From positions 3,360,001 to 3,424,000 of the forward strand of contig CAVRAY010000001.1 in the NCBI GenBank assembly GCA_963719225.1: a DNA stretch of 64,000 nt, in the 5' to 3' direction. The position numbers were made by a program, and so were the translations under genes. This document shows positions 1-64,000 of this stretch, piece after piece. Origin of the DNA: Thermoanaerobaculia bacterium (GTDB lineage Bacteria > Acidobacteriota > Thermoanaerobaculia > UBA5066). The notes under the pieces are model-generated. The model was not told where the DNA came from and did not search any database. It saw nothing but the letters and a program-made list of their open reading frames with translations. Positions within the stretch are counted from its first letter, which is position 1, and each line of letters starts with the position of its first letter.

Positions 1-1146
1 GTTCCGGCCTACACGGACTCGTACGCGACGCCGCTCGCTCAGGACCCGTTCTCGGTCCCGATCGCCGAGAAGCTCGATCTCCTGCGCCGCGCGAGCGAGG
101 AGGCGAAGAAGGTGCCCGGCGTCTTTTCCACGAACGGCTTCGTCGCGCAGCGCGTCGAGTACCGGTTCTTCGCCTCGACCGAGGGGAGCGTTATCACGCA
201 GACGGTCTTCCAGATCTCCCCCGAGTTCTCCGCGACCGCCGTGGAGCGCGGGCGCAAGACGAAGACGCGCACGTACCGCCCGAACGCGTCGACGGCCGGT
301 TACGAGGTCGTCACGCGCGCGGACCTCGCCGGAAACGCGCGGCGCGTGGGCGAGGAGGTCGTCAACCACCTCAAGGCGCCGTCCGTGGCGCCGGGAAAGA
401 AAGACCTCGTCCTCCTCCCCACGCATCTCGCCCTCACGATCCACGAGTCGATCGGGCATTCGACCGAGCTCGACCGCGCGCTCGGCTTCGAGGCGAATTA
501 CGCGGGCACGTCGTTCCTCACGACGGACAAGCTCGGGACGTTCCGCGTCGGCGCGGACCTCGTGAATTTCAACGGCGACCGGATCCGCAAGGAGAGCCTG
601 TCGACGTGCGGCTAGGACGACGACGGCGTCAAGACGCGCCAGTTCCCGATCATCAGGAACGGGATCTTCGTCGGCTACCAGACGATCCGCGACCAGGCCC
701 ACCTGATCGGACAGAAGGAATCCATGGGCTGCTGCTACGCGGACTCCTACGCCTCGGTCCCATTCCAGCGCATGCCGAACGTCTGGCTCGAGCACGGCAA
801 GGACGGCGCGACACTCCAGGACCTCGTCTCGGGCGTCGACGACGGCGTCCTGATCGACGGCCGCGGGTCATACTCCATCGACCACCAGCGCTACAACTTC
901 CAGTTCGGCGGCGACGCGTTCTGGGAGATCAAGGGCGGGAAGGTCGGCGCGATGATCGCGGACGTCGCCTACCAGAGCCGGACGCCGGACTTCTGGCAGG
1001 CGTGCGACCGCATCGCGGGCGAGGCCGCGTGGGAGAACGTCGGACTGAACGCGGACGGCAAGGGCGAGCCAGGCCAGATCAACGCGATGAGCCACGGCTG
1101 CTCTCCGTCGCGGTTCCGGCAGATCAACGTCCTGAGGACGGAGTAG
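1..1146 (+). pseudogene. tldD: TldD-family metalloprotease, 5'-truncated by the window edge and interrupted by an in-frame TAG at 613-615 (nonsense allele or sequencing error)
   Basis: Frame 1 is open from base 1 (VPAYTDSYATP...) and has the HESIGH metal motif. It reads STCG*DDDGV and continues in the same frame through RMPN to GKGEPGQ...SHG. ORFs 112-615 and 724-1146 share this frame. Confidence 0.8.
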
Positions 1147-1150
1147 CGCG

Positions 1151-2515
1151 ATGAGCTGGACGAAACAGGACGCGAAGACGCTCGCCGACCGGATCCTCTC
1201 CTCCTCGAAGGCGAAAGAGTGCGAGGTCGCCCTCGCCGAGACGTCGCTCGTGCACACGCGGTTCGCCGCGAACGAGATCACGACCTCGGGCGCGGCGCGC
1301 GACCTTTCGGTCTCGATCACGAGCCGAGGCGGGGGAAAAAGCGGGAGCGTCCGCGTCAACGACCTCGATCCGGAGGCGCTCCGCAAGGCCGTGGCGCTGA
1401 GCGAGGAGCTCATGCGCGCCGCGACACCGGACCCGGAGTCCGTCGACGGCCTCGGGCCGCAGACGTACCCGGAGATCCGCTCGTTCCACGAGGACACGGC
1501 GCGCGCGGGCGCGGCCGAACACCGCCCCGGTATCAAGGCCGCTCTGGACGAAGCGCGCGCGCGAAAGCTGACCGCTTCGGGTTTCTCGGAGACGATCGTC
1601 ACGACCTCCGCGATCGCGAACAGGAAAGGCAACTTCGGATTCCACGTGGGGAGCACGGCGACGTATTCGACGACGATGCGCACGGCGGACGGCACGGGCT
1701 CCGGGTGGGCCGGATTCGACTCTCCCCGATTCGGGGACGTCAAAGCCGCCGATCTCGCGGCGCGCGCGGCGAAAAAGGCGCAGGCCAGCGCTTCGCCTAA
1801 GGAGCTGCCGCCCGGTGCGTACACGGTCATCCTCGAGCCGCGCGCCGTCGCGGACCTCCTCGGCAGCCTGTTCTTCTCGTTCTCCCGCCGGCTCGTCGAC
1901 GAGGGGCGGAGCTTCCTGTCCAAGCCGGGCGGTGGGAACCGGATCGGCGAGCGGGTCTTCGCGCCGAGCGTCACGCTGCGGTCGGACCCCTTCGACCCGA
2001 GGCTCGCGGGACGCCCGTGGATCGCGGGGAGCGGCGGCGGATTCCTCGGTTTCGGCGGCTTCGGGGGCGGCGGGACCGCGGGACTTCCGGCGAGGAAGAC
2101 GACGTGGGTCGAGAAGGGCGTCGTCAGGAACGTTCCCGTCGACCGTTACTGGGCCGCGAAGCAGAAGCTCGAGGCGCTTCCCAACTCGGGCAGTACGGTC
2201 CTGGAGGGCGGGTCGGGGTCCCTCGAAGGGCTCATCGCCGGAACGGAGCGCGGCCTTCTCGTGACGCACTTCTTCTACATCCGCTCCGTGAACCCGCAGA
2301 ACGTCCAGCTCACGGGTCTCACGCGCGACGGCCTGTGGCTCGTCGAGAAGGGCAAGGTCGTCGCTCCGGTCCGGAACTTCCGGTTCAACGACAGCCCCGT
2401 GAACGTCCTGAAGAACGTCGAGGCGATGAGCGCGTCCGTGCCGGTCGGAAGCATGATCGCGCCCGCGATCCGCGCCCGCGACTTCAAGTTCACGTCCAAG
2501 AGCGACGCGGTCTAG
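1151..2515 (+). CDS. TldE/PmbA-family protein, partner of TldD
   Basis: Contains TRFAANEIT, PGAYTVILEPRAV, TGLTRDG and NFRFNDSP motifs. It lacks HExxH and lies 4 nt after tldD. Confidence 0.85.
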   Translation: MSWTKQDAKTLADRILSSSKAKECEVALAETSLVHTRFAANEITTSGAARDLSVSITSRGGGKSGSVRVNDLDPEALRKAVALSEELMRAATPDPESVDGLGPQTYPEIRSFHEDTARAGAAEHRPGIKAALDEARARKLTASGFSETIVTTSAIANRKGNFGFHVGSTATYSTTMRTADGTGSGWAGFDSPRFGDVKAADLAARAAKKAQASASPKELPPGAYTVILEPRAVADLLGSLFFSFSRRLVDEGRSFLSKPGGGNRIGERVFAPSVTLRSDPFDPRLAGRPWIAGSGGGFLGFGGFGGGGTAGLPARKTTWVEKGVVRNVPVDRYWAAKQKLEALPNSGSTVLEGGSGSLEGLIAGTERGLLVTHFFYIRSVNPQNVQLTGLTRDGLWLVEKGKVVAPVRNFRFNDSPVNVLKNVEAMSASVPVGSMIAPAIRARDFKFTSKSDAV

Positions 2516-2540
2516 GACGGACGGCCCGGGAGCGATCGGC

Positions 2541-3230
2541 GTGGCGGACGAGATCGAGGTGGTCCTCTCCGTCGAGGTCCCCTTCCGCCTCCTCGCCGCC
2601 GGCGCGACGGAAGGTCCCGGACCTGCCCCGATCCTCATCGGCATGCACGGCTACGGGCAGGACGCCGGTTCGCTCCTCCCCGTCCTCCTCGGAGTCGCTC
2701 CGCCGGGGGCACTCGTCCTCTCTTTGGAAGGACCCGAGTCGGCTTATCTCGAGGGCACGAACACCTCCGAGCCGAAGCGCGGCTTCCACTGGGGCGTCTC
2801 GACGCGTCCGGACGACAACCGCGCCGTGCACCGCGCCTGCGTCGCCGCGGCGATCTCGTGGGCGAGCGCGCACGGGGGCGACGCGAAGCGCGTGCTTCTC
2901 TTCGGCTTCAGCCAGCCGTGCTCCTTCAACTATCGCCTCGCGCTCGCGCCGCCTCACGGTGTTCCGTTCCGTGCGATCGCGGGGATCTGCGGCGGGATTC
3001 CCGGGGAGTGGAAGGAGAACGATCCGGGCACGCCGGCTTCGCGCCAAACGGACGTCCTCCACGTCTCGACACGCGAGGACGAGATCTACACCGTCGAAAA
3101 GATCGCTCCTTACCGCGAGCGACTCGCGTCGCGATTCCGCTCGGCGGCGCACAGCCTTTACGAGGGCGGCCACCGCATCCCCTCCGCCTCCGCCGGCGAG
3201 GTCCGAGCGTTTCTCGCGGCCCGCGCGTGA
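2541..3230 (+). CDS. alpha/beta hydrolase (phospholipase/carboxylesterase-like)
   Basis: HGYGQ oxyanion motif, GFSQ nucleophile elbow, and C-terminal D and GGH catalytic residues. Confidence 0.75.
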
Positions 3231-3319
3231 GGAGGCCGGAGTCCCGGAATGAAGCATCCGCACCGTCGCGAGCCCCTCCGGTGGCCGTCTACAATCGCAG
3301 GCTGCCTTTCGGAGGGCTC

Positions 3320-6133
3320 ATGAGCGACAGTTTCAAGACGAAAACCCGCCTCACCGCCGGCGGAAAGACCTATGACATCTTCAGCCTGAAAGCTTTCGAG
3401 AAGACGGTTCCCCAGGCCGCGCACCTCCCCTTCTCCCTCAGGATCCTTCTCGAGAACCTCCTCCGCAACGAGGACGGGCGCACGGTCACGAAGGAAGACG
3501 TCCTCGCGCTCGCGAACCGCGACGCGAAGGTCACATCCGAAAAGGAGATCGCCTTCACCCCCGCGCGGGTCCTCCTCCAGGACTTCACGGGCGTGCCCGC
3601 GGTCGTAGACCTCGCCGCGATGCGCGAGGCGCTCGTGTCGCTCGGCGGAAACGCGGAGAAGATCAACCCGCTCGCGCCGGCCGACCTCGTCATCGACCAC
3701 TCGGTGCAGGTGGACGAGTTCGCGAGCCCCGGAGCGTTCGCGACGAACGCGGGGCTCGAGTTCCAGCGCAACGAGGAGCGTTACGCCTTTCTCCGGTGGG
3801 GGCAGGGCGCGTTCCGAAACTTCCGCGTCGTGCCGCCCGACACCGGCATCTGCCACCAGGTGAACCTCGAGTACCTCGCGAGCGTCGTCTTCCGTTCCGA
3901 GAGCGGCCTCGCGTATCCCGATACGCTCGTCGGGACGGACAGCCACACGACGATGATCAACGGCCTCGGCGTCCTCGGGTGGGGCGTGGGCGGCATCGAG
4001 GCCGAGGCCGCTCTGCTGGGCCAGCCGCAGTCGATGCTCATTCCGGACGTCGTCGGCTTCCGCCTCCACGGCCAGCTTCCCTCCGGCGCCACCGCGACCG
4101 ACCTCGTCCTCACCGTCACGCAGATGCTCCGCAAGAAAGGCGTCGTCGGGAAGTTCGTGGAGTTCTACGGCCCCGGCATCTCCGCGCTCGCGCTGACGGA
4201 CCGCGCGACGATCGCGAACATGGCGCCCGAGTACGGCGCGACGATGGGCTTCTTTCCCGTGGACGAGGAGACCCTCTCGTATCTCAAATTCACGGGCCGG
4301 CCAGCCGACCTCGTGGCCCTCGTCGAGGCGTACACGAAAGAACAGGGCCTCTTCCGCACGGACGCCACGCCCGAGCCCGGATTCACGAGCACGATCGAGC
4401 TAGACCTCGCCACGGTCGAGCCCTCGCTCGCGGGCCCGCGGCGGCCGCAGGACCGGGTGCCGCTCAAGAACAGCAAGAGAATATTTCGGGAGAATTTGAA
4501 GATTTTCCTGGAAAAGGAATGCGCCAACGTCAGTCCAACAGTGATTGGACAGTGGCTTGCGGAAGGCGGCGATGGCGGCGTCACGGCCGCCAACGGAGCT
4601 GCCCCGGCCGCCCCCCCCGCCGCGGCCTCCCCCTCTTCCCTTTCTAAGCAGAATTCTCTTGGTGCTCTTTCCAGAACCGCACAAGTGAAGATCGGACAAA
4701 GCACCCATGAGCTCCCCCACGGAGCCGTCGTCATCGCGGCGATCACGTCGTGCACGAACACGTCGAACCCGTCCGTCATGCTCGGCGCGGGCCTTCTCGC
4801 GCAGAAGGCCGTCGCGAAGGGCCTCACGACGAAACCGTGGGTGAAGACGTCGCTCGCGCCCGGCTCGAAGGTCGTCACCGATTACCTGAAGGAAGCCGGG
4901 CTCACCCCCGCGCTCGACGCCCTCGGCTTCAACCTCGTGGGGTACGGCTGCACGACGTGCATCGGCAATTCGGGCCCGCTCCTGGAAGCGGTCTCGGAGG
5001 CGGTGCGCGCGGGCGACCTCGTCGCGGCGGCCGTGCTTTCGGGAAACCGCAATTTCGAAGGGCGCATCAACCCGCAGGTCAAGATGAACTATCTCGCGTC
5101 GCCGCCCCTCGTCGTGGCTTACGCGCTCGCGGGAAGGATGGACATCGACCTCATGAAGGAGCCGCTCGGAACCGGAAAGGACGGCAAGCCCGTCTTCCTG
5201 TCGGACATCTGGCCGTCACCCGAGGAGGTTCGGGCCACGTTGGCTAAGGCCGTGAGGCCCGAGCAGTTCAAGAAGGCCTATGGCGAAGTCTTCGACGGTG
5301 ACGCGCGCTGGCACGGTCTCGAGGTGCCCAAGGGCCGGACGTACCAGTGGGACGCGGCCTCGACGTACGTGAGGAAGCCGCCGTTCTTCGAGGACATTCC
5401 GAAAGCCCCGGGCGCCCTCCAGGACATTCACGGCGCTCGCGCTCTCGCCGTTCTCGGCGATTCGGTCACGACGGACCACATCTCGCCCGCCGGCTCGATC
5501 GCCAAGGCCTCGCCCGCCGCGCGGTACCTCACGGACCACAAGGTCGATCCGAAGGATTTCAACTCCTATGGCTCCCGCCGCGGGAACCACGAAGTGATGA
5601 TGCGCGGCACGTTCGGGAATATCCGCCTGAGAAACCTGCTCGTCCCCGGGAGCGAGGGGAACGTGACGATGCATCTCGGCAGCGGAGAGCAGATGCCTAT
5701 CTACGACGCGTCGATGAAGTACCAGGCCGAGAAGACCCCGCTCGTCGTCCTCGCCGGCGCGGAATACGGCACGGGCTCGTCACGCGACTGGGCCGCGAAG
5801 GGCACGATGCTCCTCGGCGTCAAGGCCGTCGTCGCGAAGAGCTTCGAGCGCATCCATCGCGCGAACCTCGCGGGCATGGGCGTCCTCCCGCTGCAGTTCG
5901 AGGCGGGCGAGGACGTGAACACGCTCGGCCTCACCGGGCGCGAGACGTTCGAGATCGCGGGCATCGCCGAAGGGCTCAAGCCCCGCAAGAAGGCCACGGT
6001 CACGGCCACCTCCGAGGACGGGAAGAAGAAGACGTTCACCGTCACGGTGCGCCTCGACACGCCGAACGAGGTCGACTACTACCGCCACGGAGGCATCCTG
6101 ACGTACGTCCTGAGACAGCTCGCGGCGGCCTAG
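3320..6133 (+). CDS. acnA: Aconitate hydratase A
   Basis: Motifs [42 protein letters not shown] and [13 protein letters not shown] at 3320 follows GGAGG; the ORF-track start at 2858 is too far upstream. Confidence 0.97.
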
Positions 6134-6612
6134 TCGAGACGCGCTTCCATGAAGCGCGTTCCCTCGATCGGATGGTCGTTGTACGGAGGGATGTCGACGA
6201 ACCCGAGCGAGACGTAGAGAGCCTGCGCCTCGCGCATCGAAGGCAGGGTGTCGAGGCGGATCGCGCGGTAGCCCGCCGCCCGGGCTTCGGAGAGGACGGC
6301 CTCCGCCAGGCGCCGTCCCAGGCGCATGCCGCGAAAGCCGGGGCGTACCCAGAGCCTCTTCATCTCGCAGATCCCGTCTTCCAGCTTCCGGAGCGCGACG
6401 CATCCGGCGGGCTCGTCGCCCGAGAAGGCCAGGAGCAGCCGCCCCTCGGGCGCCGCGTACGCGCCCGGCAGCGAGGCGACCTCCTCGTCGAAATTCTGGA
6501 AGCAGAGCGAAATCCCGAGCGCCTTCTCGTATTCGATGAACAGCCCGCGCACCGTCTCCACGTCCGCGAAGGAAGTCGCCTGCCGAAACGAGAGCGATGC
6601 GGGGGTTGCCAC
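6130..6612 (-). CDS. GNAT family N-acetyltransferase
   Basis: [21 protein letters not shown] acetyl-CoA motif and LDTLPSM...LYVSLGF. Confidence 0.9.
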
Positions 6613-6621
6613 GGCGCCGAG

Positions 6622-6993
6622 CTACGGGGCCTTCCGCTGCAGGGTGCCGCTCTTGCCGTACTGCAGCTTTCCGCGCGTCCAGACGTTGACGTCATAGGTC
6701 CCGCCGGCACAGTCGGCCCCGGCTCTCAACGTGATCTCGATCTTGCGGTTCGATTCCGAGCTCGAAACGTTCGCCTGCTCGCCCGCATTCACGGCGAGGT
6801 TCGGCGCCGCGAGGACCTGGTTCGATTCGGGGTCGCGAATCTCGACGCTGACGAAGCACGCTCCGCCCTGCTTGGAGGGCTTGTCGATCGTTGCCACGAC
6901 TTTCGGCTCGGGCGTCGGCGGCGACTCCGCTGCGAGCGCAAACGCGCCGAGCGCGAATCCGAGAAGGAGGGCGATGACCCGCGATCCGCTCAT
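6622..6993 (-). CDS. Hypothetical secreted protein
   Basis: N-terminal signal peptide, two Cys, host-like codon usage, and a TAGAAT box 7 nt upstream. Confidence 0.65.
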   Translation of the reverse strand: MSGSRVIALLLGFALGAFALAAESPPTPEPKVVATIDKPSKQGGACFVSVEIRDPESNQVLAAPNLAVNAGEQANVSSSESNRKIEITLRAGADCAGGTYDVNVWTRGKLQYGKSGTLQRKAP

Positions 6994-7043
6994 GCCAGCG
7001 ATTCTATAAAGACCCCCGAATCGTGAGGTAATCTCCGCGTCAC

Positions 7044-9278
7044 GTGTCCAGTCAAGCGGATCCCCTGATCGGGAAAGGCGTTTCCCATTACACGGTCGTG
7101 CGCCGGCTCGGGAGCGGCGGGATGGGCGTCGTGTACGAAGCGGAGGACTCGCGCCTCGGCCGCCGCGTCGCGCTGAAGTTCCTGCCGCCGGAGCTCGCCC
7201 AGGACACGCCGTCGCTCGAGCGCTTCCAGCGCGAGGCGCGTGCGGCCTCCGCGCTGAACCATCAAGGCATCTGCACCGTATTCGCGATCGAGGAGCACGA
7301 GCGTCAGCACTTCATCGTCATGGAGCTCCTCGAAGGCCAGACGCTCGCACAGATGATGACCGGACGCCCGCCCTTCGACCTCGAGAACCTGCTCGCCATC
7401 GGCATCCAGATCGCCGACGCCCTCGAATCGGCGCATGCCCGGGGCATCGTGCACCGCGACGTCAAGCCCGCAAACATCTTCGTGAACGCGCGCGGCCAGG
7501 TGAAGATCCTGGACTTCGGCCTCGCGCGGATCGAGGGAGCGCGCCGGAGCAGCGACGGGGCCGTCTCCCTCCTCGAGACCGTGGGAGCCCAGCACGACCT
7601 CACGACGCCCGGCACATCGATGGGAACGGTGTCGTACATGTCCCCCGAGCAGGCGCGCGGGCAGCTCGCGGACGCACGCACGGACCTCTTCTCGCTCGGC
7701 ACGGTCCTCTATCAGATGGCGACCGGGACGCTGCCCTTCCCGGGCGAGACCTCCGCGGTCATCTTCGACGCGATCCTGAACCGGGACCCGCTTCCGGCCG
7801 CGCAGTTGAATCCCACGCTGCCGCCCGAGCTCGCGCGCATCCTCGACAAGGCGCTCGAGAAGGACCGCAACCTGCGCTACCAGACGGCCACGGACCTGAA
7901 GACCGATCTCACGCGCCTGAAGCGCGACATGGACTCGGGCAAGAAGCGCGCGGCTGAAAAGAGCGACTCGCGCGGGGGCGGAACCCGGCAGGCCGAGAAG
8001 TCGATCGCCGTTCTCTACTTCGAGAACCTCTCCGGCGTGAAGGAGGACGAGTATTTCCGCGACGGCATCACCGAGGACATCATCACGGAGCTCTCGAAGA
8101 TCAAGGGCCTGAACATCTTCTCGCGCCCCACGGTTCTCGCCTATCGCGACAAGCAGGTGACGCCCGCGCAGATCGGGCAGCAGCTCAACGCGGCCTATGT
8201 CCTCGCGGGGAGCCTGCGCCGGGCCGGCAACCGGCTGCGGATCAACGCGCAGCTCGTCGACACGCACACCGACTTCCCTCTCTGGTCGGAGCGCTACGAC
8301 CGCGAGATGGCGGACGTGTTCGAGGTGCAGGACGAGATCGCGCGCAAGATCGCGGAGGCCCTCCGCATCACTCTTTCGCCGCAGGAGGTGGCGGCCCTCG
8401 CCGCCAGGCCGACCGAGAACCTCCAGGCGTACGACCTGTACCTCCGCGGGAAGAGCTACGCAAGGCGCCTCACGCGGCAGGACTTCGAGTTCGCCCTCCA
8501 GATGTTCGAGAACGCCGTCGCGCTGGATCCGAATTTCGCCCTGGCCCACGCCGCCATCGCGAACGTCTGCGCGCAGACCCATTACAACTACGGACGCGAC
8601 CCCGTCTGGCTGGAACGCGCCAAGGCGGCCTCCCGCAAGGCCGTCGCTCTGAGTCCGCAGCTCCCGGAGCCGCTCGTCGCGCAGGCCTGGATCCTGTATG
8701 CCGACGGCCAGTACGACGAGGCCGCAGGCTGTGTGCGGCAGGCCATCGAGCGCAAGAGCGACTGCGAGGGAGCGTATTACCTCCTCGGCCGCGCACTCTT
8801 TGCAGCCGGGCGCTATCAGGACCTCGCGAACGTGACGGACGCGGCCATGGAAGCGAGCGGTCAGGACTACAACATCTACGTTCCGATCGAGAACGCCCTC
8901 GGCGCGCTCGGGAAGGACGAGACGCTCCGGAACGTCCGCCAGCGCCAGATCCTGGCGCTGGAGAATCACCTGAGGTCGGTCCCCGAGGACGCGCGCGCGC
9001 GCGTCCTCCTCGCGAATGGCTACGCGGCGACGGGCCGGCGGGAAGACGCCGTTCGCGAGGCTAACCTCGCGGTCGCCCTGCGCCCGAACGAGGCCACCGT
9101 TCTCTACAACGCGGCCTGCGTTTTTTGTGGCCTCGAGGACAAGGCGCAGGCTCTGGAAGCGCTCCGAAAATGCTGGAACGCCGGTTTCAAGGACTCGGAC
9201 TGGGCCCGCCGTGACCCCGACCTCGCCCTCCTGCACGGCGACCCCGAGTTCGAGCAGCTCTACCCCGAGCGCCCGTAG
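7044..9278 (+). CDS. Hanks-type Ser/Thr protein kinase with TolB-like and TPR domains
   Basis: GSGGMG, VALK, HRDVKPAN, DFGLA and YMSPEQ kinase motifs; SIAVLYFENLS TolB-like module; C-terminal TPRs. Confidence 0.95.
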   Translation: MSSQADPLIGKGVSHYTVVRRLGSGGMGVVYEAEDSRLGRRVALKFLPPELAQDTPSLERFQREARAASALNHQGICTVFAIEEHERQHFIVMELLEGQTLAQMMTGRPPFDLENLLAIGIQIADALESAHARGIVHRDVKPANIFVNARGQVKILDFGLARIEGARRSSDGAVSLLETVGAQHDLTTPGTSMGTVSYMSPEQARGQLADARTDLFSLGTVLYQMATGTLPFPGETSAVIFDAILNRDPLPAAQLNPTLPPELARILDKALEKDRNLRYQTATDLKTDLTRLKRDMDSGKKRAAEKSDSRGGGTRQAEKSIAVLYFENLSGVKEDEYFRDGITEDIITELSKIKGLNIFSRPTVLAYRDKQVTPAQIGQQLNAAYVLAGSLRRAGNRLRINAQLVDTHTDFPLWSERYDREMADVFEVQDEIARKIAEALRITLSPQEVAALAARPTENLQAYDLYLRGKSYARRLTRQDFEFALQMFENAVALDPNFALAHAAIANVCAQTHYNYGRDPVWLERAKAASRKAVALSPQLPEPLVAQAWILYADGQYDEAAGCVRQAIERKSDCEGAYYLLGRALFAAGRYQDLANVTDAAMEASGQDYNIYVPIENALGALGKDETLRNVRQRQILALENHLRSVPEDARARVLLANGYAATGRREDAVREANLAVALRPNEATVLYNAACVFCGLEDKAQALEALRKCWNAGFKDSDWARRDPDLALLHGDPEFEQLYPERP

Positions 9279-9314
9279 AGTGCGTCTCACGATCAACGGT
9301 AAGATCCGCCCAGC

Positions 9315-11408
9315 TTGAGCGCGCGCGCGGCACAGTGTCCGAACTGCGGGGGCCAGGTCCGGTTCCAGACCGGGGCCTCGCTCGTCTCGATCTGTCCGCA
9401 GTGCAAGTCCGCCGTCGCGCGCAAGGGCGCGGACCTGGAGGCCATCGGCACGGTCGCGGAGCTCGTCCCGACGTCCTCCCCGTTCAAGGTCGGGATGGAC
9501 GCGCGGCCCGGGAAGGGCACGCGCCCGTTCCACATCGCGGGGCGCCTCCAGCTCTCGACCGGCGAGGGGACGTGGGACGAGTGGTACGTGGGCTTCAACG
9601 ACGGAACCTGGGGATGGCTCGCGGAAGCGCAGGGCGGCTTCTGGCTCATGACGCCCGTCAAGCCGCCCGAGGTGCCGGCGTACGAGCGCCTCCAGCCCGG
9701 CGAGACGCTGGACCTCGGCACGTACGGCACCTTCGCCGTCGTCGAGGTGCGGGAAGCCACGTACGCGTCCGCCCAGGGCGAGCTGCCGTTCGCGGCCCCG
9801 CCGGGCTCCGTCTTCCGCTACGCCGACCTTTCCGGAGCCGACGGCAGTCTCGCGACGCTCGACTACGGCGACGATCCCGGGCTCGACGGGTTCTACGTGG
9901 GCAGGCCGGTTGCGCTCGCGAGCCTCGGCATCGCGGAGCTCGTCGAATGGTCCGATCGCACGGTCAGCGTCAAGGCCCTCGCGCTGAACTGTCCGAACTG
10001 CGGCGGCGCCCTCCAGCTCAAGGACCCCGCGAACACGGTGCGCATCGCGTGCCCGTTCTGCGGCTCGCTGCTCGGCGCCGCGGAAGGGAAGGAGCAGGGC
10101 CCGCCCTCCAAGTTCGCCGTCCTCGAGAAGCTCGCGGCCGTCCCGTTCAAGCCGGTCCTCAAGGTCGGGTCCGAGGGCAACCTCCGCGGCCACAAGTACG
10201 CGATCCTCGGCGCGGTCCTGAAGACGACCTCCTCGGACGGCGAGGATTACTTCTGGACGGAGTACCTCCTGAAAGAGGAGAAGTCCGAGGCCTACCACTG
10301 GCTCGCGGAGTCGACCGGCCACTACACGTTGCTCGAGCCCGTGCCCGCGGGCGAGGTCACGGACGGGCCGCGCGTCGCCGTCTTCCGCGGGAATTCCTAC
10401 CGCATCTTCTCGCGCAGCGAGGCGCGCGTCGCCGGAGTCCTCGGCGAGTTCTACTGGACCATCCGGATCGGCGAGACCACTCAGGCCACGGACTTCATCA
10501 AGCCGCCGCGCATGCTCTCGAAGGAGAAGGCGAAAAAAGAGATCGCGTGGACCGAGGGAGCGTACGTCCCTCCCGACGAGATCGCCGCCGGCTTCGCGCT
10601 GAAGGAGCCGCTCCCGCCGCCTGAAGGAGTGGGCGCCTGCCAGCCGTGGCCGCACGCGGAGACGAACCGCCTCTGGTGGAAAACGGCTTGGCTCCTGTCG
10701 CTCGCCTCGATCGTCGTCTTCTTCCTCGCGAAGCTGTTCACGCCACACGCCGTCGTCTACGACCAGACGTTCGACCTCACCGATCCGCAGCGGGTGATCT
10801 ATACCGCGCGCGGCGGCGGTCCGAGCTCCGCTTCGGCCGACTGGTCGCAAACCAGCGCGACCCCGAGCCCGGGCGCGGTCCCGGCGAACCCGGCGGCGGC
10901 GCGGGCGGCCGCCGAAGCCGCGGCTTCCGCCGCGCGCGTCCTCCTCTCGGAGCCGTTCGAGACGAAGCGCGGCGCCAATCTCGCGGTGGACCTCTGGGCA
11001 CCCACGAACAACACCTGGGTCCAGGTCGGTTTCGATCTCATCTCCGAAGCCACCGGGGAGGTCCGTTCCTTCGACCTGATTTCGGACAAGTATTCGGGCG
11101 TCGACGGGGGCGAGAGCTGGAGCGAGGGCAGCCAGAACCGTCGCATCTTCGTGCCGCGCATTCCCGCCGGGCGCTGGGTCTTGCGTCTCGAGCCCGAGTC
11201 CGAGCCCGGGAAGGCGCCGCCCTCGTTCCGCGTGAGGCTCACGAGCGGCGTCCCCCACGTTTCGCATCTCGTGTGGGTGATCGTCCTGCTCTTCGTCGTT
11301 CCGACGCTCCTCGCGTTCCGGAGGATCACGTTCGAGGGCCGGCGTTGGGCCGGGAGCGACTTCACGAGCGCCGGCGGGGAACGCGAATCGGACGATTCGG
11401 ACGAATGA
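9315..11408 (+). CDS. Zn-ribbon + tandem DUF4178-like domain membrane protein
   Basis: Two CPNCGG...CPxC ribbons, each followed by a W-x-E-W/Y...WLAE module, plus two C-terminal TM segments. The context is typical of DUF4178 loci. Confidence 0.75.
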   Translation: MSARAAQCPNCGGQVRFQTGASLVSICPQCKSAVARKGADLEAIGTVAELVPTSSPFKVGMDARPGKGTRPFHIAGRLQLSTGEGTWDEWYVGFNDGTWGWLAEAQGGFWLMTPVKPPEVPAYERLQPGETLDLGTYGTFAVVEVREATYASAQGELPFAAPPGSVFRYADLSGADGSLATLDYGDDPGLDGFYVGRPVALASLGIAELVEWSDRTVSVKALALNCPNCGGALQLKDPANTVRIACPFCGSLLGAAEGKEQGPPSKFAVLEKLAAVPFKPVLKVGSEGNLRGHKYAILGAVLKTTSSDGEDYFWTEYLLKEEKSEAYHWLAESTGHYTLLEPVPAGEVTDGPRVAVFRGNSYRIFSRSEARVAGVLGEFYWTIRIGETTQATDFIKPPRMLSKEKAKKEIAWTEGAYVPPDEIAAGFALKEPLPPPEGVGACQPWPHAETNRLWWKTAWLLSLASIVVFFLAKLFTPHAVVYDQTFDLTDPQRVIYTARGGGPSSASADWSQTSATPSPGAVPANPAAARAAAEAAASAARVLLSEPFETKRGANLAVDLWAPTNNTWVQVGFDLISEATGEVRSFDLISDKYSGVDGGESWSEGSQNRRIFVPRIPAGRWVLRLEPESEPGKAPPSFRVRLTSGVPHVSHLVWVIVLLFVVPTLLAFRRITFEGRRWAGSDFTSAGGERESDDSDE

Positions 11409-11418
11409 AGGAGGCCCG

Positions 11419-11586
11419 ATGAGACGCATCTTCCAGGTGTTCGGCGGCGCGCTTCTCCTCACGTACTCTCTCGCGGCCTTCTCGGGCTGGGAGATGGCCG
11501 GAAACACGAAACGCAACATGCTGCCTCCGGGCGCCCGCAACGCGGGCGGCTATCGGACGTGGCACTTCTGGAGCGGAGGCAAGTGA
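11419..11586 (+). CDS. 55-aa small protein (MRRIFQVFGG...WHFWSGGK), missing from the ORF track
   Basis: AAGGAGG RBS, ATG at 11419, a hydrophobic N-terminus, and a TGATG overlap with the next gene. Confidence 0.7.
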   Translation: MRRIFQVFGGALLLTYSLAAFSGWEMAGNTKRNMLPPGARNAGGYRTWHFWSGGK

Positions 11587-11810
11587 TGAGCTGGTGGGCG
11601 CAGCACGGGCATCAGGTGACGTCGACCGTCGTGTTCTCGGTTCTGGGGATGGTCCTGTTCGGCATCTTCTTCGCGATCCTGCCGAAGCTGCTCCCCTTCT
11701 CGCTGAAAAAGGAGATGGAAGAGGACCAGAACGTGGCGCTAGGCATCGTGCTCGGATCGATCGTGATCGCGATGGCGATCATCATCGCGGCTGCCGTCAT
11801 GGGAGGCTGA
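11586..11810 (+). CDS. DUF350-family small membrane protein
   Basis: Two TM helices flanking PFSLKKEMEEDQNVALGI; ATG coupled to the upstream stop. Confidence 0.8.
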   Translation: MSWWAQHGHQVTSTVVFSVLGMVLFGIFFAILPKLLPFSLKKEMEEDQNVALGIVLGSIVIAMAIIIAAAVMGG

Positions 11811-11814
11811 GCGC

Positions 11815-13359
11815 ATGGGCGACCGCGAGGGAAGCGCTGGCCTGGAGGCGGCGCCCGCCCTCCGGCCCGGGCCCGTCTACCTCACCGTCCTCGCCATCGC
11901 GTCGTGCGGCCTCGTCTACGAGCTCGTCGCCGGCGCGCTCGCGAGCTACCTCCTCGGCGACTCGGTCACGCAGTTCTCCCTCGTCATCGGCGTCTACCTC
12001 ACGGCGCTCGGTCTCGGCGCGTTCCTCTCGCGGTTCGTCGTGCGCGGCGTCGCGCGGCGCTTCGTCGAGGCGGAGATCGGCGTCGCCCTCCTGGGAGGGC
12101 TCTCGGCGCCGATGCTCTTCTTCGCGTTCTCCTCCCCGCGCTGGTTCCCGCCCGTCTTCTACGGGATCGTCGTCGGGATCGGGACGCTCGTCGGGCTCGA
12201 GATCCCGCTCCTCATGCGCCTCCTCAAGGACGCGGTCGTCTTCCGCGACCTCGTCGCGCAGGTCCTCACGTTCGACTACCTCGGCTCTCTCGCGGCGTCG
12301 ATCCTCTTCCCGCTCGTCTTCCTCCCCCGCTTCGGGCTCACGCGCACGTCGGTTTTCTTCGGCCTCCTGAACGCGGCCGTGGCGTTCTGGTCGATCCGTC
12401 TCTTCCGCGACCGGGTGGGACCGCCGGGCGGCCTTTACCTTCGGGCGGGATTCGTCACGGCGATCCTCCTCGCCGCCTTCGTCGCCGCGGAGCGCCTCAC
12501 CGCCGTCGCCGAGGAGAACCAGTACGCGGACGAGGTCGTCGTGGCCCAGTCGACGCCGTACCAGCGCATCGTCGTGACGCGGAACCGCGCCGGTTTCCAG
12601 CTCTTTCTGAACGGACACCTCCAGTTCTCGTCCGTGGACGAGTACCGGTACCACGAGGCGCTCGTGCATCCGGCGTTCTCCGCCGCGCAGCGCGCGAGGC
12701 GCGTCGCCGTCCTCGGCGGAGGCGACGGCCTCGCGGTCCGGGAGATCCTCAAGCATCCCGAAGTCGAAAGCGTCACGCTCGTGGACCTCGACCCCGCGAT
12801 GACGCGCCTCGCGACGACGCACCCTCTCTTCCTCGCCCTGAACGGAGGCTCGCTGACGTCGCCGAAGGTCCGCGTCGTGAACGAGGACGCGATGATCTGG
12901 ATCGAGAAGGAACCCGATCTCTTCGACGTCGTCGTCATCGACTTCCCCGACCCGAACACCTACGCCGTGGGAAAGCTCTATACGTCGCGCTTCTATTCCC
13001 TCGTGAAGAAGAAGCTCGATCCCGACGGCGTCGTCGTCGTGCAGTCCACGTCTCCCCTCTTCGCGCGGCGCAGTTTCTGGATCGTGGACGCGACCCTCCG
13101 GGCGTCCGGCTTTTTCACGCGCCCATATCACATCGCGGTGCCGTCGTTCGGAGAATGGGGCTTCGTCCTCGCGTCGGGGGCGGACGTGAACGTCGGAACG
13201 CGCCTCCCCCCGGGCCTCCGCGCCCTGTCGAAAGAGCTCCTCCCGTCTCTCTTCGTCTTCGGTCCCGACGTGGCACGCCTCGACGACGTCCCCGTGAACC
13301 GGCTCAACGACCAGGTGCTCGTGAGGACCTACGAGGGAGAATGGAAGCGCTTCGACTGA
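11815..13359 (+). CDS. speE: Membrane-bound polyamine aminopropyltransferase (spermidine synthase)
   Basis: N-terminal TM domain (CGLVYEL...), then QFSSVDEYRYHEALVHP, LGGGDGLA and DFPDP motifs. Confidence 0.9.
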   Translation: MGDREGSAGLEAAPALRPGPVYLTVLAIASCGLVYELVAGALASYLLGDSVTQFSLVIGVYLTALGLGAFLSRFVVRGVARRFVEAEIGVALLGGLSAPMLFFAFSSPRWFPPVFYGIVVGIGTLVGLEIPLLMRLLKDAVVFRDLVAQVLTFDYLGSLAASILFPLVFLPRFGLTRTSVFFGLLNAAVAFWSIRLFRDRVGPPGGLYLRAGFVTAILLAAFVAAERLTAVAEENQYADEVVVAQSTPYQRIVVTRNRAGFQLFLNGHLQFSSVDEYRYHEALVHPAFSAAQRARRVAVLGGGDGLAVREILKHPEVESVTLVDLDPAMTRLATTHPLFLALNGGSLTSPKVRVVNEDAMIWIEKEPDLFDVVVIDFPDPNTYAVGKLYTSRFYSLVKKKLDPDGVVVVQSTSPLFARRSFWIVDATLRASGFFTRPYHIAVPSFGEWGFVLASGADVNVGTRLPPGLRALSKELLPSLFVFGPDVARLDDVPVNRLNDQVLVRTYEGEWKRFD

Positions 13360-15014
13360 GCCGCCGCGACGCGATCGCGTCGCTCGTGGGCCTCCCCGCG
13401 CTCTCGGCCCTCGCCGCCGCCTTGACGGCGTGCGGCAAGAAGGACGTGCGCGGCCTTCCCTTCGCCGGAAGGATCGTGGGCCCGGACGTCGCGCGGGGAC
13501 ATCTCCTTCGCGCGGGGGATCTCCTGTCCCGGCCCGTCGTCCGCACGGAACGCGTCGGAACGGCGATCGTGGGCGCCGGCGTCTCGGGCCTCTCGGCCGC
13601 GTGGCGCCTCTCGCGCGCGGGCAAAACGGATTTCCGCGTCTTCGACCTCGAGGACGCGGCGGGCGGCACCGCCGTGTCCGGCGCGAACGACGTGTCCGCG
13701 TTCCCGTGGGGCGCGCATTACGTGCCCGTGCCCGCGTCGCCGAACCGCGCGTTGGAGGCCGTCCTCGAGGAGGCGGGCGCGCTCGTGGGCCGGGACCAGG
13801 ACGGCGTTCCCGAGTGGGCCGAGGAGATGCTCTGCCGCGAGCCCGAGGAGCGTCTGTTCTTCGGATATGCCTGGCGGGGGGGCCTGTATCCGCGGGACGG
13901 CGCCTCGCCGGAGGACCTCCAGCAGCTCGCGCGTTTCCGCCGCGAGATGAACGGTTTCGCGGCGCGCAAGGACTCGAAAGGGCGGCGCGCGTTCGCGATC
14001 CCGACGCGCCTCTCGTCCGAGGACCCCGAGCTCGCCGGCCTGGACCGCCTCACGATGGCCGCGTGGATGCGCGCGCACGGCTACACGTCGCCGCGCCTCC
14101 TCTGGCTCACGGAGTACGGGTGCCGCGACGACTTCGGCACGAACCTCGCTGACACCTCCGCGTGGGCGGGAATCCACTACAACGCCGCGCGCCTGCCCGG
14201 AGAGGACGACGACGAGGACCCGTCGGATTTCCTCACCTGGCCGGAAGGCAACGGCCGGCTCGTCGCCCTCCTCGCGAAGAGCGCCGCGGGACGCCTCGCC
14301 CCCTCGTCCCTCGTCTTCGACGTCGCGCCGGCGCCGAAGGTGGGCGCGCCCGTGAGGCTCCGCGTCCTGGATGCCGCGAAGAACGAGGTCGTGGCCGTCG
14401 AGGCGGCGCACGCGATTCTCGCGCTACCGAAGTTCGTGGCCGCGCGGGTGCTCGAGCCGTGGCGCGCGTCCCCTCCCGCGTTTCTTTCGGAGACGTCGTG
14501 GGCACCGTGGCTCGTCGCGAACCTCACGCTCCGGGCGCGGCCGAAGGAGACGGGCTTTCCGCTCTCGTGGGACAACGTCCTCCACGACTCGCGCTCGCTC
14601 GGCTACGTCGTCGCGACGCACCAGACCGGACGGGATCACGGGCCCACCGTCTTCACGTACTACCTCCCCTTCACGGACGAGGCGCCTGCCGCCGCGCGCG
14701 CGAAGCTCCTTTCCGCATCGTGGGACGACCTCGCCTCGGCCGTTCTCGCGGACCTTTCGAAGGCACATCGCGATCTCCCGGACCTCGTCTCACGCCTCGA
14801 CGTCGTGCGCTGGGGGCACGCCATGGCGCGGCCGACGCCGGGGTTCCTCTCGAACGGTGTTCGCCATCTCGCGCCCGTGGGCGGCGTTCATTTCGCGCAC
14901 GCGGATTCCGCGGGGCTTCCGCTCTTCGAGGAGGCCCAGGACGCCGGCATCCGCGCCGCGGAGGCGGTCCTCGCGTCACGTGGCGAGCGGTTCGCGACCC
15001 TGGCGGCGGACTAA
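13341..15014 (+). CDS. FAD-dependent oxidoreductase (amine oxidase-like), probable Tat lipoprotein
   Basis: SRRDAI twin-Arg, LTAC lipobox, IVGAGVSGL Rossmann motif, WGAHY, TWPEGNG and RWGHAM. ATG at 13341 follows GAGGGAG. Confidence 0.85.
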   Translation: MEALRLSRRDAIASLVGLPALSALAAALTACGKKDVRGLPFAGRIVGPDVARGHLLRAGDLLSRPVVRTERVGTAIVGAGVSGLSAAWRLSRAGKTDFRVFDLEDAAGGTAVSGANDVSAFPWGAHYVPVPASPNRALEAVLEEAGALVGRDQDGVPEWAEEMLCREPEERLFFGYAWRGGLYPRDGASPEDLQQLARFRREMNGFAARKDSKGRRAFAIPTRLSSEDPELAGLDRLTMAAWMRAHGYTSPRLLWLTEYGCRDDFGTNLADTSAWAGIHYNAARLPGEDDDEDPSDFLTWPEGNGRLVALLAKSAAGRLAPSSLVFDVAPAPKVGAPVRLRVLDAAKNEVVAVEAAHAILALPKFVAARVLEPWRASPPAFLSETSWAPWLVANLTLRARPKETGFPLSWDNVLHDSRSLGYVVATHQTGRDHGPTVFTYYLPFTDEAPAAARAKLLSASWDDLASAVLADLSKAHRDLPDLVSRLDVVRWGHAMARPTPGFLSNGVRHLAPVGGVHFAHADSAGLPLFEEAQDAGIRAAEAVLASRGERFATLAAD

Positions 15015-15015
15015 C

Positions 15016-16101
15016 ATGGATGCCGCCGTGACCTCTCCGTGGCTCTTCGGCCGGCGTTGGGACCTCCTCCTCTTCGGAGGATCGACGGCTCTCGCGCTCC
15101 TCTTCCTCGGCGTCGGCCACGCGACGGGGCTCCTCGACGGCGACGCTCCGCCGTGGCTCTTCCTCGTCGCGGTCGTGGGCGTGGACGTTGCGCACGTCTG
15201 GGCGACCGGGTGGCGCGTTCTCGCGGACGGAAAGGCCGTGCGCGCGCGCCTCGCGCTCTACGTGGGCGTGCCGTTCGCCGCGTGGGCCGCCGGAGTCGCG
15301 GCGTATTCCGTGTCGGCCCTCTTCTTCTGGCGGGTCCTCGCGTATCTCGCCGTTTTCCACTTCATGAGGCAGCAATACGGCTGGGTCGCCCTCTACCGGC
15401 GCAAGAACGGGGAGGGCGGAGACGGACGTCTCCTCGACGCCGCAGCCATCTACGGCGCGACGCTCACGCCTCTCCTCTTCTGGCACGCGCACCTCCCGCG
15501 GCGGTTCCAGTGGTTCCTCAGGGGAGATTTCGTGAACGGCCTGCCCGAGGGCGTCAGCACGGCCGCGTTCGTCCTCTATGCGGGCGTTTTCGCCGCGTGG
15601 GTCGTGAAGGAAATCGCGCGCAAACGCGCCGGGCGAGCGGTGTCGTGGGGGAAGGTCCTGATCGTCCTCTCGACGGCGGCGACGTGGTTTCTGGGCATCG
15701 TGGTCTTCGACTCGGACTACGCCTTCACGGTGACGAACGTCTTCGTCCACGGCATTCCCTACATGGGTCTCGTGTGGTTCACGTCGAAGTCACGTGCGCT
15801 CGCGCGCCGCGATGCGGGCGAGGCCCCCTCCTTCGCGGACCGGGCGGCGCCGAAGCTCCTCCTCTTCCTCGCACCCCTCCTCCTCATCGCGTTCGCCGAG
15901 GAGTGGGGCTGGGACCGCCTCGTCTGGCACGACCACGCGGTCCTCTTTCCGGGACCCGCGCTCGATCCCGGCGCGCTTCTCCTGGCCCTGATCGTGCCGC
16001 TCCTCGCCCTCCCCCAGGCCACGCATTACGTGTGGGACGCGTTTCTCTGGAAGGTGCGGCCCGAGAACCGCGGTACAGTCGAAGCGCTGGGAATCCGATG
16101 A
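15016..16101 (+). CDS. Conserved polytopic membrane protein with His motifs
   Basis: Many TM helices; DVAHVWAT, FHFMRQQYG, HGIPY and THYVWD motifs. Confidence 0.8.
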   Translation: MDAAVTSPWLFGRRWDLLLFGGSTALALLFLGVGHATGLLDGDAPPWLFLVAVVGVDVAHVWATGWRVLADGKAVRARLALYVGVPFAAWAAGVAAYSVSALFFWRVLAYLAVFHFMRQQYGWVALYRRKNGEGGDGRLLDAAAIYGATLTPLLFWHAHLPRRFQWFLRGDFVNGLPEGVSTAAFVLYAGVFAAWVVKEIARKRAGRAVSWGKVLIVLSTAATWFLGIVVFDSDYAFTVTNVFVHGIPYMGLVWFTSKSRALARRDAGEAPSFADRAAPKLLLFLAPLLLIAFAEEWGWDRLVWHDHAVLFPGPALDPGALLLALIVPLLALPQATHYVWDAFLWKVRPENRGTVEALGIR

Positions 16102-16451
16102 GCCTCGGTCTTCACCTTCTCCTCGACGTCGCGGGCGCGCCGTTCGCCACGCTCGACGATCCCGTCCTCGTCGAGACGCTGCTCGTCGACGCGGTTCGAG
16201 CAATGGGTGCGAAGGTGCTCGGAATCCACATCCACCGTCTCAGCCCGCAGGGCGTCAGCGGCGTCGTGGTCATCTCCGAGTCGCACCTCACGATCCACAC
16301 CTGGCCCGAGCGCGGGGAGGCGGCGGTGGATCTCTTCACCTGCGGCGACGCGTCACACGCGCGCGATGCGGTACGAGCGCTCGCGGCGGCTCTCGGCGCC
16401 GAGAGGACGCGGGTCGAGGAGCGCGTGCGCGGAGCGGAACAACGGGCCTGA
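16098..16451 (+). CDS. speD: S-adenosylmethionine decarboxylase proenzyme (class 1B)
   Basis: GVVVISESHLTIHTWPE self-cleavage motif and DLFTCG; ATGA overlap with the upstream gene. Confidence 0.92.
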   Translation: MSLGLHLLLDVAGAPFATLDDPVLVETLLVDAVRAMGAKVLGIHIHRLSPQGVSGVVVISESHLTIHTWPERGEAAVDLFTCGDASHARDAVRALAAALGAERTRVEERVRGAEQRA

Positions 16452-16477
16452 CGATAAGATCGGCGTCGAGGTACGAG

Positions 16478-17068
16478 ATGATTTCGAAGCTCCTGGACGG
16501 CAATCGCCGTTTCGTGGCGGAGACGTTCGAGAAGGAGAAGGATTTCTTCCTGTCCCTTTCGAAAGGTCAGCAGCCGACGGTGCTTTGGATCAGCTGCTCC
16601 GACTCCCGCGCCCCCGTCAACAGCATCACCTCGACCCGTCCGGGAGAGGTCTTCGTCCACCGGAACATCGGAAACGTCGTCGCGACGAACGACTGGAACC
16701 TGGCCGCCGTCCTGGAGTTCTCCCTCAGCCACCTGAAGATCCCGGACATCGTCATCTGCGGTCACTACGGATGCGGCGGGATGGAGGCGCTCGACGACGA
16801 CGACAGCGACAACAAGTACCTTCCGATCTGGCTGATGAACGCCTTCAAGGCGCGCGAGCGGATCGACGAGAAGATCAGGTCGCTCCACATCGAGATGCCG
16901 AAAGAGCAGCGGATGCGGCTGATCGTCGAGGAGAACGTCCGGCTCCAGCTCGAGCACCTCCGCGAGTTCCCTTTCATCAAGAAGGCCACCCGGGAGAAGA
17001 AGCTGGACGTCCACGGCTGGGTCTACGACATGTCGACCGGCGCGATCAAACCGGTCAAGAACGCGTAG
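16478..17068 (+). CDS. Beta-class carbonic anhydrase
   Basis: CSDSR, HRNIGN and GHYGCGG Zn ligands. Confidence 0.95.
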   Translation: MISKLLDGNRRFVAETFEKEKDFFLSLSKGQQPTVLWISCSDSRAPVNSITSTRPGEVFVHRNIGNVVATNDWNLAAVLEFSLSHLKIPDIVICGHYGCGGMEALDDDDSDNKYLPIWLMNAFKARERIDEKIRSLHIEMPKEQRMRLIVEENVRLQLEHLREFPFIKKATREKKLDVHGWVYDMSTGAIKPVKNA

Positions 17069-17636
17069 CGGAGAATCTCACCACCTGGTAGACGGAAAGC
17101 TCCACGCCGTGGGGGGTGAGGTCGGCGGGCAGCCCGGCCTTCATCTTGAGATGCCTCAGGAACTCGCGCGGCTCCGGGAGTTGCTCCCAGACCTGCGGCA
17201 GCAGCGTCGCCCGCCTCCTGCCGCATTGAAAAATGACGCCGTCGACGCCGGGACGAAACTGGCTCAACGCGTCGGCTTCGCTCCTGAAGCGGAGCGGTTG
17301 CGGCACGGTCAGCACGGAAACCTCGATGTCGACGGCGGGCAATTCGTCGGCCCCCAGAGGCGGAAAACGCGGGTCGTCGAAAGCGGCGGCATAAGCGTTG
17401 CGGGTCACGTCGTCGTAAAGAGGGCGACGCGCGTCGAGCGAGCCGATACAGCCGCGCAGCTTCCCGTGAAGATGGAGAGTGACGAACGTGGCCGCCGGCT
17501 CGTCGAGCCAGACCGGACGCGGCAGGTCGGGCCAGGGCGCACCGAATTCAGAAGAGATGGCCGCGCGGGCGAGCGCGATGAGGAGCCGCCCCTTGGCGTG
17601 ATGTTCCGTGGGCGGGAGGGATTCCGTAAAGGCCAC
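17055..17636 (-). CDS. AMMECR1-family protein (AmmeMemoRadiSam protein A)
   Basis: ATFVTL...LRGCIG, AAFDDPRF, ATLLPQVWEQ and LKMKAG motifs. The GTG start at 17636 follows AGGAG. Confidence 0.88.
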   Translation of the reverse strand: MAFTESLPPTEHHAKGRLLIALARAAISSEFGAPWPDLPRPVWLDEPAATFVTLHLHGKLRGCIGSLDARRPLYDDVTRNAYAAAFDDPRFPPLGADELPAVDIEVSVLTVPQPLRFRSEADALSQFRPGVDGVIFQCGRRRATLLPQVWEQLPEPREFLRHLKMKAGLPADLTPHGVELSVYQVVRFSATRS

Positions 17637-17674
17637 CGCCGAAAAGCCTCTCCTGAGTTTCACGAGTCTACGCT

Positions 17675-18337
17675 TCAGCCCTCTCCCAGCCTCTTCTTCA
17701 GCTCCGAAAGCTCGCTCGACAGCGCCGTCACCTGTTCTTCGAGAAAAGCGACGCGGGACGCGAGAGCATCCTGCCGTTCGACGCGCGGAGCCGGCGCGGG
17801 CGACGCGGCGGCTTCCACGGGACCTCCGACGAGATGCGTCCAGCGGGTCTCCTTCTGGCCGGGCGCGCGCGGCAGCTCGACGACGAGCGGTTCGTGGCCG
17901 GACGCGAGGCGCCCGAGCGCCGCTTCGATGTCCGTCGTGCTCGCGAAGGCGTGCAGGCGGTCGCTCCGCGAGCGGAGCTCGCCCGGGGTCTGCGCCCCTC
18001 GCAGGAGGAGGAGCGTCATCAACGCCCTCGTCGCCGAGTCGAGCTCCCATCGTCTCTCGACGTTCTGCTCCCACTTCTCCGAACGCGATCCCCCGACCTG
18101 CCAGACGAGGACGTGCTCGCGCATCCGCTCGAGGGCCGAACGCACCTCGCCTTCCGAGAGCCCCAGCACCGGGTCGCGGTTCGACTTCTGATTGCATGCC
18201 GCGAGAAGCGCATTGAGGGTGAGCGGGTAGTACTCCGGGGTGGCCTGTTGTTTCTCGAGGAGAGCGCCGAGGACGCGGATCTCCACCGGGTCGAGCGGTC
18301 GCGGGAGCCGGGCAGGCGGGGCGTCGTCGGTCAGCAT
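17675..18337 (-). CDS. YceH/DUF480 family protein
   Basis: RVLGALLEKQQATPEYYPLTLNAL..ACNQKSNRDPV and LLLRGAQTPGELR. Confidence 0.9.
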   Translation of the reverse strand: MLTDDAPPARLPRPLDPVEIRVLGALLEKQQATPEYYPLTLNALLAACNQKSNRDPVLGLSEGEVRSALERMREHVLVWQVGGSRSEKWEQNVERRWELDSATRALMTLLLLRGAQTPGELRSRSDRLHAFASTTDIEAALGRLASGHEPLVVELPRAPGQKETRWTHLVGGPVEAAASPAPAPRVERQDALASRVAFLEEQVTALSSELSELKKRLGEG

Positions 18338-18398
18338 GCGGAACGGATTCTGGCCTACGACCGCGGTACGGGGTATGAGCGACCGCGGATGACCCCTG

Positions 18399-18414
18399 GG
18401 GCACGGTGATTGCA
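18399..18414 (+). promoter_or_regulatory. Putative sigma-54 promoter (-24/-12)
   Basis: GGGCAC-GGTGA-TTGCA has exact GG-N10-GC spacing, about 70 nt upstream of the 18482 ATG. Confidence 0.5.
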
Positions 18415-18481
18415 CCTACCCCGGAGGGTTTGAAAGGGCAGGTAACAAACGGCTCTTGTAAAACCTGGAAGGAGAAAAACG

Positions 18482-18835
18482 ATGAAGTTCAAGTCGATTC
18501 TTCTCGCTGGCGCCGTCGCGGCTCTTCCGCTGGCAGTCTTTGCCCAGGAACAGCCGGCTCAGCCCCAGCAGCAGGTCACGATGAACGATTCCGGGGACAT
18601 GAAAGTCGTGACGATCACGGGGACGGTCCACTCTTTCGAGGCGGGCCGTTCCATCACCATCACGAACGACAAGGGCGAACAGGTCACGTACACGATCAAC
18701 ACATCATCGAACGTACCGAAGACGGTCGAGGTCGGCAAGACCGTGACGATCAATACCACGACCGTGGCGGGCGCTCCTGTGGTCAAGACCATAACGATCA
18801 CGACCACGAAGGAGACGAAGAAGAAGTCCTACTAG
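18482..18835 (+). CDS. Small secreted Thr-rich beta-barrel-like protein
   Basis: AAGGAG RBS, signal peptide ending AVFA, TITGTV...VEVGKTVTI pattern, followed by a terminator. Confidence 0.8.
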   Translation: MKFKSILLAGAVAALPLAVFAQEQPAQPQQQVTMNDSGDMKVVTITGTVHSFEAGRSITITNDKGEQVTYTINTSSNVPKTVEVGKTVTINTTTVAGAPVVKTITITTTKETKKKSY

Positions 18836-18856
18836 GAACGAAACTGGTCCTGACAG

Positions 18857-18892
18857 AAAAAGCGAGGGGGCCGAAGGCCCCCTCGTTTGTCT
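18857..18892. terminator. Bidirectional rho-independent terminator
   Basis: A-run, then CGAGGGGGCC-GAA-GGCCCCCTCG (perfect 10-bp stem), then TTTGT. It lies between convergent genes. Confidence 0.85.
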
Positions 18893-18908
18893 TATCGGGA
18901 GTCGAGCC

Positions 18909-20693
18909 TCAGCGGCTCACCGCCGCGGTTGCGGCAGGCTTGGGCGTGGTGTTCCACCAGGTGCCGCCGGGGCCGAAGTACTTCTGAAGCGCCGTCGCGA
19001 GACTCTGGTCGTAAGCCGTGTTGTAGGGAGGCACGGCGTGCGCATCGAACGCCCCGCCCGGCTTCAGCCCGAGGCCGAAGATGTTGACGAGGTCGTTGTG
19101 ACAGCCGTTCCCGCAGGAGTTCGGCTGCCCGCCCTTGGCCTGGAGCTGGAGGGTCGTTTCGGGTCTCATGACCTTGAACGAGTGCTGGTTCCCGGACGCC
19201 GGCATGTGGCAGGTGACGCAGTTGCTGAGACCCATTGCCCGCTCGGGGGCGTAGGGGTGATGCGTGTGCGCCGACACGACCTTGCCGATCGCCTCTTCGT
19301 TCTTGGCCGCATCCGCCACCATCGCCGCGGTGATGGTCGCGAACGGGCCGTGCGTGGCGTGGCACGACAGGCAGAGCGTGTTGTCCTCGTGGGACGTCTT
19401 GAACGTGGTCTTCCCGTCGGTACTCGTCATCTTGTCCCGGAGCTGGTACTCGTTCGAGGTCTTTTGGTGCGGGTCGTGGCAGACCGAGCAGCTCACGACG
19501 TGGAAGGAGTTGTTCGCGTGCAGGCTCTTCTGGAAGCCGTAAGAGTGGCCTGACTTCACGCTGAACCCGTCGGGCCAGTACGCGGTGCCATCCTTGGACC
19601 AGTCGGCGAGCGAGCCGGGGGCGCCTGGATACCATTCGGGGGCGCCGGCCTGGTCGTCCTTGCACGGCCAGCCCCACTTGGAGTTCGGAGTCGACTTCAG
19701 CGAGCTGTGGCAGCGCTGGCAGACTTCGATCTGCTGCTGGGCCGTGAGCTTCGCCGGGTTGACGATGAACGCGACGTTGGGTCCGCCCAGAACGTGGTTC
19801 GACCCGGGGCCGTGGCACGACTCGCACGTGATGTTCACGGTTTCGAACGTGCCGTTTCCGTCGTAGTCGAAATAGGAGGGGTTGTCGACGGCGTAGAGAG
19901 TCGCCGTGAAGCCCGTGTAGACCTTTTCGCCCGTCGAGAGGAGGCTGTAGTCCTTCATCCCGGTCACGTGACAGCCGACGCAGCCGGCGTGGGAGGAGAC
20001 CGCCGACAGGTCGGACGACTTCGTGGTCGCCGAGAACTTCGGCAAGTTCTTCGCGTCGTACCAGCCGGTGGGCGAGTTCGTGACCCACTTCTTCGTCGCG
20101 GCGCTCCAGGACAGCGGCGCGAAGTAGTTCGCCTTCGAGACCTTCGTATCGGTGTCCGTCACGGGGATCCGGACCGCGAAACGCTGGTCCTGACCTTCCC
20201 CGCCGCCGACCGTGAAGACGACCGGGTAGTCGATCGTGCCGATGGTGATGAGATACGTTCCGTTCTTCACCGAGAGCTTCGGCGCGTTCGGCTTGTAGAC
20301 GTCGAACACCGAGCTGATGGTGTTGAAGTCGAGGCCGTCGATGAAGTCGTCCTTACCGTTGCCGTTGTAATCAGCCACGACCCCCTTGTCCGGGACCGTC
20401 GTGTAGTCGGTCATGGGCCTGCGGAGGAGTGACGCGTGCAGCGTGTCCTTGAACTTCGCGTAGGACGGGTGGCACGCGAGGCAGTATTCCGCCCCGATGT
20501 AGACGCCCTTCTTGATCTCGGCCGCGGAGTAATAGCTGAGCAGGACCTGGCCCAGGCTTCCGGTCTGGAGAATCTTCGCCGCGGTGACCGATACGGGTTG
20601 CGGGTGGCTCGGCTCGGGCAGCGCGTTGTGCTGACCCCGAAGGGGCAGCGACACAAGCGCCAGCACGAGCAGGAGCCTCGCTGGGTGTTTCAT
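18909..20693 (-). CDS. Periplasmic multiheme cytochrome c (7 CxxCH + 1 CxxxCH)
   Basis: Signal peptide MKHPARLLL and AAGGAG RBS. Heme motifs: CLACH, CVGCH, CESCH, CQRCH, CSVCH, CLSCH, CVTCH, CGNGCH. Confidence 0.9.
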   Translation of the reverse strand: MKHPARLLLVLALVSLPLRGQHNALPEPSHPQPVSVTAAKILQTGSLGQVLLSYYSAAEIKKGVYIGAEYCLACHPSYAKFKDTLHASLLRRPMTDYTTVPDKGVVADYNGNGKDDFIDGLDFNTISSVFDVYKPNAPKLSVKNGTYLITIGTIDYPVVFTVGGGEGQDQRFAVRIPVTDTDTKVSKANYFAPLSWSAATKKWVTNSPTGWYDAKNLPKFSATTKSSDLSAVSSHAGCVGCHVTGMKDYSLLSTGEKVYTGFTATLYAVDNPSYFDYDGNGTFETVNITCESCHGPGSNHVLGGPNVAFIVNPAKLTAQQQIEVCQRCHSSLKSTPNSKWGWPCKDDQAGAPEWYPGAPGSLADWSKDGTAYWPDGFSVKSGHSYGFQKSLHANNSFHVVSCSVCHDPHQKTSNEYQLRDKMTSTDGKTTFKTSHEDNTLCLSCHATHGPFATITAAMVADAAKNEEAIGKVVSAHTHHPYAPERAMGLSNCVTCHMPASGNQHSFKVMRPETTLQLQAKGGQPNSCGNGCHNDLVNIFGLGLKPGGAFDAHAVPPYNTAYDQSLATALQKYFGPGGTWWNTTPKPAATAAVSR

Positions 20694-20733
20694 ACGGCTC
20701 TCCTTTCGTCTTCTCCGTTCGATTGCTGTCTTG

Positions 20734-20900
20734 CCGCGTGACGAGTCACGCGGTCGTGGTGGCGGGGGGAAAGGGATGCACTGCTCCAATGTGCTTCTCG
20801 GGGTTCGTGACTCGCATGAACTAGCTGCATCATTCCTTCGATGATGCAGAAGGACCATGAAAGTGCCCCACTGAATGCAATCTAATCAGTTGAGCAGCAA
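20734..20900. promoter_or_regulatory. AT-richer regulatory region with two 9-bp inverted repeats upstream of the cytochrome gene
   Basis: CCGCGTGAC-GA-GTCACGCGG (20734-20753) and CTGCATCAT-TCCTTCG-ATGATGCAG (20825-20849). Confidence 0.45.
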
Positions 20901-21080
20901 GTAACTTATGCGTCCATACCGCGGGCCCTGCCGGCCGGTTGGCGCGGCCGCTTACCGGCAGGAAAATGAGGGCGAGAATGACCGCATTCTCGAAGCGTCG
21001 GCCGCGCCTGGAAACGGGACCCGTTTTTTTCGGGCGCCGGAGAACAAGACGCCCGAATCTCTCGTTAAGATCGAGTCTCG

Positions 21081-24000
21081 ATGTCTCTCCTCTCCCCCCT
21101 CCACCCCGCCGTTCAGACCTGGTTTCGGGACCGGCTCGGCGAGCCCACGCCCCCGCAGAGCGAGGGATGGCCGGCGATCCGCGACGGCCGGAACACGCTC
21201 ATCGCGGCTCCGACGGGATCCGGCAAGACGCTCGCGGCGTTTCTCTCGGCGATCGACGCCCTGATCCGTCAGGGTTCCGATTTGAAGGACGAGACGCAGG
21301 TTCTCTACATCTCGCCCCTGCGCGCGCTGTCGAACGACGTCCAGAAGAATCTCCAGGGCCCGCTCGCCGAGATCCGGGCTCTGGATCCCACGGTCCCCGA
21401 AGTGCGTGTACTCGTGCGCACGGGGGACACGCCCTCGGGAGAGCGCGCCGCGATGACGCGCCGGCCGCCCCACATCCTCGTGACGACCCCGGAGTCCTTC
21501 TATCTCCTGCTCACGAGCGCGGGCGGGCGGAAGATGCTCCGCACGGTCTCCACCGTCATCGTCGACGAGATCCACGCGCTGATCCGCGACAAGCGCGGCA
21601 GTCATCTCGCGCTTTCCCTCGAGCGCCTCGAGCACCTCGCCGGCCGGCCCGTCCAGCGCGTGGGCCTCTCGGCCACGCAGAAGCCGCTCGACGAGGTCGG
21701 CCGCTTCCTCGTCGGCGAAGGGCGCACCTGCACGCTCGTCGATGCCGGCACCTTCCGCACTCTCGATCTCGGGATCGAGGTTCCTCCGTCGCCGCTCTCG
21801 ACGGTGTGCTCCCACGAACAGTGGGAGGAGATCTACGCGCGCATCGGCGAGCTCGTCCGCGAGCACCGGACGACGCTCGTCTTCGTGAACACGCGGAAGA
21901 TGGCCGAGCGCATCTCGGCTCAGCTCACGCGCCTCCTCGGGGAGGATGCGGTGACGAGCCACCACGGCAGCCTCTCGAAAGCGCGCCGCCTCGACGCCGA
22001 GCAGCGCCTGAAGGCGGGCACGCTCCGCGCGCTCGTGGCGACGGCCTCTCTGGAGCTCGGGATCGACGTCGGCGACGTGGACCTCGCGATCCAGGTCGGC
22101 GCGACGCGCTCGATCGCGACGTTTCTCCAGCGCGTCGGCCGCGCCGGGCACGTGCTGAGGAAAATCCCGAAGGGGCGGCTCTTCCCGCTCACGCTCGATG
22201 AGCTCGTCGAGGGGGCAGCCCTTCTTTCCTCCATCCGGCACGCGGTCCTCGACCGCACGCCGATTCCGCCGCGCCCGCTCGACATCCTCGCGCAGCAGAT
22301 CGTCGCGGCCTGCGCCGGCGAAGCCTGGGACGAGGAGACGCTTTTCGATCTCGTGAGAAAGGCCTGGCCGTACCGGGAGCTTTCCCGCGAAGAGTTCGAC
22401 CGCGTGGTCGCGCTTCACACGGACGGCCGGCGCGCGCTCCTGCACCGCGACGGCGTGAACGGCCGCCTCATGGGGACGAAGCGCTCGCGCCTCACCGCTC
22501 TCATGTCCGGAGGCGCGATTCCCGACACGGCGGACTACCAGGTGAGGCTCGAGCCGGAAGGCACGCTCGTCGGGACCGTCAACGAGGACTGGGCCGTGGA
22601 GTCCAACGGCGGCGACATCTTCCAGCTCGGCAACACCTCGTGGCGCGTCATCCGCATCGAGCCCGGCATCGTCCGCGTGGCGGACGCGAAGGGCCAGCCG
22701 CCGACGCTCCCCTTCTGGCTCGGGGAAGCGCCCGGCCGAACGCGTGAATTGGCCGCGGAGATCGGAAAGCTACGGGAGGGCTGTGAGCTCTCGGGAGAGG
22801 CGGCATCTCCTCCTCCTTCGCTCGCAAACTCGCTTCGCTCAGACAGTGCTCGCGGCGTCGGAGGAGACGCCGCCTCCCCCTCGCTCTCCCCCTCTTCCTC
22901 TTCACCTTCTAAGAACTCTTCTCTTTCGTTTCTCTCTCTCGAATGTGGAGACGCCTTGCCGGAGGGCGCCGCCGTCCAGATCGCCGAGTACGTCGAGGCG
23001 GGACGGCAGGCGCTCGGCGGCGTCCCCACGCAGAAGCGCGTGATCCTCGAGCGCTTCTTCGACGAGAGCGGCGGGATGCAGCTCGTCGTCCACGCGCCCT
23101 TCGGCTCGAAGATCAACAAGGCCTGGGGGCTCGCGCTGAGGAAACGCTTCTGCGTCGGCTTCGGCTTCGAGCTCCAGGCGGCCGCGAACGAGGAGGCGAT
23201 CGTCCTTTCGCTCGGCCCGCAGCACAGCTTCGAGCTGCCGGAAGTCTTCGACTACCTCAATCCCGCCACCGCGCGCGAGGTCCTGGTCCAGGCCGTCCTC
23301 CAGTCCCCGCTCTTCGAGACGCGCTGGCGCTGGAACGCGCAGCGCGCTCTCCTCCTCGACCGGACCCGGAACGGCAAGAGGGTGCCGGCGAACCTGCAGC
23401 GGATGCGCGCGAACGACCTCCTCGTCACGGCATTCCCGCAGGTCATCTCGTGCCCCGAGACGCTTCCCGGCGGCCCCGTCGAGGTGCCGATGGACCACCC
23501 TATCGTCGCGCAGACGATCGAGGACTGCCTCACGGAAGCGATGGACGTCGAGGGCTTCCTGGAGGTGCTGCGCGGCCTGAAGGACGGATCGATCGAGCGG
23601 CGCGCGGTGGACACCGTGGAGCCCTCCGCCTTCGCGCGCGGGATCCTCTCCTCGCAGCCCTACACGTTCCTCGACGACGCGCCGCTGGAAGAGCGGCGCA
23701 CGCAGGCCGTCTTCTCGAGGCGCGTCCTGGACACGCGCTCCGCGGACGAGATCGGCATCCTCGACCCGGAGGCGATCGCGCGTGTCCGGGAAGAAGCATG
23801 GCCGCAGCCTTCGAGCGCGGAGGAGGTCCACGAAGCGCTCCTCTGGATGGGATACGTGACGGCCGAGGAAGGCCGTCCCTGGCAGGCGTGGCTGCACGAG
23901 CTCGCCGCCGCGCGCCGCGTCGCCCTCGAGGAAGGACGCTGGTACGCGGCGGAGGCGACGCGCGACCCGAAGGCGGTGCTCCGGGGGCGCATGGAAGCTC

Positions 24001-25112
24001 TCGGCCCGGTCGTCGCCGGGGGGCCCGACGAAGCCGTGCTCCGCGAGCTGGAAGCCGAAGGCGCCGTGCTCCGCACGCGCATCGAGGGACACGAGGCCTG
24101 GTGCAACCGGCGGCTTCTCGCCCGCATCCACCGCTACACGCTCGACCGTCTGCGCAAGGAGATCGAGCCCGTCACCGCCTCGCAGTTCCTGCGCTTCCTC
24201 GCGTGCTGGCAGCATGCGGATCCCGAGCATCGCCTGGACGGCCCGCGCGGAGTGGGGCAGGTCGTCGCGCAGCTCGCCGGCTTCGAGATTCCCGCAGCGG
24301 CGTGGGAAGGCAGCGTCCTGCCGTCGCGCGTGCGCGGGTACAAGCGCGAGTGGCTCGATCAGCTCACCCTCTCGGGGGAGATCGTCTGGGGCCGGCTCTG
24401 GGGCGCGGCGACCGGGCCGACGCGGCGGACGCCGATCTGTCTCGTCGAGAGGCGGGATCTGGACGAGTGGTCCGCGCTCGCGGCGCAGGCCCCCGCGCGA
24501 GAGCCCTCCGGAAGGGCGCTCGAGATCCAGGAGGCGCTCCTCGGGAAAGGCGCGATGTTCTTCCAGGAGGTCGCGCGCGCGACGAAGCTGCCGCCGACGT
24601 TCGTGGAGGAGGGCCTCAGCGAGCTCATCGCGCTCGGACGCGTCACGTGCGACTCGTTCAGCGGGCTCCGCTGGCTGATCGTGCCCGCGCCGAAACGAAA
24701 GACCGCCATCCTCTCGACCGGCCGATGGAGCCTCCTGCCGCGCGAAGCGTCGACTCCCCCGTCGGCCGAGTTCGTGGCGCGCCGCCTCCTGCAGCGCACG
24801 GGGGTGGTGTTCCGCAAGACGCTCGCGCGCGAGAAGCAGCCGCTTCCCTTCCGCGACGTCGCACGCGTCCTGCGCACGCTCGAAGCGCGCGGCGAGGTGC
24901 GCGGCGGGCGCTTCGTCGCCGGATTCGACGGTGAGCAGTACGCGCTGCCCGAAGCCGTCGCGCTGCTCAGAGCCGTCCGGAAGCGCATGAATCAGGCCGG
25001 CGAGCTTCCGCCGGTCCTCGTCTCGGCAGCCGACCCCCTGAACTTCCAGGGAATCCTGACCCCCGAGGAGAAAATCGCGCCGGCGACGCGGCGCGAGCTG
25101 CGCGTGGCGTAG
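21081..25112 (+). CDS. lhr: Lhr-family ATP-dependent SF2 helicase (long form with C-terminal winged-helix region)
   Basis: APTGSGKT, TTPES, DEIH, LSAT, SLELGID and QRVGRAGH motifs; C-terminal RGGRFVAGFDGEQYA and AADPLN. Confidence 0.92.
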   Translation: MSLLSPLHPAVQTWFRDRLGEPTPPQSEGWPAIRDGRNTLIAAPTGSGKTLAAFLSAIDALIRQGSDLKDETQVLYISPLRALSNDVQKNLQGPLAEIRALDPTVPEVRVLVRTGDTPSGERAAMTRRPPHILVTTPESFYLLLTSAGGRKMLRTVSTVIVDEIHALIRDKRGSHLALSLERLEHLAGRPVQRVGLSATQKPLDEVGRFLVGEGRTCTLVDAGTFRTLDLGIEVPPSPLSTVCSHEQWEEIYARIGELVREHRTTLVFVNTRKMAERISAQLTRLLGEDAVTSHHGSLSKARRLDAEQRLKAGTLRALVATASLELGIDVGDVDLAIQVGATRSIATFLQRVGRAGHVLRKIPKGRLFPLTLDELVEGAALLSSIRHAVLDRTPIPPRPLDILAQQIVAACAGEAWDEETLFDLVRKAWPYRELSREEFDRVVALHTDGRRALLHRDGVNGRLMGTKRSRLTALMSGGAIPDTADYQVRLEPEGTLVGTVNEDWAVESNGGDIFQLGNTSWRVIRIEPGIVRVADAKGQPPTLPFWLGEAPGRTRELAAEIGKLREGCELSGEAASPPPSLANSLRSDSARGVGGDAASPSLSPSSSSPSKNSSLSFLSLECGDALPEGAAVQIAEYVEAGRQALGGVPTQKRVILERFFDESGGMQLVVHAPFGSKINKAWGLALRKRFCVGFGFELQAAANEEAIVLSLGPQHSFELPEVFDYLNPATAREVLVQAVLQSPLFETRWRWNAQRALLLDRTRNGKRVPANLQRMRANDLLVTAFPQVISCPETLPGGPVEVPMDHPIVAQTIEDCLTEAMDVEGFLEVLRGLKDGSIERRAVDTVEPSAFARGILSSQPYTFLDDAPLEERRTQAVFSRRVLDTRSADEIGILDPEAIARVREEAWPQPSSAEEVHEALLWMGYVTAEEGRPWQAWLHELAAARRVALEEGRWYAAEATRDPKAVLRGRMEALGPVVAGGPDEAVLRELEAEGAVLRTRIEGHEAWCNRRLLARIHRYTLDRLRKEIEPVTASQFLRFLACWQHADPEHRLDGPRGVGQVVAQLAGFEIPAAAWEGSVLPSRVRGYKREWLDQLTLSGEIVWGRLWGAATGPTRRTPICLVERRDLDEWSALAAQAPAREPSGRALEIQEALLGKGAMFFQEVARATKLPPTFVEEGLSELIALGRVTCDSFSGLRWLIVPAPKRKTAILSTGRWSLLPREASTPPSAEFVARRLLQRTGVVFRKTLAREKQPLPFRDVARVLRTLEARGEVRGGRFVAGFDGEQYALPEAVALLRAVRKRMNQAGELPPVLVSAADPLNFQGILTPEEKIAPATRRELRVA
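22793..22945. repeat. Palindromic REP/MITE-like element with a pyrimidine-rich tail, inserted in frame in lhr
   Basis: 17-bp inverted repeat with 1 mismatch: GAGGCGGCATCTCCTCC (22797-22813) and GGAGGAGACGCCGCCTC (22860-22876). The core is CAAACTCGCTTCGCTCAGACAG and codon usage is atypical. Confidence 0.65.
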
Positions 25113-25118
25113 GGAGAA

Positions 25119-26213
25119 ATGAGCGCGATGAAACGGCTCGGGCTGGTCCTTTTCACCCTTGCGCTCGACGCGCGAGCCGAGATCCGTCTCGATACGATCA
25201 AGCTGCCGCAGGGCTTCAGGATCTCCGTCTACAGCGACGCCGTTCCCGGAGCGCGCTCCATGGCGATGGGCCCGGGCGGGACGCTCTTCGTCGGGTCGCG
25301 CGACGCGGGCAACGTCTACGCGCTCGTGGACGCCGGCGACGGCACGCGCGCCGGCCAGGTCTTCACGCTCGCGAAAAACCTGAACGAGCCGAACGGCGTG
25401 GCGGTGAAGGACGGTGCGCTCTACGTGATGGAGATCTCGCGCCTGCTGCGCTTCGACGCGATCGAGAAGAGGCTCGGGAACCCGCCTCCGGCCGCCGTCG
25501 TCACGGAGGCGTTCCCGAAGGACCCTCACCACGGCTGGAAATTCATCGCGTTCGGCCCCGACGGCCTCCTCTACGTGCCGATCGGAGCGCCGTGCAACAT
25601 CTGCCGGCGCAGCGATCCCTATGCGTCGATCACCCGCCTGAAGGCCGACGGCTCCGGCTCCGAGATCGTCGCGCGCGGCGTTCGGAACACCGTCGGCTTC
25701 GACTGGCACCCGGAAACGAAGGAGCTGTGGTTCACCGACAACGGGCGGGACTATCTGGGCGACGACAAGCCGGCCGACGAGCTGAACCGGACGCCTCGCA
25801 AAGGACTCAACTTCGGCTTCCCGTACTGCCATGGCGGCGACGTTTCCGATCCGGAATTCGGCAAGGAGTTTCCCTGCCGCGACTTCGTCCCGCCCGAGCT
25901 GAAGCTCGGCGCCCACGTCGCGGCCCTCGGAATGCGCTTTTACAGGGGGCAGATGTTCCCCGCCGAGTACCAGGGACAGATCTTCATCGCCGAGCACGGT
26001 TCCTGGAACCGGAAGAAGAAAGTCGGATACCGCGTCGCGCTCGTGCGGCTGAAGGACGGCAAGCCGGTCTCCGAAGAGCCCTTCGCACAGGGCTGGCTCC
26101 AGAGCGAGAAGGCGTGGGGACGGCCCGTCGACGTTCTCGTCCGGCCGGACGGCTCGCTCCTCGTCTCGGACGATCTGGCCGGAGCGATCTACCGGATCTC
26201 GTTCGGGAAGTAG
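25119..26213 (+). CDS. PQQ-dependent glucose/sorbosone dehydrogenase family beta-propeller
   Basis: GAPCNIC, GVRNTVGFDWHP, TDNGRD, EHGSWNR and GRPVDV motifs; signal peptide. Confidence 0.9.
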   Translation: MSAMKRLGLVLFTLALDARAEIRLDTIKLPQGFRISVYSDAVPGARSMAMGPGGTLFVGSRDAGNVYALVDAGDGTRAGQVFTLAKNLNEPNGVAVKDGALYVMEISRLLRFDAIEKRLGNPPPAAVVTEAFPKDPHHGWKFIAFGPDGLLYVPIGAPCNICRRSDPYASITRLKADGSGSEIVARGVRNTVGFDWHPETKELWFTDNGRDYLGDDKPADELNRTPRKGLNFGFPYCHGGDVSDPEFGKEFPCRDFVPPELKLGAHVAALGMRFYRGQMFPAEYQGQIFIAEHGSWNRKKKVGYRVALVRLKDGKPVSEEPFAQGWLQSEKAWGRPVDVLVRPDGSLLVSDDLAGAIYRISFGK

Positions 26214-26298
26214 ACGCCGCCCTTCGCGGTATCATGAGCGCCGTACTGCAAGGAGAATCCGCGATGCGTCCTGCCAGCCGGCCCGGGGGAGAAGGCGT

Positions 26299-26601
26299 AT
26301 GAATCCGTCGGCCCTTTTCGAGGTGAAGGGATTCACGGGACTGGTCCTCCTCGCGTTCGCGGGAATTCTCTTCCTCATCCTCGTCATCTCGTTCCGCTCC
26401 CGCGCTACCGTGTTCTGTCAGTACCTCAAGGCGATGACGGGCGTCGAGCTCAAGCCGCGTCAGGTGCGTAGCGTCTACAAGGACCGCGGGAAAAACGGCG
26501 TGCGCGAGATGTTTCTAGACCTCATCATCAAGGAAGACCTTCGTCAGACCGGCCCTCTCCAGATACCCAAGGACGTCAAGGCGCCCGCGTCGAAGAGCTG
26601 A
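26299..26601 (+). CDS. Hypothetical single-TM protein
   Basis: GGAGAAGG RBS, one hydrophobic helix, host-like codon usage. Confidence 0.65.
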   Translation: MNPSALFEVKGFTGLVLLAFAGILFLILVISFRSRATVFCQYLKAMTGVELKPRQVRSVYKDRGKNGVREMFLDLIIKEDLRQTGPLQIPKDVKAPASKS

Positions 26602-26624
26602 GGGGCGCGAGGCTTCCACGCGTT

Positions 26625-26640
26625 CGGCACGTTCTCTGCT
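26625..26640 (+). promoter_or_regulatory. Putative sigma-54 promoter
   Basis: CGGCAC-GTTCT-CTGCT with GG-N10-GC spacing, directly upstream of the VWA gene. Confidence 0.4.
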
Positions 26641-26653
26641 CCATCCGGCCTCG

Positions 26654-28585
26654 ATGCCCGGCACCGTCCTCTCGAGGATGCGTCGCGCCCTCGCGGCCGC
26701 CTTCGGCCTGCTGCTCGCGGCTTCGCCGGCCGCCCCGCAGGACAAGCCGCCGGAAACTCCCCGGAGGGAGGGCGGCGTCGTCGCGACGGAAGAGGTCCAG
26801 GTCCTGACGCTGGACGTCCTCGCCCTCGACAAGAAGGGCCGGCCCGTGTTCGGGCTCGTCGCGGCCGACTTCGAGGTGCGCGTCGCCGGAAAGATCCAGA
26901 CGATCGACTTCTTCGAGCCCCCCCGCGAGCCCGCGGTCCGGGGGACGGGAGCTCCGAAGGAAGGCCGGCCCGACTCTGAGGAAAGGATCGCCGGCACGAC
27001 GACGCCCTTCGAAGCCAGGGGCGCGACGCGGCACGTGCTCTTCTACGTGGACCTCGAGCAGCTCCCGAAGAGGACGATCTACGAATCCGCGAAGGCGATC
27101 CGAAGCGCCCTGGAGCACCCGGCCGCGGGGCGCTACTCCCTGGCGGCAAACTTCGTGAGGGCCTCGACGCGCGTCTGGGACTCGGACGCGCCCGACGCGA
27201 TCCTCGCCGAGGCGGACGCGATGGCGGCGGAGGCCTCGAGCGGCGAGTCGGTGACCTCGCGCACGAGCGCGTCGGGGCGCGAGCGCGGCCTCGCGACGGC
27301 CGTACCGTCCGTGGCCCCCGCGTCGTACGAGGAGCGTTGGAATCTCGAGAAGACGCTGATCGAGGACCTCATCGCGGCCGAGTCAGCGGGGCCGGGTGCC
27401 GACACGCGTGGGCAGGTGCAGGCCATCGTGGAATACGTCTCCGCCGAGGGCCGGCGGGTGAAGACCTCCGTCGAGAACCTGCGCGAGACGGCGGGGCGGC
27501 TCGCGGCGCTCGAGGGGCCGCGGCACATGTTCATTCTCTCCGAAGGCATCGAGCGCGTCCCGGGCTTCAACTTCCTCTCGCGGCTCAAAGCCGAGGAGGA
27601 CGCTCGCCTCAGGAGCTCCACGACTGCGGGCGGCGCGGGCGGGCCGTTGGGCACGGCAGCGCCGCCCTGGGCGCCGGGGGCGACACGCGCCGTCGCCGGG
27701 GGGCGGTTCGCGTTCAACGCGATCCCGCTCCGCGAAGTGGACGAGCTCGAGCGTTGGCTCGCCGCGTCGGGCGTCATCGTCCACTACATGGATCCCAGTC
27801 CTCTCGGAATGGACCTTCCGAGCGCCGAGGATCGATTCGCCTTCGAGTCCGGCCAGCGGCGGGAAGGGGCGAAGAACCTCCACGACACGCCGCTGCGGTT
27901 CGCGTCCGAGACCGGCGGCCTGACGCGCCTTTCCGGGAACGACCTCTCCGGCGCCCTCGGCGACCTCCTCGACGCGACGTCGTCCACGTACCGCCTCGGC
28001 GTGCGCCTGCAGGGCGTGGATCCGAAGAAGACCTACTCCGTGAAGGTGTCGACGCGCAAGGCAGGCGTCAACATGCTCGCGCGGACGGCGTTCAAGCCGG
28101 CCTCGACCGCTCCGCAGACCGCGGCCGCGCTTTCCTCGGAGGCGCGTCACGCGGGACTCGCGGCCCGTGCGGACGAGCGCCGCCCGGGCGTCGCCCGCCT
28201 CGCGAAGAAGCCGCTGCCCGTCGTCCTGGAGTGGAAGGGCCTCTCGTCGCTTCGCTCGAACGACCCCGCCAAGCCGTTCTGGAAGCTCGACGTGAAGATC
28301 CCGCACGAGGCGCTCACCTTCCGTCCGGAGGAAGACGTCTTTCTCGCGAGCGTCCAGATCGCCGTCGAGGCCGTCGCGGTGGACGGGCCGCTGCGCGACT
28401 CCTTCGCCGACGACTGGCTCCTCTCCTACTCGGGTCCAGAGTACAAGGAGGCACGCGACCGGGACGCCGTCCGCACCGTCACGCTGCAGCTCCCGCCGGG
28501 CCGCTGGGAGCTGAAAGTCTCCGTCCACGATGCGCTCGGCGAGACCTTCGGCGCCGCGGCCGTGCGCGTCGAGGCCGCGCGCTGA
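26654..28585 (+). CDS. VWA-related (acidobacterial-type) exported protein; start may be 26678
   Basis: Signal peptide; LDVLALDKKGRPVFGLVAADFEV, ILSEG, ASETGG and YRLG motifs. Confidence 0.75.
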   Translation: MPGTVLSRMRRALAAAFGLLLAASPAAPQDKPPETPRREGGVVATEEVQVLTLDVLALDKKGRPVFGLVAADFEVRVAGKIQTIDFFEPPREPAVRGTGAPKEGRPDSEERIAGTTTPFEARGATRHVLFYVDLEQLPKRTIYESAKAIRSALEHPAAGRYSLAANFVRASTRVWDSDAPDAILAEADAMAAEASSGESVTSRTSASGRERGLATAVPSVAPASYEERWNLEKTLIEDLIAAESAGPGADTRGQVQAIVEYVSAEGRRVKTSVENLRETAGRLAALEGPRHMFILSEGIERVPGFNFLSRLKAEEDARLRSSTTAGGAGGPLGTAAPPWAPGATRAVAGGRFAFNAIPLREVDELERWLAASGVIVHYMDPSPLGMDLPSAEDRFAFESGQRREGAKNLHDTPLRFASETGGLTRLSGNDLSGALGDLLDATSSTYRLGVRLQGVDPKKTYSVKVSTRKAGVNMLARTAFKPASTAPQTAAALSSEARHAGLAARADERRPGVARLAKKPLPVVLEWKGLSSLRSNDPAKPFWKLDVKIPHEALTFRPEEDVFLASVQIAVEAVAVDGPLRDSFADDWLLSYSGPEYKEARDRDAVRTVTLQLPPGRWELKVSVHDALGETFGAAAVRVEAAR

Positions 28586-28603
28586 TCCCGTAGACTCGCC
28601 CGG

Positions 28604-30055
28604 ATGGACGAGCCGCTCGGGGACTTCCCTCCCGACGCGTTCCGCGAGATGGGGCACGCCGCGGTGGAGCGGCTCGCGCGCTACTTCGAGACGCTCGAGT
28701 CGCGACCCGTCCTCGCACGGACGAAGCCGGGCGAGGTCCTCGCGCAGATGCCCCGCCGGGCGCCGGAAGAGCCCGAGCCGTGGGAGGCGATCGAGCGCGA
28801 CCTCGACCGCCTCGTGGAGCCGAACCTCACGCACTGGCAGCACCCCGGCTACCTCGCGTACTTCGCGAACACGGGCTCGGCCCCCGGAATCGTGGGCGAT
28901 TTCCTCGCGGCCGGCTACAACCAGGTCGGCATCCTCTGGCGCACTTCGCCCGTCCTCACGGAGCTCGAGCAGGGAGTCGTGCGGTGGCTGCTCGAGCTCG
29001 TCGGGCTTCCGTGGGGGCCGGGCGGCTTCGACGGACAGCTGGCCGACACGGCCTCGACGGCTTCTCTGATCGCGCTCGCGGCCGCACGCGAGGAGGCGTT
29101 TCCCGACGTCCGCAAGACCGGCCTTTCGGGCCGTCCTCCCGGCGTCGTCTACTGCTCGGAGCTCGCGCACTCGTCGATCGACAAGGCGTGCGTCGTCCTC
29201 GGGCTCGGCACCGAAGGGCTGCGGAAGATTCCGGTCGACGCGCAGTTCCGGATGGACGCGAACGTCCTCGAGTCGGAGATCGCGAAAGACCGGGCGGCCG
29301 GCCGCGTCCCCGTCGCCGTCGTCGCCACCGCCGGCACGACCACGGTGACGTCCGTCGATCCGCTTCAGGCGCTCGCCGACCTCTGCGAGCGCGAGCGGAT
29401 CTGGCTTCACGTGGACGCGGCCTACGCGGGCTCGGCCGCGGCGCTGCCGGAGATGCGCCCGCTCTTCGCGGGCTGGGAGCGCGCGGACTCCGTCGTCTTC
29501 AATCCGCACAAGTGGATGCTCGTGCCCCTCGAGTGCACCGGCCTCTTCTTCCGGCAGATGGAGCGCGTGCGGCTCGCCTTCTCCGTCGTGCCGAACTACC
29601 TCGAGACGCCCGAAGGGCAGACGGTGCGCGAGTACATGGACTACGGAGTGCAGCTCGGCCGGCGCTTCCGCGCTCTCAAGATGTGGATGACGCTGCGCGC
29701 CTTCGGCGCGTCCGGCGTGAGGGCCCGCCTCCGCGGCCACGTCGCTCTCGCCCGCGCCCTCCGCGGCGTTCTCGAGCGCGAAGAGGGAGTCGAGATCGCC
29801 GCGCCCGTGCCGTTCTCGGTGATCGCGTTCCGCTGGACGTCCCCGGACCTCACCCCGCAGGAGACCGACGCCGCGAACGCCCGGATCCTCGCCCGGATCA
29901 ATGCGGAAGGCCGCTCGTTCATCTCGCACGCTCTCGTCCGGGGCCGGTACACGCTTCGCGTCGCGATCGGCAACGTCCGCACCTCTCGCCGCCATCTCCA
30001 GGCGTTCCTCGCCGATCTCCGGGCCGCGGTCGCGTCAGAGAGTGAGGGCGCCTGA
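28604..30055 (+). CDS. PLP-dependent aromatic L-amino-acid decarboxylase family (group II)
   Basis: THWQHP, HSSIDKA, WLHVDAAY, FNPHKW (PLP Lys) and LGRRFRALK motifs. Confidence 0.92.
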   Translation: MDEPLGDFPPDAFREMGHAAVERLARYFETLESRPVLARTKPGEVLAQMPRRAPEEPEPWEAIERDLDRLVEPNLTHWQHPGYLAYFANTGSAPGIVGDFLAAGYNQVGILWRTSPVLTELEQGVVRWLLELVGLPWGPGGFDGQLADTASTASLIALAAAREEAFPDVRKTGLSGRPPGVVYCSELAHSSIDKACVVLGLGTEGLRKIPVDAQFRMDANVLESEIAKDRAAGRVPVAVVATAGTTTVTSVDPLQALADLCERERIWLHVDAAYAGSAAALPEMRPLFAGWERADSVVFNPHKWMLVPLECTGLFFRQMERVRLAFSVVPNYLETPEGQTVREYMDYGVQLGRRFRALKMWMTLRAFGASGVRARLRGHVALARALRGVLEREEGVEIAAPVPFSVIAFRWTSPDLTPQETDAANARILARINAEGRSFISHALVRGRYTLRVAIGNVRTSRRHLQAFLADLRAAVASESEGA

Positions 30056-32773
30056 GAAGAATGCGGGAACCTCGTCGAGGGGAGCGGGACGCCCGATCAG
30101 ATACCCCTGCACGACGTCGCAGCCGAGCTCCCTCAGCGTCGCGAGCTGGTCCTTCGTCTCGACCCCCTCGGCGACGGTCGAGAGCCCGAGGCTGTGCGCC
30201 GTCTGGATGACCGCGCCGACGATCGAGCGGTCCGCCGGAACCCTCGCGACGTCCCTCACGAACTCCCGGTCGATCTTCAGGACGTGAATCGGAAACTTCT
30301 TGAGGTAGGTCAGGGACGAGTGTCCGGTTCCGAAGTCGTCGATCGCGAGACGGATCCCGCGCTCACGCGCGGCGCGAAGGGCCTGGATCGTCAAATCGAG
30401 GTTCTGCATCGCGGCGCTCTCGGTGACTTCGAGCTCGAGGTCCTGGGGGGAGAGCCCCGCCTCCTGGAGGGCGCGGTCGATCGACTCGAGCAGGTTCCCG
30501 TGCTGGAACTGCCGGGCCGAGAGGTTCACGCCGACGCGGACGTCCGGGTGACCGGCGTCGTGCCAGGCGCGCGCCGCCATGCAGGCGTCGTGGAGAACCC
30601 ACTCCCCGATCGGAACGATGAGCCGCGAGTCCTCCGCGGCCGCGATGAACACCGCCGGCTCGAGCGGCGGACCCTTGCCGTCGCGGCCCCATCGGAGCAG
30701 CGCCTCGAGGGCGACGATCTTCCCCGTCGAAAGGGAGCGCTGCGGCTGGAAGTACAGCAGGAACTCGCGGCGCGCCAGAGCGCGTCTCAGGCCGCTGTCG
30801 AGCGACGCGCGCTCGACGGCGGCGGCGCTGAGCGCCGGCGTCGCGAACTGGAAGCCGTTCCGGCCCAGGTCCTTGGCGCGGTAGAGGGCCGTGTCGGCGT
30901 CCTTGCGGAGGCTGTCGGCTTCGAATCCGTCGCGCGGGCAGAGGCTCACGCCGATGCTCGTCGTCACGAAAAGCGGGTGTCCCTCGACCTCGAAGGGCTG
31001 GGCGACCGCCTCGAGGAGCTTCTCCGCGATCGGCGCGACCTTCTCGGGGGTCGCGGCGTCCGCGAGAATGATCGAGAACTCGTCGCCACCAAGGCGCGCC
31101 ACCGTGTCCCCGTCTCTCACGCACGCCACGAGCCGACGTCCGACTTCGAGGAGCAGCCGGTCCCCGATCTCGTGTCCGAGCGAGTCGTTGACGAGCTTGA
31201 ACCGGTCGAGGTCCAGCGTCAGGAGGGCGAGGCCGCGTCCGGAACGCCGGACGTGGGCGAGCGCGACGGCGAGCCGGTCTTGGAACAGCCGCCGGTTCGG
31301 AAGCCCCGTCAGCGTGTCGTGATAGGCCTGGAACTCGATCTGCTGCTCGGCGAGCTTGCGCAGCGTGATGTCGAAGATCGTTCCCTCGAGGACGAGGCCC
31401 GGGCCCTCTTCCGAGGGCACGAGCCCGGCGTTCGCCAGGATCCACACGACGTCGCCCTGCTTTCGCTTCAGGCGGAACTCGAAGTTCGTCAGCGGCCCGC
31501 CCTTCTGCAGAGCTTCGATCAGGCGTTCGCGATCCAACGGATCCACGTAGGGGTTGAAGAGCGTCCGGCCGACGATCTCGGAGCGGCCTTCGTACCCGAG
31601 GATGCGGGCGAAGGCGTCGTTGCAGTCCAGGATCAGGCTGTTCGGAGCGGACCGGAACACGCCGGCGAGGTTCCTCTCGAAGAGCCGTCTGTAGTGCTCC
31701 TCGGATTTCCTGAGCACTTCGGCCGCACGCCGTTTCTCGAGCACGAGGCCGAGGTGCTGGGACACGAACGTCAGGAGGTGCTTCTCGCGGTCCCCGTAAC
31801 GGCGGCTCTCCTCGTAGGTCTGCACGACCAGCACCCCGATCGTCTTCTCCCCGGCCTTCAGCGGCACGCCGATCCAGTCGAAGGAAGGCGCGCCGACGAG
31901 CTCCACTTCCCCCCGGGTCACGAGCTCCTCGAAGACCTCGGGGCTCGCGAGGAGCGGTTCCCCCGAGCGCAGAACCCAGTCCGTCAGCCTCTTGCGGGGC
32001 GGTCCCGGCGACGGAGGCGCGTCGAACTGATCCACGAAGTACGGAAAACTCAAGGTGCCGTCCTCGTCGAGGAGCGCCACGTAGAAGTTGCGCGCGTCCA
32101 TGAGGAAGCCGACCTCGCGATGGATCGCGGAGAAGAGCTCCGCGAGGTCGGTCGTCACGACCGCCGCCTCGGAAATGCGATAGAGCGCCCTCTGCCTCGA
32201 GGCCGCGCGCTCGCGGCCGACCGCGCTCGACACGACCCCTCCCACGATCTCCAGCAATCGGACGTCGTCGTCGGGCCATGAGCACTCGCGCCGCGCGGCG
32301 ACTCCGAGAATCCCGAGCCTCTCTCCTTCCGTCTCGAGGGGAACCCAGACGAAGGCGCGAACGCCCGAGCGTTCCAGAAGAGAGCGCTCCGCTTCCGCCT
32401 CGGGGGGCAGGTCGGCGAGAGACCTCAGGCGGATTCTCCGGAAACTCGGGAGCTGTCCGCGGAACCAGGGGAAATGCACGAGGGGGAGATCGACCGCCGG
32501 CGCGACCTCGACGCCCGGCGCGACCCACCGATGTGCGTTCCTCAAGGTGAGGCCGTTCTCGGCAAGCAGCCAGACCGAGCACGTGTCGGCTCCGAGGAAC
32601 GTTCCGAGCCGTTGGACCGTCTCGGCCATGCCCAGGGCCGTCTGGTCGGGACCGAGGTGCATGAATTTCGTGGACGTCTCGGCGACGATGCTCTCGAGCT
32701 CGATGCGGCGTCGCAGCGCGTTCTCGACGCTGCCGTCCTCCCCGTGGCGCTCAGAATCTGTGTCTTCGTTCAC
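30035..32773 (-). CDS. GAF-GAF-PAS-GGDEF-EAL diguanylate cyclase/phosphodiesterase
   Basis: HDTLTGLPNR, RLGGDEF, EALLRW and DDFGTG motifs. The GTG start at 32773 overlaps the MFS stop (GTGA). Confidence 0.9.
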   Translation of the reverse strand: MNEDTDSERHGEDGSVENALRRRIELESIVAETSTKFMHLGPDQTALGMAETVQRLGTFLGADTCSVWLLAENGLTLRNAHRWVAPGVEVAPAVDLPLVHFPWFRGQLPSFRRIRLRSLADLPPEAEAERSLLERSGVRAFVWVPLETEGERLGILGVAARRECSWPDDDVRLLEIVGGVVSSAVGRERAASRQRALYRISEAAVVTTDLAELFSAIHREVGFLMDARNFYVALLDEDGTLSFPYFVDQFDAPPSPGPPRKRLTDWVLRSGEPLLASPEVFEELVTRGEVELVGAPSFDWIGVPLKAGEKTIGVLVVQTYEESRRYGDREKHLLTFVSQHLGLVLEKRRAAEVLRKSEEHYRRLFERNLAGVFRSAPNSLILDCNDAFARILGYEGRSEIVGRTLFNPYVDPLDRERLIEALQKGGPLTNFEFRLKRKQGDVVWILANAGLVPSEEGPGLVLEGTIFDITLRKLAEQQIEFQAYHDTLTGLPNRRLFQDRLAVALAHVRRSGRGLALLTLDLDRFKLVNDSLGHEIGDRLLLEVGRRLVACVRDGDTVARLGGDEFSIILADAATPEKVAPIAEKLLEAVAQPFEVEGHPLFVTTSIGVSLCPRDGFEADSLRKDADTALYRAKDLGRNGFQFATPALSAAAVERASLDSGLRRALARREFLLYFQPQRSLSTGKIVALEALLRWGRDGKGPPLEPAVFIAAAEDSRLIVPIGEWVLHDACMAARAWHDAGHPDVRVGVNLSARQFQHGNLLESIDRALQEAGLSPQDLELEVTESAAMQNLDLTIQALRAARERGIRLAIDDFGTGHSSLTYLKKFPIHVLKIDREFVRDVARVPADRSIVGAVIQTAHSLGLSTVAEGVETKDQLATLRELGCDVVQGYLIGRPAPLDEVPAFFSGALTL

Positions 32774-34233
32774 GAGACCGGGGTGCCACGCGCCGCCAGG
32801 GCCGAGCGCGTTTCCTGCCACTTCCCGCGGGTGATCCCGTATCGCGAGATCGCCGCCAGAGCGAGCGGAGCGACGGCGAGGAGAAGGTACGTCGGAACCA
32901 TCGCGAGCTGGAACTTTATCCGAGGCCCGGGGGGCCCCGTCGTCGGATCGAATCCGATCAGATCGAGAGCGAGGCCGGCGACGAGCCAGCTCACGGAAGT
33001 GCCGAGCTTGTACGCGAAGATGTACACGCCGAAATAGAGACCCTCGTCCCTCTTTCCGGACCGCAGCTCCTCGAGGTCGGCGGCATCGGCCGTCATCGAG
33101 TTCGGAATCGACATGAAGGCGCCGTTCCCGATTCCCGCGACGAACATGAAGAGAGCCAGCGTCAGGACGACGCTTCCCCTCTCGGTCGGAAACAGCTTCC
33201 ACCAAACGTGCGTCCAGGGCGCCCCGACGAACCCGACGAAGCCGATGAAGAGCCCGGCGACGAGGGCGGTCTTCTTCTCGAACCGTCGCGTGAACCAGAG
33301 CCAGAAAGGCTGGGAGAGGACGGAGGCCCCGAGGACCGTCAGACCCAGGACGCCGATCTGAGGTCCCGAGAGGCCGTACGTGTAGGTGTTCACGTGGACG
33401 CCGATGTTGATCCCGAACTGGAAGCCCGCTTCCAGGACGAAGATCATCGCGGCGAGGGCGAGGAGCTCGCGGTTCTTCAGGGCACCGACGAAGTCGCCGT
33501 AGAGATTCCGGAGGGAGACGGCGCGCCGGCGCATCGCTTCCGTCCTCTGCGGGAGTGAAGGAATCGCCCGCTTCGTCGCGAGGAACGAGACGGCCGTCGC
33601 GAGGACGATGAGGACGCAGAAGAACAAAGCCATCTTCGGGTAGGCCGCCGGGTTCAGCTGTCCGCGAGGGAACACAGGTGTCGAGCGGAAGAACACGAGC
33701 GGCGCGGCCGCGATGGCGACGATCATGCCCGCGAGGTAGAACGCGGCGCGCGTGGCCTGGATGGACGAGCGCTCGTCGTAGTCCGTCGACAGCTCCCCTC
33801 CGAGAGCGAGGTACGGAACGTAGAAGACGGTGAGGGCCGTCTTGAGGAGGAGGAGGACCACGGCGAACGTCGCGAAGCGCCACACGGCGGGCGCCTCGGG
33901 GCTGATCGTCCACAGGAGCGTGGAGAGGACCGCGATCGCGAGGCCGCCGGTGAGGAGGTAGGGGTGGCGGCGCCCGAGCGCACGCGTCTGGGTGTTGTCC
34001 GACAGGTAGCCGACGAGCGGATCCGTGAGGGCATCCCACACGGCGGAGATCGCAATCGCGATCCCGGCCCAGGCATGCGGGATCTTCAGGATGACCGTGG
34101 CGAAAAAGAGGAGGAACGTCGCCGTGGCCTGATACGGCACCGCGTACGCGAGGTTCCCGGCGCCGTAGCCGACTTTCCGAAGCGCCGGGACCCGGATCGC
34201 GGAAACTTCAGGCTCCGCGGCCCGCGAGAGCAT
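32770..34233 (-). CDS. MFS transporter, glycoside-pentoside-hexuronide (MelB-like) family
   Basis: KVGYGAG, WDALTDPLVGYLSDNT..LGRRHPY, ELSTDYDER and RDEGLYFG motifs; about 12 TMs. Confidence 0.9.
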   Translation of the reverse strand: MLSRAAEPEVSAIRVPALRKVGYGAGNLAYAVPYQATATFLLFFATVILKIPHAWAGIAIAISAVWDALTDPLVGYLSDNTQTRALGRRHPYLLTGGLAIAVLSTLLWTISPEAPAVWRFATFAVVLLLLKTALTVFYVPYLALGGELSTDYDERSSIQATRAAFYLAGMIVAIAAAPLVFFRSTPVFPRGQLNPAAYPKMALFFCVLIVLATAVSFLATKRAIPSLPQRTEAMRRRAVSLRNLYGDFVGALKNRELLALAAMIFVLEAGFQFGINIGVHVNTYTYGLSGPQIGVLGLTVLGASVLSQPFWLWFTRRFEKKTALVAGLFIGFVGFVGAPWTHVWWKLFPTERGSVVLTLALFMFVAGIGNGAFMSIPNSMTADAADLEELRSGKRDEGLYFGVYIFAYKLGTSVSWLVAGLALDLIGFDPTTGPPGPRIKFQLAMVPTYLLLAVAPLALAAISRYGITRGKWQETRSALAARGTPVS

Positions 34234-35881
34234 TCCGCACCTCCCGTTTCAGGACCTTCCCCTGAATGCTGCGCGGCAGCTCGGGGAAGACCCTCACTTC
34301 GTCCGGCCGCTCGGCCGGCGGGAGACGCGACGAGAGGTAAAGGAGAAGCTCTCTTGCGAAGGCGTCGGGGCGCACCTCGTTCCGAAAGCGCGCCTTGAGG
34401 GACACGGCCGCCACGATGGTTTCGGTCCCGGGCAGGTGAACGGCGCAGACCTCCTTCACGCGCGGGTCCTCCGCGACGGCCTCCTCGATGACGCGCGGAT
34501 GGAGACAGTGGCCCGCGCGGCGGAGGATGTCCTGCTTTCGCTCGAGGACGTGGAGCCTGCCGGCATCGTCGAGGAACCCCATGTCGCCCGACCGCCACCA
34601 GCCGTACGGGGGATCGCACGGCGGCCCGGCCGAGACGTGGAGGCGTCCGTCGGCGCCGTAGGACGCCACGTCGGCGGAGGCGCGAACCGCGCGTCGCGCC
34701 CGTGCCGTCCGCTCGGGATCCCCGAAGTAGCCCGCGGTGATCGCCGGACTCGAGACGAGAACCTCTCCGATCTCGAAGGCCCCGAGAGCCCGGCCGTCCT
34801 CGGCCTCGATCATGATGCGTACGCTTTCTGCGGGCGTCCCCGCGGACGAAAGCACCTCCGGGCCCGCGGGACGCTCGCGCGTGCCGTGGTCTTCGGTTCC
34901 GAGAACGGTCACGGGAGGAGGACACTCGGACATCCCGTAACCCTGGAGCAGCACGGGACCGAGCCGGCGCACGGCTTCGGCGACCGTCGCTGCCGGCGTG
35001 CTCGCGCTCCCGTACACGATCATCTTCAGAGCGCCGAGGTCTCTCTCCTCGAGAGGGGTGTCGAGAAGATCCGTGAGCTGGCTGGGCGTGAGAAACGCGA
35101 ACGAGATCTGTTCGCCTTCGATGAGATCGAGCATCCTCGCGGCGTCGAAGCCGTCGGGCACGTGGTTCGTCATTCCGAGGACGAGCGTGGGGACGACGAA
35201 CCCGCTGCCGGCCGCGAAGATGGGCACCCCGGTCAGGAATCCCTCGGCGACGTCGGACGAGGCGACCCTGTCGATGAGCCGGAGGAGCCTCAAGCACGAG
35301 TCGGCGGCGGCGCGATTCGTCGCGGTGACGCCCTTGGGAGCTCCCGTCGTGCCCGACGTGAATCCGAGTCCCGAGAGGGAATCGGGGTCGATCGGGCGGG
35401 TGCTGTGGCGTGGAGCCGTGGAGGCGAGAAGGCCGTGGTAGTCGTTCGCCTGACCTCCCGCGGGAAGCAGCGCGGCCTGAGGGAGGACGGCGCGCACGAC
35501 GTCGGAAACGTGCGGCGAAAAGGACGGATCGTGGACGACGAGCCGGGGACGAACGCGGAGGAGGAGTGCCGCGAGATCTCCCGGCGAGGGCATGGGAGGG
35601 ATGCCGAGGAGCGTCGAGCCGGTCTCGATGGTCGCGAGGCGCGCTTCGTAGAGCTCCTCGAGGCGCGGGGAGAACACGTACGCGACGACGTCCGAAGGGC
35701 CGACGCCGCGGTCTTCGATCGCCGCCGCGAGGCGCAACGACCGGTCCTCGAGCTCGGCGAACGTTCGCGAGACTCTGTCCGTGACGAGCGCGACGCGGGA
35801 CGGGAAGCGCGTGAAAGCGCCTCTCACGAGGTCTCGTACGGAAGGCGGCTCGTCGGGGACGGCTCGGGGCGCCTCCCCCAT
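34208..35881 (-). CDS. Class I adenylate-forming enzyme (acyl-CoA ligase-like)
   Basis: FTSGTTGAPKG, GYGMSE, RSGD and PRSIQGKVLK motifs. The ATG at 35881 overlaps the TBDR stop (TGATG). Confidence 0.88.
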   Translation of the reverse strand: MGEAPRAVPDEPPSVRDLVRGAFTRFPSRVALVTDRVSRTFAELEDRSLRLAAAIEDRGVGPSDVVAYVFSPRLEELYEARLATIETGSTLLGIPPMPSPGDLAALLLRVRPRLVVHDPSFSPHVSDVVRAVLPQAALLPAGGQANDYHGLLASTAPRHSTRPIDPDSLSGLGFTSGTTGAPKGVTATNRAAADSCLRLLRLIDRVASSDVAEGFLTGVPIFAAGSGFVVPTLVLGMTNHVPDGFDAARMLDLIEGEQISFAFLTPSQLTDLLDTPLEERDLGALKMIVYGSASTPAATVAEAVRRLGPVLLQGYGMSECPPPVTVLGTEDHGTRERPAGPEVLSSAGTPAESVRIMIEAEDGRALGAFEIGEVLVSSPAITAGYFGDPERTARARRAVRASADVASYGADGRLHVSAGPPCDPPYGWWRSGDMGFLDDAGRLHVLERKQDILRRAGHCLHPRVIEEAVAEDPRVKEVCAVHLPGTETIVAAVSLKARFRNEVRPDAFARELLLYLSSRLPPAERPDEVRVFPELPRSIQGKVLKREVRNALAGRGA

Positions 35882-38631
35882 CAGAAATCGATCCGCGCGG
35901 CGAGCTGCAGCTGCCGGGCCTGGTAGAGGTCGTTCGTCGAGGGACGCGGCGCGCCGAAGTCGGCCGCGCTCACGATGTTGCTGTAGCTGTCGGGATCGTA
36001 GTTCTTCCGGTTCGTCACGTTGAAGCACTCGGCGATCAGCTCGAGGCCGACAGGGCCCAGGACGAAGCGCTTCGCGAGTCGCAGGTCCCATCGGAAATAG
36101 CTCGCCGAGAGCTCGGAGTTGCGGCCGAAGCCCGCCGGGCGGTCCTGGCCGAACGGGGGCGCGTCGTCGAGGTTCGCGTCGAAGCCGAGGAGGCGGTTGT
36201 ACGCCCGGCCGGAGCCCACGGTCACGATCGTGCCGAGCGTGAACGCAAAGGGCGTCTTCGAAAGGAGGTCGTAGGAGCCGTTCGCGACGAGGCGATGGCG
36301 CTGGTCGTTGCGCGCGGGTCCACGGTCCTGCCCGAAGGGATCGGACGAGCGCGCATCGCTGACGTTGACCGCGAAGAACTCGGCTTCGTTCGTCGCGCGC
36401 GACCACGTGTACGACAGCTGAGCCTGCCAGTCGTCCGAATAGGCCTTCCTGACGGTCGCGAGCAGGCCGTAGTACGTCGAGTTTCCGTCCGAGTGGACGC
36501 GGCGCACCGATCCGAGCTGCGGGATGGGCCGCGGCGAATTCGGGTTCGACGGATCCGCACGCAGGTTCTCGCGCACCTCGCCCAGCTCGTGCCGGCCGAG
36601 GATGTAGACGCCGTCGGCGGACACCGCCCAGCCGTGCCCGACCGCCTGCGAGAGACCGAGGCTGTACATGAGCGTATACGGCGTCTGCATGTCGGGGTCG
36701 TTCGCGCGTACTTCCGGCGCGACGCCGATCGCCGGGAGCTTCGTGATGTCGGGCGCCGTCACGCCGTTGCACGCCCCCGCGACGGCGAAGCACGGGTACG
36801 CCTTGATCGTGAAATTCTGCCCGTTGAAGATGTCCTCGTTCAGGCTGAGGTTGTTGAAGATCTCGAAGTAGAACATGCCGGCGCCGCCGCGGACGACCGT
36901 CGTCCCGCGCCCGGTCGGATCCCACGCGAATCCCAGGCGCGGCGCGACGTTGTTCCTGTCCTCCGACGTCGGGGTCCTCAGCACCGGGTTCCCCGCAGCG
37001 TCCTTCAACGGAAAGACGAAGTCCGAGTTCAGAGCGCCGTCCTGGAGGTCGTAGCGCACGCCGAAGTTCAGCGTCAGGCCCTGCGCGATGCGCCACTCGT
37101 CCTGGACGAATCCGCTCCAGAAGTTGATCTGATTCAGGGTGGAGGGGTCTCCTCCACCCTTGATGTAGAGCCGCGCCGTCTTGTCGTCGCCGAGGTATGT
37201 GAACTGGCCCGCGACGAAGAGGTTGAACGTCACGTCTCCCTGCCAGCGCGAGAAGCCGCCGCCGAGCTTCAGGAAATGGTTGCCCGCGGTCAGCGCGAAC
37301 GTGTCGTCGAGCCCGTACCGCTGCTCCTTGCCTCTCTGCGGGAACCGGGGGTTGCCGCCCGCGCTGTACGTCGCGTGCGCCTGGCCGACGTCCGACGAGT
37401 TCGGCGGCGAATCCTGGTCGAAGATGAGCGCGGTCAGCCGTGCGTCGTTGTACGACTTCGCCGAGGGCGACCACTGGTGGGCGAGGATCCAGCCCTGGCT
37501 CTTCGACGCCTGCGCGTAGCCGTACGACGCCGCGAGGCTGCCGCCCACGTTCAGGTTCGTCTGGTCGCGGTCGTCGTAGCGATACGAGAGCGTCAGGTGG
37601 TGCCGGGGAGTCGCGGCGACGTCGACCTTGGCGAAGGCAAGCTTGCGGTCGGTCTCCTGCGGGACGCTGCCGGAGAGGTCGGGGCGGACGGGAATCGAGA
37701 CGACGACCTTGGGATTCGCGTCCAGCTTGTCGAACGAGCCGAAGAAGAACGCCTGGTCCCTGAGGAGCGGACCGCCGAGCGTCGCCCCCCAGTTCTGCCG
37801 CCGGTAGTCGTTGGGCTGATTCGAGAAGAACGGCTCGGCCGTCAGGGAGTCGTTCCGGAGGTAGTAATAGGCCGTCCCGTGAAAGGCGTTCGTGCCCGAC
37901 TTCGTGACGACGTTCACGACGACGGAGTTCGAACGCCCGTACTCGGCGGAGAAATTGTTCGTGACGACCTGGAACTCCTGCACCGTGTCCTGGCTGACAT
38001 TGGCCTGCTGCCCGCCGACGATGAAGTTGTTGTTGTCGGCGCCGTCGAGCGAGACGTACGTCCATCGCGCTTCCTGGGCGCCGCCGGCGACGACGCCGGT
38101 GAACGCCACGTCGCGGCCGGGAGTCGTGCCCGGCGCGAGGAGCGCGAGCTCGAGGTAGTTGCGCGTCGCGAGCGGCAGCGACTTGACCTGCTGGGGCGTG
38201 ACGATCGAGGCGACCTGCGAGGACGTCGGATCGATGAGCTCGACCGTGCTCGAGACCTGGACCTCCGCCGCTGCCGCGGCGCGCATCCGGATCGGGAGCA
38301 CCGCCTCCTGCCCCACGGCGAGGCGCAGCCCCCCCGAGCGAAAGGCGCTGAAGCCCGCGAGCTCCGCGGTGACCGCGTACGTCCCCGGCCTGAGGAGGGC
38401 AATCCGAAAGTCCCCCGCGCTTCCGGTGACGGCGCGGCCCGTGATGCCGCGCTCCTCGTCGCGCGCGGTGACGGCGACACCGGGGAGCGGCGCGCCGTCC
38501 TGGTCCACGACGACCGTTCCCGAGAGAGTGGCCGTGTCGGCGGCAGAGGCGGCCCAGGACCACGCGATGAGCGCGACGAGGGCGAGGACGAGAGCCGGAA
38601 AAGGCTTCGTCGGGTGTCCCGGAATCCTCAT
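35881..38631 (-). CDS. TonB-dependent receptor (Oar-like, carboxypeptidase-regulatory N-domain)
   Basis: Signal peptide; VQEFQVVTNNFSAEYGR, NVVTKSGTN, QDEWR and APRLGFAWD motifs; ends QLAARIDF. AAGGAG RBS before ATG 38631. Confidence 0.92.
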   Translation of the reverse strand: MRIPGHPTKPFPALVLALVALIAWSWAASAADTATLSGTVVVDQDGAPLPGVAVTARDEERGITGRAVTGSAGDFRIALLRPGTYAVTAELAGFSAFRSGGLRLAVGQEAVLPIRMRAAAAAEVQVSSTVELIDPTSSQVASIVTPQQVKSLPLATRNYLELALLAPGTTPGRDVAFTGVVAGGAQEARWTYVSLDGADNNNFIVGGQQANVSQDTVQEFQVVTNNFSAEYGRSNSVVVNVVTKSGTNAFHGTAYYYLRNDSLTAEPFFSNQPNDYRRQNWGATLGGPLLRDQAFFFGSFDKLDANPKVVVSIPVRPDLSGSVPQETDRKLAFAKVDVAATPRHHLTLSYRYDDRDQTNLNVGGSLAASYGYAQASKSQGWILAHQWSPSAKSYNDARLTALIFDQDSPPNSSDVGQAHATYSAGGNPRFPQRGKEQRYGLDDTFALTAGNHFLKLGGGFSRWQGDVTFNLFVAGQFTYLGDDKTARLYIKGGGDPSTLNQINFWSGFVQDEWRIAQGLTLNFGVRYDLQDGALNSDFVFPLKDAAGNPVLRTPTSEDRNNVAPRLGFAWDPTGRGTTVVRGGAGMFYFEIFNNLSLNEDIFNGQNFTIKAYPCFAVAGACNGVTAPDITKLPAIGVAPEVRANDPDMQTPYTLMYSLGLSQAVGHGWAVSADGVYILGRHELGEVRENLRADPSNPNSPRPIPQLGSVRRVHSDGNSTYYGLLATVRKAYSDDWQAQLSYTWSRATNEAEFFAVNVSDARSSDPFGQDRGPARNDQRHRLVANGSYDLLSKTPFAFTLGTIVTVGSGRAYNRLLGFDANLDDAPPFGQDRPAGFGRNSELSASYFRWDLRLAKRFVLGPVGLELIAECFNVTNRKNYDPDSYSNIVSAADFGAPRPSTNDLYQARQLQLAARIDF

Positions 38632-38662
38632 GTCGTCTCCTTCCACCGAACGCGCGGGTTCT

Positions 38663-40654
38663 CTAGCCCGCCGCCGGCTTGCGGCTCCGAATCTCCTCCA
38701 GACGTCGAAGCAGCCGCTCCGCTTCGGTCCTGTTCCCTCTCGCACGCTCGACGCGCGCGAGGTTCTCGATGGTCTGGGCGCGGTCGGGATCGGCGACGAG
38801 GGCCTCGTGCAGGCGAAGGGCCGCCGCTTCGAAGTCGCGCCCCTCGGCCGCGACCGCCGCGAGACCTGAGAGGCCGTCCACGCTGCGTCCGTCGAGGGCC
38901 ACGACGCGTTGGAACGCCTCCCGCGCCCGCTCCAGCCGGCCGAGCGCGAGCGATTCCTGCCCGAGGTTGATCCACGCATCCTGGAAGTCGGGCTTCAACC
39001 GGACGGCCTCCTCGTGAGCGCGGGCCGCATCGGTCTCGCGCCCGAGGAGGTGCCAGGCGATGCCGAGACCGAACCAGTCCTCGGCCAGCGGCGGAAATCG
39101 ACGAAGGATCTCCTGATAGGCGGCCGCGGACTCCCTCGCGCGGCGGCTCCGCCTGAGGACGAGCGCGAGCTCGCGGAAGAGAGCGGGATCCGACCGCACG
39201 ACGGCGGGGTCGAGCGCGGAAAGGAGCGCGGCGGCCTCGGCGCTCTTCCCGAGCTGGCGCGCGATGATCGCGTCCTCGATCGACGGCCATTCCCCGATGC
39301 GGTCCTTCGGATCGACACGCCTGGCGTCGATGCGGTCGAGATCGGAGCCGGCTCCCTGGGGCGTCACGTAGCCGAGCGAAGCGAGCCGACGCACGGTCTC
39401 CTCGTCCGCAGCCGCGGCCGGTCTCAGCCGTGGCGCCGGCTTCCCGACGATTGCGCCGAGGCGGCGCGCGAGATCGCGCGCGTCCTCCCCGTCGGCGTGA
39501 AACACGTTCGCGCGCTCGAGAGGATCGGCCGTGAGGTCGTAGAGCTCCTTGCGCGGCGCGTCGACGAACTTGAACGATGCGCTGCGCACCGCCTTGAGCG
39601 GAGACCAGCCGAGCAGGGCCGCCGGATAAACGCTCTCCGCGTAGACGACGCGGCTTGGAGGCGCGGTCCCGGCGAGGGCGGAAAAGAGCGACACACCGTC
39701 GCCGTCGCGGTCCGCCGGAAGACGCGCCGCTTCGCGCAGGGTGGGAGCGAGGTCGACGAGGGAGACGGGCGTCGCGACGCGGGTACCGGCCACGCCGGAC
39801 GGCGCGACGACGACGAGCGGAACGTGGAGCGTCGCGTCGTAAAGGAAGACGCCGTGCGTCTTCTCGCCGTGCTCGCCCAGAGATTCACCGTGATCGCCGG
39901 CGACCGCGACGAGAGTCTTCGCGAGGAGGCGGCGTGACTCGAGGTGAGCGATCAGCCGCCCGAGCGCCGCATCGGCCGCCGCGACCTCGCCGTCGTAGGG
40001 AGAGGAGAACCGGTCCCGGAACGCGGGCGGCGGTACGTAGGGGGCATGCGGGTCGTAGAGGTGTACCCACAGGAAGAAGCGTCCCTCGCCGTGGGCGTTC
40101 AGCCACGCGATCGCGCGATCAACGACCTCCTCGCCTCCCCTTTCGGCGCGCCACGAAGCGGCCTCGAGCCCGGCATTCGCGGCGAAGCTCTCGTCGTAAG
40201 CCTCGAACCCGCGGGCGAGCCCGACCTCGGACCGGAGCACGAGCGACCCGATCACGGCCGCGGTCTCGAAGCCCGCTTCGCGGAACGCACTCGCGAGGAG
40301 CGGGACGTCGGCGGCGACGCGGTCCGTCCCGTTCACGCGCACGCCATGGCGAAACGGCAGGCGGCCGGAGAAGAGAGACACGTGGGCCGGGAGCGTGAGA
40401 GGCGCCGGCGAGAACGCGCTGGAGAAGACCGCGCCGCGTGAGGCGAGGCGGTCCAGATGAGGCGTCAGGTTGGGCGGTCCGCCGAGCGCGCCCACACGGT
40501 CCGCGCGGAGCGTGTCGATCGTGACGACGAGAAAATTCTGGGCGCGCGGTTGAGCCGGGGCCGTTCGAACGCAGCCCGCGGTGGCCAGCGTGAACAGACC
40601 TCCGGCGGCGTACACCAAAAAGGCGTCGCCGAGACGTCGGCCTTGTTCTCCCAC
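38663..40654 (-). CDS. Sulfatase-like hydrolase/transferase with C-terminal TPRs (probable lipoprotein)
   Basis: TIDTLRAD, TLPAH (Thr at the usual Cys/Ser position), YDPHAPY and GDHGE motifs; TAGC lipobox-like; TPRs. Confidence 0.88.
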   Translation of the reverse strand: MGEQGRRLGDAFLVYAAGGLFTLATAGCVRTAPAQPRAQNFLVVTIDTLRADRVGALGGPPNLTPHLDRLASRGAVFSSAFSPAPLTLPAHVSLFSGRLPFRHGVRVNGTDRVAADVPLLASAFREAGFETAAVIGSLVLRSEVGLARGFEAYDESFAANAGLEAASWRAERGGEEVVDRAIAWLNAHGEGRFFLWVHLYDPHAPYVPPPAFRDRFSSPYDGEVAAADAALGRLIAHLESRRLLAKTLVAVAGDHGESLGEHGEKTHGVFLYDATLHVPLVVVAPSGVAGTRVATPVSLVDLAPTLREAARLPADRDGDGVSLFSALAGTAPPSRVVYAESVYPAALLGWSPLKAVRSASFKFVDAPRKELYDLTADPLERANVFHADGEDARDLARRLGAIVGKPAPRLRPAAAADEETVRRLASLGYVTPQGAGSDLDRIDARRVDPKDRIGEWPSIEDAIIARQLGKSAEAAALLSALDPAVVRSDPALFRELALVLRRSRRARESAAAYQEILRRFPPLAEDWFGLGIAWHLLGRETDAARAHEEAVRLKPDFQDAWINLGQESLALGRLERAREAFQRVVALDGRSVDGLSGLAAVAAEGRDFEAAALRLHEALVADPDRAQTIENLARVERARGNRTEAERLLRRLEEIRSRKPAAG

Positions 40655-40756
40655 GGGATTCCTGTTGTGAGCAGGATAGGCGTATCGAATTCGGAGTCAA
40701 GCCGGGAGGGCCCCGGCGCGGCACGCGGACGGCGCCGCGCCTAAACTCGATGGACC

Positions 40757-43700
40757 TTGAAGAGGCATCTCCTCCAGGCGCTGGCGTACCTGCCGCAGCC
40801 GTTGCGCCGCCGTTCGTACGTCGCGAACCTGGGCTTCGATCCGACCGAGGTCTCGCGCCTCAACTTCAAGCTGGCGGAGACGCTCGACGAACGCATCCAG
40901 AGCTTCCGCGTCCTGCACGACATGTACGTGCGGCGCGGGCTCATCGATCCGACGCCTACGGGCCTCAGGTTCACCGTCTTCTCCGTGCTGCCGACGACCG
41001 CGATCTTCGTGGGAATCCGCGATGGCCTGGTCGTGAGCACGATGTCGCTGATCGAGGACTCTCCGCTCGGCGTCCCCATGGAAAAGCTCTACCGCCAGGA
41101 GATCGGGCGGCTGCGCCTCGAGCGCCGCCGCTTCGCCGAGGTGAGCGCCCTCGCCGTCCAGACGGAGGCACGCGGCAAGGGCCTCGCGCTCATGATGTAC
41201 AACCTGATGTTCCGGTGGGCATTCTTCTACCGGGGCGTCGACGACCTCGTCATCGCCGTGCATCCGAAGGCGGAAGGTTTCTACCGGGACGTTCTTCTCT
41301 TCGACCGGTTCGGAGACGTCCGTGCCTACGAATCCCTCAAGGACGCGCCGGCCGTCGCGCTGAAGCTGGAGCTGCAGACGATCGTGCGGCGCTATCGCGC
41401 GCTGTACGACCGTCGGAGGCGATCCGGCGAGAACGAGCCGGTTCAGAACCTCTACCACTTCTTCTGCGAGGAACAGTTCGCGAACTTCTCGATGCCCACG
41501 CTCCGCGCGGACACGTCGCGCCGCGTGCCGCCGCCCGCCTGGAGCCACGAGGATGTCAGCAGCCTCTTCGAGGAGCACGGGTTCGACATCTCGTCTCTGA
41601 CGTCCGAGGAGCGGCGTTTCTTCATTCTCGAGTACCCGAACCTGGACTGGTCGATTCCGCGCGGAAGAGGCTTCCGGCGGAGCGCGACGGGCCTGAGGGA
41701 AGGCGGGCGCACCGGCAGCCCCGTCGCGGACGCTCTCCTCACGGCCGCGGCGCGCGCTCCCTCCCACGACAACACGCAGCCCTGGCGCTTCACGGCGGAC
41801 ACGAAAACCGGCCGCATCGCCTTCCACGTGGACGAGGGCCGCGATCCTTCGCCGCTCAACGCGGGGCAGCGGCTGTCGCGACTGGCCGTCGGCTGCGCGA
41901 TCGAGAACTTCCGCCGCACGGCCCTGGCGAACGGCTGGAGCCTCGAGGTGGAAGACCCTCCCCCCAACGCGCTCGCGATGTTCCGCGTGACGGACGAGGG
42001 CCACGCTCCGCCGCGCGCCGACGGTCCGATCTTCGCTCGGGTCACGAACCGGATGGTCTACGGCTCTCGCCCCGTTCCCGCGGCGGCGCTGGAGCGTCTC
42101 GCGTCGAAGACTCCCGATCTGGACGGCGTCAAGACACACTGGATCCTCGCGCCTCATCGCGTCGAGGCGCTCGCCGACCTCGTCGGCCGGGCCGAGCGGA
42201 TCGTGTTCGCCCACGGCGCTCTTCGGCGGGCGCAGCACGCCCGCGTGCGTTTCGACCGCAAGCGCGGGGACGCGGTTTCCGAAGGTCTCTCGGTCGCCGC
42301 GCTCGAGCTCTCCCCGACGCGCGAACAGATCCTCCGGCGCGCGGCGTGGCTGCCGGACTGGGCCGTGAAGGCGCTCGGCATTCCCCTCCTGGCCGCCTCG
42401 GCCGCCGCGGATCTCGTGCGGAGCTCTTCGGGTCTCTGTCTGGTCGTGGCGCCCGACGCGAGCCCGGCGTCGGACCTCGCGGCCGGGCGCGCGGCGCAAC
42501 GCGCGTGGCTGTCGATGACCGAGGAGGGACTCGCGGTGCATCCCATGCACGCGCTCGTCGGGCTCGACACGATCCTCGAGAACGGCGCCCCGAAGCTCGT
42601 GGCGTCGCTCTCGAGCAGGAAAGTGAACGCGCTGAAACGCGAGCTGCGCTCGCGCGCGCCGGAGCTCGGATCGGGGAGCCCGGCGTTTCTCATGCGGTTC
42701 GGCAATGCGCCCCCGCCGGCGGGCCGGAGCGGACGGCAGCCGCTCGAGGCCGTGACGCGGCAGGCGCCTCTGGCCCCCGGGGCCAAGCCGACGTCGTCGC
42801 CCGCGGCGCCGGCGCGGAAATCCCGCAGGCCCCGCGTCCTGTTCGTGGGCGAGGCGATCAGCCTCACGCACGCCCGGCGTCCCTTCGCGCTCGCGCGCGG
42901 CATCAACCCGGCCCTGTTCGAGGTCGTGTTCGCGTGCGACCTTCGCTTCCGGCACCTGTTCCCGCAGGTGGATTTCGAGATGGTGCCGCTCCGTTCGATT
43001 CCGTCGGAGCAGTTCCTCGACGCCCTCGCGGCGGGCTCGCCGATCTACGACGTCGGGACGCTCCAGGAATACGTGGAGGAGGACGAGCGTCTCCTGCGCG
43101 AGGTCGCTCCGGACATCGTCGTCGGAGACTTCCGGCTTTCCCTCGGCGTCAGCACGCGCGTCGCCGGAATTCCCTACGTCTGCCTCGCGGAGTCGTGCTG
43201 GAGCCCCTATGCGAAGCTGAAGATTCCCCTCGCGGAGCACCCCGCCGTCAAGCTCGTCGGGCCGCGGGTGGCACAGGCGGTCTTCAAGCCGATCCGGGCG
43301 ATCGCGTTCGCATATCACGCGCTGCCGATGAACGCCGTGCGCCGCGGGCACGGACTCCGGGGGCTCCGCCTCGACCTGCGCCGCGTGTTCACGGACGGGG
43401 ACTACGCGCTCTACGTCGACGTCCCCGAGCTGACGCCCATGTTCGACCTGCCCGCGAATCACCAGTACCTCGGCCCGGTGCTCTGGTCGCCCGAGGTGCC
43501 GCTCCCGCCCTGGTGGTCCGAGCTGCCGCGCCACCTCCCGATCGTCTTCGTCGCGCTCGGGAGCGTCACGAACCCGGCGATCCTGCCGGTCGTCCTCGAG
43601 GCGCTCGAGCCCCTGCCCGTCACGATCGTCGCCGAGACGCGGGGCGCGCGCCTTCCGCACGTGCCGAAGAACGCGTTCGTCGCCGATTTCCTCCCGAGGG

Positions 43701-44041
43701 AACGCATGATCAAGGAGGCCCGCCTCGTCATCTGCAGCGGTTCGACCTCCAGCTCTCATCAGGCGCTCGCCCAGGGCCGCCCGGTGCTCGGGATCGTCAG
43801 CAACATGAACCAGCACCTGAACATGCAGGCCGTCGAGCAGGCGCGGGCGGGCCGCTTCGTCAGGGCCGGAGGGATCGAAAGCCGCGCTCTCGGCGATCTC
43901 GCCCTGTCGTTCCTCGCGCGCCCGGCTTACACGGAAGCGGCCCAGGCTCTCGCGCACACGCTCGCGCGTTACGACGCCGCGACGCGCCTTCAGGACCTCC
44001 TCGCCCGCATTCCCGTCCACACCTCCTCCTCCGTCCTGTGA
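40757..44041 (+). CDS. Tri-domain fusion: FeeM-like N-acyl amino acid synthase (GNAT) + nitroreductase-like oxidase + GT1 glycosyltransferase
   Basis: About 40757-41630: YVRRG, TMSLIEDSPLGVP, AEVSALA, IAVHPK..FY. About 41720-42760: RAPSHDNTQPW, RVTNR, GRAAQRAWL. About 42830-44041: EAISLTH, PDIVVGDFR, YLGPVLWSP, NQHLN. Confidence 0.82.
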   Translation: MKRHLLQALAYLPQPLRRRSYVANLGFDPTEVSRLNFKLAETLDERIQSFRVLHDMYVRRGLIDPTPTGLRFTVFSVLPTTAIFVGIRDGLVVSTMSLIEDSPLGVPMEKLYRQEIGRLRLERRRFAEVSALAVQTEARGKGLALMMYNLMFRWAFFYRGVDDLVIAVHPKAEGFYRDVLLFDRFGDVRAYESLKDAPAVALKLELQTIVRRYRALYDRRRRSGENEPVQNLYHFFCEEQFANFSMPTLRADTSRRVPPPAWSHEDVSSLFEEHGFDISSLTSEERRFFILEYPNLDWSIPRGRGFRRSATGLREGGRTGSPVADALLTAAARAPSHDNTQPWRFTADTKTGRIAFHVDEGRDPSPLNAGQRLSRLAVGCAIENFRRTALANGWSLEVEDPPPNALAMFRVTDEGHAPPRADGPIFARVTNRMVYGSRPVPAAALERLASKTPDLDGVKTHWILAPHRVEALADLVGRAERIVFAHGALRRAQHARVRFDRKRGDAVSEGLSVAALELSPTREQILRRAAWLPDWAVKALGIPLLAASAAADLVRSSSGLCLVVAPDASPASDLAAGRAAQRAWLSMTEEGLAVHPMHALVGLDTILENGAPKLVASLSSRKVNALKRELRSRAPELGSGSPAFLMRFGNAPPPAGRSGRQPLEAVTRQAPLAPGAKPTSSPAAPARKSRRPRVLFVGEAISLTHARRPFALARGINPALFEVVFACDLRFRHLFPQVDFEMVPLRSIPSEQFLDALAAGSPIYDVGTLQEYVEEDERLLREVAPDIVVGDFRLSLGVSTRVAGIPYVCLAESCWSPYAKLKIPLAEHPAVKLVGPRVAQAVFKPIRAIAFAYHALPMNAVRRGHGLRGLRLDLRRVFTDGDYALYVDVPELTPMFDLPANHQYLGPVLWSPEVPLPPWWSELPRHLPIVFVALGSVTNPAILPVVLEALEPLPVTIVAETRGARLPHVPKNAFVADFLPRERMIKEARLVICSGSTSSSHQALAQGRPVLGIVSNMNQHLNMQAVEQARAGRFVRAGGIESRALGDLALSFLARPAYTEAAQALAHTLARYDAATRLQDLLARIPVHTSSSVL

Positions 44042-44066
44042 GAAGGACGGATACGATGGAGGAGCC

Positions 44067-44981
44067 GTGACGTCCTCGTTCTCGCCCCGGGAGGCCTTCG
44101 AGCGAAACTTCGGCCTCGTGACGCGCGCCGAGCAGGAGCGCCTCTTCGTTTCGCGCGTCGCGATCGCGGGCTGCGGCGGCGTGGGGGGCCTGCACGCGCA
44201 CGTCCTCGCGCGCCTGGGCGTCGGACGGTTTCGCCTCGCGGACTTCGACACGTTCTCGGTCGTGAACTTCAACCGGCAGATCGGCGCGACGATGGAGACC
44301 GTCGGGAAGAGCAAGGCGGAGGTGACGGCCGCGATGATCCGTTCGATCGATCCCGACGCCACGGTCGAGATCCTCGAGGAGGGCGTCGACGCGGCGAACG
44401 CGGACGCCTTCGTGGCCGGTGCCGATCTCGTCGTCGACGGCGTGGACTTCTTCGCGCTCTCCGGGCGCCGCGCGCTTTTCGCCGCGGCGCGGCGCGCGGG
44501 AGTGCCCGCTCTCACCGCGGGTCCGCTGGGCTTCGGCGCGTCGCTCCACGTCTTCTCTTCCAACGGCATGAGCTTCGACGAGTACTTCGGTCTCGCGGAC
44601 GGACAGGATCCGTTCGAGCAGCTCCTGAACTTCGTCGTCGGGCTCGCGCCGGGGGGACTCCACGTTCCCTACCTGGACTTCTCCACCGTGGATCCCGCGA
44701 CCGGCCGCGGGCCTTCCTCCATCGTGGGGACCCAGCTCGCGTCCTGCCTCGTCGGCGCCGAAGCCGTGCGGGTCCTGCTGGGCCGGGGGCCGTCGCCCGA
44801 CGCCCCGCGGTATTTCCAGTTCGACGCCTACCGCCGCAAGCTCAAGAGCGGGTCCTTGCGCCATGGGAACAAGGGTGTCGTGCAGCGGCTCAAGCGCGCC
44901 GTGCTGAGAAAGCGGGCGCGCGCGCTGGGCTGGGATCGCGCTCTTTTGGAACGGGCGAAGCGGGAGGCGGGGGCTCCATGA
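44067..44981 (+). CDS. ThiF-family adenylyltransferase, MoeW/TyzB-like cyclodehydratase
   Basis: EAFERNFGL, IAGCGGVGG, ADFDTF..NFNRQ, TAGPLGFG, GMSFDEYF, RGPS and FQFDAY motifs. No Zn CxxC motifs of the MoeB type. Confidence 0.88.
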   Translation: MTSSFSPREAFERNFGLVTRAEQERLFVSRVAIAGCGGVGGLHAHVLARLGVGRFRLADFDTFSVVNFNRQIGATMETVGKSKAEVTAAMIRSIDPDATVEILEEGVDAANADAFVAGADLVVDGVDFFALSGRRALFAAARRAGVPALTAGPLGFGASLHVFSSNGMSFDEYFGLADGQDPFEQLLNFVVGLAPGGLHVPYLDFSTVDPATGRGPSSIVGTQLASCLVGAEAVRVLLGRGPSPDAPRYFQFDAYRRKLKSGSLRHGNKGVVQRLKRAVLRKRARALGWDRALLERAKREAGAP

Positions 44982-46999
44982 GCGCGGCCGTGCCGCGAAA
45001 GACGCGGGTCCTCTTCTTCGGCGAGGCCGTGACGCTCTCGCACGTCGTGAGGCCCCACGTCCTGGCGGCCTCGCTGGATCCGGCACGCTACGACGTGACG
45101 GTCGCCTGCGATCCGCGGTTCTCGAGCCTCTTCGAGAAGTCGACGTTCGCGCGCCGCGACCTGGAGAGCATCACCTGCGACGAGTTCCTGCACAAGCTCG
45201 AGGTCGGCTCCCCCGTCTACGACGCCCGCACTCTGAGGCGCTATGTGGACGAGGACCTCGCTCTTCTGCGCTCCGTGGAGCCCGACGTCGTCGTCGGCGA
45301 TTTCAGGCTCTCGCTCTCGGCGAGCGCACGGCTCGCCGGCGTCCCGTATCTCGCCGTGACCGACGCGTGCTGGAGCCCGTTCTCCGCCGCCTCCTTCCCG
45401 CTCGCCGAGCACCCGATGACGAAGGTGCTCGGCGTGCGCGCGTCCCAGGCCGTCTTCGCCGCGATCCGGCCGGCCGCGTTCGCGTACCACTGCCTGCCGA
45501 TCAATCGCGTGAGGCGGGACCTGGGTCTGCCGTCCCTCGGGTACGACCTCCGGCGCGTGTACACGAGCGCGGACTGGGTCCTCTACGCCGACATTCCGGA
45601 GCTCGCGCCGCTCCTGAATCTGCCCGCGACGCACCGGTATCTCGGCCCGATCCGGTGGTCGCCCGCCGTTCCGAAGCCGGCGTGGTGGGACGAGGTGCCG
45701 AAGGACAAGCCGGTGGTCTACGTCACGTTCGGGAGCTCCGGCAAGATGAATCTCCTGCCGCGCCTCGTGAAAGCTCTTTCGGAGCTGCCGGTGTCGATCC
45801 TCGTGGCGACGGCGGGCCGGGCGGCGCTCGACCTTCCGCCGCGCGATACGTTCGTCGCCGATTACCTTCCGGGCGACGCGGCCGCCGCGCGCTCGAGCCT
45901 CATGATCTGCAACGGCGGAACGCTCACGGTCCAGCAGGCCCTCTGCGCGAGCGTCCCCGTCCTCGGGATCGCGAACAACATGAATCAGCACATGAACATG
46001 CAGACGATCAGCCGCGCCGGTGCGGGCGAGCTGATGCGCGCCGGAACGTTCGATCCGTTCGAGCTGCGCGCCATGGTGCTCAAGATCCTCTCGTCTCCCG
46101 CCTACGTGCAGGCCGCCTCCGTTCTCGGGCAGACGTATCTCAGGTACGACGCGCCCTCTCGCTTCGGAGAGATCCTGGAGGTCGCCGCGCGCACCGCGGT
46201 GCTCCGGGAGGCCGCGCCCGCGAGGAGGCGCACCTCCTCGGTGCGCATGCTCGAGCCGAAGGTCAAGACGCAGGCCGAGGCGCTCGCGTACGACGAGATG
46301 GAGCACCACTTCGGCGACATCATCTTCCAGGGCCTCGCCGAGTCCGCTCTCAACATGGGGGTCGCCAAAGGGCGCATGCTCGAGGTGGGCACGGGCACCG
46401 GCCGCGTCAGCATCCGCCTCGCGAAGCTGAACCCCGCCCTGTCCATCGACGCCGTCGACCACACGGAAGCGAATTTCCACGTCGCGCGCGGGAACGCACG
46501 GCGGCACGGCCTCGGCGAGCGGCTGCGCTTCTCCCTCGCCCGCCCGAACGCGCTGCCTTTTCCCCCGAACGCCTTCGACCTCGTCATCGCGAGCAACGTC
46601 CTCCTGAACGCGGCCGACCCTCTCGCGTGCCTGAGGGAGATCCGGCGCGTCGCGCGGCCCGAAGGCGCGATCCTCGTGCGCGACGTGAGACGCCTTCCCG
46701 CGGCGATCCTGCCTTTCGTCGTCGCGCTCTACACGCGGGGCTACAGCCCGACGCTCAAGCGCCTCGCCTCGAACTCGTTCCACGCGGCGCTCTCCTACGC
46801 GGAGCTGGAGTCGCTCGTGAAGCAGCTCGAAATGCCGCGCGCGAAGGTCCGGAAGTACTTCGTGTCGCACATCGGGATCGAGGTGCCGGCCGCGAGGTTC
46901 GCGGCGGCGCCCATGAGGCCGCCCGCGGCGGCTTCGCTCTTCAAGCGTCTCGCCAAGTCGCTCTTCGTCTCGCGCGCCTCGGACGCAGGGCTGACGTGA
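44978..46999 (+). CDS. Fusion: GT1 glycosyltransferase (Rv2962c-like) + class I SAM-dependent methyltransferase
   Basis: GT motifs EAVTLSHVVRP..SLDPARYDV..ACDPR and CNGG..QQAL; MT motifs LEVGTGTG, LPFPPNAFDLV and EIRRVARPEG. ATGA overlap with the upstream gene. Confidence 0.85.
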   Translation: MSAAVPRKTRVLFFGEAVTLSHVVRPHVLAASLDPARYDVTVACDPRFSSLFEKSTFARRDLESITCDEFLHKLEVGSPVYDARTLRRYVDEDLALLRSVEPDVVVGDFRLSLSASARLAGVPYLAVTDACWSPFSAASFPLAEHPMTKVLGVRASQAVFAAIRPAAFAYHCLPINRVRRDLGLPSLGYDLRRVYTSADWVLYADIPELAPLLNLPATHRYLGPIRWSPAVPKPAWWDEVPKDKPVVYVTFGSSGKMNLLPRLVKALSELPVSILVATAGRAALDLPPRDTFVADYLPGDAAAARSSLMICNGGTLTVQQALCASVPVLGIANNMNQHMNMQTISRAGAGELMRAGTFDPFELRAMVLKILSSPAYVQAASVLGQTYLRYDAPSRFGEILEVAARTAVLREAAPARRRTSSVRMLEPKVKTQAEALAYDEMEHHFGDIIFQGLAESALNMGVAKGRMLEVGTGTGRVSIRLAKLNPALSIDAVDHTEANFHVARGNARRHGLGERLRFSLARPNALPFPPNAFDLVIASNVLLNAADPLACLREIRRVARPEGAILVRDVRRLPAAILPFVVALYTRGYSPTLKRLASNSFHAALSYAELESLVKQLEMPRAKVRKYFVSHIGIEVPAARFAAAPMRPPAAASLFKRLAKSLFVSRASDAGLT

Positions 47000-48036
47000 C
47001 GTCTCTCGAGAAGCTCGTCTTCGCCGCCGTCCGGGCGCCCTCCGGCGACAACACGCAGCCCTGGCGCTTCGCGCTCGACGAGAAGACGTCGCGCATCGAG
47101 ATCCATCTCGATGCCGCGCGGGATCCCTCGCCCATGAACGCGGGGCAGCGCATGGCGCGCATCGCGCTCGGCGCCGCGCTCGAGAACCTCCTCTCCGAGG
47201 CCGGGCGGCTCGGCTTCGCGCCCGTCCTCGAGGAAGCGCCGCCGGCGCTCGCGGCCGTTCGCCTGACGGCCGCGGGCCGGGATCCGGACCTCGATGCCGT
47301 CGTCGCGGCGCGGGTCACGAACCGCCGCCCGTTCGACGGCCGCGCCCTGGATCCCCAGGTGAAGGCCGCCCTCGAGCGTGAGTCGTCGCCGCCCCTGGGA
47401 GGCGTGACGACGCACTGGATCGCCGCGAAGGAAAGGCTCCGCTTCCTCGCCTCTCTCGTCGGGCGCGCGGACGCGACGATGTTCTCCGTTCGCGAGATGC
47501 TCATGGCCTTCCTGGGAAAGGTGCGCTTCGACGCGCGGAGAGACGAAGCCGTCGAGGACGGGCTCTCTCCAGCCTCGCTCGAGCTTTCCCCCGCCGACCG
47601 GATCCTGCTCCGGCTGCTTCCCCGCCTTCCGCACGGTCTCCTTCGGGCGCTCGGGATGTTTCACGTCATGGGGGCGCGCTCGAGGGCGCTCGTCGCCGGC
47701 TCCTCGGCTCTCTGCCTCGTCGTCGCGCCCGACGCGGAGCCCCGCACGGACCTCGACGTAGGACGCGCGGCCGAGCGCGCGTGGCTCGCGCTGACGGCGC
47801 ACGGCCTCTCGGCGCAGCCGATGATGTCGCTTCTCGTCCTCGAGAACGCTCTGGATCACGGCGTCCTCGCGCCGGGTCGGACCCGCGACGCGGCCCTGGA
47901 GATACGCGCCGGCCTGCGGAAGCTCGCGCCCGAGGTCGGCGGGGGCCGGCCCGCTTTCCTGATGCGCGTGGGGTACGCGCCGCCGCCGAGGGGCCGCGTC
48001 GGCCGCCTTCCCGTCGGGGACGCTACGCGGCTCTGA
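46996..48036 (+). CDS. Nitroreductase-like (TyzC/Acg-type) flavoprotein, paralog of the middle domain of 40757-44041
   Basis: RAPSGDNTQPW, RVTNRRPF, GRAAERAWL and LSAQPM motifs. The GTG start at 46996 overlaps the upstream TGA. Confidence 0.82.
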   Translation: MTSLEKLVFAAVRAPSGDNTQPWRFALDEKTSRIEIHLDAARDPSPMNAGQRMARIALGAALENLLSEAGRLGFAPVLEEAPPALAAVRLTAAGRDPDLDAVVAARVTNRRPFDGRALDPQVKAALERESSPPLGGVTTHWIAAKERLRFLASLVGRADATMFSVREMLMAFLGKVRFDARRDEAVEDGLSPASLELSPADRILLRLLPRLPHGLLRALGMFHVMGARSRALVAGSSALCLVVAPDAEPRTDLDVGRAAERAWLALTAHGLSAQPMMSLLVLENALDHGVLAPGRTRDAALEIRAGLRKLAPEVGGGRPAFLMRVGYAPPPRGRVGRLPVGDATRL

Positions 48037-49207
48037 GAGCCGTCGTGATCTTCAGGCGGGCGGCCCGCAGCGCCGGGAGAAGGCCGCCCGCGACGCCCAT
48101 GACGAGCGAGAAAGCGACTCCGCGCGCGACCAGGGACGGCGTGATCCGGAAGTTGAACAGCACCTCGGCGAACGTGGCGAAGTTCTGCGTCCCCGTCGGC
48201 TCGACGAGGAGGAGCTTGACGAGGAGGGTCGCGGCGAGAGCGCCCAATGCTCCGCCGATCAGCGCGAGGAGCATCGACTCGATCACGAAGGAGAGGACGA
48301 CGGCCGGCCTCGAGTAGCCGAGCGCCCGCAGAGTGGCGATGTCGGTCGTGCGGGCGGCGACCTGCGCGTACATCGTGTTCATCGCGCCGAACGTCGCCCC
48401 GATCGCCATGAGGACGCCGACGAGCCAGGCCAGGAACTCGATGGGCTTCGCGGTCGACTGCTGCTCGGAGAAGTACTGTTCTTCGGTCTTCGCCGCGAGC
48501 TTGATGCGCTGGTCGTCGCGGATCGCCCCCAGCAGGCGGACGCGCTGCCCCGCGTCGCGCGCGCGCAGCCGCACGACGGACAGGATCCCCTCGCGCTGGG
48601 ACTGCTCCTGGAGGTTGTGGAGGTCGGCCCAGACCTCGGAGTCGTACGGCGAGTTCGCGGCCTCGAAGTGCCCGACGATCGTCCAACGCTCGATCCCCGA
48701 GCGGATCTCGCTCCCGACGCCGAGAGAGGCGAAGCGCCGCGCGGTCCTCCGCGAGACGACCACCTCGTTCGTGCCGGGTCGGAACGCACGGCCCTCGACG
48801 ATCTTGAGAGCCGGCCGCAGGAGAAAGGCCTCGGGCTCCACCCCGCGCAGGATGACGTTCGTCTTCCGACCGTCCTTCCGGGCCAGGCTCACGAGCACCA
48901 CGATCTCCGGAGAGACGAGAGGTCCGCCCGACGGCGCACGGTCGATCCCGGGAAGCGTTCGGACCGCCTCGTATTCCTCGCGCGTGATCACGCTCATGAC
49001 GTCCGACTGCGCGCCCACGCGGAGCGCCACGATCGAGCGCGTCGAGACCGGCGCCTCGAAGGTCTTTCTCACGCCCTCGGCGAGCGACATGACGAGGAGG
49101 AAGACCGCGACGACGAGGGAGATGCCGAGGATCGTCATCGAGGTCGAGACACGCCGCACGAAGAGGTTCCGGAAGTTGTACTTGAGCGGGATCGCCGCCT
49201 TCGACAT
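48023..49207 (-). CDS. ABC exporter permease (MacB/FtsX-like), copy A2
   Basis: [15 protein letters not shown] start and [20 protein letters not shown]; TGATG coupling with the upstream gene. Confidence 0.9.
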
Positions 49208-50364
49208 CAGGCCACCCGGCGGAGCGCGCCGACGACCGAGATGCGCGAAGAGCGCACCGCGGGCACGAAGCCCGAGAGCGTCCCGATCGCGACGGCGGCG
49301 GCGAACGCCATCCCGACCGTGGACCACGAGACCCGGAAGTTGTACGCGAACGTCGCGGCGGGCGATTGCTTCATTCCCTCCACGAGGGCGTGCGTCAGCG
49401 GAAGGGACAGGAGGACGCCCGCGATTCCCCCCGTCAGGGCGAGGACGAGCGCCTCGGCGAGGATGAGCGCGAGGATGTGGTGCCGCTTGAAGCCGAGGGC
49501 CTTGAGGACGGCGATTTCCGTGACCCTCTCGCGGGCGCTCATCGCCATCGTGTTCGCGACGATGAGGATGATCGTGAAGAGGACCGTCAGCGAGATCGAA
49601 CGCACGAGGAGCTTCACGTTCCCGAGCATCTCGACGAACTGGAGCCGGAACTGCTTCTCGGGCATCGCCTTCACGGGGGCGGAGCTGTTCTCGAAGAGGG
49701 TGTTGATCGCGTCGACGACGACCGGCACGTCGGCGGGCCTCTTGACCCGAAGGACGAAGTTGCCGGTCTGGCCCGCCCGCCCCAGCCACGTGTTCTCGAG
49801 GTACTTGTAGTGATAGAAGATCACGGACTCGTCCGAGCCCTCGTAGACGCCCGCCATCACGAGGTCGAGCGTGATCGGGATGTACGAGCCCTGGATCTGG
49901 ATTCGGTCCCCGAGCTTCCAGTGGAACCGGTCGACGAGCTGCTTGCCCGCGATGAAGGAGTCGCGCCTCGCCTGCCACGTCCGGAGCTGGTCCTTGGGGA
50001 TCCGGTAGTCCTCGTGGATCGTGGCCCACGTGACCGGATCCGCGCCGAGCTGGCCGAAGAAATTCTGCGGTCTTTCGTCGATGTACGTGCCGTTGAACCA
50101 CATCTCCTCGGTCACGGCGACGACGTTCGGGATGCCCTCGATCTTGTGGCGGTAGGCGAGGGGCAGGAATTGCGCGAGGCCGGCCGTGTGCTGGACGAAG
50201 ATCCGCGTCGCGCCCAGCCCCGCGCTGTCCTCCCCCTCGAGCGACGCGAGGAGCGACGAGAGGACGACGATGAGAACCAGGACGAGGACGATCGAGCCGA
50301 TCGTGAGCGCCGCGCGCGTCTTCTTGCGGAAGACGTTGCGCAGGACCAGCGTCAGGAACTTCAT
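49207..50364 (-). CDS. ABC exporter permease (MacB/FtsX-like), copy A1
   Basis: RNVFRKKTR and [22 protein letters not shown]. Confidence 0.9.
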
Positions 50365-51356
50365 CGCTCGCGCCGGATGTTCGTGACGGCGCCGGTCTTC
50401 GGTCCCGCCGGACGCACCTCGGGGCCCGTCGGCTCGCGGAACGGTCCGCTCGCCGGGAGCATCTCGAGCCGTTTCATGAGCTCGACCACGTCGCGCGCAG
50501 AAAGGCCTTCGAACTCCATCGCGACCTCGCGTGCCCAGGCCCGGCGTCGGGAGCGGATCTCTTCCTCTTCGGCCGCGCCCTCGCGTACCACGAAACCCTC
50601 GTTCCAGGGCATCGCCCCCGCCGCTTCGGCCGGTTCGAGCTCGGCCGCTCTCGCCGCCGACGGCACGGGCCTCTCGCGCAGGACTCCCTTGTCGAGGTGG
50701 ACCTGTACGTGGGCGCGCGCGGCGGCCTTCGGGTCGTGCGTCACCATCACGATCGTCTTGCCGAACTCCGTGTTCAACCGGTCCAGGAGCCTGAGGATCT
50801 CGTCGGCGTTCTTCGCGTCGAGGTCTCCCGTGGGCTCGTCGGCCACGAGGATGACGGGGTCGGTCACGATCGCGCGCGCGATCGCGACGCGCTGCTCCTG
50901 CCCGCCGGAAAGCTGTCGCGGATAGTGCGTCATCCGGTCGCCGAGCCCCACGATGGCGAGCGCCGCGCGCGCGTGCTCGCGCCGTTCCTTCTTCGGGAGG
51001 TCCGTCAGGAAGAGCGGAAGCTCGACGTTCTCGAACGCCGTGAGAACCGGGATCAGGTTGTAGAGCTGGAAGATCAGCCCGACGTTCTGCGAGCGCCAGT
51101 CGGCGAGAGCCCCCTCCGAGAGGGACGAGATCTCGTGGCCCGAGATCACGATGCGTCCCGCGGTCGGCCGATCGAGCCCGGCGAGGAGGTTCAACAGAGT
51201 CGTCTTGCCGGAGCCTGACGGGCCCATGAGCGAGATGAACGTTCCGGCCGGGAGCGCGAGGTCGATGCCCGTGAGCACGGGGATCTCGATCGCGTCGCGC
51301 TTGTAGACCTTGGAAACCCCCTCGACCGAGATCAGCGGGGGCGCCGCGGCAGTCAC
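50361..51356 (-). CDS. ABC ATP-binding protein (LolD/MacB-like) with a C-terminal extension of about 100 aa
   Basis: [22 protein letters not shown] and VTHD motifs. Confidence 0.9.
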
Positions 51357-51360
51357 GCCG

Positions 51361-52551
51361 TCACTCCCGCACCTTCACCCGCGCGCTCTCGGAAAGCGCC
51401 GGGGTCGACGCCGCCGCGACGAGCTCCTCTCCGCCGCTCAGCCCTTCGAGGATCTCGAGAGCGCCGTCCGACTCGCGGCCGACCTTGACCTGACGGAACG
51501 AGACACGGTCGTCGGCGATGAGCCAGACGCCGGAAATGCCGTCGCGGGTCACGACCGCGCCCTTCGGCACCTCGACGTGCTTCTTCACCTCCCGTCCTTC
51601 CGTCGATTCCGAGGTGAAGCTGACCTTCGCGGAGAGATCCGGCAGGATTCGCGCGTCGGGATCAACGATCGCGACCTTGACCTTCACGGTGCCCTTCTGG
51701 CGGTCGGCCGACGGGACGATCTGCTTGAGGACCCCGTGGTAGATGCGGTCGGGATACGCGTCGAGGACGATCTCGGCGGGCTGCTTTCCGGACAGCCGCG
51801 CGAGATTCGCCTCGTTGACGTCGGTGCCGACGTAGAAACTCGCGAAATCCACGAGGGTGACGATCGCTCCGCCCGCCTGAGAGCCCTGCCCGGGCTGGCC
51901 GTAGGGTGAGACGGCTTCGCCGACGTGCGCGCGCTTGGCGACGACCACTCCGTCGAAAGGCGCCCGGAGCACCGTGTAATCCATCAGCGCCCGGACGTAG
52001 CGTACACGCGCGCGGCGGGAAGCTTCGAGGTTGACGGCGGCGTCGTAGGCCGACTTCGACGCGACGCCATGGCCCCAGAGCGTCTTCTGACGCTCGAGGT
52101 CGGCACGCGCGTTTTCCCATTCCGCCGAAGCGTCGGCGAGCTGCGCGTCGAGGTCGGTGTGGTCGAGACGCGCGAGAACGTCGCCCTTCTTCACGCGGGA
52201 CCCCTCAGTGACCGTCATTTCCGTGATTCGGGAAGTGATCTTCGGCGAGACGTCCGCCCGCGTCTCCGCCTCGACGTAGCCTGTAGCCGACAGTAGCGTC
52301 AGGCGCTGTCCTTCGGTCAGGAGGATCGCCGTCACTTTCTCGACGGGAACCGCGCTGAAGGCCGGTGCGGCGGCACGCGCGGCGGCGGAACGGGACGCGG
52401 GGTTGAGCCACAGGACGGCCGCGCCTGCGAGCACCGCCAGCGCCAGGGCCAGGCCGACCCAGAGCCGGACGCGACTCCGCGACGAGTCCGCCTGCCGGTT
52501 GATCCGCAGGACCGAAAGCTCGGGCGGCTCGGGGGACGGAACCGGACCCAT
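51361..52551 (-). CDS. Periplasmic adaptor (MacA-like membrane fusion protein), copy A
   Basis: TM anchor; [21 protein letters not shown] and [13 protein letters not shown] motifs. Confidence 0.9.
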
Positions 52552-52613
52552 AGGACCAGAACAGGATACAGCCGAAACAGACGGCCTTCGGATATCGTAC
52601 CTCGCCGGGCGAA

Positions 52614-53816
52614 ATGGAACCTCTCAACAAATCCGCGGATCTCTCCGCCTTGCGCATCGAACGGGACGACGCGTCCCGCGGCCGTCGGTTCCTGTGGGCC
52701 GGGATCGCGACGCTCTGGGTGGCCGCGCTGGCCGCCCTCTTCTTCCTCGGCCGCGTGCGGGGGATCGCACTTCGATCGCCCGAGGTCGCGACGACCCGGG
52801 CGGTACTCGTGACCCCGACGCAGGCGTCGACGATCCTCACGGCCTCGGGCTACATCGTGGCCCGGTCGAAAGCCGAGATCTCGCCGAAGACCGTCGGACG
52901 CATCGCATGGATCAACCTCGAAGAGGGCCAGCGCGTGAAGAAGGGCGAGCTCGTCGCGCGTCTCGAGGCGCAGGAGCTGGACGCGCAGAAAAAGTCCTCG
53001 CTGGCCCAGCGCGACCAGGCCCTCGCCCAGCTCGCGAACGCGCGCCGCGACCGCGTACGCGCCCAGCAGCTCCTCGACGAGAAGATCGGGACGCAGCAGG
53101 CTTACGACACGGCGGATTCCCAGGTCAAGGCGCTCGAGGCCCAGGTCGCGACGTACGAGGCCCAGGCCCGTTACTACGACGAGCAGATCCGGAACGCCGA
53201 GATCTACGCCCCGATCGACGGCGTCGTGACCGTGAAGAAGGCGTTCCTCGGCGAAACCGTGGCGCCGCAGGGTTTCGGGGCCGGCTCGGCGGGCGCGACC
53301 TTCGCGATCATCGTGGACCTGTCCTCTCTCGAGATGGAAGCCGACATCAACGAGCAGAACGTCGGGAAGCTCGTTCTCTCCCAGCCGGCCGAGGTCACGC
53401 TCGACGCGTATCCGGACAAGCCCTACAAAGCGCGCCTGAGGCAGATCGTTCCGACGGCCGATCGCCAGAAGGGCTCGGTCAAGGTGAAGATCGAGCTCCT
53501 CGACAAGGACGCGAAGGTCCTCCCCGAGATGTCCTGCCGCGTCGTCTTCCTGAACCCCCAGACGAAAGTCGACGAGAAGGCGAAACCGAAGGTGATGGTC
53601 CCGTCAGCGTCCGTCGTGGACGTCGGCGGCGAGAAGGGCGTTCTCCTCGTCGCGAACGGCAAGGCCACGTTCAAGCCGGTCGCGTTCGGAGCCGCGGCCG
53701 GCGCCCAGGTGGAGGCGACGTCGGGCCTTTCGGGCGGCGAAGAGATCGTCGCCGACGCGGCGAAGGCGTCGCACACCTGGCGTGGGGAGCAGAAAGTCCG
53801 CATCAAGAAGGACTGA
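52614..53816 (+). CDS. Periplasmic adaptor (MacA-like membrane fusion protein), copy B
   Basis: TM anchor; EGQRVKKGELVARL, APIDGVV and PTADRQKGSVKVK motifs. Confidence 0.9.
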   Translation: MEPLNKSADLSALRIERDDASRGRRFLWAGIATLWVAALAALFFLGRVRGIALRSPEVATTRAVLVTPTQASTILTASGYIVARSKAEISPKTVGRIAWINLEEGQRVKKGELVARLEAQELDAQKKSSLAQRDQALAQLANARRDRVRAQQLLDEKIGTQQAYDTADSQVKALEAQVATYEAQARYYDEQIRNAEIYAPIDGVVTVKKAFLGETVAPQGFGAGSAGATFAIIVDLSSLEMEADINEQNVGKLVLSQPAEVTLDAYPDKPYKARLRQIVPTADRQKGSVKVKIELLDKDAKVLPEMSCRVVFLNPQTKVDEKAKPKVMVPSASVVDVGGEKGVLLVANGKATFKPVAFGAAAGAQVEATSGLSGGEEIVADAAKASHTWRGEQKVRIKKD

Positions 53817-53842
53817 CGAAAGAACGAGACAAGGAGACCCGA

Positions 53843-54589
53843 TTGAGCGCAGCCGTCCCCCTCATCCGCATCGATTCGCTCGTGAAACAGTACACGCGCG
53901 ACACCCAGGTCCTCACCGTGCTCGACAACCTCTCGCTCACGGTCGACGAGGGTGATTTCATGGCCCTCATGGGTCCCTCGGGCTCGGGCAAGACCACGCT
54001 CCTGAACCTCATCGCGGGCATCGACCGGCCGACCTCGGGCCGGATCCTCGTCGGCGACAAGGAGGTCTCGTCCATGAGCGAGGGCGCGCTCGCGAAATGG
54101 CGCAGCGCGAACATCGGCTTCATCTTCCAGCTCTACAACCTCGTGCCGGTGCTCACGGCGTTCGAGAACGTGGAGCTGCCTCTCCTCCTCACGAGCATGA
54201 ACCGGGCGCGTCGGAAAAAGCAGGTCGAGCTCGCGCTCTCGGTCGTGAACCTCACGGACCGGATGGACCACTACCCGCGGCAGCTCTCGGGCGGGCAGGA
54301 GCAGCGTGTCGCCATCGCGCGCGCGATCGCGACGGACCCGAAGGTGCTCGTGGCGGACGAGCCGACGGGTGACCTCGACGCGAAGAGCGGCGAGGAGATC
54401 CTCGTCCTCATGGAGCGCCTCAACTCCGAGTTCAAGAAGACCGTCGTCATGGTGACGCACGATCCGAAGGCCGCGTCGCGGGCGCACCGCCTCGTCCACC
54501 TCGACAAGGGCGTGCTGAAGGAGGACGTGCACGCCGAGCGCGGGAAGGCCGTCGGCATGGCCGCGGCGATCTCGGCCTCCTCGACCTGA
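53843..54589 (+). CDS. ABC ATP-binding protein (LolD/MacB-like), copy B
   Basis: TTG start after AAGGAG; [16 protein letters not shown] and ADEPTG motifs. Confidence 0.9.
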
Positions 54590-54604
54590 GGGATCGGAAG
54601 GCCG

Positions 54605-55765
54605 ATGAAGTTCTTCCCGTTCGTCTTCAAGAACCTCCTGCGCAAGAAGACGCGCTCGCTTCTCACGATCGCGTCGATCCTCCTGCCTCTCCTCGTCATC
54701 TGCATCCTGGGGACGCTCCTGCGCACGCTCGAGCACGATCCGACGGGCGGCAAGGGCATGTTCCGCCTCATCGTGAGGCACAAGGTTTCGCTCACGAACT
54801 GGGTCCTGGAAGCCGACATGCCGAAGATCCAGCAGCTTCCCGGGGTGACGGAGATCGTGCGCATGAACTGGTTCGGCGGCTCCTACATCGACCACCGCCC
54901 CGAGAACATGTTCGCGCGCTTCTCGACCTCGGATCCCGAGAAGCTCCTCAGGGTCTTCGACGAGGCGTCCATCGTTCGGGGCAGCGCCCAGGACTGGCTG
55001 TCCGACCGGAGCGGCCTCCTCGTGGGCGAGCTGCTCATGAAGAAGTACGGCTGGCGGCTCGGTCAGAAGATCTCGCTCAAGGGCGACATCTACCCGGTCA
55101 ACCTCGAACTCACGATCCGCGCCACCTTCAAGGCGCCGGACGAGACCGGGGTCTACTTCCACCACCAGACGATCGAGGAGGCGCTTCCCCGGGTGAAAGG
55201 CTTCGTGGGGTGGTACTGGATCAAGGCCGCGTCCCTGGAGGCCGTCGAGCGGCTGCCGAAACAGATCGACGCGATGTTCGAGAACAGCGATCGCCCCACG
55301 CGGACCGAGACCGAGAAGGAGATGCAGAACGGATTCGTCTCGATGCTCGGCAACGTCAAGCTGCTCGTGACGTCCATCGGCACGATCATCGTCTGCGTCA
55401 TCCTCCTCATCGCGGCGAACACGATGGCGATGACGGCTCGCGAACGAGTCACGGAAATCGCCGTCCTGAGAACGCTCGGCTTCCCGAAGCGGACGATCCT
55501 CGGGCTGATCCTGGGCGAGAGCCTCCTCCTCTCCCTCATCGGCGGTCTCCTCGGCGTGGGACTGTTCGTCCTCGCCTTTCCCGGCTTCCGGCAGGGACTG
55601 CTCTATTCGCCCATGGGCGGCTTCGCCGGGGGAATGCAGGTCTTCCCCGAGGTCGTCGCCACGGGCTTCGTCGTCGCCGTTCTCGTCGGCCTCCTCGCCG
55701 GACTCGTGCCCGCGGTCCGGTCCGCCCAGCGCTCGATTCCAGACGGCCTGAGACAGGTCGGCTGA
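54605..55765 (+). CDS. ABC exporter permease, copy B1
   Basis: KNLLRKKTR and [22 protein letters not shown]. Confidence 0.9.
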
Positions 55766-55775
55766 AAGGACTCTG

Positions 55776-56954
55776 ATGCTCGGCATTCCGCTCAAGTACA
55801 ACATCCGGAACCTCTTCGTGAGGAAGGTCACGACGTCCCTCACCGTTCTCGGCATCGGCCTCGTCGTGGCGGTCTTCCTGTGCGTCATGTCGCTCGGCGA
55901 GGGGCTGACGCGCGTTTTCACGGCCTCGGGCTCCGAGAACAACGTCCTCGTGCTGCGCCAGAACGCGCAGTCGGAGCTCCAGTCCGGCATCACGCGCGAC
56001 CAGGTGCCTCTCATCATGACGCTTCCCGGCATCTCGCCCGACACGGACGGAAAGCCGCTGGCGTCTCCCGAGCTCGTCATCGTCCTGAACATCGAGAAAC
56101 GGGACGGCGGCTCTTCCAACGTCACGATCCGCGGGATCGGCGAGAAGGGCATGAAGCTCCGTTCCGGCCTCACGCTCGTCGAGGGCCGGATGTTCTCGCC
56201 GGGGAAGTCCGAGGTCATCGTCTCGAAGGGCGTTTCGAGCCGCTTCAAGGACTGCGCCACGGGCCAGACCATCAAGTTCGGCGCCTACCGGTGGACGGTG
56301 GTGGGCCTCTTCGACGCCGGCGGCACCGCCCCGGACAGCGAGATCTGGACGGACGTCGAGGGCATGATCACGGACTTCAAGCGCAACGGATACTCCTCCG
56401 TCCTCGCGCGGACCGCGGGCCGCGCGGCCCGGGACCAGCTGCAGGCGGGTCTCGCGGGCGATCCGCGTCTCGCGCTCGAGGGGAAGGTCGAACGTACGTA
56501 TTACGACGACCAGACGGTCACGGCGGCACCGATCAAGTTTCTCGGGTTCTTCGTGGGCGTCGTCATGGCGATCGGCGCCTGCTTCGGCGCGATGAACACG
56601 ATGTACGCGGCCGTGGCCGCCCGCACGCGCGAGATCGCGACGCTGCGCGCGCTCGGCTTCTCGCGCCTCTCCGTCCTCCTGTCGTTCGTCTTCGAGTCGC
56701 TCTGCCTCGCGCTCCTCGGCGGAGCCCTCGGATGCGTCCTCGGACTCCTCGCCGTGAAGATCGCGCTTTCCGGCGTCACCGGGACCACGAACTTCGCGAC
56801 GTTCTCGGAAGTCGTCTTCGCCTTCCGTCTCACGCCGGCGCTCCTCGTGACCGGGATCGTCTTCTCCCTCGTCATGGGATTCTTCGGCGGCCTCTTCCCG
56901 GCCGGACGCGCGGCGTTCACGAGAATTACGACTGCCCTGAGGCAGGTAGGCTGA
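55776..56954 (+). CDS. ABC exporter permease, copy B2
   Basis: IPLKYNIRNLFVR and [21 protein letters not shown]. Confidence 0.9.
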   Translation: MLGIPLKYNIRNLFVRKVTTSLTVLGIGLVVAVFLCVMSLGEGLTRVFTASGSENNVLVLRQNAQSELQSGITRDQVPLIMTLPGISPDTDGKPLASPELVIVLNIEKRDGGSSNVTIRGIGEKGMKLRSGLTLVEGRMFSPGKSEVIVSKGVSSRFKDCATGQTIKFGAYRWTVVGLFDAGGTAPDSEIWTDVEGMITDFKRNGYSSVLARTAGRAARDQLQAGLAGDPRLALEGKVERTYYDDQTVTAAPIKFLGFFVGVVMAIGACFGAMNTMYAAVAARTREIATLRALGFSRLSVLLSFVFESLCLALLGGALGCVLGLLAVKIALSGVTGTTNFATFSEVVFAFRLTPALLVTGIVFSLVMGFFGGLFPAGRAAFTRITTALRQVG

Positions 56955-56968
56955 CCCCGCGGCTGACG

Positions 56969-57817
56969 CTACTTCAGAAGCACTTCCTCGATAAAGGCGA
57001 GTGCGCGCGGGTCTTTCGACTGGCCGAGCCAGAACATCGCCTTCTTCCGGACCGCGGGGTTCCGGTGCCTTCGCGCGACGTCGATGAGGAGCGGCACGCC
57101 CTCGTCTTTCGGGAGCTGCGAGAGGGCGAAGACGGCCCTCACCTTGACCTCGGTCTCGGGATCGTTGGCGATCGCGTCCGTGATGGCGCCCACCGCCTTC
57201 GTTCCCGCTCTTTGCGCGAGCCAGAAGAGCGACTGGCCACGCACATGGTCGCTCGCGTCGTGGCGCGCGAGGTCGATGAGCGCGGGGATCGCCGCCGGAT
57301 CGGCGTGGAGGGAGAGCGCCGCAAGGGCGCCGTCTTTCTTGCGCGTCCCGCCGCGCGGGAGCGCCGCGAGGAACGCGACGCTCTCGGCGGGCCGGACTCC
57401 CGTCAGGACGACGACGGGAACGTCCCCGGGATCGACCGGGCAGTCGTCCGAGACGCTGCGCACGCGCTCGACGGCCCCGTTTTCCATGCGCACGAGGACG
57501 ACGAGCGCGCGGTGGTCATCCGCGCCCGGAAGAACGTTCCCCTCGTTCTCCCCGCCGCGCGACATCGTCCACGACCTCTCCTTTTCGAGAGTGCATCGGC
57601 CGCTCATCCTCGGACCCCGCTCGAAGCCGTCCAGCGTGTCGTAGCAGCAGACGTGGGAGCCCGGATCGGACACCGGAACTTCCCAGGCGATCCACGCGGG
57701 CCCCTTCGTGCCGGCGGCGGCGGAGATCGCAGACGCGAGATCGGGAGTCGCCGGCCGCGTCGGGGCCGATGCGGGAAGAAGGAGCGCGAGGAGGAGCGGG
57801 AGCGGCACGGCATTCAC
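56969..57817 (-). CDS. Exported HEAT-repeat protein
   Basis: Signal peptide; VRGQSLFWLAQ, AVFALSQLP and VRKKAMFWLGQS repeats. Confidence 0.85.
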   Translation of the reverse strand: MNAVPLPLLLALLLPASAPTRPATPDLASAISAAAGTKGPAWIAWEVPVSDPGSHVCCYDTLDGFERGPRMSGRCTLEKERSWTMSRGGENEGNVLPGADDHRALVVLVRMENGAVERVRSVSDDCPVDPGDVPVVVLTGVRPAESVAFLAALPRGGTRKKDGALAALSLHADPAAIPALIDLARHDASDHVRGQSLFWLAQRAGTKAVGAITDAIANDPETEVKVRAVFALSQLPKDEGVPLLIDVARRHRNPAVRKKAMFWLGQSKDPRALAFIEEVLLK

Positions 57818-58842
57818 TTTGCGAGAATCTCCATCATGTAGTCCGTCGCTTCCTTCGACTGCATCAGAGAAAGCTTCTTCACGGCCTCGGTCTTCAGCTC
57901 GCGGTCCTTCTCGCCCCGGGCGATTTCCAGGAGCGCGTGCACGTTGTGCTGGAGGAAGTAAGCCTGAAGGACGCGCTTCTTCACGCTCCTGTCGGGATCG
58001 GACCGATAGATGTCCCGAAGCAGAGCGGCGGTCTTTTCCTTGCCTATCATGCCGAGCTTCTGGATGGCCTCGCCTCGAAGCTCGGGGTCCTTCTCGCCCT
58101 TCGCGAGCTCGGCGAGGTCTTCGGAGTCGCCGCCAATCATCATGGACTTGATGACCCTGAGCTTGATCTCGCGTGAGGTCGCGGTCCGGTAGAGCGTCGC
58201 GAGATCCTCCCGCGCGCCGATCATGCCGAGGTACTGGATCGCCTTTTCCTGAAGCTCCGGATTCGATGTTCCCTGCGCGGTCGAGAGGAGAATCTCACGC
58301 GCGCGGGGCGTCTTGCTCTGCGCGAGGACGAAAAGGGCACGTTCCCGGAGGGCCGTCGACTGGTTGCTCCGGATGATCTTTTCGAGCAGCGGCAGCGCCC
58401 GCTCGGGATCGGAAGACATGAGGCCGTTGATGGCCATCAGCTTCAGCTCCTCGTCTCCGTCCGCTTCGGAGGCGGCGCGCCCGCCCGGCCGGATCTCGGT
58501 CTCGAGCACGCGTGCGTCTTTCAGCCACGAGCTCTTCGGATACTTTTGCTTCAGGTCGGCGAGCGTCGTGAGCGCCTCCGCGGAGCGGCCGAGCTTGTTC
58601 TGGGCGTAGGCGATCCAGTACGCGGCGGCGTCGGCTTTCGGCCCTTTGTCGCGCGCGATTTCGCGGAACGCGTCGATCGCCTGCTCCCACTTGCCCGCGT
58701 CCAGGGCCGCAGTGCCCTTGTCGTAGGACGCGTCCGCGCCCACGGGCTCCGGAGGCGGAAAAGCGGCAGCGGACCGCGGAGAGAGAAGGAGGGCCGGGAT
58801 CAGGATGAGCGCGGCGAAAGAGAGGATCTTCCTGTACGTCAC
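57814..58842 (-). CDS. Exported TPR + HEAT-repeat protein
   Basis: GTG start at 58842 (VTYRKIL), signal peptide, YWIAYAQ..KYPKSSW TPR, and ERALFVLAQS HEAT repeats. Confidence 0.82.
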   Translation of the reverse strand: MTYRKILSFAALILIPALLLSPRSAAAFPPPEPVGADASYDKGTAALDAGKWEQAIDAFREIARDKGPKADAAAYWIAYAQNKLGRSAEALTTLADLKQKYPKSSWLKDARVLETEIRPGGRAASEADGDEELKLMAINGLMSSDPERALPLLEKIIRSNQSTALRERALFVLAQSKTPRAREILLSTAQGTSNPELQEKAIQYLGMIGAREDLATLYRTATSREIKLRVIKSMMIGGDSEDLAELAKGEKDPELRGEAIQKLGMIGKEKTAALLRDIYRSDPDRSVKKRVLQAYFLQHNVHALLEIARGEKDRELKTEAVKKLSLMQSKEATDYMMEILAK

Positions 58843-59597
58843 GTGCGGTTCCTTTCCTGGATGTTTTCCGGGGTTTTCGCGCGCGACCCGAGGACGCGCA
58901 CTTTGAAGAGCAGTCCCTGGGATTCGATCCGCCGGCGCAACGCGTCGAGCTCCGGTTCGCCGAGCTGCGACGGGCCATGCGCGACGTCGAGGAGCACCCG
59001 TTCGAGATCGTCGAGAACGCTCTGGATCATGAGATCGCCCGAGGACGCGGCGGTCTGCCGGTACAGACGGTTCGAGAGGAGGAGATCCGACGCGCGCGCT
59101 TTCTCGGAAGAGACGTCGATCGTTCCGCCGGCGGGCGCGTTCGCGAGCTCGAGGAGGAGGATCTCGGAGCGGTCGAGGTGGTCGGAGACGGCGACGAGGA
59201 GGATGCGCTCGCGGACTTCGACCTTCGACGCCTCGGGAACCGGCCGGTGCGCGGGCCAGAGGCGACCGGCCAGGAACGCGAGGGCGAGGAGAGCCGCCGC
59301 GGCGAGCGGGGGCAGGAAGCGGCGGAGCGGAAACCGCAGGAGCCGCGGCCCCGGCTCTCTCTCGCGAAGCCGCGGAGCGAGGCGCGCCCAGAGCGCGTCG
59401 GGCGGGGCCGGCGCGGCGTCGGTCTCGAGCGCCCTGGAAACTGCGTCGAGCACGGCCGCATTCGACGCGTCTCGTTCGCGGCAGAGGGAACACGAGACGA
59501 GATGTTCGCGGACGGCCGCGGAGTGACCTTCGCCCCAGCGGGAGAGGACGAGAGCTTCGTCGGTCGGATGCGTCCCTGGAGCGATCCCTCGTGTCAT
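58839..59597 (-). CDS. Membrane-anchored anti-sigma factor (ZAS type)
   Basis: HP...HLVSCSLC (HxxxCxxC) motif and one TM; coupled to the ECF sigma gene. Confidence 0.8.
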   Translation of the reverse strand: MTRGIAPGTHPTDEALVLSRWGEGHSAAVREHLVSCSLCRERDASNAAVLDAVSRALETDAAPAPPDALWARLAPRLREREPGPRLLRFPLRRFLPPLAAAALLALAFLAGRLWPAHRPVPEASKVEVRERILLVAVSDHLDRSEILLLELANAPAGGTIDVSSEKARASDLLLSNRLYRQTAASSGDLMIQSVLDDLERVLLDVAHGPSQLGEPELDALRRRIESQGLLFKVRVLGSRAKTPENIQERNRT

Positions 59598-60178
59598 GGC
59601 ATCGGCTCCGGCGCCTCGGTGAAAGAGCCCACGTGCGGGCCCAGCGCGCGGCGAAGCTTCCGGACGGCGCGGAAGATGGACTGCTTCGTGCCGTTCGCGC
59701 TGAGGCCGAGGGCGGGGCCGATCTCGGCAATGGACAGACCCTCGAAATGCCGGAGGACGAAGGCCGCACGCTCCCGCGGGCTCAGCTTGCGGAGCGTGGC
59801 GAGGACGTCGCGTGAAAGGTCGGCGCTCTGAGCCACGCGGTCCGGGCCGGGGGCGCGCGACGGGAACGGATCCTTCTCGGGAAAAGCCGTCTCGGGGCGC
59901 CGTCGCCGCGACCTCAGGAGGTCTATGCAGCAGTTCGACGCGATGCAGTGGAGCCAGGTTGCGAACGAGGCGCGGGAGTCGAACTTGTCGAGCCGGCGAA
60001 AGGCCTTGATGAATGCTTCCTGCGTCATGTCCTGTGCGTCCTCCTGGCTGCCGGTGATCCGATAAGCGAGTCGGTGGGTCGATCGGCCGTGGCGGTCCAC
60101 CAGCAGGCGGAACGCGTCGAGATCACCCTGCCGCACTCGCGCGATGGCGGCCTCATCGCTTTCCTCCATCCACTCCAT
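59594..60178 (-). CDS. ECF sigma-70 factor (true start may be 60169)
   Basis: DAQDMTQEAF, FATWL (region 2) and LSPRERAAFVLRHFEGLS (region 4). Confidence 0.93.
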   Translation of the reverse strand: MEWMEESDEAAIARVRQGDLDAFRLLVDRHGRSTHRLAYRITGSQEDAQDMTQEAFIKAFRRLDKFDSRASFATWLHCIASNCCIDLLRSRRRRPETAFPEKDPFPSRAPGPDRVAQSADLSRDVLATLRKLSPRERAAFVLRHFEGLSIAEIGPALGLSANGTKQSIFRAVRKLRRALGPHVGSFTEAPEPMP

Positions 60179-60206
60179 TAGACGGCGAAAAGGCGGTGTG
60201 GTTTTG
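60177..60206 (-). promoter_or_regulatory. Putative autoregulatory ECF promoter
   Basis: The minus strand reads CAAAAC-N16-CGTCTAAT, the AAAC/CGT pattern, directly upstream of the ECF gene. Confidence 0.55.
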
Positions 60207-60264
60207 TCTCACAGAAACCGACGCCCGCCGGACGCGTTCCCCGTTCCTTTTGTATAGTCCCCGC

Positions 60265-60654
60265 ATGGCCGACTTCCTGCTCAAGACCGAGCCTTCGGAC
60301 TACTCCTTCGACGACCTCGTGAAGGAGAAGCAGACCGTCTGGACGGGGGTCAAGAACCCCGTGGCGATCCGCCACCTGCTCTCCACGAAGAAAGGCGACC
60401 GGCTCGTGATCTATCACACCGGCGACGTGAAGTCGGCGGTCGGGCTCGCCACCGTCGTCTCCGCGGACACCGATCCGAAGAGCCCGACCGATCCCCACGT
60501 CGTCGTCGCAGCCGGAAAACCCCTCGCCTCGCCGGTCCCGCTCGCCAGGATCAAGGCCGAGAAGCTCTTCGCGCAGTCGCCGCTCGTCCGGATGGGTCGG
60601 CTCTCGGTCGTCCCGCTCACGCTCCCGCAGTACCGCTATCTCGCCGGCGGCTGA
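60265..60654 (+). CDS. EVE domain protein
   Basis: LLKTEPSDYSFDDL, WTGVKN, GD..IYHTG and GRLSVVP motifs. ATG 60265 lies 6 nt after TATAGT. Confidence 0.9.
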   Translation: MADFLLKTEPSDYSFDDLVKEKQTVWTGVKNPVAIRHLLSTKKGDRLVIYHTGDVKSAVGLATVVSADTDPKSPTDPHVVVAAGKPLASPVPLARIKAEKLFAQSPLVRMGRLSVVPLTLPQYRYLAGG

Positions 60655-60660
60655 CACGCG

Positions 60661-61065
60661 GTGTTCTTCACGCGCGCCCAGGAGATCGCCCTCGCGGCGC
60701 TGCCCCTCCTCGATCCGCGCGGGCCGCACGGGAAGGGCCGGGGCGTCGCCACCCTCGCGCAGGCGGCCGCGGTCCCCGCGCCGTTCCTCTCCAAGGTGCT
60801 GGGGCGGCTCGTGGACCGCGGCCTCCTGAGGAGCAAGCGCGGACGGGGCGGCGGATTCGTCCTCGGCCGCCCGGCCTCGGACATCACGCTCGCCGACGTC
60901 GCCCTCGCGCTCGAGAAGCGCGACGATCTCGAGCGTGCCTTTCCTCCCGTCTCCGGACCCGCCGGCGTGCTCCTCGCGCCGACGCGAAGAGACTTCCTCG
61001 AGCGCCTGCGGCGCACCCGGCTCTGCGACCTCGCCGGCGCCGAGAAGAGGCCGCTTCCTCCTTGA
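60661..61065 (+). CDS. Rrf2-family transcriptional regulator
   Basis: FLSKVL..GLLRSKRGRGGGFVLGRP..ITL motif; no 3-Cys Fe-S ligand set. Confidence 0.82.
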   Translation: MFFTRAQEIALAALPLLDPRGPHGKGRGVATLAQAAAVPAPFLSKVLGRLVDRGLLRSKRGRGGGFVLGRPASDITLADVALALEKRDDLERAFPPVSGPAGVLLAPTRRDFLERLRRTRLCDLAGAEKRPLPP

Positions 61066-62828
61066 AGGACCTCCACGCGTTCCTCGACGTCCTTCGCCGG
61101 GAGAACGAGCTCGCGACGATCGAGGCCGAGGCCGATCCGCGGCTCGAGATCCCCGAGATCCACCGGCGCGTGATCGAGGCGGGCGGCAAGGCGCTTCTCT
61201 TCGAGCGCCCGAAAGGCGCCGACTTCCCGGTCGTGACGAATCTCTTCGGCACTCCGAAGCGCCTCGAGCTCGCGTTCGGCCGGAAGCCGCGTGCGTTCGT
61301 CGAGACGGCGGCGCGCGCCGCGGCGGAGCTTCTCCCGCCGACGACCGAAAAGCTCTGGGCGTTCCGGTCGTTCTTCGGCGCCGCCCTCCGCGTCGGGACG
61401 AAAGAAGCGTCCCGCGCGCCGGTGCTGGACGTCGTCGACGACGCGCCCGATCTCACGCGCCTTCCCGCTCTCACGCAATGGCCGGAGGACGCCGGAGCGT
61501 TCCTGACGCTGCCCCTCGTCTATACGGAGCTTCCTTCCGACGAGACGGCGGCCGCGCGTGAGTCGAACCTCGGCATTTACCGCATGCAGATCCACGGCCC
61601 CAGGACCGCGGGAGTCCACTGGCAGATCGCGAAGGGCGGCGGCTTCCATTACCACGAGGCCGAGCGACGCGGCGCGGCGCTGCCTCTGACGGTTTTCCTC
61701 GGCGGCCCTCCCGCGCTGATCCTCGCGGCGGTCGCGCCGCTGCCCGAAGGGCTCTCCGAACTTCTCGTCGCTTCGCTCCTGCTCGGGAAAAAGCTCCCCA
61801 TGACGAGGGTGCCGTCTCACCCACACCGCCTCGTCGCCGACGCCGAGTTCGCCCTCACCGGCTCGGTGCCCCCGGGAGTGAGGAAGCCGGAGGGGCCGTT
61901 CGGAGACCACTACGGCTATTACTCGCTCGCGCACGACTATCCGGTCTTCCAGCTCTCGCGGATCTACCGCCGCCGGAACGCGATCTTTCCCGCGACGGTC
62001 GTCGGCGTGCCCCGGCAGGAGGACTTCTACATCGGGGACCTCCTGCAGGACCTGCTGTCCCCGCTGTTTCCGCTCGTGATGCCGTCCGTCGTCGACCTCT
62101 GGAGCTACGGGGACACGGGCTTCCACTCGCTGGCAGCCGCCGTCGTGAAGGACCGCTACGGCCGGGAGGCCATGACCTCGGCTTTCCGCATCCTCGGGGA
62201 GGGACAGCTCGCTCTCACGAAATTCCTGCTGGTCACCGACCAGAGGCGCGACCTGCGCGACTTCCGCGGTCTTCTCGAGCACGTCCTCGCGCGCTGCCGG
62301 TTCGAGACGGACCTCTTCGTGTTCTCGAACCTCGCGATGGACACCCTCGACTACACGGGTCCGAAGGTGAACGAGGGCAGCAAGGGCGTTCTCCTCGGTC
62401 TCGGGGAGGCGATCCGCGACCTTCCGCGCGAGTTCCAGGGCGCGCTCCCCACGGGCACGCGGACGGCCGCCGTCTTCTGTGCGGGCACGCTCGTCGTGGA
62501 CGGGCCGTCTTTCGCGTCCGACCGCTCTTTTCCGGAACGACTCGCAAGGGACCCCGCGGTCGCGGGCTGGCCGCTCGTCGTCCTCGCCGACGACGCCGTG
62601 GAAACGGCGAAGGACGAGCGCTCGTTTCTGTGGCGCGTGTTTACGCGATTCGAGCCCGCCGCGGACGTGCACGGACGGAGCGAGGTCGTCCGGAACCATG
62701 TCGCGTTCACGCCGCCGGTCGTCATCGACGCCCGGACGAAGGCCTGGATGCCGAAACTCGTGGAAGTGGATCCGGCCACCGCCGCGCTCGTCGACCGCCG
62801 GTGGCGCGAGTACTTCCCGGGCCCCTGA
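61062..62828 (+). CDS. UbiD-family prFMN decarboxylase (long form)
   Basis: NLFGT, NLGIYRMQ, EGPFGDHYGYY and DTLDYTG motifs. Confidence 0.92.
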   Translation: MKDLHAFLDVLRRENELATIEAEADPRLEIPEIHRRVIEAGGKALLFERPKGADFPVVTNLFGTPKRLELAFGRKPRAFVETAARAAAELLPPTTEKLWAFRSFFGAALRVGTKEASRAPVLDVVDDAPDLTRLPALTQWPEDAGAFLTLPLVYTELPSDETAAARESNLGIYRMQIHGPRTAGVHWQIAKGGGFHYHEAERRGAALPLTVFLGGPPALILAAVAPLPEGLSELLVASLLLGKKLPMTRVPSHPHRLVADAEFALTGSVPPGVRKPEGPFGDHYGYYSLAHDYPVFQLSRIYRRRNAIFPATVVGVPRQEDFYIGDLLQDLLSPLFPLVMPSVVDLWSYGDTGFHSLAAAVVKDRYGREAMTSAFRILGEGQLALTKFLLVTDQRRDLRDFRGLLEHVLARCRFETDLFVFSNLAMDTLDYTGPKVNEGSKGVLLGLGEAIRDLPREFQGALPTGTRTAAVFCAGTLVVDGPSFASDRSFPERLARDPAVAGWPLVVLADDAVETAKDERSFLWRVFTRFEPAADVHGRSEVVRNHVAFTPPVVIDARTKAWMPKLVEVDPATAALVDRRWREYFPGP

Positions 62829-62939
62829 CCGACAGTTTTCGTCGCCCGCGCCGGGCCTGAACCGCCGCCACGAGTCGCTTTCGGGGCTCCAGACGGGCTC
62901 TTGCCCCGGCCCGGTTCCTGCAAGGGTCCGGGAGAAACG

Positions 62940-63866
62940 ATGGCCGTCCCTCTCGGTGTCGGAGACGTTCTGGCGGAGGCCGGCGACCTCACGGTGCGCC
63001 GGTTGAGCCGCGCATCCACGTGGCAGAAAACCTACGGCGGAACGATCGAAAGGGCGCTCCTCTCGACGGGTGCCGTCACCGAGGAGGTCCTGATCGCCGC
63101 CCTTTCGCAGGCCTATGGTCTGCCGGGAGTCTCACGGGCGACGCTCGTCTCCTCGGACCCGGACATCGTCGAGTGCCTTCCTGCGAAAGAAAGGCGCCGC
63201 TTTCGCGCGCTTCCGTTCGCGCTCTCCGGCAAGCGCCTCAGGATCGCGACCTCGGACCCGCGCAACCTCGTCCTCCTGAAGAATCTCGCCGACGCGACGG
63301 GCTTCGAGGTCGAGCTCCACGTCACGCCGGACCCCGTCCTCGAGGACCTCATCGAGAGCTTCGAGGGGCGCGCTCCCGGTACGGCGCCATTGCCCGGGTC
63401 GCCTTCCGAGCCGGGTTCACCCGCCGATCCGGCGCCCCTCGCGGGACCCGACGATTCCGTCGGCCGCCTCGGGCGCGCGCTTCTCGCCGAGGCGCTGCGC
63501 TTCGGCGCGACGGAGCTCGAGCTCGGAGCCAACACGCACGGCGCCTTCCTGCGCACGTTCGACGCCGATCACCCCGCCGTCACGCGGCGTCTCTCACCAG
63601 CCCTCCTCGGGCCGTTGACCGCCTGGTTTCAGGAAAGGTGCCGTCGCCCCGAAGGATTCGTCGTCGAAGCGAAAGGTCCCGAAGGGAAGCTCAGGCGTCG
63701 CCTCGAGCTCCTCGCGGTCGACACGCACGGCGTCCGCGTCCGGCTGCATCCTTTCGAGGAAGCCGCGAGCCCCACGCGCCCGAAGGAAGACGTCTCCTGC
63801 GCGCACGAGCACACGCAGGGCTTCGTCTTCTGCCCGCACTGCGGCGAGGTGCTTCAGGAAGGCTGA
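62940..63866 (+). CDS. GspE/PilB N-terminal-like domain protein with a C-terminal Zn ribbon and no ATPase domain
   Basis: LLSTGAVTEE..LSQAYGLP, ALPF..LRIATSDP and terminal C...FCPHCG; GGAG RBS. Confidence 0.7.
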   Translation: MAVPLGVGDVLAEAGDLTVRRLSRASTWQKTYGGTIERALLSTGAVTEEVLIAALSQAYGLPGVSRATLVSSDPDIVECLPAKERRRFRALPFALSGKRLRIATSDPRNLVLLKNLADATGFEVELHVTPDPVLEDLIESFEGRAPGTAPLPGSPSEPGSPADPAPLAGPDDSVGRLGRALLAEALRFGATELELGANTHGAFLRTFDADHPAVTRRLSPALLGPLTAWFQERCRRPEGFVVEAKGPEGKLRRRLELLAVDTHGVRVRLHPFEEAASPTRPKEDVSCAHEHTQGFVFCPHCGEVLQEG

Positions 63867-64000
63867 GCTTTCGGACCGCCGCGGCCCCGACCGCGGCGTC
63901 TCCGTCGACGGCCGCCTCCGGCGTCGGCGCGTGGGGCGTCGGGAGACGGCGCGCTCGCGGGCTGAGGAAGACGCGGCGGCGCCACTGAGGCCGCGGGCTG
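63854..64000 (-). CDS. 3' end of a gene entering from the right edge (Pro/Arg/Gly-rich tail)
   Basis: An open minus frame reads QPAASVAPP...GGGRRRRRRGRGRGGPKAQPS* and ends at 63854. Such tails are typical of RNA-binding proteins. Confidence 0.45.
   Translation of the reverse strand, partial: QPAASVAPPRLPQPASAPSPDAPRADAGGGRRRRRRGRGRGGPKAQPS

Follow-up and report, generated by a model that had tools for sequence, protein, structure and literature searches.

A candidate gene cluster for a glycosylated N-acyl-oxazolone lipid in a Thermoanaerobaculia bacterium

What might be made by an operon that joins the enzymes of acyl-oxazolone formation to glycosyltransferases resembling those of mycobacterial phenolic glycolipids (PGL)? 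The physiological role of acyl-oxazolones has been described as a major open question (PMC12856293), and such an operon is found in the 64,000-nucleotide stretch of Thermoanaerobaculia bacterium DNA analyzed here (the window). Open reading frame calls and domain profile searches confirmed the four co-oriented, tightly spaced genes with seven domains (40757..48036, forward strand) that a preliminary description had delineated (Table 1).

Anatomy of the operon

The first two genes are separated by 25 bp, and 4-bp overlaps join gene 2 to gene 3 and gene 3 to gene 4. GC3 is 0.89–0.92 in each of the four frames, and the TTG start of gene 1 is supported by homologs that start at the same residue. 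The operon holds two pairs of paralogous domains, GT1 and GT2 (49% identical) and NTR1 and NTR2 (48% identical). The architecture of gene 1 recurs in eight further full-length protein clusters at 46–80% identity, and the GT-MT fusion of gene 3 in nine more proteins among the best matches. An AlphaFold model of the gene 1 product, of low quality (pLDDT 63, pTM 0.42), supports only the GT-B fold. A promoter scan returned a single site, on the opposite strand. Atlas searches matched generic nitroreductase and methyltransferase clusters only.

Table 1 Genes and domains of the operon and the neighboring exporter (NAS, N-acyl amino acid synthase; FDO, flavin-dependent oxidase; NTR, FDO-type nitroreductase; GT, glycosyltransferase; MT, methyltransferase)
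Feature	Position	Strand	Remarks
Gene 1, NAS-NTR1-GT1 triple fusion	40757..44041	+	1094 aa; TTG start
FeeM-like NAS domain	40901..41368	+	gene 1 aa 49–204; PF21926, E 1e-42
NTR1, FDO-type nitroreductase domain	41717..42760	+	gene 1 aa 321–668; 29/31 family-conserved columns
GT1, Rv2962c-family GT-B domain	42827..44005	+	gene 1 ~aa 690–1085; 47% identity
Gene 2, ThiF-family adenylating cyclodehydratase	44067..44981	+	304 aa; NF006077/PRK08223 above cut-off; ATP-binding motifs intact
Gene 3, GT2-MT fusion	44978..46999	+	673 aa
GT2, Rv2962c-family GT-B domain	44996..46177	+	50% identity over 383 aa; His and Asp retained
Class I SAM methyltransferase fold	46250..46981	+	C-terminal part of gene 3; SAM motifs intact
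Gene 4, NTR2, stand-alone FDO	46996..48036	+	346 aa; GTG start within longer open frame
MacB/FtsX-type ABC exporter (two permeases, ATPase, MFP)	48023..52551	-	convergent to operon

Acyltransferase, ThiF and oxidase domains

The N-terminal domain of gene 1 had been described as FeeM-like, which its PF21926 match and retained catalytic residue bear out: Glu128 aligns with the active-site Glu of FeeM (AEV motif, FeeM 2G0B) and does not vary across the 12 aligned rows. The role of this Glu in the FeeM fold is treated in PMC4897644. The domain is the only FeeM match in the genome and did not match the TIGR03694 (ExoAT) profile. Sequence does not reveal which amino acid a FeeM-like synthase uses; Phe or Trp serves in related systems.

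The ThiF protein (PF00899) is of the PRK08223 type by profile scores and tree, and not of the MoeB/TcdA type. It scores 347 bits against NF006077 (cut-off 266) and at most 93 bits against the MoeB, ThiF and TcdA models, groups with NAS/FDO-linked enzymes away from MoeB, and is 48–50% identical to ThiF proteins of the Massilia group that have a NAS-ThiF-nitroreductase order.

The ThiF gene adjoins gene 1, which holds the fused FDO-type nitroreductase NTR1, and gene 4 encodes the stand-alone NTR2. Scores across the whole FDO domain are 142 bits for NF047509 and 130–134 bits for NF005901, below the whole-protein cut-offs. NTR2 retains 30 of 31 family-conserved columns; in NTR1, His replaces a conserved Gln. 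A conserved helix Arg is missing in both and in 19 of the 20 rows of their score class, and is absent from the NTR2 clade as a whole, whereas 57 of 58 other, proteobacterial FDOs have it. This Arg may correspond to Arg540 of TrzS, with a mapping, by offset via the proxy protein P0017, that is ambiguous by two residues; loss of TrzS Arg540 lowers FMN binding and desaturation. In a quick tree, the clade forms a long, separate branch. In planctomycete ThiF-FDO-GT operons, an FDO of the same clade is the sole FDO, in the usual position and with 31 of 31 conserved columns. NTR2 is the likely desaturase candidate of the operon.

By published description rather than by sequence in the case of TyzABC and OxzAB, the operon resembles TyzA/TyzB/TyzC (Rv2336, Rv2338c, Rv2337c), OxzAB and TrzAS in combining a FeeM-fold acyltransferase, a stand-alone ThiF protein and an FDO in one locus; ThiF and FDO are on separate proteins in TyzB/TyzC, as they are here. 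In contrast to these systems, the NAS here shares one polypeptide with an FDO and a GT, the two FDOs belong to the separate Arg-less clade, and a GT2-MT gene is added. The NAS-ThiF-nitroreductase order is shared with the candidate clusters for kyonggic acid, thalassotalic acid and stieleriacine (N-acyl dehydrotyrosine). The Stieleria clusters also have a methyltransferase, which adjoins ThiF. However, no GT is mentioned for the candidate clusters, whose isolated compounds are not glycosylated.

Glycosyltransferase and methyltransferase domains

The proposed relationship of both GT domains to M. tuberculosis Rv2962c holds, at 47–50% identity over about 383 aa. The motif strings quoted in its favor are present but form a composite: EAVTLxHVVRP..SLDPxRY..ACDPR is found only in GT2, YLGPVLWSP only in GT1, and PDxVVGDxRxSL in both. 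Leu46 and Gln294 of P0171, the 50% relative of GT2, agree with Rv2962c numbering. Loss of Rv2962c leaves a free-phenol lipid; Rv2958c, of the same family, acts on the sugar in a step that follows Rv2962c, and family membership is therefore no proof of a phenol acceptor.

GT2 retains 73 of 81 family-conserved columns and has the His, Asp and phosphate loops of Rv2962c and Rv2958c (PGL, p-HBAD). Its His aligns with the N-terminal His of CalG1, a phenol rhamnosyltransferase that ranks first among solved GT structures for GT1 as well as GT2. Unlike Rv2962c and Rv2958c, however, the window GTs form a clade of their own (100/99) and carry Asn in the DQ sugar-binding motif. Every fused GT has this clade-specific Asn, where 257 of 259 standalone GTs have Asp, and the donor may therefore not be rhamnose. 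The fused GTs have three correlated active-site changes in common. In two trees, whose outgroup rows are long branches, the mycobacterial GTs were nested inside the GTs linked to the acyltransferase-ThiF-oxidase triad (joining branch 84/91), but the alternative survived an AU test (p 0.206), which leaves the nesting as a suggestion.

One or two sugars had been envisaged on the product, and the state of GT1 makes two less probable. GT1 retains 65 of 81 family-conserved columns, compared with a minimum of 72 in standalone GTs, and its clade keeps 74–83% of the conserved columns, compared with at least 89% in 259 standalone GTs of similar overall divergence. Within their clades, 38 of 81 columns are invariant in GT1 but 71 of 81 in GT2. 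From these comparisons GT1 is likely a pseudo-enzyme or weakly active, and GT2 is likely the active glycosyltransferase of the operon.

The expectation of a methyl group is likewise weakened. The fused MT of the window has the SAM glycine-rich motif and acidic residue, which are degenerate in 12 of 14 other fused rows, but in place of the His pair that follows strand 4 in RebM/AtmM-type enzymes, presumably catalytic there, it has Leu-Asn. The first His of the pair is present in 35 of 37 standalone MT rows, in a motif that aligns with 3BUS and 6UV6. Motif states make the activity of the domain doubtful: SAM motifs and the RebM-type His occur together in none of 15 fused MTs, compared with 34 of 35 standalone relatives.

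Recurrence of the glycosyltransferases with the triad

GT-anchored loci were collected from GTDB with an alignment query (best 80 of 578 matches), GT2 alone as query having confirmed 0 loci. Among these best 80 of 578 matches, the full acyltransferase-ThiF-oxidase set lies within 10 kb in 44 of the 58 loci of at least 20 kb; ThiF is present in 56 of 79 loci, with an FDO in all 56, across two named phyla and eight named families, although the counts are not independent (Oxalobacteraceae contribute 23 of the 56). Of 81 genomes from one Massilia-group genus, ten have the GT; all ten have ThiF, which in nine is encoded on the same strand at a distance of ~1.15 kb. Chance does not account for the link between this GT family and the triad. 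On this recurrence, as on the FeeM-like domain and the grouping of ThiF, the preliminary description has stood. The FDO is missing from 8 of 18 ThiF loci that have no GT, which fits a GT acting on the desaturated product.

The simple four-gene form occurs in cultured, non-pathogenic strains of Massilia, Telluria, Duganella, Halioglobus and Marinobacterium, which makes direct testing feasible. In loci with triad and GT, an acyltransferase gene often follows. Longer relatives also encode FabH, a fatty acyl-AMP ligase, a second acyltransferase, an FAD oxidase and extra FDOs, and rmlB and an rmlA-like gene lie within one related cluster. No glycosylated acyl-oxazolone turned up in the literature searched, in line with the earlier claim of novelty; the claim is narrower than first put, given that GT and triad are widely associated and that de Rond et al. 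(2020) noted, in one sentence, that oxzB clusters with GTs. What appears to be undescribed is the fused, partly degenerate architecture.

Most stand-alone GT relatives lie, with the triad, in XrtA/PEP-CTERM loci, the setting of ExoAT (TIGR03694) N-acyl amino acid synthases (Craig et al. 2011, as cited in PMC11072679), and XrtA-system genes are present in 49 of the 58 long loci among the best 80 of 578 matches. In contrast, no XrtA-system gene was found among the window genes scanned, and the only match of an exosortase-family search of the genome was XrtH. A PEP-CTERM motif search gave 0 matches in the genome but also 0 in every control. A PEP-CTERM anchor role for the locus was rejected because no XrtA context was found.

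Predicted product and alternatives

Combining the triad relatives with the Rv2962c-like GTs, we consider that the cluster likely makes an undescribed sugar-bearing oxazolone lipid. With moderate confidence, we predict a lipid that is built on an N-acylated dehydro-aromatic amino acid and carries a single sugar. An N-acyl-dehydrotyrosine oxazolone (tyrazolone), or the acid formed when its ring opens, is the most likely aglycone, and NAS, ThiF, NTR2 and GT2 would make the product. The gene layout, family assignments, motif states and pattern of co-occurrence suggest the following route, in which the choice of tyrosine, the identity of the sugar and the oxidation are predictions. The FeeM domain, by its family and catalytic Glu, would acylate the amino acid; ThiF, by its family and intact motifs, would adenylate the carboxylate and close the oxazolone. 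By operon position, an FDO, most likely NTR2, with an active site that differs from those of tested FDOs, would desaturate the α-β bond. GT2 would then glycosylate the phenol, as its 50% identity to Rv2962c and co-occurrence suggest, the sugar probably being one 6-deoxyhexose. In the genome, RmlB and RmlD score above cut-off and RmlC weakly (51 bits; cut-off 156). GT1 and the MT domain are probably remnants without catalytic activity that may have been retained for binding substrate or partner proteins; because they have lost conserved active-site residues, the product is probably simpler than first proposed, with a single sugar and without a methyl group.

The same enzyme logic could yield another product, with an acceptor other than the tyrosine phenol (e.g., a 3-hydroxy acyl chain or another aromatic amino acid), or with another FDO oxidation and the oxazolone serving as activated acyl donor rather than end product. 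The divergent Arg-less FDO clade, the correlated changes in the fused GTs, the additional genes of the longer relatives and the ready opening of the oxazolone ring by acid or alcohols agree with this possibility; however, the planctomycete operons manage with the same FDO clade alone, and the sole tested phenol-type GT relative is 50% identical, and we consider it unlikely. Full activity of both GTs and the MT, as first proposed, would decorate the phenol of the tyrazolone with a PGL-like, methylated mono- or disaccharide, and is distinctly improbable. Two GTs and an MT do mirror the PGL locus, window GT1 itself still has His, Asp and the GT-B fold, and the MT keeps its SAM motifs and belongs to a family whose closest solved relatives are sugar O-methyltransferases. 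Yet the lineage-specific losses in the GT1 clade reach the His (in P0006, P0007 and L052) and the phosphate loops, no fused MT has all three tested features, and the MT shows no similarity to P0212, a methyltransferase of the M. tuberculosis complex retrieved together with the Rv2962c cluster. The window contains no phenolphthiocerol or p-hydroxybenzoate genes.

That the cluster is decaying, its output reduced to an unmodified N-acyl amino acid or oxazolone or lost altogether, has very little probability. Degenerate motifs in several domains could be so read, as could the absence of a close GT match in 60 relatives (best 22–31% identity) and of a GT near the window clade in 400 genomes of the phylum, but the four frames are intact with high GC3, the architecture is kept down to 46% identity, and most family columns are invariant across the GT2 clade.

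If the predicted glycosylated oxazolone is correct, Rv2962c-type GTs would have a role outside mycobacteria. The recurrent sugar step suggests that isolated tyrazolones and N-acyl-dehydrotyrosines may be glycolipid intermediates in carrier strains, and the fused form would exemplify duplicated domains that seemingly lose catalysis and are nevertheless retained. A wider, tentative reading, which we regard as unlikely, posits a widespread class of aryl-glycoside aminolipids, recruitment of the mycobacterial PGL GTs from its GTs, and pseudo-domains in a channelling complex. Glycosylated N-acyl-dehydrotyrosine oxazolones would then be made with an Rv2962c-like GT by many cultured Proteobacteria from within exosortase biofilm loci, with the operon as one fused form whose pseudo-GT and pseudo-methyltransferase organize channelling of the labile oxazolone.

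The ABC exporter convergent to the operon is, from its position and relatives, a possible exporter of the product, of uncertain membership in the cluster. It is present without the cluster in three genomes (G018, G044 and G041) and is co-located with it in five loci, four of them near-identical (L096, L097, L100, L101 and L102). Its permeases are 62–70% identical to those beside related clusters.

Organization and recurrence of the cluster

ORF and domain analysis of the window recovered the four genes, their spacing and the seven domains as they had been given in the preliminary description. The cluster is flanked by a divergent sulfatase-TPR gene on one side and a convergent ABC exporter on the other. 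It is rare among relatives: no close glycosyltransferase (GT) match was found among 60 related genomes, and a phylum-wide search yielded two distant GT matches in 400 genomes (four candidates scored per genome). A single FeeM match was obtained in the source genome, in which the GT and flavin-dependent oxidase (FDO) domains have no further copies. In G018, a genome of the same genus, the exporter is joined to other window genes and the cluster is absent. Among named relatives, the cluster is closest to that of an Acidobacteriota MAG (67% for ThiF).

Features of the cluster, its surroundings and selected comparison loci
Feature	Coordinates	Strand	Content
Whole cluster	window 40757-48036	+	four genes
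Gene 1			three domains: FeeM, FDO-type nitroreductase, GT
Gene 2			ThiF
Gene 3			GT and methyltransferase domains
Gene 4			second FDO
Upstream gene	window 30035-34039	-	GAF-PAS-GGDEF-EAL protein, 7 kb upstream of the cluster
Divergent flank	window 35881-40654	-	sulfatase-TPR gene and TonB-dependent-type outer membrane protein, transcribed away from the cluster
Exporter operons	window 48023-56954		two divergent paralogous MacB/FtsX-type operons, each with MFP, ATPase and two permeases
Phycisphaeraceae MAG locus	L018:4111-7847		rmlB, rmlA-like gene and O-methyltransferase between NAS and ThiF-FDO-GT
GT neighbourhood	L082:12319-14734		GMC oxidoreductase and SDR families
Exosortase H gene	G000:C1, about 1,443,900 (L134:1471-1977)		adjoins a protein with repeated surface-type domains

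The exporter-operon pair is syntenic in G018 and two other genomes (G044 and G041), with no cluster domain in the stretches of these that were examined, and the sulfatase-NAS junction is kept at 87% DNA identity in another locus, L095. Like the cluster with its GAF-PAS-GGDEF-EAL gene 7 kb upstream, the trzAS locus is reported to have c-di-GMP turnover genes as neighbours (PMC12856293); this resemblance may be a coincidence.

The fused architecture recurs. A protein search (17 matches) returned the NAS-NTR-GT fusion in eight other full-length protein clusters at 46–80% identity, as well as NAS-GT, NTR-NTR and acyl-AMP-ligase-GT-MT fusions, and the search with GT2 was topped by nine further GT-MT proteins. 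Longer versions, at loci L096 and L159, also encode FabH, an additional acyltransferase, further FDOs and a fatty acyl-AMP ligase; the window cluster is therefore a streamlined form.

The oxazolone triad and the glycosyltransferase family

As shown in PMC10404671, PMC12856293, PMC12479983 and the de Rond preprint, three enzymes suffice to describe the route from Tyr, Phe or Trp to N-acyl oxazolones: an acyltransferase, a cyclase of the ThiF family and an FDO. The N-terminal domain of gene 1 is FeeM-like, as proposed, and retains the FeeM active-site Glu. The window ThiF, whose possible grouping with MoeB had been raised, is not MoeB-like: it scores 347 bits on NF006077 and 93 or less on housekeeping models, retains the ATP motifs, and is nearer to 27 NAS/FDO-linked ThiFs (41–67% identity) than to the MoeB-like protein of its own genome (36% over 107 aa). 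The two window FDOs retain 29/31 and 30/31 conserved columns and fall in a separate clade in the tree.

The likeness of both GT domains to Rv2962c was borne out by their identity to P0171 (50% for GT2, 47% for GT1), a 449-aa M. tuberculosis PGL/p-HBAD rhamnosyltransferase whose Leu46 and Gln294 fit the Rv2962c numbering in PMC8957993. The trees placed the mycobacterial GTs among triad-linked GTs, but the AU test did not reject a sister position (p 0.206). Regarding the sugar donor, the gene content of the Phycisphaeraceae MAG locus hints at a methylated 6-deoxyhexose version and is the clearest pointer to one. The source genome has RmlB and RmlD above the cut-off and a weak RmlC match. The DQ motif carries an Asn common to all fused GTs, which may indicate a different donor.

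Distribution of the glycosyltransferase with the triad

GT genes co-occur with the triad elsewhere. Among 79 GT-anchored GTDB loci, drawn from the best 80 of 578 matches, 56 carry ThiF and all 56 also carry an FDO; these counts are not independent, as Oxalobacteraceae contribute 23 of the 56. Within the same best 80 matches, 58 loci are at least 20 kb long; ThiF and FDO occur together in 48 of these and the complete triad in 44, and XrtA/PEP-CTERM genes are found in 49. Across 81 genomes of a single Massilia-group genus, a sample chosen without regard to the GT, ThiF was present in 60 and GT in 10; all 10 of the latter have ThiF, at about 1.15 kb from the GT in nine and split across contigs in one. 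Eighteen of the 50 GT-less ThiF loci (L141-L158), picked for long contigs, were compared: PrsT-NAS-ThiF is constant inside the XrtA locus and the FDO is absent from eight. Thus, the cassette is modular, with a NAS and ThiF core, an optional FDO and an optional GT, which was seen adjoining ThiF only where an FDO is present. The NAS-ThiF-FDO-GT arrangement also occurs in cultured Massilia/Telluria and Halioglobus strains.

The FDO-less loci (8/18) often have a second NAS nearby. An LbH acyltransferase occurs in 39 of the 79 GT-anchored loci (best 80 of 578 matches), and in proteobacterial loci it takes the place of a 2-oxoacid-dehydrogenase-type acyltransferase domain, which in planctomycete and acidobacterial loci (L017, L020, L024, L016 and L162) adjoins the GT or forms part of the same protein; the sugar may be acylated. 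Near the GT, in L082 and other GT loci, GMC oxidoreductases occur in at least 26 loci and SDRs in at least 21.

Domain integrity and the predicted product

Acting together, NAS, ThiF, NTR2 and GT2 would yield a mono-glycosylated N-acyl-dehydrotyrosine oxazolone or the acid formed by its hydrolysis, a reading that we hold with somewhat better than even confidence. Acid and methanol both cause oxazolone rings to open. A product with two sugars or a methyl group is improbable. Across 81 reference columns (at least 95% conserved among 259 standalone GTs), standalone GTs keep 72–81 and full-length GT-MT proteins 72–75 (window 73), and NAS-NTR-GT proteins keep 60–67, the window GT1 falling below the standalone range at 65. 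Identity in variable columns is alike across GT groups (0.40–0.48), so GT1 has lost conserved sites specifically; over 11 rows each, 38 columns show no variation in GT1 and 71 show none in GT2. The catalytic His is lost in three cases (P0006, P0007 and L052). The window GT1 itself holds both His and Asp, and residual activity is therefore possible, a point in favour of the second sugar. As for methylation, 34/35 complete rows of standalone MT relatives have the glycine motif together with the acidic residue and with the first member of a His pair that aligns with RebM and AtmM. None of the 15 fused MT rows (including two duplicates of L016 proteins) has all three features, SAM motifs plus His, which speaks against a methylated product. 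In the window MT the SAM motifs are intact and neither His is present; 4PNE (the non-methylating SpnF), the PDB entry that it matches best, is also without the pair, and the window MT may catalyse by a mechanism needing no His. One member of the MT family, P0280 of Thermodesulfatator atlanticus, forms a single protein with an FDO and is related to both the window MT and NTR2, which links the family with the aglycone pathway no less than with the sugar.

A different acceptor or a different oxidation is a real rival, at a low but appreciable probability. Loss of Rv2962c leaves a free-phenol lipid, the next enzyme to act being Rv2958c (PMC8957993). Both belong to the window GT family, and membership therefore permits a phenol or a sugar acceptor. 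As to oxidation, a helix Arg present in 57/58 proteobacterial FDOs is absent from the window FDO clade; it may correspond to TrzS Arg540, by a mapping through a proxy protein that is ambiguous by two residues, and Arg540 is described in the TrzS literature as required for FMN binding and desaturation. The only FDO of two planctomycete ThiF-FDO-GT operons belongs to the window clade, which argues that this clade is active. That the cluster is decaying is unlikely.

According to the de Rond preprint, a subset of oxzB genes lies in clusters with predicted glycosyltransferases. Glycosyl terms are absent from the main texts of PMC10404671, PMC12856293 and PMC12596934, 'glycosyltransferase' is absent from PMC12479983 and 'glycosyl' from its readable supplements; no glycosylated acyl-oxazolone or acyl-dehydrotyrosine was found in the literature searched, which covered few subscription journals. 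On sequence grounds, the cluster would be a variation on the known oxazolone pathway, with a predicted but well-supported glycosylation step; its fused, partly degenerate architecture is unusual. In PMC12479983, the locus tags of the M. kyonggiensis ThiF and nitroreductase differ between main text (RS15590/15595) and supplement (RS15990/15995).
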